From Adineta vaga (Eukaryota; Animalia; Rotifera), in contig CP075494.1 in assembly GCA_021613535.1 (NCBI GenBank), forward strand, positions 16,866,520-16,930,519: 64,000 nucleotides of DNA, given 5' to 3'. A model generated the notes under the pieces. It saw nothing but the letters and a program-made list of their open reading frames with translations, did no database searches and had not been told where the DNA came from. Shown here one piece after another: positions 1 through 64,000 of this stretch; the stretch's first letter is position 1, and each line of letters opens with the position of its first letter. A program made the position numbers and the translations under genes.

Positions 1-2
1 TT

Positions 3-250
3 TTATTCCCTCGACTGTTAGGAGGGTCATATGAAAAAAAATTGTTTGTTTGTTTGTTTGTAGGTTTGTGTCAAGGTCAAGGTCAAGGGTCAACAAAAAA
101 AAATTAGTGATAGGACGCCTCAAATCGTGGGTGTGTATAGAGCTGGGTATTGTATGAAACCGTGGGTGATGGTATTGAGCTCGGTGGTCAGTGAAATCAT
201 GGGCGTGGGTGTTGGGTGAAATCATGGGTGGGGGTGTGAGACCACCCAAG
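3..250 (+). mobile_element. 5' end of non-autonomous Helentron (HINE/DINE-1-like), family A
   Basis: TTATTCCCTCGACTG-TTAG-GAGGGTCATATG palindromic sub-terminal repeat, then A-run, (TTTG)n microsatellite and GGTCAA repeats. The same motif occurs at 11474, 29511(-), 30076, 30314 and 54185(-). Confidence 0.75.
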
Positions 251-320
251 CAGACAAGCAACGAAAAATAACGCGTTTTAATGCGTAACAGCCGCACATT
301 TTCACGATTTTATTTTCGTT

Positions 321-499
321 AGAATTTCAACGCGTCAAAGCACGTTTTTTTCGTGGAAAAAGTGACTATTTTCAAGGGATAATAGCGATAATATAAAAAC
401 CCGGGTGTCTTATACGTGTTCTCTATTATTCTTAGCAATCATGTCTTGAAAAAGACACTTTTTCTACGAAAAATACGTGCTTTAACGCGTTGAAATTCT
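321..499. repeat. Imperfect inverted repeat (MITE/foldback remnant)
   Basis: AGAATTTCAACGCGTCAAAGCACG..GAAAAAGTG (321-365) vs CACTTTTTC..CGTGCTTTAACGCGTTGAAATTCT (456-499). Confidence 0.65.
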
Positions 500-1593
500 T
501 TCAAGAAATGTTAATTAAATTATGTAATTTAAAATATTTGTCATTAATCTTCATGTATATTGATGATGAATATGATTTTCTCGATGGTCATAAATGGGAA
601 ATATTTCTTCGACAAACACAAATAAAAAAATTTGATTTTAAATTCATATGTTATAATGAATTAATATATAATCAAAATAATTCGATATTACTTCGTTCAT
701 ATCGTTCTTCATTTTGGCTTAAAGCAAAACGATGCTATGTAGCATGTCATCGGTTATTATCAAGAAATAGTAAACAAACATGGATTTATAGTATACCAAG
801 ATTTTTTCCTTGTTTTACCTTTAATAATAATCGATTTTCATCAACAGCACCAGTTGATTTTGAAGAAAATTATTTCCATTTACAATATATTAAAACATCA
901 TCATTAAAAATCCATTCATCAATACTTCCTTCTATTCATCGTTTTATTAATGTTAAATATCTTACTTTAAATGGATTAACATTACCATCAATGAATATAC
1001 TTATGTCATATGTAAATCTGTATTCTATCGAAGAACTTGATTTATCAGAAATAAAAAATATTTCAATTGGTGAAATTCATTTATTAATTGAACATATTCC
1101 TAAATTAAAACATTTAATCATTAACAAATTTATTCCATTATTTCTTCCACCATTATATATGGATTCATTAACAATTCATAAATGGAATTATCATACTGAT
1201 ATTAATCAATTTTGTTTAAGATTTTCACATATAAAATCTTTAGAAATTGATGTTTCATCAGTTGAAATGATGATTATATTAATAAAACGTTTAAAATATC
1301 TTGAACATATTGTATTTAAATATAATATTGATAGATATTTACCATTTCTTTCTATTAGATGGTTAAAACGAATATTCTGTCGACTTCGACGAGACAAATT
1401 TACATATCGAACAACTGATTATTCTCTTCATTTATCAATTAAGAAGAAACAAAACATGAACAAAAAACATTTCTTTTTCATGAAACTTTTGAAATTAATA
1501 TATTCATTTATTGAAAAAAGTAGAAAAATCAGGAAAATGATGTTCTTTTTTTGTCTTAGAAATATGATTATGAGACTTATAATAGATCGATAA
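500..1593 (+). CDS. 3' part of an F-box/LRR-like protein of the type expanded in bdelloids; 5' end interrupted or outside the window
   Basis: Long ORF with LxxLxL repeats (LCNLKYLSL, IPKLKHLII, LKYLEHI) and DGHKWEIFL...KKFDFKF...RSSFWL segments. The ORF-finder start (TTG 490) lies inside the inverted repeat. Confidence 0.5.
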
Positions 1594-1622
1594 TTCATCT
1601 TTAGTAAAAATTGTATTGAACT

Positions 1623-3713
1623 CTATTCTTCGTGATCTATTCCATAATTAGTTTGATAGATAGACAGACTATCATTGAAATAATGAACAGCTTGCAATGG
1701 ATTATTTAAACATTGATAGTATATGTCAACATTATTCAAGTTTTTCGCAATATGTATATGATCAGATGACAATATTTGACGATTGATGGCAAGTGTTTTG
1801 AGTTCACATCGCGACGCATCATCGAACATGTCGTATTTATAATATAAACAACTCAATGATGTGAGATATTTACTTATTTCTTGATGATCAATAGGTATGG
1901 CATGTTCTAGAATGGACACAGCTTGTTCATAATATTTGAGTGTTTCATTTAGATTTGTATCTTCAAAAACATGAGCCATAATGATCAATGTTCGAGCAAT
2001 ACAAGGATGATCATCACCTAAGACCTTTTTCTGAATATTAAGTTTTTCTTGACAAAACTTCAACGCATTTTCCATCTCATTTTTCTTCTTATAAATATTA
2101 ATAATTACACTCAGATTCATCCATAGACTGTAATGATCTGGTGGACAACAATCTCTTACGAGGTCTAGTGGTCGACGGTAACACTCAAGTGCAAGATCAA
2201 ATTCATTTTGCTTCTCGTAAACGTTTCCAATATAACCTAAACATTGGCAAATCCGTCGATGATTAACAGATCGAACACATGTAAACATGTTAAGCGCACG
2301 AAATAGATGATGCAGAGCATTACTAAAATCACCAATTTCGGTGTAGACTCGACCGATATTTTGTATCGTTTCAGCTTTATTTTTATGATTACCTGGATAA
2401 TTTTTTTCGTCAATTTTCAATACTTGCTGACAATAGTTCAGGGCTTGCTTAAAATCTCCTTGACATCTGTACATTCCAGCAATATTATAGAGTGAAGCAG
2501 CAATGTCAGGGTGGTTGGGTGGTAGACGCTTTTGACGAATCTCATAGGCTAATTGGAAATACTCAAATGCCAACTCCAACTCCTGTCTTCTGCGATATAC
2601 ATGTGCCATATTGTTATAAACAGATGCAATGTCTGCATGATCAGATGTCATTGATTTGAGTAATATTTCGAAATATTTCATCGCTTGATCTATTCGACCT
2701 AGTTTGAAAAGCACAATACGACCAAAATAGATGAGCGGTGAGTGTTCATCTAACTCTTATTTTACTATCATGAAATATTCTTGAACTATTTCTGATCTTG
2801 CATCGGTAGCAGTTAATTCTACGATCGTTATTTTACGCATTGAATTATAGGTAATACATCCAATTTTAAAGGTACTGTTAAGATGGAAGAGTACTTCGTT
2901 TTCGTCTTTTATATGAGCCTTATTTTTAATATCAGCAAATACTATCGTTGTCAATGAGGGATCTGCTGTAATTTGAAATAAAACTGCTTGAACATCATCT
3001 AATGGAAGACTTTGCCCAGCGAACGTAATTGATACATCAGTATCACGAGAAGTAGATAAAAATCCATTCATGGAAATGATCTCACCTTCGTTTTGTTTCA
3101 GTTTTTCAAGTTCTTTACGTGGAATTTGTGCTCCACGATATAAAGTAAGAAGAGAATCATCTTTCCAGTAGTGACTTTCTTTTTCGAGTGCAGCACATAG
3201 ATCAATAATAAAAAACCAAAATAAATACAGAAATTCTATATTTTCGGTGCGAAGTGCCTTGTTCAATAGTTTATATACAAAACATTTCCTTGTATACCAG
3301 TCTATTACTTTATCACTTGAATAATCATTTCGAAATCTCTCGACATTATGCAATCCTACATTATTAGTTCGACAATACTCATAGCATACCTTCATCATAT
3401 CATCTTTAGCTTGTTCATCGTGCGGCATTTGTTTGAGTACATAAATCAACATTTGATACCAGAGAAATGATGCTGATTCTGTGGATAAATTTCGTCCGAG
3501 CGTTTGCTTTTGATCTAAAAGACAAAAGGATAGCAATTGCCGTTCTAGTAAAATTGATTGAATGTAAGAATAATCTAGTGAATTATCAACATCTTCATCG
3601 AGCCAGATCAGTTCGGCACCTTCTCTATTCTGAATCACTTCATGAGAAAGAACATTCTGCAGTCCTCCATCCAGAGAAATAATGGCAGCCATCATATAAT
3701 TAGTTTTCTTCAT
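1623..3713 (-). pseudogene. ADP-ribosyltransferase (R-S-E class)-TPR protein with one in-frame stop at 2757-2759
   Basis: ORF 3713-2757 has ART motifs LYRG...GFLSTS...ENEVLF and YKLLNKALR. After the TAA the same frame continues ELDEHSPLIYFGRIVLFKLG into many 42-aa TPR repeats (HPDIAASLYNIA, HPCIARTL). Confidence 0.8.
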
Positions 3714-4842
3714 CTACGTATCAGCACTCTGAACATAGCATATAAATATCACGTTGTATTAACCTTTTTTTTTCAAAAGAACTATAGATTGATATCCCAC
3801 TGCTCCTATTTTTCTTCAAACGTTCTCTTTCAGACAACTTTTCGTCTTTTTTTTTAGCAAAAAACTATATATAGGGCGGAAGAAAGTGAAAGAACGAGAA
3901 GAAAAGAGACAAACTTAAATTTTTTCTACGCCATGCGATACTCAGAAAAAAATGGTGCTTATCAAAACTTTTCTGGAGAGGGCGAGGATGGATGAAGACG
4001 AACAATATATACTAGCACTCACACCATCGATTTGTATGATGAATTTTTCATTATTAAAGTGTATGTTAAAACAATTGTCTCTATACTAAAAAGATACAAC
4101 AGCCTATGACCAGAAATACATATCACAAAAAACAAAAATTAATTCTCAACATTCATCTGATGTGCAAGATCAATTTCAAGTCATCATGTAAATAATTTTA
4201 GATTTGAGATGTCTTATGAACAATTATCTGGCAGTGCTTACTGTATTCGTCATCATTAGTAATCACTTTTACTTTTCTTTTTTTACAAGTATTCACCAGT
4301 TACTATTGCACAAAACTCTTTTATTCTGAAGGGAATTTTTTCTTTATATAAAGATGAACCGAGGGTCAACGATTATTTGTATATTCACAGGGTATGCAGT
4401 TTACTATATAATTTTCACGCGGTCATGTGAAATGATGCATCTCTCTCTCTCTCTCTCATTTTGTTTCTTTGTTGTTCTTCGTCTTTTATCGATTAAATAG
4501 AAAGAACAAGTGAAAAAGATATGCGTTGTTTCTCTTGACAGTCGTTGATCAGATGTGCAAGCAAGCGAAAAAAAGAAGCGTAAGTCATAGCTGTTAGATA
4601 CTTTGTTTTTTTCATTTTCAGATGAATCGACAAAACCACGAAATCTCGAAAGTATCTAATGACTATGTTAATAGCTGAGAAGATATTTGCAAATCATATT
4701 ATAAAAACGATTGTATATGTGATTCTAAGTTTCGATTATGAATAATAATTTCAGATTCCTAATTCATTATGGCTAAATATCGAAATCAATTACCTCAATT
4801 ATCTGGTAATTTCTTTATTACAAATGGTGGTTTAGAGACTAC

Positions 4843-7800
4843 CAGAGCTCCGCGGGACGACCAAAAAGTCGTCCCGTCCCGCCCCGTGTCCCGCCTCTTT
4901 TCGTCCCGTCCCGTCCTGTCCCGCGTTAGTTTCGATCGAGAGTCCCGTCCCGTCCCGTATTTCGAGCTCTTCTGTCCCGTCCCGTTCGTCCCGTCCCGCA
5001 TCATGTTTTACTTTTTCAATCTAAATAATTTATTTTACCTCTTAAATATATTTAACTAACATTAATATTACAAAAAATACTTTTTATCACAAAAAATTGA
5101 ATGTTCAGCAAGAAGAATCTTTTTCTATGAAAAAAGAATAAGTTTGAATACTGCTCATCTAGTAACTGATCTAAGAAAAAGTATGTTGTTGAGATTTTCT
5201 GGATTGATTGAAGCACGACGTTCACTCATAACGAGCCCACCTCCACTAAATTCACGTTCAACTGATGATGTTGTAGCGGGAATACAATGAATCATTCGCG
5301 CCAGTTTCGATAATAATGGCAGATTGTTTTGGTTTTCCTTCCAGAATATTAAAGGATTGTCAACGAGCAGCTCAGGATTAATATGCATTGATAAGTATTT
5401 GTCGACTTCATCATCATCTAGTTCATCATATTCGTCACTGAGATTACCGACTTCATATTCTTGACCAAATCGTTTTTTCTTCTTGAGAGGTGGTTCACCT
5501 TGAGCATTCGTTTGAAATAATTGTTGTTTTCCTCGATTATGTAACAAACGTTTTACTTTTTCTCGTTCAGCTATTTCTTTCAATTGTCGTCGTACATAAA
5601 TCTTGCAAGAATCAATTTCTTCATTGGAACATTTGCGAAGATATCTGTATCTAGGATGAAGAAATGTTGCTGCAAAATGAATGGGTTCTAAGACAAACAT
5701 ATCTTTTAGTAATTCAAGTAGACGAAGTCGAAAAAATCGAATTCCTGAAAGCAAAAAATAGTCTTGCTTGAATTATTTTACAAGTGTTCACCTGATATAT
5801 TCTATCAGATAGAACTATTAAACTCACCATCCGACTCCTCCGATTCGATATCATATTGATCGTCATCACTTTCTTTTCTTTTCGATGACATATTATCAGA
5901 ATCATCATTTTCTTTATTGAAATTGATCAAATATTCGAATGAACTTAATGCTTTACGTAAAGTCATGACACAGATAAGAACTAAATACAACGATGGTTGA
6001 TTTCCTTTTTGTATAATGGTTAGGATATGCTTGAATGGACGTAATAAATATATAAGACGTTTGATAATCAATCGATCAATTAAAAATGATTTCTTCTTCT
6101 CCTGCAAAACCTTTTTTGTTTCTTTAAAAGAACGATCAATTGATTCCAACAATTGCATTATCGAAAGCCAACGAACTTTGCTTGATTGATGTAAACTAAA
6201 ACCACCTTCAGATTGAATATCTTTGTTCAATCCATTCTAGAATATGGAAAAAAAAGTAAATATTTGTTCATTCGTTAACTCACCAATTTGACATATTTCA
6301 CAATATCTTTGCAATTGTTGAGCACTTTCAAGACTTCTCGAGCACAATTAGGCAGATCTTTAACTTTTGTCTTTGACATATTAACGAAAACAATTTCATC
6401 AATATCACCATCCAAAATACTGCTATTGAATAGATCTTCTGAATTTACCACATTTTCACCTGTTGAATCAGAAGAAACACCTGTTTGATTTTTGATTGAC
6501 TCATTCTGGTAGAAACACAACACCAGAATATTGTTCAGTCGGTGAGCAAAGCAGAAATATGAAGAATAATTCTTCATTGCCTTTACGAAGTTAGAACCAC
6601 GATCTGTCACAAATTTAAGAATAGATAAATCAGTAATGTTGAACTTTCCCAATGCTTTATGTAATGCCTAAAAAATACAAGCAATTATAGTGAGAAGAGA
6701 AAAAGATCCTCACCTCAATGACACTTTCAGCAGTTTTATCATCTTCTTCAAATGGAGAGCAACAAAGATCATACGATCGATACTCAAATTGATCATTAAC
6801 AAATGCGGCAGCAATTCCAAGATAAGAAACTTGATGAACAGGATCGCTCCATAAATCGGGACAAAATGTAACAGCCTCGCTCTCAAGAGGTTCAATTAAT
6901 TCTTCACTAATACGAACACGATGTTGATCAGCGAGTTTGGATACATGTGCAGCGGTTGTATCAGCACCTCTCAACACTTCATCCACATCAATACAACCAC
7001 GACGAGCACCTTAATGAAGAGATAAAACAGATATTATTAGAGTTTTATGATCAGCTAATTACCAATTGAAATACATTCCTGGATCAATCGCCGAAGTCCT
7101 TTATCTTCAACTACTGAAAATGGACGAATACTTTGACAAACCCATTCTGCTTGTAAATCCTTTATCTTCATAATTTCAGGTGCTTTTAAAACCGGTGATT
7201 GTCCTGCATAAAACGTAGTTAAACGTCGCTGTGTCGAAGGTGTTCCATTTGCTGCTAATCTTTTATTTCGTTCTTTTGAAGCTTCACAATCATGTCCATT
7301 GAGTAATCTCGTACTGTTTGATATGAATGAATATGTGCAAAAACACTTCCGGCACGAAACAAATCCATTAATTCGTTCAGCATCACCATTACTATTGATA
7401 ACTGCGGGAAATCCAAACAAAGTCCAACAATCAGATGTGCGCTTGCCTGTATTTTCAATAATAATATATTCATTAGATCTTGTTTTGAGCATCGATTGAA
7501 TTTCACCACATCTGGCTTTATCCACATTTCGAGGAGAAGAAGGTGATGAACTGACTAAAGTGATCTGCGAACCACGATGTGCTGCATTTCCAACACGTGA
7601 GATAGAAACTGGTGACAAAAGTTCTGGTGACGACATGAAATCGATATTTAATTAATAATAAGTATTAATTGCTGAAAATTTATTAAATAAATCAGTGATA
7701 CAAAAAGAAAAGTGTAGTTGAACAAAGAGAAAGAAAAAGAATGATTTACTGTATATTCAATAATCTGAGGATGATTAACCAGATTCGTTCTATAAGCTAA

Positions 7801-7907
7801 CTATCCATTCGTGTATGTTCAAGTTGTAGATGTCGCGGGACACCAGAAAAAGTTATCGTGTCCCGTCCCGTCCCGTCCAGCGGCCAGTCATGTCCCGCGG
7901 AGCTCTG
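4843..7907 (-). mobile_element. Autonomous hAT DNA transposon, 3065 bp
   Basis: Perfect 16-bp TIRs CAGAGCTCCGCGGGAC (4843-4858, 7892-7907), perfect 8-bp TSD GAGACTAC (4835-4842, 7908-7915), sub-terminal (GTCCC)n arrays at both ends. Confidence 0.97.
5155..7636 (-). CDS. hAT transposase, 5 exons (7636-7063, 7009-6714, 6667-6284, 6236-5828, 5744-5155), ~750 aa
   Basis: GT-AG introns join the ORF pieces into one uninterrupted 2253-nt frame. It has a BED-like Zn finger (CRKC...H.C), DLWSD, VTDRGSN, CFAH, RW, and the hATC dimerisation motif PATTSSVEREFS. Confidence 0.9.
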
Positions 7908-9813
7908 GAGACTACTTTAATTTATCATGAAAAACGTGAACTTCCATGTTTTGCTACATTCACCATTTTGAAAGATGAATCTGGATGTGATTGGTTAAAA
8001 AATTATTTCAGTAAGTATGCTAATCTTGCTCGAAAATATAATGTTGGACTTATTTTGGAAAATGCAACATGGCGTGTTAGTCCTGATTGGTTAGAAAAAC
8101 TTGGTTATGCGAAAGATGATTTAGAAAATATTAATCAAAAATCAATTGAGTTACTTGATGATATTCGAGAGAAATATGAAACAGAAAAATGTCCAATCAT
8201 TTTTAATGCATCTGTTGGTCCACGTGCAGATGGTTACAAAACTGACGTGCGTATGTCATCGGAAGAAGCACAAACTTATCATGCGACACAAATCGGAATT
8301 TTGAGTAAAACAAAGACAGATATGATTACTGGAACAACATTGAATTATCCAGAAGAAGCGATTGGAATGGCACGAGCTGCAAAACAACTTGGAATGCCTA
8401 TTGTTATTTCATTTACACTTGAAGAAGATGGAAAATTAGTAACAGGACAAACGTTACAAGAAGCAATTCAACTTGTCGATAAAGCTACTAACAATACACC
8501 TCTTTATTATGTAATAAACTGTGCATATCCAAGTAATTTTGCTCATATTTTTCGTCCCGAAGACAAGTGGAGTGAAAGAATTCATGGAATTAAAGGTAAT
8601 GCTTCGAAAAAAGTCATGCTGAACTCGATGAGAGTACAGTGCTTGATGATGGTAATCCAATAGAATTTGGTACGGATAATTTAGCACTCTTATATAAATT
8701 AAAGAATTTAAACATATTCGGTGGATGTTGTGGAACAGATTATCGTCATATTGAAGAAATTTGCAAGACATGTATTCCTGTTTTCAATCATCTTAAAATG
8801 CAATCGAAATCATCAATAAAAACTGATTAATATATATTAGACTGTTCACAATATAAAACTTGATTACTTTTTCTTTTTTTTTCTTACACTGATATTACTT
8901 TCCTATCTGTAATTCTGTAATACACAATACCCCCACACTTTCTTCTGGTCAGCTTGGCCTTAGAAAATATACTACATAATACTTCGATGTTATGAAATAT
9001 TTCGATTTATTTCAATGATAATGAAGATGGGCAATCGATGAATGTTATTGATGTTTAATCTATAGTAAGAATTCAAAATAAAACAATTTATCCAGCCTGC
9101 AATTTCAGACTATCATCACATGATACAGAGTTTTAAAATTTTGAAAAAAAAACAAAGAATTTTTCATGTGCAAAGGAAAAGAAACAGAAGGTAGAATAAA
9201 GGAATGATTATAAGATAAAGTAACTCAGAAAGAATCGTGTTATCATTTCATTTATAGTTATACACACCCTCGCACGCTCACCCTCTATAACATTTATTTT
9301 TACATTAAATAATTTAGGTACTGCTCTCAGTTCATCTGCTGTTCTTTATGCTGCTAATTGGTTTCCACAAAAGTATGCTTATGTTATTACAGTAGAAGCA
9401 TCTAATCTTCTCGAGATTTTGTGGTTTATTCTTTCCTAGCGAAATTTAAAACACTTGAAAAATTTGCCGATTTGCAAGTGGTATCTAACAGAAGAAGTAA
9501 ACACAACAATATCAGAACAATCTAATCAAAATGAACATGAACTATCATTCCTTCCAAATAAGAATTAATGAATGATCAGCACTACATATAGAAACTAAGA
9601 ATACCTGAAAAAAACATTTTTCTTTGATAAACTGTCATGAAATTGGTCGTCTAGTATCACCTTCGATCAGTGTGTTTCAACGACCGTCAGAAAACAATAG
9701 TTCATGGTTTGACGATGTTTATTAAAATTGACTTAGTAACTGTATCACGTTCATCTCATGTATAAATAAACTACAGGCACATATATTATACTTTTTCTTT
9801 TCTAATATTTTCT

Positions 9814-9919
9814 GTTCTTTCTATAGTTGATAGTGAATGGGAAGAAGATGACAACACATTAGTCACCTCAATCAGCTATCGTCGTCGCTTGTCGATCCAC
9901 TATCAACTATAGAAAGAAC
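9814..9919. repeat. Small inverted-repeat element (22-bp perfect arms)
   Basis: GTTCTTTCTATAGTTGATAGTG (9814-9835) and its exact reverse complement (9898-9919). Confidence 0.75.
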
Positions 9920-10365
9920 GAGATAAAACGATTATTAATGTCCTTCCTCATCTTCAAGAAAACACAAAAGTCGACCTAATTACCGTTGTATGTTAAAAAG
10001 AATCTTTCATATAACCTGGTGGCAACATCAATTTATGAGTTTTTTATCGTTTCAATTTTATTCTATTCCCGCAATATTTTCTTTTGATAAAAACCGTGCA
10101 GATACAGCATTCATTTCATTTTCAATTACAAGCATCTATAAATATCTAGCAGACAAAAGATTGGGAAAATGAATTTAATCACTCAGCCGAGAAGCGTAAT
10201 TGTGAGCTATGTATGATACTTTTTATGTAAAAGAATATTTTTAATCTTTTCACCATTTTGACGGTCTATAATAAGAGATAATTTCCTATAAAACTCTTTT
10301 CTTTTTTTGCTATTCATTTAAAGATATTTGTGACCAACACAATTAGATCTTTCTCATATATATTA

Positions 10366-11277
10366 ATGGAGAACATTACAAAAGTAGATACTGAAATATG
10401 GTATATTCCTTTAAATATTATTCTTATTATTTCTTTGACTATTTCTATTCTATGTTGTCTAATCTTTATAATTATAATCATACTTGACAAAACATGTCAT
10501 ACAAATTTTATGATGTTAACAGTAAATTTATGTTTGGGTATAATAATATTTTCATGTGGTATGTTAGGAATAGCTGCATCGGGATTAGAAAATGATATAA
10601 AACAAATTGAATATTATAATTCATATTGTATAGTTCATCCTTATTTGGCATATATTGGAAGTGCTATATTAAATTCTGGGTTTTTCTTGGAAGCACTTTA
10701 TCGATATGTAATTGTTGTTCATCCAGCTCGGTTATTTTGGCAATCAGCAAAATTTCAATTTCTTCTTATTTGTATTTCTTGGATTATTTGTGTCGGATGT
10801 TCTCTTGAATATTTACTTCGTGGTGAAATTATTTATAATATTGATAATCAAGCATGTTTTATACCATTTCAATTATCTTTCTCAATTAATTATATGATAT
10901 TTACTGTTTATATGCTTCCTCTTTTGATGCAAATATTAACATATGTGAAATTATTTCAATATGTACAAAAAATGAGTAAACGTATAATACCTGTAAATAC
11001 TTTATTACGTGCAAAACGAGAATTAAAAATGGTTCGACATATACTTATATTAGTATTCATTTTATTATCATTTGGTATTCCCTATGTAATATTAGTTATT
11101 ATTTCATTTTTTACACATCTTCCAAAATATTATTTTCGACTTGCTTCAATATCTGTAGATGTATCATTAGTGCCATTGGTGATGATGTTATTTCAATATA
11201 CAGAACCAGTTAAAATAGCTGTGTTGAAAAGAATCAGACGAAGACCAAATACAATCTCAATAGTTGGGGTTCAATAA
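10366..11277 (+). CDS. Single-exon rhodopsin-like (class A) GPCR
   Basis: Seven hydrophobic segments, TM3 Cys (SYC), DRY-like ALYRY, ECL2 Cys (NQACF), KRELKMV before TM6 and PY in TM6. First ATG at 10366. Confidence 0.88.
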   Translation: MENITKVDTEIWYIPLNIILIISLTISILCCLIFIIIIILDKTCHTNFMMLTVNLCLGIIIFSCGMLGIAASGLENDIKQIEYYNSYCIVHPYLAYIGSAILNSGFFLEALYRYVIVVHPARLFWQSAKFQFLLICISWIICVGCSLEYLLRGEIIYNIDNQACFIPFQLSFSINYMIFTVYMLPLLMQILTYVKLFQYVQKMSKRIIPVNTLLRAKRELKMVRHILILVFILLSFGIPYVILVIISFFTHLPKYYFRLASISVDVSLVPLVMMLFQYTEPVKIAVLKRIRRRPNTISIVGVQ

Positions 11278-11473
11278 TAAAACAATAGTAACAAAGAAAC
11301 TGTTCAAATATATCAGATGATTCTTAGCTAGGGTGAGGGTGAGGGTGTGTGTGTCTGAAGAAAAGGTATGTAATCCCACAACTACATCCTCGAGCAAAGC
11401 CATGTTCGAAACGAATAAAAATAAATTCAGTTTGAAAAAAAGTTGATTTAATTTGTCGACATGCAATTTATAT

Positions 11474-11653
11474 TTGTTCCCTCGACTGAAAGGAGGGTCA
11501 TATGAAAAAAAATAGTGTGTATGTCTGTTTGTCTGTGGGTGTCAGGGTCAAAGTTCAAAGGTCATAAAATTAGATTTTTTCAGTAATCACAATAAAGCTT
11601 AACCAAAAGGGTAATCGAGGTCAGGGATGACGAATATGATGTTAGTTTTGACT
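11474..11653 (+). mobile_element. Truncated HINE family A (5' end)
   Basis: TTGTTCCCTCGACTGAAAGGAGGGTCATATG plus (TGTY)n; it abuts the 3' end of the large minus-strand Helentron. Confidence 0.75.
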
Positions 11654-11997
11654 AACTAATAACGCTCGTCGAGACAGACTCGCTTAACCCTCGACTGAAT
11701 GACTAACAGTAAACGTTTTCTTTTGCTGAAATCATTCATAATAATTTGAATTCGATTATGATGTACTTGTCATAGTCCTTTTCTAGCTTACAATCTTGAA
11801 AGTCATGTCGTAGGTATTTCAAAAAAATATTCTAATTCAAATTGTAATTGAGAAGGTTTGTCAAAAACTGCCATAATCAACTGCATAACAAAAATTTATT
11901 TTATATTCGACTGTAACAAAGAAAAATGAACAGAAAAAAATCAATATCTATGTAAATATGCACAACATAATCTGACAGTAAAACCATCTTATCTTAA

Positions 11998-12654
11998 CCC
12001 TTGAAAGCCGAAAGGGATTCCCGTGAAGTTGAGGAAGAATTAATTACATAAATAGAGATTCTGACCCATCAATATGAACATACTATGGTCAGAGCTGGTG
12101 GGTGGGAATAAAAAAATTTTCCACCCAGATGACGTGGGTGAAGTATGATCTTCATAAATTTTTACTTGGGTGACTCGGTAATATGGTTCAGGATCGTTGT
12201 AAGTTCATTCTGATGATATTTTAAAACATCTCCAATTATTTTATTAAAAGAAAATTCATAATAACCTTGGTAAGTATGCCTTAAAGTGCCCAAAAAATAG
12301 CACTTTTTCATAATATCAGAAAATTTTATCAAAGGAGCTAAAAACGTGCAACGTTGTTTTTTATTGTAGCTTAGGACTATATCTAATGATATCACTTAAC
12401 ACTCATTTTGTATATACAGAAATAAGACAAAAAATAGGAATATCCGACTAACCGATTGTGTTTAAAAAGCTATACATTTGAAAGCGATATTGAGGTGTTC
12501 AACAACAGTCTTAGTATCTTATTTTTTTCCATTATACTCTTACCTTGACTGTCTTCATTCGATAAAACAGTAGCTTTCATAGATAAGATTGAAACCCTTC
12601 TTTTTATAGCGATTAATACAATGTCCCTTAAAAGGTACATCCGGCTTTTAAGGG
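11998..12654. mobile_element. piggyBac-like MITE
   Basis: TTAA on both sides; termini CCCTTGAAAGCCG / rc CCCTTAAAAGCCG. Confidence 0.7.
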
Positions 12655-12779
12655 TTAAAGAATATTAGAATGTGGAAATTCCATAATATAATGAAAGATA
12701 ATGAAATTTATGGAAAATGTAAATTGTCTATTGTACAAATTGATAAAATCAGTAAGAGCTCTCTTGTTAAACGTATGAT

Positions 12780-15700
12780 TTATTGAAACCATTCCGGAAA
12801 ACGTGGTCGTGTTTTCAAAAACAGCTGATCCAGTCTTTCCATTTCGATAACTTGAGATTTAGATGGTTTCATCAGCAAAACTTTATGATCAAATGGCCGT
12901 AGAATAGCTAAATCGACCAAACGTTTTACATGAGATAGTGGTACGTAGACTGCTGCAATATCATCAGTTTCGTTTGGTAGTTTTAAATCAATAACCACTT
13001 TGCTCAATGTTTGACCTTGACTTTTATGAGTTGTAATACAATAAGCAGGTACAAGTGGTAATGCACATCGTTTAATTGATAAAACTGTCTTTTGATTTGA
13101 TTTTGGTTTCTTATCTTTTGGAATAAGATCAGCAACGTCAACCTGAAATGTTTGTTCTATCAATAGAATTGGTATAAGTTTGGGTTGAAGATCTTGAAGT
13201 TTGTATTCAATCTTCGATTTAACAATCTCAATTAAAGCATATATTGGTCGACGAATATATTGTGTATTATTCGGAAACATTTCTGATAAATTTCCTGTTG
13301 ATACCGAATCTTCATGATATACCAATTGTCGAAATATTCCATTTATGCCATTGATAAGACCTGATTCAGTAGCAATATTTTGCGTTAAAATGACAGGCAT
13401 TCCTGGTACAAAAGGCAGTAAACCAGTTAAATGCTCTGTCTTGCTATCAGATAATTCTAATAATTTTTTACGCAATATTGGATCTTCAATTGCTTTTTCC
13501 TTTACAAGTATCTTGAGCGACACATACCATCGGTGGATGTCCTGTTTGTGTTGCATTGTGAATTGCAGCTTTGTTGTTTAATTGTGTGCGAACTTCATTT
13601 CGAAACACGAGAATAGTAGCCTAAAAAAACAGATTAAAATAGTTCTTCCTTTATATGAAAAAGTTGATTTACTTTGTTCCATGGTGAATCACGTAGAGAT
13701 TCTATTGATGGTTGTCCAACAACTCGTGTCTGCAATAATTCATAATCGTCATAATTGCATTGTCCATGACGAAGCCGATCAAGTAATTGAAGATATCGTG
13801 TATTTTCTGTTCGCGTCTGTTGTGTAAGTTTGACCACACAATTCATTTGAAGAATTAAAGACCGTGAAACACGCTGTTGAATTTCTTTTTCAGATGGTAT
13901 TTTTCCTTGTTTCTTTTTTGATGGTAATGAAAAATCAGTATGCAATGGTGAATCATAAACAGGTCGATATTGTAAATAATTACCAAAGAAAATGATGTTT
14001 ACACCACCAAATGGAACTTGAGGATCGACATGTTTGGCAGAACAGATGATTCTATTGAGTTTTCCTAATAATGTTAAGCCAACCATACTCATTTCATCAA
14101 TTAAAAGGTATTCAACAGGTCTCCATTCGTTTTCAAGTTTGGAATCACCTGGTTCGCTGGTACGTGGCTTTCGTGAATTACGTTGTTCACCCAAAAATGA
14201 ATGAATTGTCATGCCATCAATTGCAGCAGCTGCAATTCCGATAGGTGCAAGTTTTCACATAATTTGCATTCTTTTTGTAACAAGAAAATATTTTGTAAGA
14301 GCACGAATCAATTGTGATTTGCCCGTTCCATCACATCCAGGTACACACATAATGAGTTGACCATTATTGTCACCTAAAATGGATTATTGAATCAAAGAAG
14401 TAATGATTTATTTCACGGAAATACCTGTACGACATCGACTATCACCATCGAGATGACTTGTTATTATCAAGAATGGCAGCTTTTTGTTCTTTGTTCAATG
14501 TAAATTCATCAATGATGCTACTTTGAGTTGAGTAATTGTTTCTAACTATAAGTACTGGAGGAATCGATGTATTTTTTTCGAAATTAGTTTGATTATCATA
14601 TGGATTGACTACCGTTACAACGGCGTGAGTCACATCATCAAAATTCAATATATCATCATCATTGTTATCTTTGCCCGAAATCAAACTGCGTCTAATTCGT
14701 TCTTTTTCAATCTTCAATTGATCTTGCCATTTTGAATTAAGTTTAATTAGATTAGACGTTGCAGAAATAAACGGTACAATTTGTCGATCAATACCCGTAT
14801 GTGAAACATGTTGATCTTGTTCTAAAACAGTTTATATTTTTTTCTAAATGATATGAGTCATAAACAATTAGCACTTACGATTTGTGTGATTGAAACGTCC
14901 AACTTTTTCGACGGCTTCAACTGTTTCTCGAATATACACATTTTCTGTTGATTTTTTCGTGGCATTAATTGCAGCAGCTGTATATTCATCTACACTGCCT
15001 ATTAGTTGAATCAAATCGTCGATATCATCCACTTCGTATTCACCATCAGCACCTTGATTTGATGGTAAAAATGTAGGTTCAATCGAATCATTATCGACTT
15101 GTGCTTCGGCAATAACTTTAAGCAGATGTTCATCACGATCTTTTTTACATTCATGTAAAAGTTGAATGTTTTCTATAATCTTCCATGAATGAGCAGAAAT
15201 CAAATCTTTTCGAGATTCGAATGCATCTTCCCATGTTTGATCGATGTCACAAAGAGCGATTACATTGCGCCATGGTACAAAAAGTGTGAGAAGTGCACGA
15301 TTGTATCGCTCTCGAGTATCATCGCGATCTTGTCGAGGAATTTGAGGACCATAAAGAACGGGTACATGAACTTCACTATATTTCATGAGTAGATGTGTTG
15401 TTGTTTGAGGATGTTCGTTTTCAAAAGAAAATCGTTCATTGCATGGTCGACCACTTTGATTATCTTGTCGTTCTTGTGCTGTAGAAGATTTTGATAAATA
15501 TCTTAAATCTGTTTCATTAATTTTTTTCTTATAAAATGTACTGACAAAATCATATAAACACGTGTTATTGAGTTTGTCTGAACGATATTGATAATCAATG
15601 CGTGTATTAACAAGAATGAAATTGCTTTTATTTTCCGTCGGTTGAACTTGAAATTGTTCTTCATCGTTTATTGCTTCATCATCAAACACATCTTCATCAT

Positions 15701-18700
15701 TAATTGCATCTATATGTGAAAAAAAACATACACGTTTTAACTATCGTTAATAAATGGTCTCATCATTTCATATACCAATAAGTAATCACATTCGTATAAT
15801 TCAACTTGCTTCGCGATATTTATCTATAGAAGCAGTACTGAGATCACATTAATACCTTCTCATCGAACATCACTTATTGATGACTTCGCTTCAAAGATGT
15901 ATTAAGTTGCTTGTTTCCTTTTCTTTTTCCTTTAATTTTTCACAGATTGATTGTTTGTATATTGAACGTTATCCTTCTTCCTATCATTCCTCTTTCCTTT
16001 CTGTTTTAACATATGCGTGTGCGGCTAATCAATTGTTATAGGTCAACTTTCTTTATGTTCAACTTGAGCCTATCGCTATCTCTTTTTCTTCCTCTTTCTT
16101 TCTCTCCTTCTCTCTTCTCTCTTCATCTCCTCTCTCTCTATGCGTCTCTCTCTCTGTACGTATAGAAAAAAAAGATTGTCACTGTATGAGAGTCAATTGA
16201 ATAATAAGCATATAAAAGGAATTAATTAGGCTTACCTTGCGATGTTGATTGAAGATTTTGTTTAGCACGCATTTCATTTAATTCACTTTGTAAAAATCGT
16301 TCGGTTAGAATCAAATAAAGACCTTGGAATTTATGTGTTGTGTAATGGTCGTCCCAATTCATGAGATAAGAAGCAAATTGCACACCAGATAATTCTTGTT
16401 GTGAAGCAAGTGCATTATAACAACGTAAAACGAGTTTACGTGATTTTTCAATGACATTTTCCGTGTCTACTTGGTTGTTTGGGTTTTGTAATGATGTAAT
16501 ACTTTTTTGAACAAGAGAAAATGTATCTTGAAATGAGAGACTCATTTTTGTGACATAATCGGTAATATAATAGACTAAAGCTTTGGTATCATTTCCAGTC
16601 CAAATAAATTTAATATCCATATTGGATCGACAAGCTGAGATAATATATTCATTGAAATTATTCATCCATGGATCTGATCGTTTCATCGAAATACCGCCAA
16701 TTTCTGAACCGATTGTTGATACTGGTACCTTTTTTCGTGGCATAATCGATCGACAAATCCTCTTGACACCCTTGCAGTATTTAAAACATGTACCACAGTG
16801 CCTATGAGTATTGCTAGATTCAGCAACTTGTGCTACATGTGCACAAAATTTTGATCGAAAATTAGGCGAGGATGGATTTGGAGTGGGTAAGCAAGCTGGT
16901 GGTAAGTTTGATTGATTAGATGACACATTCATACCTGAAAATACTTATAAATATTTTATTTTTATAAAATATTATTGTAACGTACCAAGTGTAGATCGAT
17001 TATGTGTTGGTGCTTGTGCCAATGGACTTGATGGTGATCGAGATGGAATCGATTGAGAAAGTAAATGCTGTTTAGTTGGCGTTGAAAAGAGAGGCGACGG
17101 ATGTGTATTTTTTGCATTGCCTGTCAAATCAATAGTACGTAAAGCAGCATAAATATTGTTTTGTGATGATGGTGGTTCTACTACAAATAAAGAAAGATGA
17201 ATGGTTGAATAAAATAAATATGTTTCATACCATCGGAAGATTCGATGACTTGTTTCTCTTTAAACTCATCTATATCTTCTTTGATGATATCTTCTAAATA
17301 TGCTATTAGCTTAGTGCGAAAAGTAGCATCTTGAATTTTTTCTTTCATATCAGCTGGTTTCATATCATGATCAAGCCAAATAAGAAGATGCAAGTGAAGT
17401 AAACCTCGGCCTTGACTTTCGACTGTACCAAAGTAAGCCTTTATTGGTCCAAGAACTCCACCCATTATCATAGTTTCCAAGATATTGCTGATTAATACAT
17501 GGAAAAATTTGGCAGTAGCAACAGGATGTGATGCTATAATTTCGGCTCTTCGATAAGTATCCATAAGTTGTTCATCTTTGATTTGATCAAGATTGAGTTG
17601 AACACCAGCAAAATATAATGCTACAGGACTATGAATATCGGCTGGATTTATGGTAAGAAATATACTAGGTACGCCTTGATTAAAAATAAGTGCATGTATA
17701 CGAGTACATAAAGCCGTTCGTGAATATGCTGATCCCATAACTCGACCACCGACAATTCTAATATGTTGTAAAAGTTTATTTAATGCACCATTTGCTTCTG
17801 TATTATATGTTCTTTTTGTATTGTTGTCAAGAGCCGCTTCAATATCTTTGCTTTTGATTGATTGAATTTCATTAGCTGATGCTTGAAAATATGGTTTTGT
17901 TGCGATTAATTGCGCATGAAAACAAGCGTCACGTCGTTGTAATAAGTTGAAGACTACGAATATGAAACTATGATTTGTTTCAAAGCGACGGTCATTATAA
18001 GATAATAGATAACGTATATGTTCTTTAAATTTAATTTCAATTGAACGTGATTGATCTTCAGGCGCGCCACGTCCATAGCAGAAAAGAGTTGGATATAAAC
18101 CAGTCAATAATTTTGGATTGAAATATTCATTGACAGGTTTCGATGAATCAGATCAGATAGGTGCCTTATCTGTTACAGACGTTGGCTAACATGATACGCC
18201 AATTTTTCCGCTCTTGAGCTGCGTGAAGAAAGTCTATCTTCGTGTAACCCTGTTTTTCAATCCAAAGGTTCATGTTTTCAAGATATTTGATTCTTGGTCG
18301 GGCTTTATCTTTCTTTCCATTGATTTTTCCACTCAATACCAGATGTTCCATGCAACCTTTACGGATTATGTGACCAAGGAATATCAGTTGCCTATAACGG
18401 ATGGTATTGATTAAAAATCTTTTCGATTTCGTTCTTTTTAATATTGACGCATTGGTTTCTCTAGCAGTCCAAGGTACATTGAGCATCCTTCTGAGAAACC
18501 ACATCTGAGTAGCCTCTAAGCGTTTTTCCATCTCTTTATTGATTGTCCAGCATTCAGATCCATACAAAAGAATCGACCATAAATAACATTTGAGAACTCT
18601 TATTTTAGTATTGATCGATATGGATCTGTTTTTCAAAATCGGACTCATCTTTTGGAAAGCTTGTTTGGAGAGAGCGATTCTCTTTTTGATATCTTCATCA

Positions 18701-21700
18701 CATCGGCCATCTGAGGTTATGATTGATCCCAAGTAGTTGAAGTGAGTGACTTGTTTGATTTGTGCACCATATATATTTACATTGCATGCCGGTGAAATTT
18801 TATTCTTTGAAATACTCATGCATTCTGATTTCTTGAGATTAAGTGATAGGCCCATTTTTGTACTCTCTGTCGAGACTATATTAATCATCTTCTGCAACTC
18901 TGCTTCAGTGCTTGCTATCAATACAGTGTCGTCTGCATATCTTAGGTTGTTACAGTTGTATCCTCCAATTTTTACGCCTTCAACATCTTCTAGATTTCTG
19001 AGTATCATTTCACTGTAGATGTTGAAGAGATCTGGAGATAGAACACATCCTTGTCTGACACCTCTCTTGATGTTTGTGTATTCACTTATATATCATTGTT
19101 TACTCTCATGGCGGCTTTTTGATACCAATAAAGATTTCGAATTAATCGTAGATCTTTGCCATCAATATCGAGTTTCTCCAAAATTTGGAGTAGACTGTCG
19201 TGTTTGACTTTATCAAAAGCTTTTGTGTAGTCAAGGAAACATAGGTATAAGTCATGTTTGACTTCAATTGATCTTTCGATTATCATTCGAAGGATGAAGA
19301 TTGCGTTTCTGGTGCCCTTGTCAGGCATAAAGCCATATTGTTCTTTTGCGATTTCTGGCGTGATTTTATTTTTCATACGCACTATCAGAATCTTAAGCAA
19401 AACTTTTGTAATATGACTCATGAGACTGATTGTGCGATGTAATTCACATTCAGTAGCTCCAGGCTTCTTTAGAAGTGTTATAAATATTGATTGTGTTAGA
19501 TCTTCCGGAATTTCACCTGTGTCATATATTTTGTTTATTAGTTTTGTCATGACATCTACACCTAATTCATCGAGACATTGAATCATTTCGATGGATATTT
19601 CATCTGGCCCTGTCGCTTTGTTTGTTTTCATTGATTTTATGGCCAGTCTTACTTCATCTTTCATTATTGGAGGCCCTTCTATATTTTTCTTTATGTTAGA
19701 CTTAGAAGCTCTATTATCATCGAAGAGTTCCTCTATATATTCTGACCACCTGTTCAGTATGTCACGTTTTTCCATTAGAACGGTTCCATTTTTCGATTTG
19801 ATACAACCTGAACTGGTGCATCTTGATTTTCCTGTTATTTCGTTGATCTTTTGATGAGCGAATTTGGTGTTTACACTCAACTTATTTTCGATCTCTGAAC
19901 ATTGTTCGTTCAACCATCTCTCTTTTGCCTCTGAACATTTCTTTTTGATTGACTTCTCTATCAATTGGTATTCGTGTGGGTTTGACTTCTTCAGTCGTCT
20001 TTGCTCCATTAGTTGTAAAATTTCATTAGTCATCCATCTTTTCTTTTTCTTTCAGATCTGCATCAGTTTTCAGAATGTGAACTTGAAGCTTTATATTTTT
20101 CTGTGGATGATTTATTCTTTTTAGTTTTACTCGAATTTTGCTAATAACTGGGACACGATCGCTACCGCAGTCCGCTCCAGGAAATGCTTTAGAGAAAATG
20201 ATTGCATTCCTGAATCGATGAGGGACCATAATGTAATCTATTTGATTTCTTGTCCGATCTCCTGGGCTTCGCCATGTCCATAGTCTACGTGGGTGATTTT
20301 TGAACCACGTGTTTGTGATTACGAGATTATGTGATTGGCACCAAGTTATTAAGTTATCTCCTCTATCATTTTTGTTTCCTAAATCAAAAGGTCCTACTGT
20401 ATTGCCAATTCTTTTATCTCCCACTTTTGCATTGAAGTCACCCATTACGTAAATGATATCATCAGACTTACATTGTTTGTAGGCTTTGTCTAGATCTTCA
20501 TAGAAGCTCGTGATTGCGTCATCATCATAATCGGCTCTTGGTGCGTAACATTGAATTAATGAAGTGTTAAAGGGTTTGCTGTGGTGTTTCACAAGAAGAA
20601 CCCTGTCTGAAACCGCCCAAAAGCCTTGCAAACTCTTGGAGGTTTCTTTGTCAAGAAGCATTCCTACTCCTTTCTCGTGTTTGTCTCCTCTAGAGTATAA
20701 TAAAAGAAAGTTATCCGTTGTAAAAGATCCAGCACCCAGCCATCTGACTTCAGATAAGCCTAACGCATTTATTTTCATCCGTTACATTTTGTTCTTTATA
20801 TTGTCTAATTTTTCTTTCTAAAAAATAGTTCTTACATTCCACGTTCCTATTTTGCGTGAGTTCTTGATTGGGACAGTAGCCTGTTGACGATCGAGGGTCA
20901 CCTGTCGTACATGACCACCTCTACCGAGCGAGTTGTTCTCTCTGAGAACCCCCTTCACGCTGTTATCTTTACTGGAAGTATTGACGTTTATCATGTTGTG
21001 CTTGGGAGTGTACAGCGGTGGTTTCCCCTTGCCTTCCGCCGGTTTGGAATGGTTTTCTCCATTTGATGAATTTGCTAGTCCTGGCTAGCGAGCTCCATCG
21101 GCCCAGGAGGAACCTTGTTTCTGGCGGCCAATACTCGCCCTGTCATCCTGTCGTCTTTGGGTTTCTGTGGCATTTTATAAGAGTTTTGGTTCCAAACAAA
21201 ACCCCACCACACTCTGCTGGCAAGAAGGCTGAGTATTGTCCGGGACTGTTTATTTGATCAATTGCTTGATCGTATTCGCAGCTAACCATCATACTAATGG
21301 CCGTTCCACTATCCGCAACCTGTGGATCCTCTTGGTAGCATCCAGCTTAGCCCCAAGTTTCGATGAATGTGCAATTAAATAGACGTTTTCAGTAACTGCT
21401 TGATCATTTGTTTTCATTTTCTGTAAAAAGTAATTGGTAATCTCATCTGATGAAACTGATGAGCCATTAACATCAAGAACACCACTACAATAGAGAAGCT
21501 ATATCAATTCATTGATTTATTAATTGCTCTTACCTGTTACTGATTGGTATGACATCTGCAGTAGTACGTTCTTGTGGATTCATTAATGGATCAGGAACAT
21601 ATCCATTTCTTTCAGATTGACCATCGTCATCACCTATCTTTTGTTCTAATGATGACATGATGCATTCTGGTACATCATCTTCGGGTAATTGAGCAATATT

Positions 21701-23940
21701 ATCTAGATTTATATTGATGTTGTGATAAAGTATGTTATATTTTTTCAACCATTGTAATGCTTCAATAATTTTTTTCTTGCGTACGGTTAATACTTTTCTA
21801 AGATGAAGACGATCGGGTGGCCGAGGTCCGATAAAAATTACTTTAAGTTTAACACAAAGATCAGTAAGTGTAGGTGGTAAACTATTGACGATATTTGGCA
21901 CATTTTGAAGAAAAGTAATACAATTTCCTTTCAGTGTCGTTTGAGCAGTTGTAGTTGAATGAAAAGGTGATTGAAGCTTTTTTATGCAACCTATTATGAC
22001 GATAGAGTGATATTAATTTTTCTTCTGGAATCGTCAATCCTTGTAATTCCTTAGGTATATCACCTAGCCACATGTTATTAGCAGCTGAAAACTTCGGTAC
22101 TTTTTCTTTTGAAAGAGAAGTGTGGCATTTTTGGCAAATAATACACATTTTCACCCTGTTTGTTTGAGATAAGTCACTTTTGTACAAGAGAATATCATTT
22201 TCACAGTGGAAAGATGATGAATTAAAATTTGACTGACCTAAAAAAACTGTAAGTTTTCTGAAGCCATTTAATTCTACATACTTTTAATATGTGATGTTGT
22301 ATGTGTATTGTTATCATTCATGAAAGTGGCAGTATTTTCGGTTGAGTTCTTAATTAGAAGTTTCAGATCTTCAGAAATTTTTAGCAAATTCATATTAGGA
22401 ATTTTTGAGATCGGTATTTTCTTTGAATTGTTTGCTGGAGCGCGAGTATTACAAACTGCACAAGTCGCTTCGACCAATTTTGACATAGACATCTGTTCTA
22501 AAAATTGTTGCAAACGGGTCTCTTTTAAATCACGAGGAATTGGTTCGGGCCAAGGTGGGCGAATAGAATTTTGTCCACCATCAACATGTTCATGTTTCCT
22601 TTTTGTTCCATTTGGCTTGACTTCGTTTCTTTTGTAGTGCGAGTCAAATCTGATGTTGTTCTTCTGATTCGTTTGTTCGAACGGACCGATTTTTTGCATT
22701 CATCTTCTCGAGTCGGATTTGCTGATGTTCTTCTGTTTCATTCATTCGACTGAATCGATTTCGTTCTCTTTTCTTTTGTAGTTGAGTCTGACGTCTTTCT
22801 TCTTTATCGTTTTTTTTCGTTTGCGTTGAACCTGAAATATTTGATTGAGCCACATAATTTCCGATGTTGTCTTCATTTCGCAAGCGTATGCTCGGAGAAG
22901 ATTGAAATTCAGGTATTCTTATTTCAGTAACACTATTATTCTTAAACGTTTTCTTTTCTGAAGTCTAATTAAAAGTTTCAATATTTTATATTTTTTTGTT
23001 TACAAATTGCTAACTTAGCACGGCAAGTGAAGTTGATTGACCGCTGAATTCATTAAGAATAGGTGGCGACAAAAGTGGAACAAAATGATTTGGCCTCCAT
23101 GTGCCATTGTAAATTTCTCGGACATGATTTTCATGCAAAGTATTTGACCATAAGATTGCAATGTTACAATTTCCAATAAAAGGTGGAATAGGTGAAAAGA
23201 CTGTATTCCAAATTGCCTGATAATATTGATAAAAATCAATTTTTGGATAAACACTTCATATGTTACATTGTAGTACATTGCATAATGCAGCAACTTCATG
23301 TATTTCCGAATACATCCCCTTTTTGCAAGCTGCTTGAAAAATAATATCGGTATTTCCTGCATATCGTGCATACATGGTATCGTAATGATTTTCATTAATA
23401 ATAAGTTCAATAACAGTTCGAACTAAACAAATTTCCAGAACTAAATTTAGCGCAACATGAAAGAAAAAGTCTATACCTCGCAATTCACTAGCCGTCACTA
23501 ATGGATTGTTCATCAAAAGAACAATAGAATAATATAAACAATTTCCATCACCAGGAACATCAGCAGGAACAAAATGATGTGTATCAGCAGTCGCTTTATC
23601 TAGATATTCCTTAGCGACCACATCTACTACATGCTTTGTTTCATCGAAAACATACTTCGGATAAAACTGAAATGGTTTCATAATTGAATCCATCTAGAAT
23701 ATTTCTATTTTTTTAAATTGAACTATCATTCAAATGAACTCACCTGTTTAATTCGTTGTGCAAGAGAATTGATTTCATCGCGGTTCATGACACTTTTAGA
23801 ACATGCTTCTAAACGCTGGAGTAAACGTTCAAATTTTAAACCACGACTCATTTGACTACATTGTGAGCAACAATAGCTTGCGCACAACATAGTGCAAAAA
23901 ACACATTGTTTATGCATATTTCGTATATGTATGATAATCT
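12780..23940 (-). pseudogene. Helitron/Helentron OTU-Rep-Pif1 helicase gene, multi-exon, with frameshifts, stops and an RTE insertion
   Basis: OTU-like GDGNCLY (~23540) and NHFVPLL (~23075); charged ETEEH repeats; Rep motifs FLTINPAD, ESQGRGLLHLH, YITDYVTK; helicase motifs GTGKS (~14320), LLIDEMSM, QYRPV, TTHKSQGQTL, YVPLS. Confidence 0.9.
18149..21356 (-). mobile_element. RTE-clade non-LTR retrotransposon (APE endonuclease + RT), near full length, frameshifted
   Basis: 12-bp TSD GTTTCGATGAAT (18137-18148, 21357-21368). EN motifs GTWNVRT, LSEVRW, MGDFNA, NQIDYI; RT motifs GVRQGCVLSP and YADD; short (TCTGA)2 tail. Excision restores the Helitron frame AHSSKPVNEYFNPKLLTGLYP. Confidence 0.95.
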
Positions 23941-25133
23941 AAAAAATACAAGATTTTTCATTAAAATCAGCCGTTTCAATATTTCTATTTAAAAATATTA
24001 TTGAAAGCTAAAGTATCCATGTTGTTTTTGGAGAAATTTGATATACTGTTAAATCAATAAATGCGATAAAAAAAGCAGTATTATCTATCCTTTAGATTTC
24101 CCCTTGAGCACTTGATTTTTCCGCATATTTTCCTCACTTTTGATATAATATGAAGGTAGAAATTTATCTACATAATATTCTATCTCATAATGAAAATCAT
24201 AAAAGCTAGCATGAACAAATTAAAGTTTTTGTTTGTGTTTTTTCCATATTCGGGAGCGTTTTTTCTTTTTCGATCTCATGGAAAAATAGCATGTTGTCCA
24301 ATGTTGAAAAACAGGAAGAATGATAGCAGAATGATCATTTTCTCAACTATATATATGAGCGATAAAAATTCAAAGTTTTGAAAAAAAACGGTCATTCCAT
24401 TTTTCAAAACAGTAAAAACGTCAGAATCTTATGCAACCCATGTATTTAAATGATAAGTGATAGATTTATTGTTCTAAATACAACTGATTATTCATAAAAG
24501 TATCTATGTGATTTATTGTGGTATAGTCAAATGGAAATATGAATCGATTCAAGAAGTTACGTGATGATCATTAATCATATATCATCTTATCTATCTATTT
24601 ATCTATGAGATGTCTCAGTTGAATTTTTCATTTTAAAAAAATAGCATTTCATTTTTTAAAAATAACTCTTATCCGTTGTTCTATATTAATAACGAAATAG
24701 AAATAATCAAATCAAATTAAAAATATGATATTTGATCGTTTTCTCATAGGAAGATTTTTTATCATAAAAATTGAACCATACAGCTATATCTATGTTCATT
24801 TCTTATGTTTAAATTAAGACAAATAATCTATCTATGAAAATGAATAGCAAAATACATGTTGAAAAAAAAACGATTTGCATATAATCGAAATCTCAAGACG
24901 TACACCAATGTAATCTTGAAAAAGAGAGCATAATAAAATACCGCTGTTCAACTTTTATTCAGTTCTGCATTTTGATCTGCTAAAATATTGTAAATATCCT
25001 ATTTCTCAAAAATTAAATTCAAATAGCATGTGAAAAGAATAAACGATAGATGTCAATAAATGTAAGAGGAAGAAAAAAGAAATGAAACGTTCAACTTCTT
25101 ATTTGTTAACTTCCTTCCAGTATGAAGGAGATA

Positions 25134-26745
25134 TCCACGGAAAATTTTTTAAACAAATACCGCTAACAAACGCGGTATTTTCATAGCAGCTGCGGTTGTA
25201 CCATTAAACACCGCGGAATCGCGTAGAAACCGTCGTTAACCGCGGTATGGTGCACCGTTATGTAAGTTTACCGCGGTTACATCAAACGGAACCGCAATGT
25301 AGAGCACCGGTGAAAATCGCGATTTCAAAAATTGCGATGAGATATAGATAAGTCGCGGTGTTCAATAAACGCCATCTGTCATAACTATTTTTGACGGTCT
25401 TTTCATTACAAACCGCGATTTGTAGACTTTTTCCAGAGATAATATTATTCAAAGTATGACAATCTTATTATTTTGCTTGATATTTTCATATTATTCTTGT
25501 GATGATAATATGTAACAAAAGTTTCTTCACATAAAATTATAATTTGATAAAAAAACGATTAAATTTAAATTCCCTTTTCTTTCTCATATAAAATAAAAAG
25601 AAAATTATAGGACCATTTCAAATACAGAAATACACATTTTTTATCTAAATCGTGATAAACTCTGTGTGTATATTATTACTATCCGCTTCAAGTTTTAATG
25701 TGAAATAGATTCAAAAAATAATAATCCTGTAAGTCGAAATGTGAGAAAAATATTTTTGAGTTAAATAAATATGTAATTCAAATAAACAGCAGTTTGATCT
25801 AATATTAAATGGAATAAAAAGATAATCATGTAAAATTCATAATCATAGTATTGGTCAGATTTTATTTCAACGATTACTAATAATAATATCTACGAAGTAG
25901 TAAATACTTTGGTATAATATTGACACAAGTATATCTCTTCAATTTCGATTGATAAAAGTCAAATATACCTATCAAAAAGTTATTATGTATCTTTCGAAGA
26001 GTATATCTACATCTATGCTAAACTACAAGAAAAGTACATCTAAACTTTTCACAATCGTATAATACCGTGATTTATTAACTAAATATTTAATTAAATCAGC
26101 TTTTAATTTAGTTAGTATTTATTGGAATAGATTGAGCATTCATACGCTAATACAATCTTTAGTATAAACAATAAATAACACCTTTCCAATCGATATCATT
26201 CATCGTCAACTTGAACATCGCAAGAAGTTTCATAAAAATTACAGAGATGGTAAAAATATTTCTAATAATTCTAAGACTTTCATAAAACTATTAGAAACTG
26301 AGATATATTCGACTAAATCGAAAGATTTTATATCACAGATCAAATAGACTATCATATTTAATCTTATTATAAACATCATCAGATGGTTCAATGGAATAAA
26401 TGGATGGTAATCACAAGGTAAGGCGTTCGGATCTAATCAGAGGAACTTGAATAAAAATTAGATAGTGGTGTTTAATGAGTTGAGCGAGGTATTAGATGAC
26501 TGAGTGAAGATAGTAGATAGGTTGCCAGCATAGGATGGATGTCAGAAATGATATACCATCATTATGGCATATTTATTATTTTTCTTTGAAACCGTCAATA
26601 ACCGCGGTTTGCTATACCGCGGTTTCGGGCGGTGTGGAAAAACCTAATAAAAGGTCTGACTTTTGCGGCTTAATTTAACCGCCAAAATGAACGTTGCCCT
26701 GCACCGCGATTTACAGCGGTTTTTGTCGAAAAATTTTTCCGTGGG
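25134..26745. mobile_element. Non-autonomous TIR element (CMC/EnSpm-like) nested in the Helentron
   Basis: Imperfect ~45-bp TIRs (T/C)CCACGGAAAA(A)TTTTT..ACCGC, TA on both flanks, many sub-terminal ACCGCGG motifs at both ends. Confidence 0.7.
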
Positions 26746-29700
26746 TAAGCAAAAAAGCGCTATACATTACGTTATGTTAATTTGTCGAAGAAGACTAACT
26801 TTTAATGTTTCAATCTTCCAGTTTCTATGTTAACATGATGATGTCGTAATGCAGATCATATACAAAAAAGTCATATTCGATCGAATATGCAATAATACAT
26901 ATGAGTAACAAATATATACTAAAACTCCTGAGATTGTTTAACTGATCTCATATTAGAATAAATCTAATCGAATATTTCATTCGAATCACTAAAATAAACT
27001 CAATGACCAACGATAGAATCTCATAGTTACGTTGCAATAATGGATATTTTTTTCTCATTAAATGTTAAAAATGAGAAAAAAAAGAGTGAAAGAATAATCC
27101 ATAATTGATGAAATTCATAAAAAAAGATTTTGATAATTTTTTCTTTTTCAATTTTATGATAAGAAGAATCGTTTTTTTCAGAAAAATTGTTTTTGATATA
27201 GAATGTTCATTTGCTGAGATTATGATCTGAATCAATGATATTGCTTTCATTGAAATTTATCTCAAAACTAAAATTGAATGAAAACATCAAATTGATCTTG
27301 ACGTATCTTTTATTTTTGTCACTAAAATAAATCTTACCCTATTCTTTAGATTAAGCTGATATTTGCATTGATTTAAATGAAAAAGAACATGACTTACCTT
27401 GATATAATCGAGATAACAATTATTATTTCAAAAAAATAGAAAATTTATCGGTAAAATGATCGAAGTTAATAAAAGATGATATCATTATTTGATATAATGC
27501 CAGCCATAATCTTAGAACATGAATTATTTTCGATTTCTGATGTTTTGAATAACTTTTTTGAAATCTTACTGGTTGATCTCAGTTGGGATTGATGAACAAT
27601 AGCTCGAATGTTAAAGAAATGAATGATTATGTTGGAATATAAAGATTATTCTCCATTCTGTTTCTTATCTAGTCTTGAGAGATGATTATGCATGTACGCT
27701 AGATACTTGTGATGGCATTTTGTTTATTTTAAGTATGGATATGAATGAGCTCGCACTATTCGGATTTCATTTCTTTTTGTTTTCTTTCCGAACTGCGTGT
27801 TACATAAGAAATTCTTTATTAATGAACTATTTGTATACAAAATTGTAATTGAATTTTTTGTTGTTGATAGTTTTTAAGCTATATGGTGCTTTTATAAGAC
27901 AACATTTACCATATATTTCCTTTTTTTCTTATAATCGAACTGACCAACTTCTAAGAACTTGCAATGACCATGATGCTCTTGAACACGTTATTATTATAGA
28001 AATGACTATCAATGAATCTTGTACAGATATTTTTCTTTCGTTTATCTTTTTAAATCGATAGTTCGATACCTTTTTTTCTCAATCGTTTGAGTTTGATTCC
28101 GTTATTGTTTTGGAAAATTAAAATCGGAATTGCTTTTATGCATTCTGGTTGAAAACACGGATCTATTTAGAATTTCTATTAAAAAAATTGAGTCTATTAT
28201 GTTTTATCACATCTCGTCGAAGTTCGACGACATTTCAACATACTGACACAAAAAATATCAGTTGCTCTGTATATCACAAAAGAATTGTCTTCTAAACCGT
28301 GTGATCAATTGATCGATGATGCCAAGCTTTTAATAAAATATCTATCACTATATTAATGTGCTCATTCTCAACATCATTCAATTAAACTAAACATATATTT
28401 TTACTTATCAAAGTCCCTAAAAAAGGTCGGATTCTACAGCGGATCGATTCTAAATACCCTTATATATAATTGTACAATTTGATCATCTTATGTAGGTGAA
28501 TGTTGTCGGTACTTTTTCAAAATACTTTATGGCAATTCAGCGATGGCAAATCATACGCTACGATCCATGCTTTTGATTGGATAAACGATGTATAAAAAAA
28601 GAAGTAGCAAGACGTATTGTGTCGTGGAAGTAACGCTGTTGATATTGATCGTAGGAAAAGAAAACGTCGAATGAGTAAATACATGAACTGCTTCGCTATT
28701 TATAGTTCAACATGAGAGTGATTCATATCGCTTTATCTTTTGTTTAGTCTAGACTACTTCCTGTCAATCCCATTGATTAATGACAATAACCATATCTAAC
28801 TCTTCACTCATCAAGTGTTTCCTTTTCGACATCTTTTTCTTAACTATGAAGTTGATTTACTAATAGCATGTTTTCATCACTTCAAAGAGATAGAACCGTG
28901 CATTTTTCTTTTTCTTTTCGTTCTCTTTCTTATATGATGACTCGCCCAGATATGATGTGGTCAAATATAGGGATAACATATTAGCCATTAGAAAAAATCG
29001 TATTCTTCACAATAATAGATGGCGCTGGAAAACGGAATAACTTCAGAAAATTCATTTATTGCATTACAATCCAGTATACGTAACGTATGTCGAACATGAG
29101 TCATTAGTCTGTTTTTCTAAACGTACGGTTTTAATCATACCTATTTATGGATTGGTTAAGGATGCTAGGACGCGCCTTCTATGTACAAAACTTTAAAATA
29201 CTATACAATATATATTCGCTCATAAGAGGATGATGTCCTAGCGTTTTATTTACTAGTATCTGTTGTGGATTGGTTAAGGGCGCTACACTACTATAGAGGA
29301 AGTATAGAAATTCAGCAAGAACAGAAATTTGTTTAAAATAACAAACGATTGTTGTTTTTAACTTACTCATTAGCCCTTCCAAATGTTGTTCTATGAAGCT
29401 TTGAGCATTTTCACGAAAATGTTTTTTTGACCTTTGATCCTGACACAGACAAACAAACAAACGTACAAACTATTTTTTTTCATATGACCCTCCTTTCAGT
29501 CGAGGGAACAACAAACTAGTTTTTTGAAAAACCATTTAAAACACTTTTTATGTCAGACTGAACCTTTTTTGGTATACAATCATGAAGAGTGCTGTTGGTT
29601 TTTGACAGAACCCTCTTTGAGACGCAACCTTCTTGAGGGTTCTGAGTTTTACCAGCGGGCCAAACCCCTAAAAAGGTTCTGGAAAACTCCTTTTTTATTT

Positions 29701-29941
29701 TCAGAGTACTATGGATGGTTCGTCAGTTTTCAAAAAGTTCAGAACATTTTAAACTGAAACAATCATGATTTCATACAAATATTAAAGGTTTCGTGCTAGT
29801 TATCCGAAACCAATAACAAGTTCACGAATCTTTAAAACTTTCGAAGATTCGCCAGAAGTTCAGCATGTTCACTACTAAACTCGTGATGGCACAGTAAATT
29901 TTCTACTGATCCAAGGATAGATCGTGCTCGCTTTAAAAGAT

Positions 29942-29964
29942 NNNNNNNNNNNNNNNNNNNNNNN
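29942..29964. other. Assembly gap (23 N)
   Basis: Run of N. Confidence 1.
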
Positions 29965-30075
29965 TTGGTGATAAATTTGTTGCGTTTCTTTACAAAAGTA
30001 GAATTAAGTTTTAATGGTGTTTGCTTTATTACTATCTATGACTTATAGCTAACAGTGTGACAGAGACAGAGCCTC

Positions 30076-30313
30076 TTGTTCCCTCGACTGAAAGGAGGGT
30101 CATATGAAAAATAATAGTTTGTATGTTTGTCTGTGGGTGTCAGGACCAAAGGTCAAAGGTCAAAAAAACATTTTTTTTTTGAAAATGCTTAAAACTTCAT
30201 AAAACATCGTTTGGTAAGGATTACGTTAGGAACAAATTAAAAACCAATTATCGGTCGTAATTTCGAAACAAATTTCTGTTCTTGGTCAATTTCTACACTT
30301 CCTCTATAGTAGT
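30076..30313 (+). mobile_element. Truncated HINE family A (5' end)
   Basis: Same 5' terminus; similar to the rc of 29290-29511 as far as CTTCCTCTATAGTAGT, where the next copy begins. Confidence 0.75.
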
Positions 30314-31444
30314 AGTTCCCTCGACTGAAATGAGGGTCGTATGAAAAAAAAAAGTTTGTATGTTTGTCTGTCGCAGGTCAAAGATCAAAGATCGCGGCTT
30401 GCAAGATGCACAGAATCTTGAAGTCCTGTACGAGGGGGCACCATTGGTCACTCAAGTTCTACCGTATAATGGTACCCATATGTCGTTTTGTACGTTAAAA
30501 ATCTAAATGCACTGTAATGTAGAAGATGCAATTGTGAATCTAACTAGCGGAGAGTTTTGGTGAAATCGGTAAAAGTGAGTGGTTTTGCTTTTGGTTCAGT
30601 CTTCCCTAGTATATGCAGGACAACCTCTGAGAAAGAGAAATATCTTTGAAAAGTCATTCCATAATGTGTTTCAAACGGACACATCTAGCAAATCTTTTGC
30701 GCTTTATAGCTTTTCATGGAAATAGAACTGATAAAAGATTAGAAACTAAATGCAGTTGTTGCGCTTGAAATTGAACTATGAGAAAACGATAGATCGTTAG
30801 GGAAACCTGGGAACGATTGGCCGTGAGTGGTCGACCGGAGGGAGACCGACGAACGACCAGTCATTTATTCAAGAACTTTTTTTAATACAGAACATCGAGC
30901 ATGGAACCTAAACTGTCTCGGATGATTTTTCAAAATAACTGAGTCGATTTTGTTCATGTGACGAATGCGGTAGGATATCCGTTTCTCAAAACAGAACAGA
31001 AAATAAAGACAAATAAATCAAATAAAGCATATCATTTTAACGTGTATGTATGTATGTATGTATGTATGTATGATACGTGAATGAGTGGTCTAGTGTTTTA
31101 ATTGTAGTTCACGTTATGCTGGTCGCGAGAATAAGCCACGAATAGTCATGAGGTGCCAGCAGGAGAAAGACTGAAAAACGGCTAAACGCTGATGTTAGTG
31201 GCATGATTAATGCAATGCGTTGGAGATTGTATGCTTTGAATACTCTCGAATGACTATATCCAGAAGAAAAAATATTTGCTAATAAGAAATTGGACGTTAG
31301 AACCGTGGTTTGTTTCGAGTATGCCTTGTTCATAAAAATATACACTTCCAAAGAAAAACCTTATAGGGAAAATAATGAATCAATTCCATTTTTAATCCAT
31401 CAGTCGAGGGTTAAGCGAGTCTGGCTCGACGAGCGTTACTAGTT
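30314..31444 (+). mobile_element. Complete-looking HINE family A (~1.1 kb)
   Basis: 5' TTCCCTCGACTGAAATGAGGGTC; 3' CAGTCGAGGG (31401-31410), hairpin and GCGTTACTAGTT; internal (TATG)n at ~31044-31073. Confidence 0.78.
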
Positions 31445-32870
31445 CATAAAATTCCTGAGACTTTTGATCTAAAGAGTCTCTTAGGACTATCATGAAGTCG
31501 TCTTCTTTGTCAAACATTTTCTCACCCAAGTCAGTCGTAAGTGGACGGAACCAATGTTTGTTAGTAAGAGCTAGAGATGGGTGCGGTTCGGTTTTTCAAC
31601 CGAACCGAACCAATCAGTTCAAACCGATACTTATGAAACCGACATCAGTTTCGGTTCGGTTGAATTTCTACTTAAAACTGATTCAACTTAGGCAATTACC
31701 AATATCGACCTAAATGCAATTGGAATCCCATTATCTGGTATTTTTGTTGCTAGATCTGAAGCCTGGGAAAATGAAGGTTTGAGATGAGAATCAAAGGGAT
31801 ATATCTTAGAATATATGAAATAAAGCATATATTTATAGGAAATTGGTGTGCAATCACAAGAACCTCAATATTTTTATAAGTATGTTTTTGTTCAAAAGTC
31901 GTACCGCCAAAACTGACAACTTCTGATTATAGATTAAAAATTAGTTTATAAAAACTCGGAAGTTTATACTGCGTGTCTTTTTATAAATGTGTCCTAATGT
32001 AGAATATATTGAGAGAGCAGTACCTTTTTTCACTTTTCGGAAAAACTTTTTAATTCTTTAAAAGCGTTACGAATGCTTTCTAAAACTGCCTATGACTTTT
32101 CAAAATTGTGTGAGACGTTCCACCATATTTTGAAGTGTTCTTATATATTTGCCGAAAATTTTAAAGTATTCGTATCTTTCTGAGAAAAGGTGCAAACTTT
32201 GTGCTCGATTAACAAAGTCATATATGCCCCAGGATAGTCATTTGTCAATACTCAACACTCAACTAATGCTGATTTTGGAATTCATATTATTTGGTAAATT
32301 GTTTTTGGACGAGAAGTGTTCATTTAGAATGGATAAGATCCCACACTTTCGATTGATATACTTTCATGAAAGTAACTGTTTATGCAAACAATAACAAACG
32401 AACTACAACTAACGTTAACAAATCTTAGTTTCTACTAAGCAACTTTTTTACACATATATAGTTCGGTTCGGATCGGTCCGGTTCTATTTTTGACAGCATC
32501 GGTTCGGTTCGGTTCAAATTCTCTTCTCAAAATTTTCATCGGTTTTGGTTCGGATTGCAAAAAATATTTCTGTTGCGGTTCTGTTTAAATTTTGAAAAAT
32601 GCGAACCGTGTCCACCTCTGGTAAGAGCCAAGTTTGAAGAACATGACTGATGTGAAAGCATAGTTTATCTGCGCTTCAGCACTTTTTTACAAATCAAATC
32701 TGCAATATGAGCTTTGGTGTTCTCATGGAGAAGTAAGCCTTGTTTTGCTGCCCTCCAAGTTTTTCTACAATTCACTCGAATTGCTGACATTAAAAATCAG
32801 TATTAACAGTGCTAACAGCGCTGGAGCAATTCTCTCAATGAGTTTCGCTCTATACGTGCCAATAAGTGCT
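31445..32870 (-). pseudogene. Decayed mariner-type transposase, interrupted by a hAT MITE
   Basis: Hand translation of the minus strand gives TVNTDF*CQQ, LLLHENTKAHIA, LSHQSCSSNLALT-NKHWFRPL...KMFDKEDD...KSQEFY. These match mariner INA.FYCQQL / LHDNARPH / PHPPYSPDLAPSDYHLF. Confidence 0.65.
31572..32620. mobile_element. Non-autonomous hAT element
   Basis: 8-bp TSD GTAAGAGC (31564-31571, 32621-32628); termini TAGAGATGGGTGCGGTTCG / rc CAGAGGTGGACACGGTTCG; sub-terminal (CGGTT)n. Confidence 0.88.
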
Positions 32871-33139
32871 CAACATAACTATCTTTATATGAAATTTCTT
32901 TCTCGGTATTGTTATGCCATTTTGTCCAAATCGCAGCTACTGTTGCTTGCGACTGTCGTTGACATATATTACACTGTTAAAGGAACAGCAGAATACAGAA
33001 CTCTAGTTTTTTGCTTCACATGCTATAAACTCATTGAGCGTTTTCGTCAATCTATTAAACGCTTAAAAGGTTAATTACCCGAAGAGTTTCTGAAAGCAAG
33101 GATATATACAACTAAAGAGTTCATGACACTAAAATCTAG

Positions 33140-33670
33140 CGAGAAAAGATTTACATTCTACTCTTAGGAGGATATTAATCTATGTTCTACTTCGATGGTT
33201 TTGTATTTTTCGATTAAGGGTAGATTGGTCTATGGATGATGACAGAGAATTCTGTGTTCGTCGGTCAAAGGTAGATCAGTATACGCATCCCAAAGAAGAT
33301 TCCTTAGCTTTTCGCAAAATGTAGACTAATATATGGATGATCAAAAAGGGTTTTGTATTCCTCAATTCAGGATAGATTAATATACTGATAACCATGAAGG
33401 GTTCTATATTCCTCAGTTGAGAACGCATTAAACTACTGATGATCATGAAGGGTGTCGTGCGGTTCGGCTAAGGATAAATCAATATACGTATGATTGAAAA
33501 AGGTTTCATATGCCTCGGTGAAGAGTAGAATGATGCATAGACTATCGTGCAGAGTTCTGTATTGTTCAATTAGGAGTGCATCAATCTACAAAAAACCACA
33601 AACAGTTTTGTGTTCGATGGTTACGGTAAGACTGACCTTGGGCTAATCACGAAGGATCTTATATAGGTGA
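33140..33670 (-). repeat. Degenerate 51-bp tandem repeat (~10 units), decayed 17-aa repeat coding sequence
   Basis: A GGGTTYTRTATTCC-like motif recurs every ~51 nt (~33195 to ~33655). The minus strand reads e.g. TDLPLTDEHRILCHHP*, STEEYRTLHGYQYINLS*, IEEYKTLFDHPYISL. Confidence 0.65.
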
Positions 33671-33819
33671 TCCAACAACATTTTGATATACATTTCGAAC
33701 CACGCAGTATATGGTATAATATTAAGTTAATAGCTTTTCTTTTTTTGTGATAGTTAGAGGCATCGTGGGATTGTTCTAAAGGATTGAGTTTATCATGTAT
33801 GAAGCACTGACTTTTAGAA

Positions 33820-34196
33820 ATCGGTGTGAAGCTAGCACGACGGAGCTAGCACGACGAAACAAAGATTTAGCTAAAACGTCTTTTATAAAGTAAGTCCCGT
33901 CCATAAAAACGAATACATTCGACTCAGAATTTAATTCTGCATCGAATGGTGCTACTTTTATTATTCACGGGGCAAGCTTTGGGAAAAGTTTTACTTACAT
34001 CTTTATTTTCCTCCTGTGTAAGAGAAAAAAACCTAGATAAAATTTTTCCAAAGCTTGCCCCGTGAATAATAAAAGTAGCACCATTCGATGCAGAATTAAA
34101 TTCTGAGTCGAATGCATTCGTTTTTATGGACGGGACTTACTTTATAAAAAGTGTTTTAGCTAAATCTTTGTTTCGTCGTGCTAGCTTCACATCAAT
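33820..34196. mobile_element. Foldback MITE, Mutator-like
   Basis: ~150-bp near-perfect inverted arms around a ~45-bp spacer; 9-bp direct flanks CTTTTAGAA (33811-33819, 34197-34205). Confidence 0.88.
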
Positions 34197-35024
34197 CTTT
34201 TAGAACTGGTCTTCCATCGTAATCGTTCGCATCTAGATAGTATGAACTCAGATTATGTAAATACTAATGACTGGTCCTTCTATTATAGACGTATTGAAGA
34301 TAATTTAGCCCGAGTTTCAGTTATGTCACTTGGAAAATTCCTTTTCATGATCTCAGAGCGTTGTTTTTAGGCAAGGAAATTCTCGTGTGTTTCTTTTGCT
34401 TGTGAAAAGCATTCATTGTTTCTTCATATCAAAATTTAGACAACCATCTTGGAGTACTTCTCAACTGAGTGCTACAGAATATCACCGTTCCTGTCACATT
34501 GGCGCACGAATCAATAGCTCGTCAATTCTTAGCTTAACTATAGTTAATGTAGTTCTTGATGTTAAGGCTTTCGTGGCTTTTTGACAGCTGGAATTATGTA
34601 AATCAATTCGCTACATTTCGCAGATTTCAGAGCACAAAACAAGATTTGATTGTGTCTCGAAGTCAATGAACCCCTCAAGTGTTGAAAGACTTTCACATGC
34701 CTTCGGAGATTCTAGCCATTTAGTATCCTCGAATAAGCGTACATCTATAAGTATCAGAAACTCTCGCAACTTCGAGATATATTTCAGACAACTCTAAGAG
34801 TTTCTGAGAATCAAGGTAATATTTGCCAACATTAAGGATTATCAATCTAAAATTGTAGTATATTAAGGAAAAGGAATTTTTCGTCCACTTACATTCGAGA
34901 TAATACTCTTCCATTTTGATCAATTCATTTTAATGATACTACGCTAATTGATATAATACCCATCATACGTTACACAATACTATTGCGATTTAATATTGGT
35001 TTCGTCACACAATCGTTTTTTCCT

Positions 35025-35175
35025 CAGCAGTGTCACATATTCCGCAGATCGGGGATGCATCCTCATCTCCTGCGGAAGATGAGTCCGTATCCATTGGGAG
35101 ATGCAGTATTTAGTGCGGGATATGCGGCTATCTAATAGTGAGGGTGCGCATTCTGCGGGATATGTGACACCACTC
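35025..35175. mobile_element. Small MITE
   Basis: GTGTCACATATTCCGCAGA ... TCTGCGGGATATGTGACAC inverted ends. Confidence 0.6.
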
Positions 35176-35307
35176 TTTTTTCCAAAAAGCTATGTGCTGT
35201 TTCCAGCATAGTCAAGAAACAAGTGTCGAAATACAGTTTCAGTTTGATATCCAAAAATTATCTTGCTCCTTTTCAACCAAATAAAGTAATTTTGTCTTTT
35301 TCATTAA

Positions 35308-36235
35308 CCCTTTACGGCCGGCTAGCAGAAAATAACAATAAAAATGTTAATACTGCATATTCTTTGTCGTTTATGTATGGGGGTTACTCAGTTCCAACAT
35401 GAGCTTTCAAGAACTAGGTCAAGAGCCATTTCATAAAATTAATAAAGTTAGATTCTGAGAAAGATATTTTGTCTATTCATAGTTATGGCTATATATTTCA
35501 TATTATGTTATAAAGATATCATTAATTTTATCAAGTTTCTCTAAAAGTGCTCATCAATTCAGCGGGATTTCGATCCAATTTAAAGCACATCATAGTGTTC
35601 TTATGAAGCCTACCATAAAGTATCACAGATTTCGTTAGAATCTAATTGATAAGCACTTTTAGAGAAACTTGATAAAATTAGTGAAATTTAGAGTATTTTG
35701 ATCAACATTGAAGGTTTATTGAAATATATAGTACCGTAACGCTTCATGAGATGGACGAAGGAACTAAGTATGCTTTTCTTTGACAATATAGAATACAACT
35801 AACAACAACCTATTGAACTTTTATGGGAAACAATTGACTGACTTTTCTAACCTGTTTGTACCCTTACGGCCGGATGTTACCTAAAAGTAACATGTGGATA
35901 TTCTGTAGTCCTAGTGTACAGATTAATCCATCTTAAAAGCCTGATAAATAATGGAGTCGGATACGAAAATTAACCACTAGTCACCTCTCATATGGGATGC
36001 TTGGACAAGCGATGCGAAGGTCATTTTCGATCGGAGGCTCTTTTAGATGTTTCCGGGAAAATTTCTCCCACTCGCCAACAATAGGCTATTCCTTTCTCCT
36101 ATATGCATAGATTCGTGCTAAATACGTGTAGTTAATTATCAAATAGTTTAAGAAACTATATCTCTTTATCCTAAGACAAATTCTAAATTGATATTAGTAA
36201 AATATTACCTAACGGTAACATCCGGCCGGAAAGGG
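35308..36235. mobile_element. piggyBac-like non-autonomous element
   Basis: TTAA flanks; CCCTTTACGGCCGG / rc CCCTTTCCGGCCGG; an extra internal left TIR at 35861; internal inverted repeat at ~35520-35685. Confidence 0.72.
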
Positions 36236-37574
36236 TTAAATAGGAAGTGATATAATGTCTTCTCTTTCATTATTGTTCAGTTAAAAAGAAGATACTCCTT
36301 GATTAATTATATGAGACGAATGAATATGTCTATTAGACGTATAAGAAATATCACGATTCTTTATTTTTTCGTTCACGTTCCGAGGAAAAGTTTCTGCGTT
36401 GTTGAGAGATTATTTATATTGTTTTATCGCAGTATATCCTACATTATGAGAAAATGCTTGTTCTTTTGTTTAACTGAGAGACAGAAATGGCTTTTCTGTT
36501 TAATTTGAATGCAAAAATAGCTTTAAGCTCTTCTGCTTAATAGATATATGGAAATCAAGCCATTTTTATTTGTTTCAATTCTGAATAATAGATCCTTATT
36601 TATTCTTCCACTTGAACATAGATGACCGCATCTATCATTTACCTGCAACATAATACAGATTCTCGAATTTTCTTTCATTATGATAGATAAGAAAGTTTTG
36701 ATCTTTTTTATCATTTGAACCATACAAATAGACTGGAGGTTTTTCAATTATTTGCTTCATAAAGAGTGTCTATGTTTGTGTTTGTAATTAATCGACAAAA
36801 AAGTTCGTGATTTTTGTTAAGTTAACTCATAAGCGCAGATATGTGAGTTTTTTTTAGTTAGGATCTACGAATAGATCCTTTACGCCTCGTTTCACTCCGA
36901 TACAATTGCGGCGCCAGTTGTAGTTTAGTAAAGATTTGTCCAAACAGAATTTAGTTTTTCAGTGCATTAAATTCTAGAGTGAAAGTTTCTTTTATCTCGT
37001 TCAATAAGGTTATAAAGAGAGATTCCCATTGTAGTTTTGAGTCCAATAGTAGCAAAAATGCTACACTCGTTCGATGATTATTATTCAAAATCTACTTTAT
37101 AAAAATCAGTACCTAATCTTTGTGCATAAGGTGTTAAAGAATGTCAACAATCTCTCAAATCATCTTCGAACGAGATATATGGTTATTCATTCCGAAAGTT
37201 CTCGTGGATTTCTTAAAGCAAAGTTAATGTAACACTGTGCTAATGCGGAAATAACGTAATATGACACGGCGAGTGAGTAACTGTCAGCAGCTAGTGAAGC
37301 TAATTTTTGGTATTTATTGGAGTTTCTAATGTGTTTGTATGGATTGTGAGATAAAACTCACATAGTTTTTCCATATACGTACGTGTATATACATCTAGAC
37401 TGGGGTCCTGACTCCCTCATGACCTTTCTCAGGATCTAGAGGAGTGCCATGGAAAATTTGATGGCGCTACCTATTATAGAGACCGAATGCATAAAGAACA
37501 GACAAGCAAATAGACAAACAAAAATTCTTCTTTATACACATAAATATGGAAATTTCTTTTATAACTCAGCAATG

Positions 37575-37752
37575 GTACAACCGATTGGGCTCATCTTTGA
37601 ACTCGACCGAGATATCAATGAGACTAAACTTTGTAGAAAATTTCACCTCAGTCTGATTCTCCTTTCGAAAGTTATCGTGTTAACGGCCGGCCGGCCGGCC
37701 GGACATACTGACCGATTATAGTAGTGTACTCAAAAAGTGAGTACACTAAAAC
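37575..37752 (-). mobile_element. Terminus of a second HINE/DINE-like family
   Basis: TTTGAACTCGACCGAGAT..AAATTTCA..GTTATCGTGTTAAC core, (GGCC)n microsatellite and terminal hairpin TAGTGTACTCA-AAAAG-TGAGTACACTA (37722-37748). Confidence 0.6.
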
Positions 37753-40041
37753 GACTAGTTTTCATAAACAAATAACTATGGCAACTAGAAATATTAGCTA
37801 CTGTTATACCTTCTCAGAATGGTTGAGAATAACTCTTGCCATGTCAGAAAGACTTTTTCCAATGACTGAACCATGTTCTATAAAGGATCAGTATTCTATT
37901 TGAAAAAGTATTTCTCATAACCTTAGTAAAAATCAAATTGGAAAATTTCATCAATTATCTATGAAATTATATTGATTGATACTGAAAAGTTTAGTCATAT
38001 TTTATGAAAGTCAACGTTTTTGTTCGAATGATTCTTCTCTGGAGCACAAACTCATATTAAAGAAATTTAACGAATTTTATTGGCTCCGAAGATATCCCCA
38101 CGACTTTTACGAAATTTATAGAGCTCTTTAAGTTGACTTTCGCTGGTAGGAAAATGTCGTAGCGTTGTGCTGTTAGTTTGCTTCAATAATTTAGTAACCT
38201 AATATAGAATAAAATTAGTGTTAGCAGAAAAACTAGAACGTCTTAATGACGGTTCAAAAATAGGGAAGAATAGAAATAAAAGTATAGTCAATGCTCCTTC
38301 CGAATATACGTATTCAAAAGATTCTTCTATAATCACATTTAAGAAAACATAAGATACTGACGTTTTATTTGCGACCATATGAATGCGGAAAACAGCCAAC
38401 TAAATCGAAATATGAAGTTATTATTTTTCTATATTTACTAGTAAATATATTTACTTTACAAAAGTAAATGGTAAATGTTTTATTTACGATTTACTAGTAA
38501 AGTAAAAGTAAAGTGCCACTCCTACTGTGTATATAATGTGTTAATTTGACAATTTAGTTCAATTTTGTTTAGAAAGTATAACATCCGACTCAAGGTAAAA
38601 TATATCTTGAAGGTGTGGGTGTGAAGTTGAGAGGAAGGATGGTTATGTGAAAACCAGTATTGTATTTTCGACATTGGTTATCACAGTACGAGAGTTGAAA
38701 TAGCGAAAGGTGCTAAAGGAACTAAAGGGAGTAAAAGGACTGAAGGCACTAAAGGTACTAAAGGGAGTAAAGGGAGAACATGATAGTACTTCATGTAGAA
38801 AAATACACCAGGATAAACTAAAATTTTCGTGGACCCCTCATTGTTAGATCTTGATTCCCTTTCAAGTCATGACCTTACGTATTTTTTGAGAACTTAACGA
38901 GCTACGTCTATATCAGAAAACGATCATGGCCATTGATGATCTTTATTCAGAGTCAATATCATTCCAATCATAATCCTAATGATTGGTTGAAAGATGACTG
39001 ATGGCATCGGCTATTGTTGAGTATTAACATTGTGTAACGTCTATCAGTATATCTATATTCATTGTAAAATATTATCTAAGTGAAGCACCAGAAGTCCTTG
39101 GAAAAAGGGTATTCTTTGTTTTAATAGACATTGTTAATAAAGTTCTTCGTATAATTTCATTTAGTTATAGTAAGCAACTCAATCATAATAATGAGCATTG
39201 TGTAAGTGTTACTTGTTTCACTGATAGTTCTTTAGTCAAGATCTTCAACTGTTCACACAGTATTTTGTAATAAATTCAAACATAGAAGAAAATAGTCTGC
39301 ATTCCTGATATTCAGATCAACTCCCACAGTCATTTTTCTTTAGAACAGTCATTATCGTTATGGCTAGAATAATACCCATTTTCGCTATAACTCAATAACA
39401 ACCACCTACGTTTTCTCCTTAACTCCTTATGCCTTACAAAATACACGAAAATCACGATTTGACAGCGATGTTTCATCTACATATGTTCTTTACTAGTTAT
39501 AACGTAAAAAGATTCAGTTTTGTGATCAAGTGATATGTATTTCGATGCTTTCTACTTTTCCAGACTAAAGTAGAAAAAACAGATCTCGTGTCTTTTTAGT
39601 ACTTGAATTATAAGCGCCATTACTTCGTCAGATATAACACATCAATATATTCCAATTTTTGGAATACATCGTTTGTGAAAAGAGTTTGTTGTTTTGTGTT
39701 ACGGTGAGAAATACCAGAAAATCTTATTCTCTCGCTAAATTGTAATACAGAATAGACTTGTTCTTTTTTCGAGAGTGAGACGACTTAAACCGGCTTTCGA
39801 TCTTTTTTAAGGCTCCTATTAAAACAAATATATTTTTATTTTTTACCATTTTAGTCAGTAATATCACTGAAATTTTTACGCCAGTTATATTCTAGGCGAA
39901 GCATCCCATATTATGAATAATAGTCTCAAAGACGCAAGGTGGTTTCTAGAGCCAGATAAAAATTGTAAGTTGTGGTTAATCCTAAAGTTCTATCCAGTTG
40001 CAGACAGCAGGAGCACGCACTGAACTGAAGGTGTTGCGAAA

Positions 40042-40188
40042 ATCCACTGCTACAGGATAACAGGAATTGAAATTATTCATTTTGCATTTTTCTCGATTCG
40101 TAATTTGTTATCGATAAACAAATTGCCAGGAGAAGAAAATGCAAAACGAATAAAAAATCAATTCTTCTTATTCTATAGCAGTGGACTT
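40042..40188. repeat. Imperfect inverted repeat (MITE remnant)
   Basis: TCCACTGCTA..GAATTGA..TTTTGCATTTT vs AAAATGCAAAA..TCAATTC..TAGCAGTGGA. Confidence 0.55.
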
Positions 40189-41028
40189 CTGGTATACCTT
40201 GAAATTAGTCCGAGTTCTAACCTTCTTTAACAGAACAGAATCTTCGGTCTAACAGAAACTTGAGGCTTGTCTCTGGACTCGAAATAAAGATCCTTAAGGC
40301 AAATATTCTATTGTAAAATGTTCCCCTACAACGTATCTGCCGCAAAAATTCTATAATACTGTATTATCGTAATGATCCAAGGCACGCAACTTAAATAATA
40401 GGGTCTATAGGAGATCTAGGTCAGGAAAAACATGCGATAGATATGCTTTTCATTTTGCTGTAATAATAGTTATTCCCGTAAATCTATCTTCAGATACACT
40501 CTAAATAAAAAAGGTAAGGTGACCAAACCCATCAAAAGGGTTTCGTAGATTTCAATAGCTTCAGAATGGTTTGAAAAATCGGAAGACTTGGTCTTCAAAA
40601 TCTACGACACCTAAAAAGGATCTGACCGCGGGTACACGCTCCGAACCATCGTCTACGAAACCTTTTTGAGTTTTGTACAGCGAAAAAAAGGTTCTGTCAG
40701 AAAGTACGAAACCTCGGGGTTCAGCACTGTGTACATATACGCTTGAGTGTTAAATGAGTTCTCAAGTTTGAGCTTCCCGTTCCTCCAATATTGTGCCATA
40801 GAAATAGACAGTACATCATTACAAATCACTTGGCATATGCCACTAACTATTCTCGCTGCCATGTGCACCCAGCTGCGTGTAGGAGATCCCCATCTATAAC
40901 CCGACATCAGTTTTTTCAGGATAAATATGTATATCACCTTTATATATCCTATGTACGAAAACTTCCAAATCCATCATAGATTTCTTAGAGAATTCATAAA
41001 AAACCCAAAAACTTCTTACCAACCCAAT

Positions 41029-44000
41029 GTATTCATTGATTTACTTCATCTGTTAGCTATCTCCGATGATATGCGGTATAAACCAATTTCGATCCCTCTA
41101 CCATCTGTACAACAAGAACGAAGATCACTTTTTAATCACACACAATGGAAATCAAACGCCAACGAAAAGTTGCTTCATCTACTTGTCAACGACAGAACTC
41201 AACAAACACCTGATGCTTGGGCTATTCTTTCATCCACTGAATCTTTAACATATAAACAACTAATGAATCGTGTTTATTCATTGGCTTATCATTTACAGCA
41301 ACAAGGAGGACAACCAAACCAACTCATTGCTATTCTCATGAGAAAAGGTTGGGAACAAGTTGTTGCTTGTTTAGCTATCTTGGTTGCAGGTGCTGCATAT
41401 TTACCATTGGATATTGATTCTCCACAGGATCGACTTTGTGCACTAATTGAAGAAACGAATGTAAAAATTATCCTAACACAATCTCATTGTCATCACGCAA
41501 TTCCACATTTGGTAACTATTCCAGTTGATACATTCACATTTGACGACTATCCAAAGCCCTTTCCAATACGACAACAACAGTTGACTGATTTGGCATACGT
41601 GATTTATACATCTGGTTCAACTGGAAAACCAAAAGGTGTTATGATTAGTCATCAAGCTGTTCTCAATACTATTCTTGATATCAATACTAGGTTAAATCTC
41701 ACTTCAAATGATCGAATATTTGCATTGTCTCATCTAAATTTTGATTTATCTGTTTATGATATATTTGGAATGTTAATCGCTGGTGGAACTATTGTTATTC
41801 CAGATCATGAACATTATAGAAATCCTCAACATTGGTATGATATGATGGTTCAACATCATGTTACCATTTGGAATAGTGTTCCAATGTTGATGCAAATGTT
41901 AGTTGAACATTTACAACATACTTCTAATTATAATCAATTACGGCATGTTTTATTAAGTGGTGATTGGATACCATTATCTTTACCAAAATCAATACAAACA
42001 ATATTTGGTGAAGAAGTAACAATAACTAGTCTAGGTGGTGCAACCGAAGCATCGATTTGGTCAATTGCTTTTACTTTACCAAAAGAAATACCGCAAGAAT
42101 GGAAATCAATTCCTTATGGAATGCCCTTAAGAAATCAACAATATTATGTTTATGATACAAATCTTGATGATTGTCCTGAATGGGTTGATGGTGAGCTATA
42201 CATTGGTGGCATAGGTGTTGCTGATGGTTACTGGAACGACGAAGAGAAAACACGATCAAGTTTTATTATTCATCCACAGAATGGTCAGCGTCTTTATCGA
42301 ACAGGTGATTATGGTCGATTTCATCCAGATGGATACATTGAGTTCATCGGACGAAAAGATTTTCAAGTCAAAATTCATGGTCATCGTATTGAACTTGGTG
42401 AAATCGAATACCATCTACAACAACATTCTGACATTCATCAAGCTATTGTTACTGTTGATAAGTCATCACAATACTTGATTGGATATATTATGCCAGAGAA
42501 ATATTTTATATCTAATGATGATTTTGATCAATCAAATATATTAATTACTGATCCTATTGACCGCACTAATTTTAAACTTGCTAGACACGGAATACAACAC
42601 GACCATGAAGTCAAAAAGAGCTATGCACTCACGAAACCAAAACTAACAGAAACATTCATTAATACATATTATGCAAGAAAAAGTTATCGACAGTTTACAA
42701 ACGAAATCATTGAAAAGTCTACTATTGAACATTTGTTGAACAAATGTTGTCTGACCAAGAAAAATGTCAACCAAAGATTTCTGCAAAGCTTCAATTTCGA
42801 TAATCTTAGTCAGTTATTATCGATATTGACACCAATTAATATTTACAATCATCCCTTGCCAAAATATCGCTATGCATCAGCAGGAAGTCTTTATCCTGTT
42901 CAAGTATATATTGAGCTTCATACATCAATAGATGATATTTCTCCTGGTATCTATTATCATAATCCGGACACACATACTCTCGAATTAATCGATAATTGTG
43001 TTCATGATGAGAATCTTGGTATAAGATTACATCTTGTTGGACGATCATCAGCCATTGCACCTCTATATGGGAAAACATTAGGTTGTCAATTTTGTATAAT
43101 TGAAACAGGATATATGATGGGATTACTTCAACAAGAAGCATCTAAATTGGGATTCATATTTTCAAGATTTATGCATAATGAAGAGATAGATGGACATATT
43201 ATCAACTTAGATGAGAACGATACTCATCATTGTTTTACAATTTCATCTGTTCAACAAGACATTGCTAATGATAGTGACTATCTTCAATATATTGTTTATC
43301 TGAAATCTGTTGACTATAACAAAGATCAATGGTTTATCTATGACAAAAAAGATAGTACTCTTATCTCTTTCGATATAGAATTAGATGTAATAAAAGAAGA
43401 TGTTCCACTATTTTTGATCATGACGATACGAAAATTATTTTCAATGATTGTCAATGCGCAATCTTCTATATTGGACAATCTGAGCACGGATTACAAGCTG
43501 GTATGACATCGCATTTATTAATGGATGGTGGTTTAGAAATGAATATTGGTATGTGTCCAATTGGTACTCGTACAAATTTACCAGTGAAAATTAATAAGAC
43601 ATTAGATAACATACTCACTTATTGTGGATCGAACAAAGGGAACATGTTATTGCATATAATGTTCATGGGAAAGATTCGTGATGAACAAAAATATGAACGA
43701 GCTATTTCGACTGTGAAATCGACACCAGATTATATTGACACACTCAGGACATACTTAAGAGAAAATCTCCCAAGTTATATGATACCATCATATTTTATGA
43801 CTCTTTCAACATTTCCATTGAGTCCAAATGGGAAAATCGATCGGAAATCTTTACCAGAAATATCGACATTCGATCTTCAGAAAGAAGATACATATATAGC
43901 ACCAACTACTGAACTAGAAAAGACAATTGCGGACATTTGGCAAGAATTATTCGATAGAGATCGAATAAGCTTGACGGACAATTTTTTCGAACTTGGTGGC

Positions 44001-44190
44001 AATTCTTTGCATATTATGCACCTCTTTCGGCGGTATATGAGTGATTTTTACTTAGAAACAGATAGATTTGCGATTTTGGATCTCTTTGAATACCCAACTA
44101 TTATTAATCATGCTGAACTTATCTATCAGAATCTCCAGCATAAAGAAAACGTAAATGATTATTCTTGGCGTGCATTGCATCTTACTCAAG
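41029..44190 (+). other. NRPS module 1: Cys-activating A domain with embedded FMN-dependent oxidase, then T domain
   Basis: FDLSVYD, WNSVP, LLSGDWIP and SLGGATEASIWS give pocket code DLYNLSLIWK. Insert between A8 and A9 contains RKSYRQF, PKYRYASAGSLYPVQVY, GIYYHNP, ETGYMMGLL and IGMCPIG. T motif is DNFFELGGNSL. Confidence 0.9.
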
Positions 44191-47100
44191 GTAATAAGAA
44201 TTTCTATGGTTTTCATTAGTTACCTCATTCATGTTCTGTTTGTTTTTTCGCTCTAGCTCTAGCGTCATTTGCTCAAGAGCGTATCTTTATGGATGAGACG
44301 ATTCGTTTTGCATCAAAAACAAATCGTAACATGTATGCAATTCCATTGTTTTATCGTCTTTCATCTGCTCATAATCATATATCAACATATCGATTTCATC
44401 ATGCGTTTGAAACTGTTGTTCGAAAACATAGTATTTTGCGAACGGTACTGTATCTTGATATAAATGGAACTGTGATACAACATTGTTTGGACGAAAGTGT
44501 TATCAGTCATAGTAGGAAAACATTTGAGTTTTGTATGGTTAAAATTGTTGATGAGGACCATGATATCAATGAAATGGTGAATAAAATACTAAATCAAACG
44601 GACTTATTCGACTTAGAGAAAGGACATGTTATTCGTTGTCATATTCTTCGTCGATATTCTTCAAATAAACATGATTCAGTCGAGAATGATGATCTGTTGA
44701 CGACAGATGATTTCATATTAATCAGCGCTCATCACTCAGTATTTGATGGAGCATCCGCTGCAGTCTTCATTCACGATCTTTCTCTTGCATATGAAAGCAA
44801 TGATTCGTTATCTATGGATGAAGATAGATTGCAATATATAGATTATTCTATTCAGGAACGTTTAATGGATATGACATTATCTCGTGAATTTTGGCTTTCA
44901 CAGTTACAAGGGTACAACATGAAACATTCACTACCTTTACTAATTGATCAACATCGCTTCTCAACTGATCAAAGATCAGGTTTAGCTTTCAGAAATCAAA
45001 TCATTTTTGATGATGAAATAACTTCATCATTTATCAATTATGCGTCAAGACATCATTTGACCTTGTTTCAACTTGGATTAGCTATATTTTATGTATTTTT
45101 ATTTAAATTATCTCATGGTCAAACAGATTTATGCATCACTACTGTCAATGCGAATCGGTATCGGAATGAATTACAAAAGATGATAGGCATGTTTGTTTCA
45201 ACATTACCATATCGTATTCATCTGCATCCTTATTCGTCACTTGATGAATCTGTTAAATATATTCAGGAGAAATGTTTATCAATTCTTGAACATTCACATT
45301 ATCCATTACAACGCATTCTTACTGATTCCCATCTAAATCAATCAAATACTCCTTTTCTCGAAACAATGCTTGATTTTGTCACTGTTTCATTGGACATCAA
45401 TCAACTCTCATTCGATGGTGCGCCTTTAAAAGAAGTACTTCTAGATAGCTTCTCTGAAATAACTAAGTTCGACTTCACAATCACATTTTTTTACAATCCA
45501 ATATCAGCCGATAATAAATTGTCTTGTTCTTTTGCGTGTTCTCGTGATTTGTTTGAAGAAACAACAGTTGAACAGATGGGTCGAAGATTTCAATATCTTT
45601 TTGAACAAATATTTCGAGCAAAATCAAGTGCTGTTACGATGAATCCAACAATGATATCAATGAACAGATTTTCTCTTATTCTGCCTGAAGAAGCTGACGA
45701 AAGGCAAGGAATAAATTTCCATAGACTGAAGAATGTTATTAATGAAGGTATGTGGTTAGATATTAGTTTTTCAAAAATACCAGTTACTTGGAGGTTCAAA
45801 GTTGTTACTTTCATCATTTTATTCAATAGTACTAATTCAAAAAAGTATCTGCCTGATAGTTTTCTCAGAAACAAAATCCTTGATATATCTGATGACATGA
45901 TGAGGAAAAGTGAATTGCCAGCTGCGTAAACTGTAACTTTGAAGTTCATTTTGTTGTCCGTCCTAGTTTTGTGATTGTAAGCGAACGATAGACTTCTATA
46001 GCTGAAGGCCATAGACCGACCACTATGTGACTTTAAATTAGTTAACTAATCAGCACTCAGATGGGTCCGATGAGGTTAAACCAATCCCTATTTTTCCTCG
46101 AACCCGTTTTTGGTCCCAAGCGATGCTTCATCCAGATCAGAATCGAAACCGGGACGGAATCGATCTTTTCAGAACATGTTCAATTATTTCATATCGAAAT
46201 ACTGCTTTTGGTTTAGTCAAAAACTCAATATAATTTTCTGTGAAAACAAAACTAGAAAAACTTGAGTAAACTTTATAAAAAAAAACAATTTTCTATGGAA
46301 ATCAATCAATAAGGTAGAAATAAACCAGTAATGATCAATCTTTGAATTCAACTACCCTTGTTACGCTATGATTATTGTTGATTCGATGTTTCTCGATGTA
46401 AAAGAAGGTATCTATTATTTACCTTTATGTTCGTTATCAGATCCATATCGGTTGACTTTTGTTTTTAGTTATCTTCAACTATTTCTTTTTTTCCACTGAA
46501 TTGTTTTGATCTATGAAGACTCTTGTGACGAAAAATAAGTTTGTTACGCTTTTCTGCTCCAAGTCGAATTCGGTATCTATCATTGCAATTCTGGAGAATG
46601 AAAACGATTTTTTACTTCACTATTCGAAAGTGGTATGGCTAATAGTTTATGTCAAGTCACCGTCCAAACCTAGGGGGAAAAAGCGCTACTCCAATACTTT
46701 GCCCATACTCCATTGTACTCCACTATACTCCATCTCTACTCTAGCAAGAGAAAACAGTTGATATTTCAGTTTTACAAAATATGTTGGAGTACGAGTGGAG
46801 TAGACTGGAGTAGGGTGGAGTATAGCTGGAGTATTAGTGGAGTAAGCTGGAGTATCACTGGAGTAGACTGGAGTAGATGGGAGTATTGCTGGAGTAAGGT
46901 GGGGGTATCGGAGTATCGCTTTTTCCCCCTTGGTCCAAACTGTAATTATGTCTTATCCCAGATCCAAGAATGAGCGCGTCCAATGTCGGATTGAGTGAAA
47001 CTTTTTACCTGCAACTTCAATTTGTTAATAAATCGATGTCACATTAAGATTCTAGTTCATTTACTTTGATGAATCGATAGATATTTAATTTATGCAACCG

Positions 47101-50100
47101 TCACCGGACCATTTAGGCTTAACTCGATATAGTTATAGACAGTTTTGTTCACAAAACTAGATTTTGTGAAAACTCTTCATAACTCTCCGATTTTGAAATA
47201 ATTTTTTCCACCACTGATCGTAAGACCAATGAAGCTATGGTCTCATCACATTTTACTAACAAGAATTGGAATCTGACGTTGCTCTCAGGACTAATCCAAG
47301 TTTTAAGTAAAAGGTTTTATCAATCCCACATTAAACACTTCCATTCTCAAAAATAAGATTCACTTAGACTAATCCGAGATTGGATGTAATTGCCGTTTGG
47401 ACGCTCACATATATATGGGGACATTAGTGCATATGAGAGGTCCAAGCAGGCCAGCATTTTGTAGGCCTGGCCTGCCTATAAAACAGGCCTACAGGTTACT
47501 TAGTCTGCCTGCGCCTGTCATTTTCTTCGGCCTGCTTGTGAAGATCTGACTATTTTTTTCATACCAGCAATATATTTGTAATAATAAGAGAAACTTCACT
47601 TTTCAATTGTACTGAAATTCCCGAGATCAAAATTAACTAATTAGATGATTACACTACAGTTTTTACAAGTAAAAATGAATGAAACATGGATACTACCTAT
47701 GTAACATGTCTTGTTGTTGCTTCATTTTTAGAATAATCAAAGACTTAAAGTAAAACTTTGAAAAACTTTTCTTTTAAAAGACTCTTCAGTTGTTGAAAGT
47801 CAAGAAACGTTTAGAGTGACTTAAAGGAAGCATAAACTAAGAAGTAACTAATCTGCAGAAAAAACAGGTCGGCAAAATTTTAGTAACTATTAGCAGTCAG
47901 ATGTTGACATAGAGCAGCGAGGTTTTCAACAGAATGTTGCTCCGTAGATCACACAATAATTGGCGTTTACAAGAAAAAAGAAAGAGACACAACGACATCA
48001 ACATAGAGATAAATCGATTTTTTAATTTACGAACATTGTCGATAAATCTGACCGATAAAAACATCTCTTAGAATATTTTGATCAACAGACAATAGGTCAT
48101 CATTAATTGCTGAATTTGTCTCAGAAAATGTGGCTTCATCTGGGTTGAAATAACCGGAAATGAAAATATTGACTAGTGTGTAATGATGAATAAATGTACT
48201 TGTGTCGATGAATTTCCGATAATGATAAGAGCTTTGAATATTTATAAGTATTTTCCATATTATTCTGAAATATCTTCCTACTTTCTCCCATTCGAATACC
48301 ATCCTGAAAAATACCTTATTTTCACCTTTTTTACTGGTTAGACAAGAAATTTATATGGTAAAACTTCGATGTAAAAATATAAGAAGATAGGCCAAGCAGC
48401 CTGGTATTTTTAAGCAGTCTGCTTGACCTGCTGAAGGGATCGGCCTGGCCTACCTGGTAGAGGCAGGCTTGAAAAACACGGCCTGTGCCTCTCACAGACA
48501 GGCTTTATGGCTTACTTGGGATCCTGGCGCATATGAACCTGAAGATCCCTTACTGGAGCCATATTCACATCTTCCTATATTTCCCAGATTAGTATGATAT
48601 GGCATCTAACTGATTCAAATTCGAACTTTAGGATAGAAGTTTTGACATGAGCTTTCCACCGACAAATCATAACACTAGCGGAATTTTATCAAATACTGTT
48701 TGATGCGATACACGTGCTGGAAAATTATTGCTTGAAAATTTAGAAAAAAAACGGTAGTAGACGGAGTTAGGACGGGTTTCCCTGTTAGAAAGGAGGATCG
48801 AGGTCCGGGCGGGTTCGTTCCGCCGAAACATGATCGGATCAGGACAACAAAGCCAATTCCGCTGGGTCCTACCGAGAACTTTTATTTTTCCTCTAAATCT
48901 CAATCTGCTTCTCTTAGAGAATGGGTCCAACAATGAAACCCATTGAAAAGATCACTTTTGCTGAAACAAAAACAAACTTTTGATCTTTAAAATGAAAGAT
49001 ACATTCAATATACGAACTAATTAATCAGCAAAATCAGATTTTGAATGTTTTATTTTTGGAGCCATCTACGAGGCGAAGCAGAGTTAGCTTTCCGAGGAAG
49101 AACGAAGATTCTTGGGCAACTTTGAGAACTATATAAATTGATTCGGTTTTTCTTTTGTATAGATTATAAAGGACCAAAATACATGGTGATTCAAAAATGT
49201 TGAAAACTTCAACCGTAAAATATGATTTTCTCTTCAAATTCAAGACCATTTAGTAGATAATTTCCTTAACTTTCAGTTTCATCAATATCTTCACTCTTAT
49301 ACTATTTTCGAAACAGTCGATCTTACTTTAGATCAGATATCAGCTTGCAAAAATAGTTTTTCAATAATTCCAGAAAAAGACCCATGATTGTACAATATCA
49401 TTTCGTTTCTTTATATTTTCATTTTACATTTAATATTTAATTTTATAGTGATATTTAGAGACAGTATATAAAGCAAATATGAAATTGAATTCTCAAATAA
49501 TCTCCTTCTATGTTGTGTTGAAAATCATCCAATGTTGTATGGTCCCATAGTAGGGCTATTTGGGACCATAAAAACATTGGCTTACTTCTGTAAGAAGGAA
49601 CCTATTTGAGAAAAGTGATATTGCTTGACATATCACTGGGTCTAACCTATAAAATTATTATATAAAAATGGTACCTTCGCGGGGGGTGGGGGCAGATTTG
49701 ACCCCTTAATCGGCGGTGTCCTTTATAAATTCTTTCACCAAAATATGAAGCAAATCAAATGAAAACTATATAGCTACACAGAATAGTCAATGCACTATCC
49801 AACCACATAAAAATAAAAACTTTACTGAAGCGTTATAGGAATACACTTAGCTAAAGAAAATGAGCAAAAACGGATGAATCAATCTAGAAAATTCGAATGA
49901 TTCGTACGGACAAATGGTGGAAAAAATGATCTAATCAGTGCTAGATAGCATGAAGTGTATCACTCTAAAAAAGAAGCGCAGAATAATATACCCTTAAAAA
50001 GGGTTTATTAACCTTATAAGTTATAGGAAGGGTATTTTATACGTTGCACTTTCGTATACCCTTAAAGGGTTCATTAACTTCATAAACCCTCGAAAACCGC

Positions 50101-53100
50101 TTTTCTTTTCTACGTATCTTCTAAAGCGTACATGAACAAACCTTTTAAGGGTACATGAATGCTCATTTACCTTAAAGGGTTTATGAAAGTGCAACGTATA
50201 TGAAACCTTTACTAAAGTTTATGAAAACAAGGGTTTATGAGAGGGTACCTTACGTTCATAAACCTAAAAAGGGTTCATGTCGCGACCATCAATCCTTTTC
50301 GAGGGTTTGTAATTCGACGCTTTTTTTTTTACAGTGTAGTCTTGCTCAATATACTCCGCATCCTCTGATAACCCTATTGTAGTGGGTTCAGAACCAGGGG
50401 AAACAGCGAACTTTAAGCACAAAAGTCTTCAAAAGTACGAAAGTAGTTCCTAGTACATTAAAGTAGCTCAAAGTACATCAAAGTCACTTAAAGTACGTTG
50501 AAGTACGTTAAAGTACAGTAAAGTATAGTTGAAGTACCTTAAATTATGCTAAAGTATGACAAGGTACGTTAAATTACGATAAACTAGGCTGAAGTACGTA
50601 AAAGGACTCGTAATATCGTTAAACGGCTGTTAACCTAAGAAAAAGATCAGAACAATAGTATGAAAAATGAGATAAGATATCCTGGATTAGGATTCGACTA
50701 TTTCCCAAAAATATTTGCCTATACCTTAGATCTAGATAGATCTCGGTGAGCTCTATCAAATGGCTACCTTACGTTTCCAGGAAAACTCTTCGTTCACGTA
50801 GAAAATCTCAAAATACTACCGAAAAAATCAACAGAAATGTGGGTGAATTCATTGGAAAACGTACCATATTTACATCGACCTTCTCAAAGTTTGCTCAAAC
50901 TTACAGGGTTTGTACTCTGTAAAAAAAGAGTTTTACCGAACCTGTATCCAGGGGAAGATCCTTTGCGGTTTAGTACCGATTTGCCAAACTAAAAAAAGAT
51001 CGTTGAACATTCAACCAAGTGTTTTTTGGTTCAGTAAATCGCTACGAAACCTCAAAGGATCTTCCCCTGCATACAGGTTCGGTAAAACTCCTTTTTTTAG
51101 AGTGTAGAGATCGCTGAGGTGTTCGTTTTTGTATAAAATTCTCCTAGATTTGTATCTGGTTTGATTGAGAAATATTCAAAATACAGTTAAGCCAACTTGC
51201 CATAAAACATGCTAAATTGAGCCGTTGGTTAACAGTATTTTCTATGTTTTACCCTTATTAAGCCTTCCCCTCAGAAACGATTCCCACTTAGAATGGGTTT
51301 TAGGGCTGAAAGTTTTAGGAACAAGTGACCCTATAGTGAGAAACGCTTCTGGCAAAAGCCTCAGCTCGATCGGTCACACTATATCAGACTTACAGCTGAT
51401 TCATTGACCATTTTTGGCCTCAAGAAAATTGCTATAATTCGGCTACGGTCGAGGCACGGGACTAGGGCTAGGCTCAGACTAAAGCCCATGTCAAGACGCA
51501 TCTTTTCATCAGACAGAATTTTGAAATTCCTTATTGTTCATTTTTTATGACGAAGTTACGTTTTTTTTTGAAAAATTCGACTTTCTGAGGGGGGTCCTTA
51601 ATATAGATATTTTATGGTAAATGCAAGGGAGAAAAGCAATACTCCGTACTCCAATACTCCACCTTACTCCAGCAATACTCCAGTCTACTCCAATAATACT
51701 CCAGCCTACTCCAGTGATACTCCAGCTTACTCCACTAATACTCCAGCTATACTCCACCCTACTCCAGTCTACTCCAATCATACTCCACTCGTCCTCCAAC
51801 ATATTTTGTAAAACTGAAATATCAACTGTTTTCTCTTGCTAGAGTAGAGATGGAGTATAGTGGAGTACAATGGAGTATGGGCAAAGTATTGGAGTAGCGC
51901 TTTTCCCCCTAGGGTGAATGCCTAAGTAAATGGTGATCTAATGACAGCAAATTCCACTTTTCTTAGCCCAGTATACGATTTTCAAAAAAGTGTCAGGTGA
52001 AAAGTTCCATCTGGTCGAGACCTTTAAAACAAAAAAAATATCGACTCTAGCTGAAACAGGTCGGGAGTTATTCCACTTTTTCTGACTAAAACCTACGTTT
52101 TCAGGAAACGTTTAAAAAGGTTTTAGAGTTGGCTTTTTGATTCAAAGCCACAAAAAACATAAAAATCATATATATAGATCCAATGTTTAGAATAAACTTT
52201 AAGTACGCATTTTCCATGCTTATTCACAATAGAACTTTAGTGATTTACATCAAATTGATTTATATGATTTTGTTTCGAATATGAAAACTTTCCAAACTCA
52301 TAGAAATTTCGAAAAAAAACATGGTGGTGAAACCCAAGTTTTCCCAATCATTCGTTTAATTTAGCTGTTTCATGAAAACACTACATATATTCTGAAAAAG
52401 GAGATTTTTTTTCGTATCTTTCTATATATAAAATCAACTTCTCTTTTTCTCAGAAAACTGAGTTTTTTGAAGAGGGTGCCTTAAAAAGCGGAATATCAAT
52501 TATTTCTTTATATTTTTATAGACCGTCTTTCGTTCAATCGTATCATATACAAATCAAATAATTGAACTTAAAAGAGCAACCTTGCAGTAGCGCGAACCTT
52601 CATAAACTTGCGTCCCCCATAGCACCGTCTTGCTAAATTGAGGTTGACTAGTGCTATAGTAGGTTTTTTAGAACGTCGCTTGTTCTATCTTCTGCTATAT
52701 TAGGGATATCGCCCTGTTTCGGTTTTCAATCGTTATAGAATCTGAGAGCGTATGTCTATTTTCTGGACCTGAGTTTGAATTTAAGCAGGTCTGGTGCGGG
52801 CGAAAGTGTAACGTACAACTCAAACCAACACCCTACGTCGTCCACGCTCACCCGTAATTCAGAAATGGTCTTGTACAAAGTGGTACGTTTTCTATGGGTT
52901 CACTTTGTAAAAAACTCAGTAAAGTCCATGACAATTCGCCTACTCGTTAGACTATCCAACGAAACTTCGCATATCGATAGATTTCGACGTGTTCTGTCTC
53001 ATACACACCTCATTCGTTCTACTCGAGTGAGTTATAAAAGGAAAAACGTTTTTGGGGTGTGAATATGAGTATAGTGCTATCCGTGACCCAAGCTCGCACC

Positions 53101-56100
53101 CGCATTATATCTATACCCTCAAGATCAGTGGTGGATAATTCTAAACATCAATGTATATCACAATTACGAGAGAATTCTTCTTTGAGACGAAGTCGCGCAT
53201 GAAAGTTCACTTCTGTTTTTATCCCATTGGGAAATACGATCTGAAAGGCCGTTAAAGTGTTTAAGGGCAGAAATCTGGATCCCATTCATCCTACAGACAC
53301 GACCAACAGGGCGAACAACCCCAAGCCCACCCTCACACTATACATGCAAAACGACAGAAGCTATATCTATGTTACAGGATAGATGAAGGTTCATCGTGTT
53401 TCAGATGTTCAACTCCAAAGAGATTGCGCTAACAGCTTTTTTTATTTTGTTTACTAAATTTTTGTTTGTTGGTTTGTTTGTGGATCTATTTTTTTAAATG
53501 AATTTGTGAAATATCTACTCTACACATTCATTGGTGTTTATTATATAATTTGATAAAAAAAATCAAACATCTGAAAATTAGAAACATACAATATATGTTT
53601 CTGAATATGTTGCATAGATAAAACAAATAACGCTCGTCGTGCCAACTCACTTAACCCTCGACTGTGGATGACAGACATTTTTTATGTTCGCGCGACGACA
53701 ATCATCGCCACTCCGAAGCATATATCAATATCATAGAAACAATTCTACAATGATATTTATTTATCAATACTCTATTCCATGATAAAAAACTAGATCTAAC
53801 AAATCTTTTTTTCCAATGCATCCGCCCCTACTTCATATACTTCAATCAAACATACAGACTTTTTTTTCCATTACATACGCTCCTCCAACCGACACTGTCT
53901 TCCACAGTCGAGAGTTAAGTGAGTCGGCACGACTAGCGTCACTTGTTATAATTTGAGTGCTCTCCCGATTTTTTAGAACCTGTCTATGGACATATCACAG
54001 ACCACGAGCAAAACCCACCATGGGCGACGATAAACCATCATGGGCGACTTTCAGTATTTATCTTTGGTTTTTTCGTTACATACATAAAGTTTGACCTATG
54101 ACCTTTGACCCTGACACAAACATACAAACAAATTTACATACTACCTATTTTTTTCATGTGACCCTCCTTACAGTCGAGGGGAAAATTTAACAAAAATGGC
54201 ACAAAGTAATCGAAGTACTAAAAGTATTGTAAAGTAGCTAGAAGTAGCTCAAAATAGCTTAAAGTAGTGCAAAGTAGCGCAAATTACATGTAAAGTACCT
54301 ATAAAGAGACTTGAGGTACACAAAGATACGTGAAGTCACTTCAAATACAAAAGTCCGCTGTTTCCCCTTGGTCTAATGTCTGTCAAATGGTGGTCATTGT
54401 ATTGTTGTGAACCGTTCGACCTAAAGTGTCACGAGCAAAGTTGAAATCCTTCATTCTGTGGAGTGGTAATATATTGATGAAGCATAACTGCATTAGCTAC
54501 TGACAATATTCCACATGTGTCGTTTGTATTTTTACAAACCTCTGTGTAATTTCAACAGGCTCATACTGAAAACCGTAATGTTCCATCGAGTTTGGTAAAA
54601 TTGAACATAACTAACATGTATCTGCAGTTAGTACATTGATCAAATGAACTAAGTAGCATATAATGAGATAACTATCGATTCTTATTCTGCAAATCATGAT
54701 AATAAACTACCTTCGGAATTTCACAGGACCAGCATCATCTGCACAAACATGTCTTTATCTTGATCACAAACGATCTATCGACGTGAACAAACAACAAGCA
54801 ATACTCATTAGTAATCTACCATTTATTTATCGTCTTCATGCACAACATACTTTATCAATAAAACGACTTCATCGAGCTCTCCAACTCGTCGTTGATAAAC
54901 ATCCATCACTTCATACATCACTCATCTTTGATACACAAAATAATCAACTCATCCAACGAATCACATCTCACAAGCATAGCAACAACAAAACAATGTTCTC
55001 ATTTACTCAAAGTAGCTATGAAACAGATGAACAACTCAACAATATCATGCATGATGAAAGAAAAAATACTCAACATTTTGATCTGGCTCAAGGTCTTGTC
55101 TTTCGATGTCATCTTATACATTACAAAGAGATCATCTCATCAAATGATCTTCTTTCTCATAAAGATCTACTTATCTTCAATTTTCATCATGCTTTATTTG
55201 ATTTTCCATCGATGAATATCTTTCTTCATGATCTCAATCAAGCCTATACAACAAGTCAACTATCTATTGATCAAGACAACACTACTCTACGCTATCTCGA
55301 TTGTAAATATACAAATTGTTTATCTCCTTTCTTCTCTTTTCATAAAACATTACTCATCTATCTTGTTTAGATGCTGTCATCGAACAACAAATGTCAATGA
55401 CTGGTGCACAAATGTATTGGTATGATACTCTTTATGGTTGTCAACTCGATCAACCTCTATCATTACCCTATGATCGACATCGTCTCTCAAACGAATATTC
55501 ATCTCATCGTGCAGCATCTATCTCATTCGATTTTGGTCAAGATCTTTCACATGAGTTTCTCACCTATGCATCATCACATGATATCTCACTTCAACATCTC
55601 ACATTTGCTATCTATTTCATATTCTTATTCAGATTGACTAAAGGACAAAGAGATCTATGTCTTGGAATGACTATTAATAATCGATATCGAGATGAACTTC
55701 GATCAGTGATTGGGTTATTTGATAATATCATTCCATTGAGATGTGAACTTGATGTGGATTGGTGTTTTGATCAAGTGATGAACAATGTTCGAGAGATGAT
55801 GACACGTTCAATTAAATATTCTTATTATCCACTTGAACGTATTCTACGTGATCAGCATTTTCATCTAACGCCACATGCTGCATGTGTCCATACATCATTT
55901 GAATTTATATCATCATCATCATCATCGAAGGGAGAAGATAACACGAATGAAATCGATATTGGCAATAGTAGATTATCTCCGATACCATTGTCAATAATCA
56001 TGAACAAAGATGAAATGATGAGTCAGTGGGAATTCTATCTTTCTGTTCATCATGATATTCATTCGAGTCAGATGTCATGCACAATCCATGCATCACTTGA

Positions 56101-59100
56101 TTTCTTTTATCGAGACACAGTTGCATTGATCTCACAGCGATTTCATTCATTCTTACATCAACTATTTACATCTATTGATAATCAACTGAATAAATCGATC
56201 TATGAATTATCATTCATATTACCCAACGAAAGATTACTCACACAATCGTTGAACAACACTACTCAAATATCATTCTCTTCGATGAGATGTATTCATCATG
56301 AATTTGTGCGTCAAGTGATGAGCCATCCACAAAAACTAGCTGTTGAATTGGATGATCAATCTTTGACATATGCTGAACTATTATATTATGTTCAGCTGTT
56401 ATCGTCACACCTCTTAACTCACTATAATATCCTTCCAGGTGAAGTAATTTGTCAATGTGTCGAGAGAAGTCTGTCAATGGTGAGTCGGTTCTTTTAACAA
56501 GTCTTCTCTTGCACATATCATTAATATTTCTCAGGTCATTGGTACGATGGGAATCGAAATGGTAGGTGGTGTGTATTGCCCATTATCACCTCGAGATCCA
56601 CAGTATCGATTAAATACACTTCTAAAACAAACTGAAGCTCGGCTTGTTCTTGTGCATCATTTAACAAAACATAAGGTCGTCGATCATAGTAATTTATGCG
56701 ATGTTGAGTGGATATTGAGGGAGAATGCTGTGAACAATGTCTGCGACGTTTACCGATTGTCAAATGTAGTAGTCACGGCGGATGACATAGCTTATATCAT
56801 TTTCACCAGTGGATCTACTGGCATACCAAAGCCGGTGAGTAATTTTGATCCCATGACTATGAAGCTGGATCGACTGTTTCGCCCTGTTTTAGGTTCAAGT
56901 ACGACATCGAAATTTTACTCAATTTATGTGCTCATTATTCCATAGTGGTGTATTGAATGAGAACGACATAATTGTACAAATTGCGCGTTGCTCTTATGAT
57001 GCTCACGTTCAAGATATAATAGGTTCATTAACCACTGGAACCACTCTGGCTATGCTACATCCAGGAGGAATCATTGATTTCGATTATCTTGCCACGGTTA
57101 TCGAAAAAAAAAGAATTACTTGTATCACTACTGTACCAATCATATTACAAAATTTCTTCACTTTTCTCCGACAAAACCGATATCTCAATGCCACCAGATA
57201 TCTACGGTCCATTTCTGCTGGCGGTATGCGATCTCTAGATGAATACATTATTTCGTATAACACTTTGCACTACATTCTAGGTGAGGCCTACTCTGTACAA
57301 TTAGCAAAACTAATTCAAACCACAGTGAAATTTGATTGTCAACTGTGGAATGTGTATGGACCCGCCGAGGCAACTATTGGTTGTTTATTTTACCTACTCA
57401 ATAGGACAGAAGATATGCAGAACGTTCCTATTGGTAAACCACTTCCTAACTATCGATGTATGATCATGGATGATTATTCACAATCCCCTCTGGCAAATCA
57501 AGAAGGTGAATTATACATTGGAGGGGTAGGCGTCTTTGCCGGATATCTCGGACGCGATGATTTGACATCGAAAGCACTTATCGATGTCAACGGTGAGCTG
57601 TTCTATCGAACAGGCGATCTTGTACGAATGGATGCAAATGGAATGCTTCATTACATTGGTCGAAAAGATCATCAAGTCAAACTTCGAGGACAACGCATTG
57701 AACTTGGTGAAATCGAACGATGTTTACTCAACATGTCCATCATCTCTGCTTGTGTTGTTATCAAATGGAATGAAGATCATCTTGTGGCTTATATTCAATC
57801 TTCTCATCTCATAGAAGAACAACAACTCAGACAACATTGCCAATCTCATCTTCCACCACATATGATTCCATCTTTTTTCATCATTCTCGAACAACTACCT
57901 CTGAATGCTAATGGCAAGATTGATCGAAAACATCTTCCTTCACCTCAGTTTCCATCATCGACTTCATCAAAATATTCTACGAATGTCGGCGATGAATTCC
58001 TACAACCAACAAATGACATCGAACAGATCATTCATAAAATCTGGTGTGATATCTTTCATCAGAACCAAATCTCCATCAACACCAATATCTTTACAATTGG
58101 TGGTCATTCTCTCCTTGTCATGCAACTCTTTCATCGATATAAGATCGAGTTTCATCTAGAATCTAGTTCTCTTTCCATTTTCCATTTTTTTCAATATCCA
58201 ACCATCGCCGAGCATGCCCATTTCATTCATCAAACTCTTAACATCATCATTGAAGACATTGATCATCATCATCACCAATGGTCAACGTTACATCTCACTC
58301 AAGGTAAATGCTACCGTCATATACACTTCACTAACTCTATTACCTCTTTCTCTTCATTCTAGCAAAGGCATCGTACGCACAAGAACGTATCTTCTTAGAT
58401 GAACACATTCGTTTCTTCTCCTCCTCCTCCTCTTCCTCCTTCTCATCATCATCATCATCATCATCCATAAATGCCAGTCATCATTATAACATCTATGCGA
58501 TTCCATTACTATATCGTCTCTCATCTCACAATACTTATGTTTCAATCTTTCGATTACGTCATGCATTTCAAAGTCTTATCAGCAAACATAACATTCTTCG
58601 AACAGCACTCTATCTGAATGATGCCAATGGTAGTATTGTACAAGAACGTTTAGATGTATCTTCAAATATGAATGATATGATATCATGTCGATTCACTGTT
58701 GTTAACCTTGACAATGATGATGATGATGATGATCGTCATCGACGTGATATTGTTCACAACATTCTTATTCGAAGTGATTTGTTTGATTTATCACAAGGAT
58801 ACGTCATCAATTGTCATCTTCTTCGCCACTATCGATCATCATCATCATCATCATCATCTTTGCCAGATAATGATGATCTTCTGACTACAGGCGATTGGAT
58901 CTTATTTACTCTTCATCATGCAGCATTTGATGGAGCGTCAAGATCGATCTTCCTTCGTGATCTTGCTCTCGCTTACGACCAGAATGAGAATTTCTTGTTG
59001 AATACTGATACATTGCAATATATTGATTATTCTGTATATGAACATTGCATGGATATGACATTATCTTGTCAATTCTGGCGTGATCAACTACAAGGATATG

Positions 59101-62100
59101 ATTTTCAACGTCATTTATCATTACCTCTTGATCGACATCGTTCATCAACTGATCAACGATCACATGTAGCATGTACAGTTCAATTGATATTCGATGATGA
59201 CATATGCACATCATTTCTTCATTATGCATCATCGCATCATCTCACTTTCTTTCAACTTGGGTTGGCTACATTCTATACATTTCTATTCAAATTAACTCAT
59301 GGCCACCGTGATTTGTGTGTAGCTTCGATCAATGCTAATCGATATCGAAATGAAATACTCAATATAATAGGCATGTTTGTATCAACATTACCATACCGTC
59401 TTCATATCGACGATCACCACTGGTCATTTGATGAACTTGTGAGACATGTACAAGAGAAATGTTTATCGATCCTGGAACATTCTCATTATCCATTACAAGA
59501 GATTCTCTCCCAGTTCCATGTCAATCAATCGAATGCTGCATTTCTCGACATGATGTTTGATTTAATAACTGTTTCTTCTGAACATACTCAACTATCTTTG
59601 GATAGAGCAAACTTGGAGCAACTATCATTAGAAGAAACAGATGAAATGGCTAAATTTGATTCTATGTTCACATTAGTTTATGATTCAACATCACATGTTG
59701 ATCGATTATCATGTGTTTTAGTGTGCTCACAAGATGTGTTCGAGCAGTCATCAGTGGTACTTTTAAGTCAAAGACTACGACATTTCTATCAACAGCTTTT
59801 TTCATTAAATCTAAGTGTCGATGAAACGAATTCATGTCGTGAGTCAATATGGAAACTTGATCTTATTTTGCCGGAAGAAGCTAGTGAAATCAGCGACGTC
59901 TTATTTTGTCAACAATCCAATATCGTGAACGAAGGTATATTCATGTTCATTTGTTGACAACTTGAAGTGCTGTATTCTTGAAAATGACATAAGGTTCTTG
60001 ATTACCCAAATAGCTTCGATTCACATGGTTACTGCCTGATTGTCAAAGACTTTCTGATGATTTTCAGCAGATGAAAGCTTGATCATAAGTAAAAAGAAGG
60101 TTTTCTTACCTAGGTTATTATGCTTAGCTTAGATTCACTTGGAATGACAATAGAAATCATATATTCTTACGCTAATATGTAGATGTCATTCAATTGTCGA
60201 CTCTTGCTCTGCTCGAATATGATATATCATGGTATTATCTTCATACCATATGAAATACGGCTTTTGATAACTTGCAGATGATTTATAGAAGATTATCTTA
60301 TGTCTACGCATAAGAGAAAAGAAATCATTCTGCAAGCTGCTTGATCAACCGGAGTAAAATCTGAAGCAATCCGATTCCAGTAGGATTGCTCTCATCTAAT
60401 GGAAGGATACAGAGTAATATGGTTCAGGCGAGTTTCGAGACTTGAGGATTGTTTTTTATGTATTTCCAGCAATAACATCTTTCGCATCGTAAGACTAAAG
60501 AAATAGGTCAATAGTGCTCTATTTCTAATTATTAACGATTGCTTTCATTACCAACTATTGTCAGTGTTTATCTTGATTGCAGTGAGTCTCCCTCTTAGAA
60601 ACAATAGATCAATTTTGAAGATGGGTCCGAGTGATTCTTTGATGCTATTGAGTCATAAGGCAAGTGTAAAGAGTCAGAATAGCCTATACTGGTTTGACCT
60701 ACTTCTCCCTTACACATTATTATTAAAAATGTATTATTGACCACATCATACAATCTAGCACCAGCATCCTATGCTCAAGCTCGCATTTGGCTCGATGAAC
60801 GACTTCGATTCGATCCAGAAAATCCACAAGTGGCTATCTATAACATGCCTTTTGTCTATCGTCTCTCTCCAGATAACACTTTGTCTATTCAACGATTTCA
60901 TCGAGCTCTCCAACTCGTCGTTGATAAACATCCATCACTTCATACATCACTCATCTTTGATACACAAAATAATCAACTCATCCAACGAATCACATCTCAC
61001 AAGCATAGCAACAACAAAACAATGTTCTCATTTACTCAAAGTAGCTATGAAACAGATGAACAACTCAACAATATCATGCATGATGAAAGAAAAAATACTC
61101 AACATTTTGATCTGGCTCAAGGTCTTGTCTTTCGATGTCATCTTATACATTACAAAGAGATCATCTCATCAAATGATCTTCTTTCTCATAAAGATCTACT
61201 TATCTTCAATTTTCATCATGCTTTATTTGATTTTCCATCGATGAATATCTTTCTTCATGATCTCAATCAAGCCTATACAACAAGTCAACTATCTATTGAT
61301 CAAGACAACACTACTCTACGCTATCTCGATTGTAAATATACAAATTGTTTATCTCCTTTCTTCTCTTTTCATAAAACATTACTCATCTATCTTGTTTAGA
61401 TGCTGTCATCGAACAACAAATGTCAATGACTGGTGCACAAATGTATTGGTATGATACTCTTTATGGTTGTCAACTCGATCAACCTCTATCATTACCCTAT
61501 GATCGATATCGTCTTTCGAATGAACATCGAACTGGCCGTGGAATACCTATTTCTTTCAATCTTGGTCAAGATCTTTCACATGAGTTTATTACTTATGCAT
61601 CATCAAATAATATCGAACTTGGCCATCTCGCACTTGCTATATACTATCTATTCTTATTCAAAATTAGTAACGGAGAAAAAGACTTATGTATTGGCATAAA
61701 TACGGATGATCGATATCGAGATGAATTTCAATCAATAATTGGCATGTTTGTCAATGCTATACCATTACGATGTCAATTAGATCCGTCTTGGTGTTTTCAT
61801 CAATTACTTGACAATGTTCGATCGATGACAACCAATTGTATGAAATATTCTTATTATCCTCTTCAACATATTCTCAATCAACATCCTCATGTATCACATC
61901 CTGCATTTCTCGATATATCATTCGAGTTCATCTCATCTATGGGACAAAACGATGAGAATGAAGTGATGATTGGTGATAGTCGACTTTGCACTGTATCGTT
62001 TGTGGTGAATATCAATGAAGATGAAGTAATGAGCAAGTTTGATTTTATTGTTAATATTCATCATCAAATGATGACGAATGAACTCTCATGCAGTATTTCT

Positions 62101-64000
62101 GCATCAGTGGATTTGTTCAATGTGGAAACTGTCTCTCAGATTGCACAAAGACTCCATACAATAGTTCAACATCTGTTTACATCTGCTGATAGAAGTATGA
62201 AGAAATCACTTGATGAACAATCATGTACACTGAGAAATGAAAGATTATTGATACAATCAATCAATCATACACAAACATCTTATTCTTCTCTTGAATGTAT
62301 TCATCATGAATTTGTGCGTCAAGTGATGAGCCATCCACAAAAACTAGCTGTTGAATTGGATGATCAATCTTTGACATATGCTGAACTATTATATTATGTT
62401 CAGCTGTTATCGTCACACCTCTTAACTCACTATAATATCCTTCCAGGTGAAGTAATTTGTCAATGTGTCGAGAGAAGTCTGTCAATGGTGAGTCGGTTCT
62501 TTTAACAAGTCTTCTCTTGCACATATCATTAATATTTCTCAGGTCATTGGTATGATGGCAATCGAAATGGTAGGTGGTGTGTATTGCCCATTATCACCTC
62601 GAGATCCACAACATCGTCTACATGCACTTGTACAACAAACTCAAGCTCGTCTTGTTCTCGTTCATTGGCTGACAAAAGAGAAGTTGCAAAATGATGTTAC
62701 TCCCCTTGATATCGATTTACGATTGATTGTTGACTATAATAAGCAGTATAATGTCGTCGTTCATCAATTGTCCGATGTGGTAGTCACACCTAAGGATGTA
62801 GCTTATGTAATCTTCACAAGTGGATCTACTGGAATACCAAAAGCAGTTCGTTGATCTTTGACTCATTTCTAATTGACGTTTGATTTTTGTGTTTTGATAT
62901 GATAGGTCCAAGTTCGACATGAGAACTTTACTCATTGTATGCGTACTTTAACGTACATCAATAACTTCAATACTGATGATATAGCTGTACAAATGGCACG
63001 ATGTTCATTTGACATCCATGTTCAAGAGATCTTCGGCATCTTAACATATGGAGCAACACTAGTTATGCTTCACCCTCGAGGAACTATGGATTTGAATTAC
63101 TTAGCTAGTGTCTTGTATAAAAAGCAAACCACATACATGCACGCTGTGCCGAGTTTGCTTCACAGTTTCTTTACTTTTCTGGAGTATTCTAATGCTTGTT
63201 ATGTCTTGAAGTTTCTCCGATCACTCTGCAGCAGTGGTAAGTGACCAATGTACATATGTACGTTCTCCTGCAATCCAAATTTACTATATATTGTAGGTGA
63301 AGCGTTCTCTCCGAAATTGGCTGATCTAGTCAGAAATGCTTGTATACTACATTGTAATGTATGGAATCTATATGGTCCAGCTGAGACAACCATTGGTTCT
63401 ACTTACCATCGTGTCGAAGTTATATCGGATACACATGTCATTCCTATTGGTAAACCACTTCCTAACTATCGATGTATGATCATGGATGATTATTCACAAT
63501 CCCCTCTGGCAAATCAAGAAGGTGAATTATACATTGGAGGGGTAGGCGTCTTTGCCGGATATCTCGGACGCGATGATTTGACATCGAAAGCACTTATCGA
63601 TGTCAACGGTGAGCTGTTCTATCGAACAGGCGATCTTGTACGAATGGATGCAAATGGAATGCTTCATTACATTGGTCGAAAAGATCATCAAGTCAAACTT
63701 CGAGGACAACGCATTGAACTTGGTGAAATCGAACGATGTTTACTCAACATGTCCATCATCTCTGCTTGTGTTGTTATCAAATGGAATGAAGATCATCTTG
63801 TGGCTTATATTCAATCTTCTCATCTCATAGAAGAACAACAACTCAGACAACATTGCCAATCTCATCTTCCACCACATATGATTCCATCTTTTTTCATCAT
63901 TCTCGAACAACTACCTCTGAATGCTAATGGCAAGATTGATCGAAAACATCTTCCTTCACCTCAGTTTTCATCATCGACTTCATCACCATCCGACGAATCG
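41029..64000 (+). CDS. Spliced multimodular non-ribosomal peptide synthetase: [Cy tail]-A(Cys)[Ox]-T-C-C-A-T-C-C-A..., running off the window; 5' end unresolved, one frameshift at 43411-43415
   Basis: Inferred exons 41029-44190, 44257-45747, 54727-55302, 55371-56479, 56535-56834, 56893-57223, 57281-58303, 58363-59934, 60759-61331, 61400-62487, 62543-62845, 62906-63236, 63297->64000. All introns are GT-AG and phase-compatible. A motifs (Y/F)TSGSTGxPK, YRTGD, GRKD.QVK.(H/R)G.RIELGEIE, NGKIDRK; T motifs GGNSL, GGHSL; C motifs S(F/Y)AQ, HHxxFD. Confidence 0.88.
46670..46932. mobile_element. MITE with 8-bp TSD (P-element-like termini), TACTCC/GGAGTA repeats
   Basis: TSD GTCCAAAC (46662-46669, 46933-46940); TIR C(T/A)AGGGGGAAAAAGCG. 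Confidence 0.88.
47435..48526. mobile_element. Old non-autonomous hAT-like element
   Basis: Flanks GTGCATAT / GCGCATAT (7/8 match); degenerate inverted termini with CAGGC/GCCTG sub-terminal repeats. Confidence 0.6.
49961..50336. mobile_element. CACT-terminated (CMC/EnSpm-like) MITE
   Basis: CACTCTAAAAAAGAAGCG ... CGCTTTTTTTTTTACAGTG; internal ACCCTTAAAGGGT motifs. Confidence 0.68.
50915..51104. mobile_element. CACT-family MITE with ~55-bp TIRs
   Basis: GAGTTTTACCGAACCTGTAT.CAGGGGAAGATCCTTTG and its reverse complement; TA on both flanks. Confidence 0.8.
51624..51912. mobile_element. Second copy (inverted) of the 46670 MITE
   Basis: Reverse complement of 46670-46932 with extra TACTCC units; flanks GGTAAATG / GGTGAATG (7/8 match). 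Confidence 0.88.
53622..54185 (-). mobile_element. HINE family A copy with an additional inverted 3' terminus inside
   Basis: rc 5' end GACCCTCCTTACAGTCGAGGG (54160-54180); rc 3' end AATAACGCTCGTCG..TTAACCCTCGACTG (53626-53664); plus-strand 3' end at 53905-53947. Confidence 0.72.
54868..63985 (+). repeat. ~6.0-kb module duplication with three near-identical patches
   Basis: 54868-55477 = 60897-61506; 56287-56602 ~ 62295-62610; 57425-57969 ~ 63441-63985. Off-frame ORFs in the supplied track are identical between copies. Confidence 0.92.

What the first reader, a model, noticed from the sequence alone, without database searches (positions are those of the whole stretch)
41029..44190. EpoB-like thiazole-forming NRPS module (Cys-A with embedded oxidase) inside a spliced, apparently animal gene
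Seen: the A-domain pocket reads DLYNLSLIWK, and a ~400-aa insert between motifs A8 and A9 carries the signatures RKSYRQF and PKYRYASAGSLYPVQ. The residues before the A domain (FIDLLHLLAISDD...LPSVQQERRSLFN) resemble the tail of a heterocyclization (Cy) domain. Established: that code marks Cys-activating domains of Cy-A modules (yersiniabactin HMWP2, pyochelin PchE, epothilone EpoB), and an Ox domain embedded at A8-A9 is the EpoB arrangement that oxidises thiazoline to thiazole. Horizontally acquired NRPSs are known in bdelloids. Inference: this lineage captured a bacterial thiazole-making module and wired it into a spliced NRPS, so the animal may make, or once have made, thiazole-containing peptides. 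I do not know of such a metazoan-encoded system being characterised, but I cannot search to confirm.
Basis: partly seen in the sequence, partly recalled or inferred. Interest (0 to 1): 0.93.

Follow-up and report, generated by a model that had tools for sequence, protein, structure and literature searches.

The report
Truncated rotifer thiazole-module NRPS copy
This stretch of the rotifer Adineta vaga genome holds a cysteine-activating peptide-synthetase module with a built-in thiazoline oxidase, but this copy has lost the ring-forming domain it needs, while complete versions sit elsewhere in the same genome and in other bdelloid rotifers.

Summary
The adenylation (A) domain at window 41194-42450 has the pocket code DLYNLSLIWK. 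A roughly 390-aa SagB/BmdC-type oxidase (Ox) sits between motifs A8 and A9. A thiolation (T) domain follows, then a GT-AG intron at 44191-44256 and a condensation (C) domain.

- The assembly has a 4-bp deletion at 43414 that breaks the frame inside Ox. Contigs from three independent read sets show only the intact form, so it may be an assembly error.
- Only about 35-60 residues of the heterocyclization (Cy) tail and linker survive. No Cy core lies within the 41 kb upstream.
- Window 41203-44008 is about 99% identical to two tandem modules at the start of contig C1, while the flanks are only about 70% identical. This looks like a recent gene-conversion patch.

The genome is Adineta vaga, and the locus is annotated as hypothetical protein I4U23_027302. 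It holds seven A(Ox) copies, six with their own Cy domain. One C1 gene reads A-T-Cy-A(Ox)-T-Cy-A(Ox)-T-C, a bithiazole-type layout. Bdelloid copies (Adineta, Rotaria) form one clade, and bacterial relatives are 30-39% identical.

The family-level idea is supported, but this copy is most likely a remnant. Other first readers of this scan noted similar modules on other pieces of this genome.

The parts
40495..40731 (.). Dispersed ~235-bp repeat just upstream of the remnant. The annotated first exon of the public gene model lies inside it.
   Evidence: Dozens of copies at 76-92% identity, mostly near contig ends. P0001 begins MDLTAGTRSEPS, which is encoded at 40571-40669.
41026..41202 (+). Diverged remnant of the Cy-domain tail and the Cy-to-A linker. 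The Cy core is absent.
   Evidence: tblastn with the intact C1 protein starts at 41026/41029 and finds nothing upstream. Local alignments to both C1 Cy-A junctions support the homology.
41203..44008 (+). Tract about 99% identical to the two tandem A(Ox)-T modules on contig C1. It is m2-like at the 5' end and m1-like at the 3' end.
   Evidence: blastn gives 99.1% and 99.0% identity, against 68-76% in the flanks. The three-way alignment shows only four private differences. A single-copy read contig bridges the 5' junction in three studies.
41194..42450 (+). Adenylation domain, motifs A1-A8, with pocket code DLYNLSLIWK.
   Evidence: Pfam AMP-binding E 5.7e-82, TIGR01733 E 7.7e-124, code extraction, motif coordinates.
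42409..43766 (+). Oxidase (Ox) insert between A8 and A9. It is a nitroreductase/SagB-type, FMN-type fold and includes a ~117-aa segment absent from most bacterial EpoB-type Ox domains.
   Evidence: TIGR03605 E 5.9e-13. The intact paralogue matches BmdC oxidase at E 6.7e-8. The model has pLDDT 82, and Foldseek hits are BmdC, ThcOx, McbC and 3eo7. The extra segment is seen in the domain table.
43414..43416 (+). Frame break. Four bases (TGGG/GGGT) present in both C1 copies are missing here, and a private G sits at 43430.
   Evidence: Translations and alignments. Read contigs of three DNA studies show only the form with TGGG and with T at 43430.
43767..43847 (+). A9 (LPSYMIP) and A10 (NGKIDRK, which holds the tenth pocket residue K). 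As assembled, both lie in the frame after the break.
   Evidence: Motif coordinates. NCBIfam NRPS models match this piece.
43923..44105 (+). Thiolation (carrier) domain. The Ser of FFELGGNSL is at 44004-44006. The 99%-identity tract ends right after it, at 44008.
   Evidence: Pfam PP-binding E 7.9e-07. Seam position.
44191..44256 (+). 66-nt GT-AG phase-1 intron between the T and C domains.
   Evidence: The sequence joins ...LHLTQ to ALASFAQERIF. The C1 paralogue has an intron at the same position and phase. The public model P0001 uses it.
44257..45747 (+). Ordinary condensation domain (HHxxxDG type).
   Evidence: Pfam Condensation E 1.7e-51. The best solved relatives are C domains of Txo1, bacitracin synthase 3 and TycC.
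45930..54650 (.). Repeat-rich, ORF-poor spacer between this remnant and the next NRPS modules. Parts of it recur in the matching C1 spacer.
   Evidence: No long ORFs. Segments match C1 at 85-90% identity.
54696..64000 (+). Downstream NRPS modules (C-A-T-C, then C-A...) with short introns. They run to the end of the contig.
   Evidence: Pfam hits. They are 68-76% identical to C1:1-5684.

Best explanation
The finding is a 5'-truncated paralogue of a bdelloid thiazole-forming NRPS gene, lying in the subtelomeric last 64 kb of Adineta vaga contig C5.

The intact relative at the start of contig C1 reads A-T-Cy-A(Ox)-T-Cy-A(Ox)-T-C. In such a module:
- the Cy domain joins the upstream acyl chain to Cys held on the T domain and cyclodehydrates it to a thiazoline;
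- the FMN-type Ox domain embedded between A8 and A9 oxidises the thiazoline to a thiazole;
- two such modules in a row would give a bithiazole.

The window copy keeps only the last residues of Cy, then A(Cys)(Ox)-T, an intron and a C domain. Its A(Ox)-T core was recently overwritten from the C1 modules by gene conversion or ectopic break repair. That explains 99% identity inside older ~70%-identical flanks.

Without a Cy domain it cannot form a thiazoline, so its oxidase has no substrate. As assembled, a 4-bp deletion also cuts off the end of Ox, A9-A10 and T. It is therefore most likely a non-functional remnant whose high identity comes from homogenisation and not from selection.

What is shown: the domains, the truncation, the mosaic and the family. 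What is inferred: the chemistry, the loss of function and the conversion mechanism.
For: - Domain calls: A, T and C; SagB-type Ox; BmdC homology and fold.
- Pocket code DLYNLSLIWK here and in every A. vaga paralogue.
- No Cy homology upstream of 41026 within the window. Six of the seven A(Ox) copies in the genome have their own Cy; only this one lacks it.
- Mosaic: 99% identity over 41203-44008 against 68-76% in the flanks. The tract is m2-like at the 5' end and m1-like at the 3' end, with four private differences.
- The two C1 Cy domains are only 49% identical although their A(Ox) parts are ~99% identical. This shows conversion within the family.
- The 41203 junction is bridged by a single-copy contig in read sets from 2013, 2015 and 2022.
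- C1 architecture and Cy motifs DLLILDLWS and DILIFDWFS. The C1 Cy matches solved HMWP2, EpoB and BmdB Cy domains at E 1e-72 to 1e-66.
- The upstream DNA is made of dispersed repeats.
Against: - The 4-bp deletion is not seen in any laid contig of three DNA read sets. The open frame may therefore be intact from ATG 40927 to 44190, leaving a possible A(Ox)-T-C protein.
- Contigs can drop minor variants, so the question stays open.
- Expression was not tested. No listed holder of the stretch is on record as RNA.
- A Cy domain acting in trans cannot be excluded from sequence alone.
- The seam at 44008 is supported only by a 30-nt contig overlap, one short of the tool's bridging rule.
Confidence: 0.62

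Rival explanations
1. The copy is a working gene. The 4-bp deletion is an assembly error, and the ORF from ATG 40927 encodes a Cys-loading A(Ox)-T-C protein. That protein would feed the downstream C-A-T modules, perhaps with thiazoline made by a Cy domain of another protein.
For: All contigs of three independent DNA read sets carry the intact TGGG form and T at 43430. Another single-base difference between the assembly's C1 copy and the read contigs (43945) suggests small assembly errors in these repeats. An ATG and open frame exist from 40927. The intron and C domain are intact. The locus is annotated as a gene, I4U23_027302.
Against: There is no Cy domain in cis, and every other A(Ox) in the genome has one. 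The ~35-60-residue Cy tail at the N-terminus has no function of its own. The upstream DNA is repeats, and the annotated first exon lies inside a repeat. The 99% identity is explained by conversion without any need for selection. No RNA holder was found.
Confidence: 0.25
2. The mosaic is an assembly chimera. A C1-type A(Ox)-T block was wrongly placed at the C5 end, or the stretch is bacterial contamination.
For: The block is ~99% identical to C1. Both loci sit at contig ends, which published work calls hard to assemble (PMC11258130). Read depth over the shared core is 3.5-5 times single copy, while three copies are assembled.
Against: A single-copy contig spans 40800-41244 across the 5' junction in three studies. 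The 3' branch at 44008 is present at single-copy depth. G+C is 33-36%, like the rest of the window. The copy carries a conserved intron, and its m2/m1 mosaic pattern matches neither C1 module alone.
Confidence: 0.05
3. The A(Ox) unit is of the indigoidine-synthetase (BpsA/IndC) kind. That family also carries an oxidase inside the A domain but activates glutamine and makes a pigment, with no thiazole chemistry.
For: The Ox position inside the A domain is the same. The nearest long-form Ox domains outside rotifers (P0031, P0033, from gammaproteobacterial MAGs) sit in A domains without a Cy domain and have a different pocket code, DIQLISLV(V/I)K.
Against: The pocket code is the Cys code shared with bacterial Cy-A(Ox) proteins. 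Every complete paralogue has a Cy domain directly upstream. A Cy tail remnant is present here. The bdelloid clade groups apart from P0031/P0033.
Confidence: 0.03

Closest known systems
EpoB (epothilone synthetase module, Cy-A(Ox)-T) and similar cyanobacterial and myxobacterial proteins of ~1400 aa
   Same: The Ox domain is embedded between A8 and A9 of a Cys-specific A domain, followed by a T domain. The pocket code is the same. The Cy domains of the intact A. vaga paralogues match the solved EpoB Cy domain at E 6.4e-72.
   Different: The window copy lacks the Cy domain. Identity in the Ox region is only 30-39%. The bdelloid Ox has an extra ~117 aa. The gene carries an intron and sits in an animal chromosome.
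Bacillamide BmdB/BmdC (solved NRPS module with its thiazoline oxidase, PDB 7LY4-7LY7)
   Same: The Ox insert is homologous to BmdC (E 6.7e-8), and the predicted fold matches it. The Cy of the C1 paralogue matches the BmdB Cy (E 5e-67).
   Different: BmdC is a separate protein acting in trans. Here the oxidase is fused inside the A domain.
Bleomycin BlmIV/BlmIII and myxothiazol MtaC/MtaD bithiazole modules (from established knowledge, not tested here)
   Same: The C1 paralogue has two successive Cy-A(Cys)-T modules with oxidase, the layout that gives a 2,4'-bithiazole.
   Different: In C1 both modules carry an embedded Ox. The window holds only part of one module. No product is known.
Horizontally acquired NRPS/PKS clusters of bdelloid rotifers (PMC11258130; PMC10531068)
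   Same: Same organism group, a subtelomeric position, bacterial-like NRPS genes with introns, and many clusters per genome.
   Different: Those papers do not describe heterocyclization or oxidase modules or thiazole chemistry. Neither word occurs in their texts or held supplements.

Membership tests
Cys-activating A domain of Cy-A modules | Ten-residue pocket code DLYNLSLIWK | tested here: met
   Extracted as DLYNLSLIWK. The same code is found in all A. vaga paralogues and in bacterial Cy-A(Ox) proteins P0032, P0039 and P0043. The mapping of positions onto GrsA numbering rests on my own knowledge.
Cys-activating A domain of Cy-A modules | Complete A domain, motifs A1-A10, in one reading frame | tested here: inconclusive
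   A3-A8 lie in frame 1. A9-A10 lie in frame 3 after the 4-bp deletion. Read contigs show only the undeleted form.
NRPS oxidase (Ox) domain, nitroreductase/SagB superfamily | Inserted between A8 and A9, or placed after the T domain | tested here: met
   A8 at 42349-42408 and A9 at 43767-43787, with about 390 extra residues between them.
NRPS oxidase (Ox) domain, nitroreductase/SagB superfamily | Match to a family profile or to a solved azoline oxidase | tested here: met
   TIGR03605 E 5.9e-13, but 48.7 bits is below the curated 78.4 for the broken piece. Pfam Nitroreductase is only E 0.009. The intact paralogue matches BmdC at E 6.7e-8. Foldseek matches BmdC, ThcOx and McbC with probability 1.00.
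NRPS oxidase (Ox) domain, nitroreductase/SagB superfamily | Conserved signature residues (R-x-S-x-R, KYxYxSxGxxYPVQ, GxYYH, IxxxYG, GxCPIG) | tested here: met
   All are present in the window. They are invariant or nearly invariant across 40 bdelloid and bacterial Ox inserts. GMCPIG lies after the frame break.
NRPS oxidase (Ox) domain, nitroreductase/SagB superfamily | Binds FMN and oxidises thiazoline | not testable with these tools
   Needs the purified protein.
Heterocyclization (Cy) domain | Cy core with DxxxxDxxS in place of HHxxxDG | tested here: not met
   Only the last ~35-60 residues and the linker are present. No Cy homology lies upstream in the window. The motif is present in six paralogues elsewhere.
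Complete thiazole-forming module (Cy-A(Ox)-T, EpoB type) | All four domains in cis | tested here: not met
   Not met in the window. Met at C1:10911-20789 (twice) and at four other loci.
Bdelloid horizontally acquired NRPS genes | Encoded in a rotifer chromosome with spliceosomal introns, closest non-rotifer relatives bacterial, and a bdelloid-wide clade | tested here: met
   The locus lies on a 16.9-Mb contig named Adineta vaga by the NCBI record of P0001. It has a conserved GT-AG intron. The bdelloid clade has SH-aLRT 100. Bacterial relatives are 30-39% identical.

The most novel reading that the evidence does not exclude
Bdelloid rotifers keep an old, multi-copy clade of complete Cy-A(Cys)(Ox)-T modules under constraint. 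It includes a tandem pair that should build a bithiazole. If so, these animals themselves would make thiazole- or bithiazole-containing nonribosomal peptides, a chemistry so far tied to bacteria. The window copy would be a by-product of the subtelomeric gene conversion that reshuffles these modules.
Probability: 0.4. Interest if true: 0.7.

Novelty: new member of a known kind. Interest (0 to 1): 0.45.

Why it matters
Bdelloid rotifers are already known to carry dozens of bacterial-type NRPS/PKS clusters and to switch some on against a fungal pathogen. This work adds a specific, testable chemistry. The genome holds six complete thiazole-forming modules with all catalytic signatures. They are shared across Adineta and Rotaria, and one gene is laid out like a bithiazole assembly line. 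That gives natural-product chemists a defined mass-spectrometry and expression target in an animal.

The window copy is mainly of interest for genome dynamics. It shows module-scale gene conversion between subtelomeres of different chromosomes, and between tandem modules of one gene whose Cy domains are only 49% identical. That is one way new NRPS combinations, and dead ends, can arise in an asexual animal.

Tried and rejected
- Exact-product look-ups of three window ORFs in other assemblies, meant to test the deletion independently, found nothing on record.
- No telomeric TGTGGG tandem was found in the window.
- The Pfam Nitroreductase model alone is too weak to call the Ox domain (E 0.009). 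The SagB model, BmdC homology and the fold had to be used instead.
- RNA evidence: no listed holder of the stretch is on record as RNA. The one possibly-RNA run (X20) gave a single 371-nt contig at depth 3 with three mismatches, one of them m2-like. Expression is therefore undecided.
- Donor search: a scan of one genome per bacterial species gave only 30-39% identical relatives spread over cyanobacteria, a Chlamydiales MAG, Acidobacteriota and others. No donor can be named.
- The tree used a quick search with LG+G4. Long branches (P0031/P0033, P0032) make the sister group unsafe.
- Bacterial contamination and the indigoidine-type reading were considered and rejected (see the rival explanations).
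- I did not search a joined spliced protein.
Full report
**What is in the sequence**

The window is the last 64 kb of a 16.93-Mb contig (C5) of a 100.8-Mb, six-contig assembly. The public protein annotated at this locus (P0001, hypothetical protein I4U23_027302) names the organism as Adineta vaga.

On the + strand an ORF runs from 40927 to 43506, followed by ORFs at 43503-44219 (another frame) and 44289-45929.
- Pfam finds AMP-binding (E 5.7e-82), PP-binding (E 7.9e-07) and Condensation (E 1.7e-51).
- NCBIfam finds the amino-acid adenylation domain (TIGR01733, E 7.7e-124).
- In the segment after A8, NCBIfam finds the SagB-type peptide dehydrogenase domain (TIGR03605, E 5.9e-13). The score of 48.7 bits is below the curated 78.4, on a piece cut by the frame break.
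- Pfam Nitroreductase alone is weak (E 0.009).

Motif positions:

| Motif | Window position |
|---|---|
| A3 | 41611-41634 |
| A8 | 42349-42408 |
| RKSYRQF | 42676-42696 |
| KYRYASAGSLYPVQ | 42862-42903 |
| GIYYHNP | 42946-42966 |
| IAPLYG | 43054-43071 |
| GMCPIG | 43548-43565 |
| A9 | 43767-43787 |
| A10 | 43827-43847 |
| FFELGGNSL | 43983-44009 |

The pocket code is DLYNLSLIWK.

At 43414 the window lacks four bases. It reads CTATTTTTG----ATCATGAC where both paralogous copies read CTATTTTTGGGTGATCATGAC. As a result the end of Ox (including the invariant GxCPIG), A9, A10 and the T domain lie in another frame. The public gene model hops over this with invented introns, dropping conserved Ox residues.

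I laid Logan contigs of four runs on 40800-44400. In the three DNA studies (2013, 2015, 2022) the only contig over this place carries TGGG, and T at 43430, which is the intact form. Contigs drop minor variants and the core is a three-copy repeat, so this is not proof. Still, the deletion has no read support. Another discrepancy between the assembly and the reads, at 43945, suggests small errors in these repeats. I rate real deletion against assembly error at about even.

tblastn with the intact 3293-aa paralogue starts at 41026/41029 and finds nothing upstream in the window at E up to 1. The residues VFIDLL...LPSVQQERRSLFN align to the Cy-to-A junctions of both C1 modules.

The DNA upstream is dispersed repeats, including a ~235-bp element at 40495-40731 in which the annotated first exon lies. 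A genome-wide search finds six Cy domains of this type, each directly upstream of an A(Ox). The window's A(Ox) is the only one of seven without its Cy.

**The mosaic**

- Window 41209-44008 is 99.1% identical to C1:18551-15748 (module 1, m1). Window 41203-43941 is 99.0% identical to C1:14123-11381 (module 2, m2). The flanks match C1 at only 68-76%.
- Site by site, the window follows m2 at 41203-41547 and m1 at 42444-44008. Its only private differences are at 41214, the deletion at 43414, 43430 and 43945.
- The tract ends one codon after the carrier serine. This confirms the seam noted by another reader.
- The two C1 modules are themselves ~99% identical in A(Ox)-T, although their Cy domains are only 49% identical.

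The family therefore undergoes module-scale gene conversion, and the window received such a patch recently.

The junctions are real in the reads. A single-copy contig spans 40800-44400's left edge to 41244 (that is, 40800-41244) in all three studies. At 44008 the graph splits into a window branch at single-copy depth and a C1 branch, though the overlap of 30 nt is one short of the tool's bridging rule.

Both loci lie at contig ends and share the same order of parts: A(Ox)-T, C, a repeat-rich spacer, then C-A-T-C.

**The intact relatives and the family**

C1:10911-20789 is one 3293-aa open frame. With its neighbours it reads A-T-Cy-A(Ox)-T-Cy-A(Ox)-T-C, with Cy motifs DLLILDLWS and DILIFDWFS. 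Its Cy matches solved Cy domains of HMWP2/Irp2 (3.1e-72), EpoB (6.4e-72) and bacillamide synthetase (5.1e-67).

Four more loci carry T-Cy-A(Ox)-T in exons of 1851-1902 aa. All have the Cys code.

Homologues at 46-65% identity occur in Adineta steineri, A. ricciae and Rotaria. Bacterial proteins with the EpoB layout, from cyanobacteria and myxobacteria, follow at 30-39%.

In a tree of A+Ox (100 rows, quick search), the 25 bdelloid rows form one clade with SH-aLRT 100. The sister group is unsafe because of long branches. A scan of bacterial species genomes gave no closer donor.

**The oxidase**

- The intact insert matches BmdC, the bacillamide thiazoline oxidase (E 6.7e-8).
- An AlphaFold model built from a 40-sequence alignment has mean pLDDT 82.
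- Foldseek matches BmdC, the cyanobactin oxidase ThcOx, McbC and a tandem nitroreductase, 3eo7.
- The signature residues are invariant across the alignment.
- Bdelloid inserts carry ~117 residues that most bacterial EpoB-type Ox domains lack. The frame break lies at the end of that segment.

**The spliced gene**

The intron 44191-44256 is GT-AG and phase 1. It joins ...LHLTQ to ALASFAQERIF, and it recurs at the same place in the C1 paralogue. The following domain is an ordinary C domain.

About 8.7 kb of ORF-poor, repeat-bearing DNA separates it from the next modules. Whether they share a transcript was not tested.

**Mechanism**

In the intact genes, Cy condenses and cyclodehydrates Cys to a thiazoline and Ox oxidises it to a thiazole. 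Two modules in a row would give a bithiazole. This is an inference from homology to EpoB, BmdB/BmdC and the bleomycin and myxothiazol systems.

The window copy cannot do this in cis. It is most likely a remnant kept similar by conversion (confidence 0.62). It could be a Cys-loading A(Ox)-T-C protein if the deletion is an artefact (0.25).

**Literature**

Bdelloid NRPS/PKS clusters, their bacterial origin and their subtelomeric position are published (PMC11258130, PMC10531068). Thiazole, heterocyclization and oxidase modules are not mentioned there or in any paper I could find.

**Verdict**

This is a new member of a known kind, of moderate interest.

Noticed in passing
G000:C1:9446-22502 (loci L008-L010, minus strand): An intact gene reads A-T-Cy-A(Ox)-T-Cy-A(Ox)-T-C, with a 3293-aa uninterrupted exon. 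This is a bithiazole-type layout in an animal chromosome, at the very start of contig C1. A Helitron lies at C1:34581-38950.
   Followed up: partly
L012-L015 (C1:16827500-16837499, C1:17960800-17970799, C5:10185000-10194999, C5:37600-47599): Four further T-Cy-A(Cys)(Ox)-T loci in exons of 1851-1902 aa. They are ~55% identical to the window copy in the Ox region, and all carry the code DLYNLSLIWK.
   Followed up: partly
window 43200-43480 (Ox residues ~266-382 of the 478-aa A8-A9 segment): A ~117-aa segment inside the oxidase is present in all bdelloid copies, a Chlamydiales MAG locus (L016) and proteins P0031-P0033, but absent from most bacterial EpoB-type Ox domains. The best fold match of the whole insert is a tandem nitroreductase (3eo7).
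   Followed up: partly
window 41203-44008, read depth: Read-contig depth over the shared A(Ox) core is 3.5-5 times the single-copy flanks, while the haploid assembly holds three copies. One or more copies may be unassembled or collapsed.
   Followed up: no
window 40495-40731 and 37408-38001: Two dispersed repeats with dozens of copies, often in inverted pairs and mostly near contig ends. They look like MITEs.
   Followed up: partly
window 1626-3713 (minus strand): A TPR-repeat ORF (TPR_12, E 2.3e-57) lies next to an ORF with an ADP-ribosyltransferase exoenzyme domain (PF03496, E 1.4e-06).
   Followed up: no
window 7830-8660 (+) and 17184-20033 (minus strand): A homocysteine S-methyltransferase ORF, then Helitron-like and reverse-transcriptase ORFs. 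The setting is transposon-rich and subtelomeric.
   Followed up: no
G000:C3:6822665-6823933 (minus strand): A seventh, distant Cy-type domain (29% identity) lies inside a 7164-aa open frame. It is not linked to an A(Ox) of this family.
   Followed up: no
window 54696-64000: Each downstream unit reads C-A-T-C and is followed by another C-A, so two condensation-type domains stand back to back. The same holds at the C1 locus. Whether each unit is a separate gene was not resolved.
   Followed up: no
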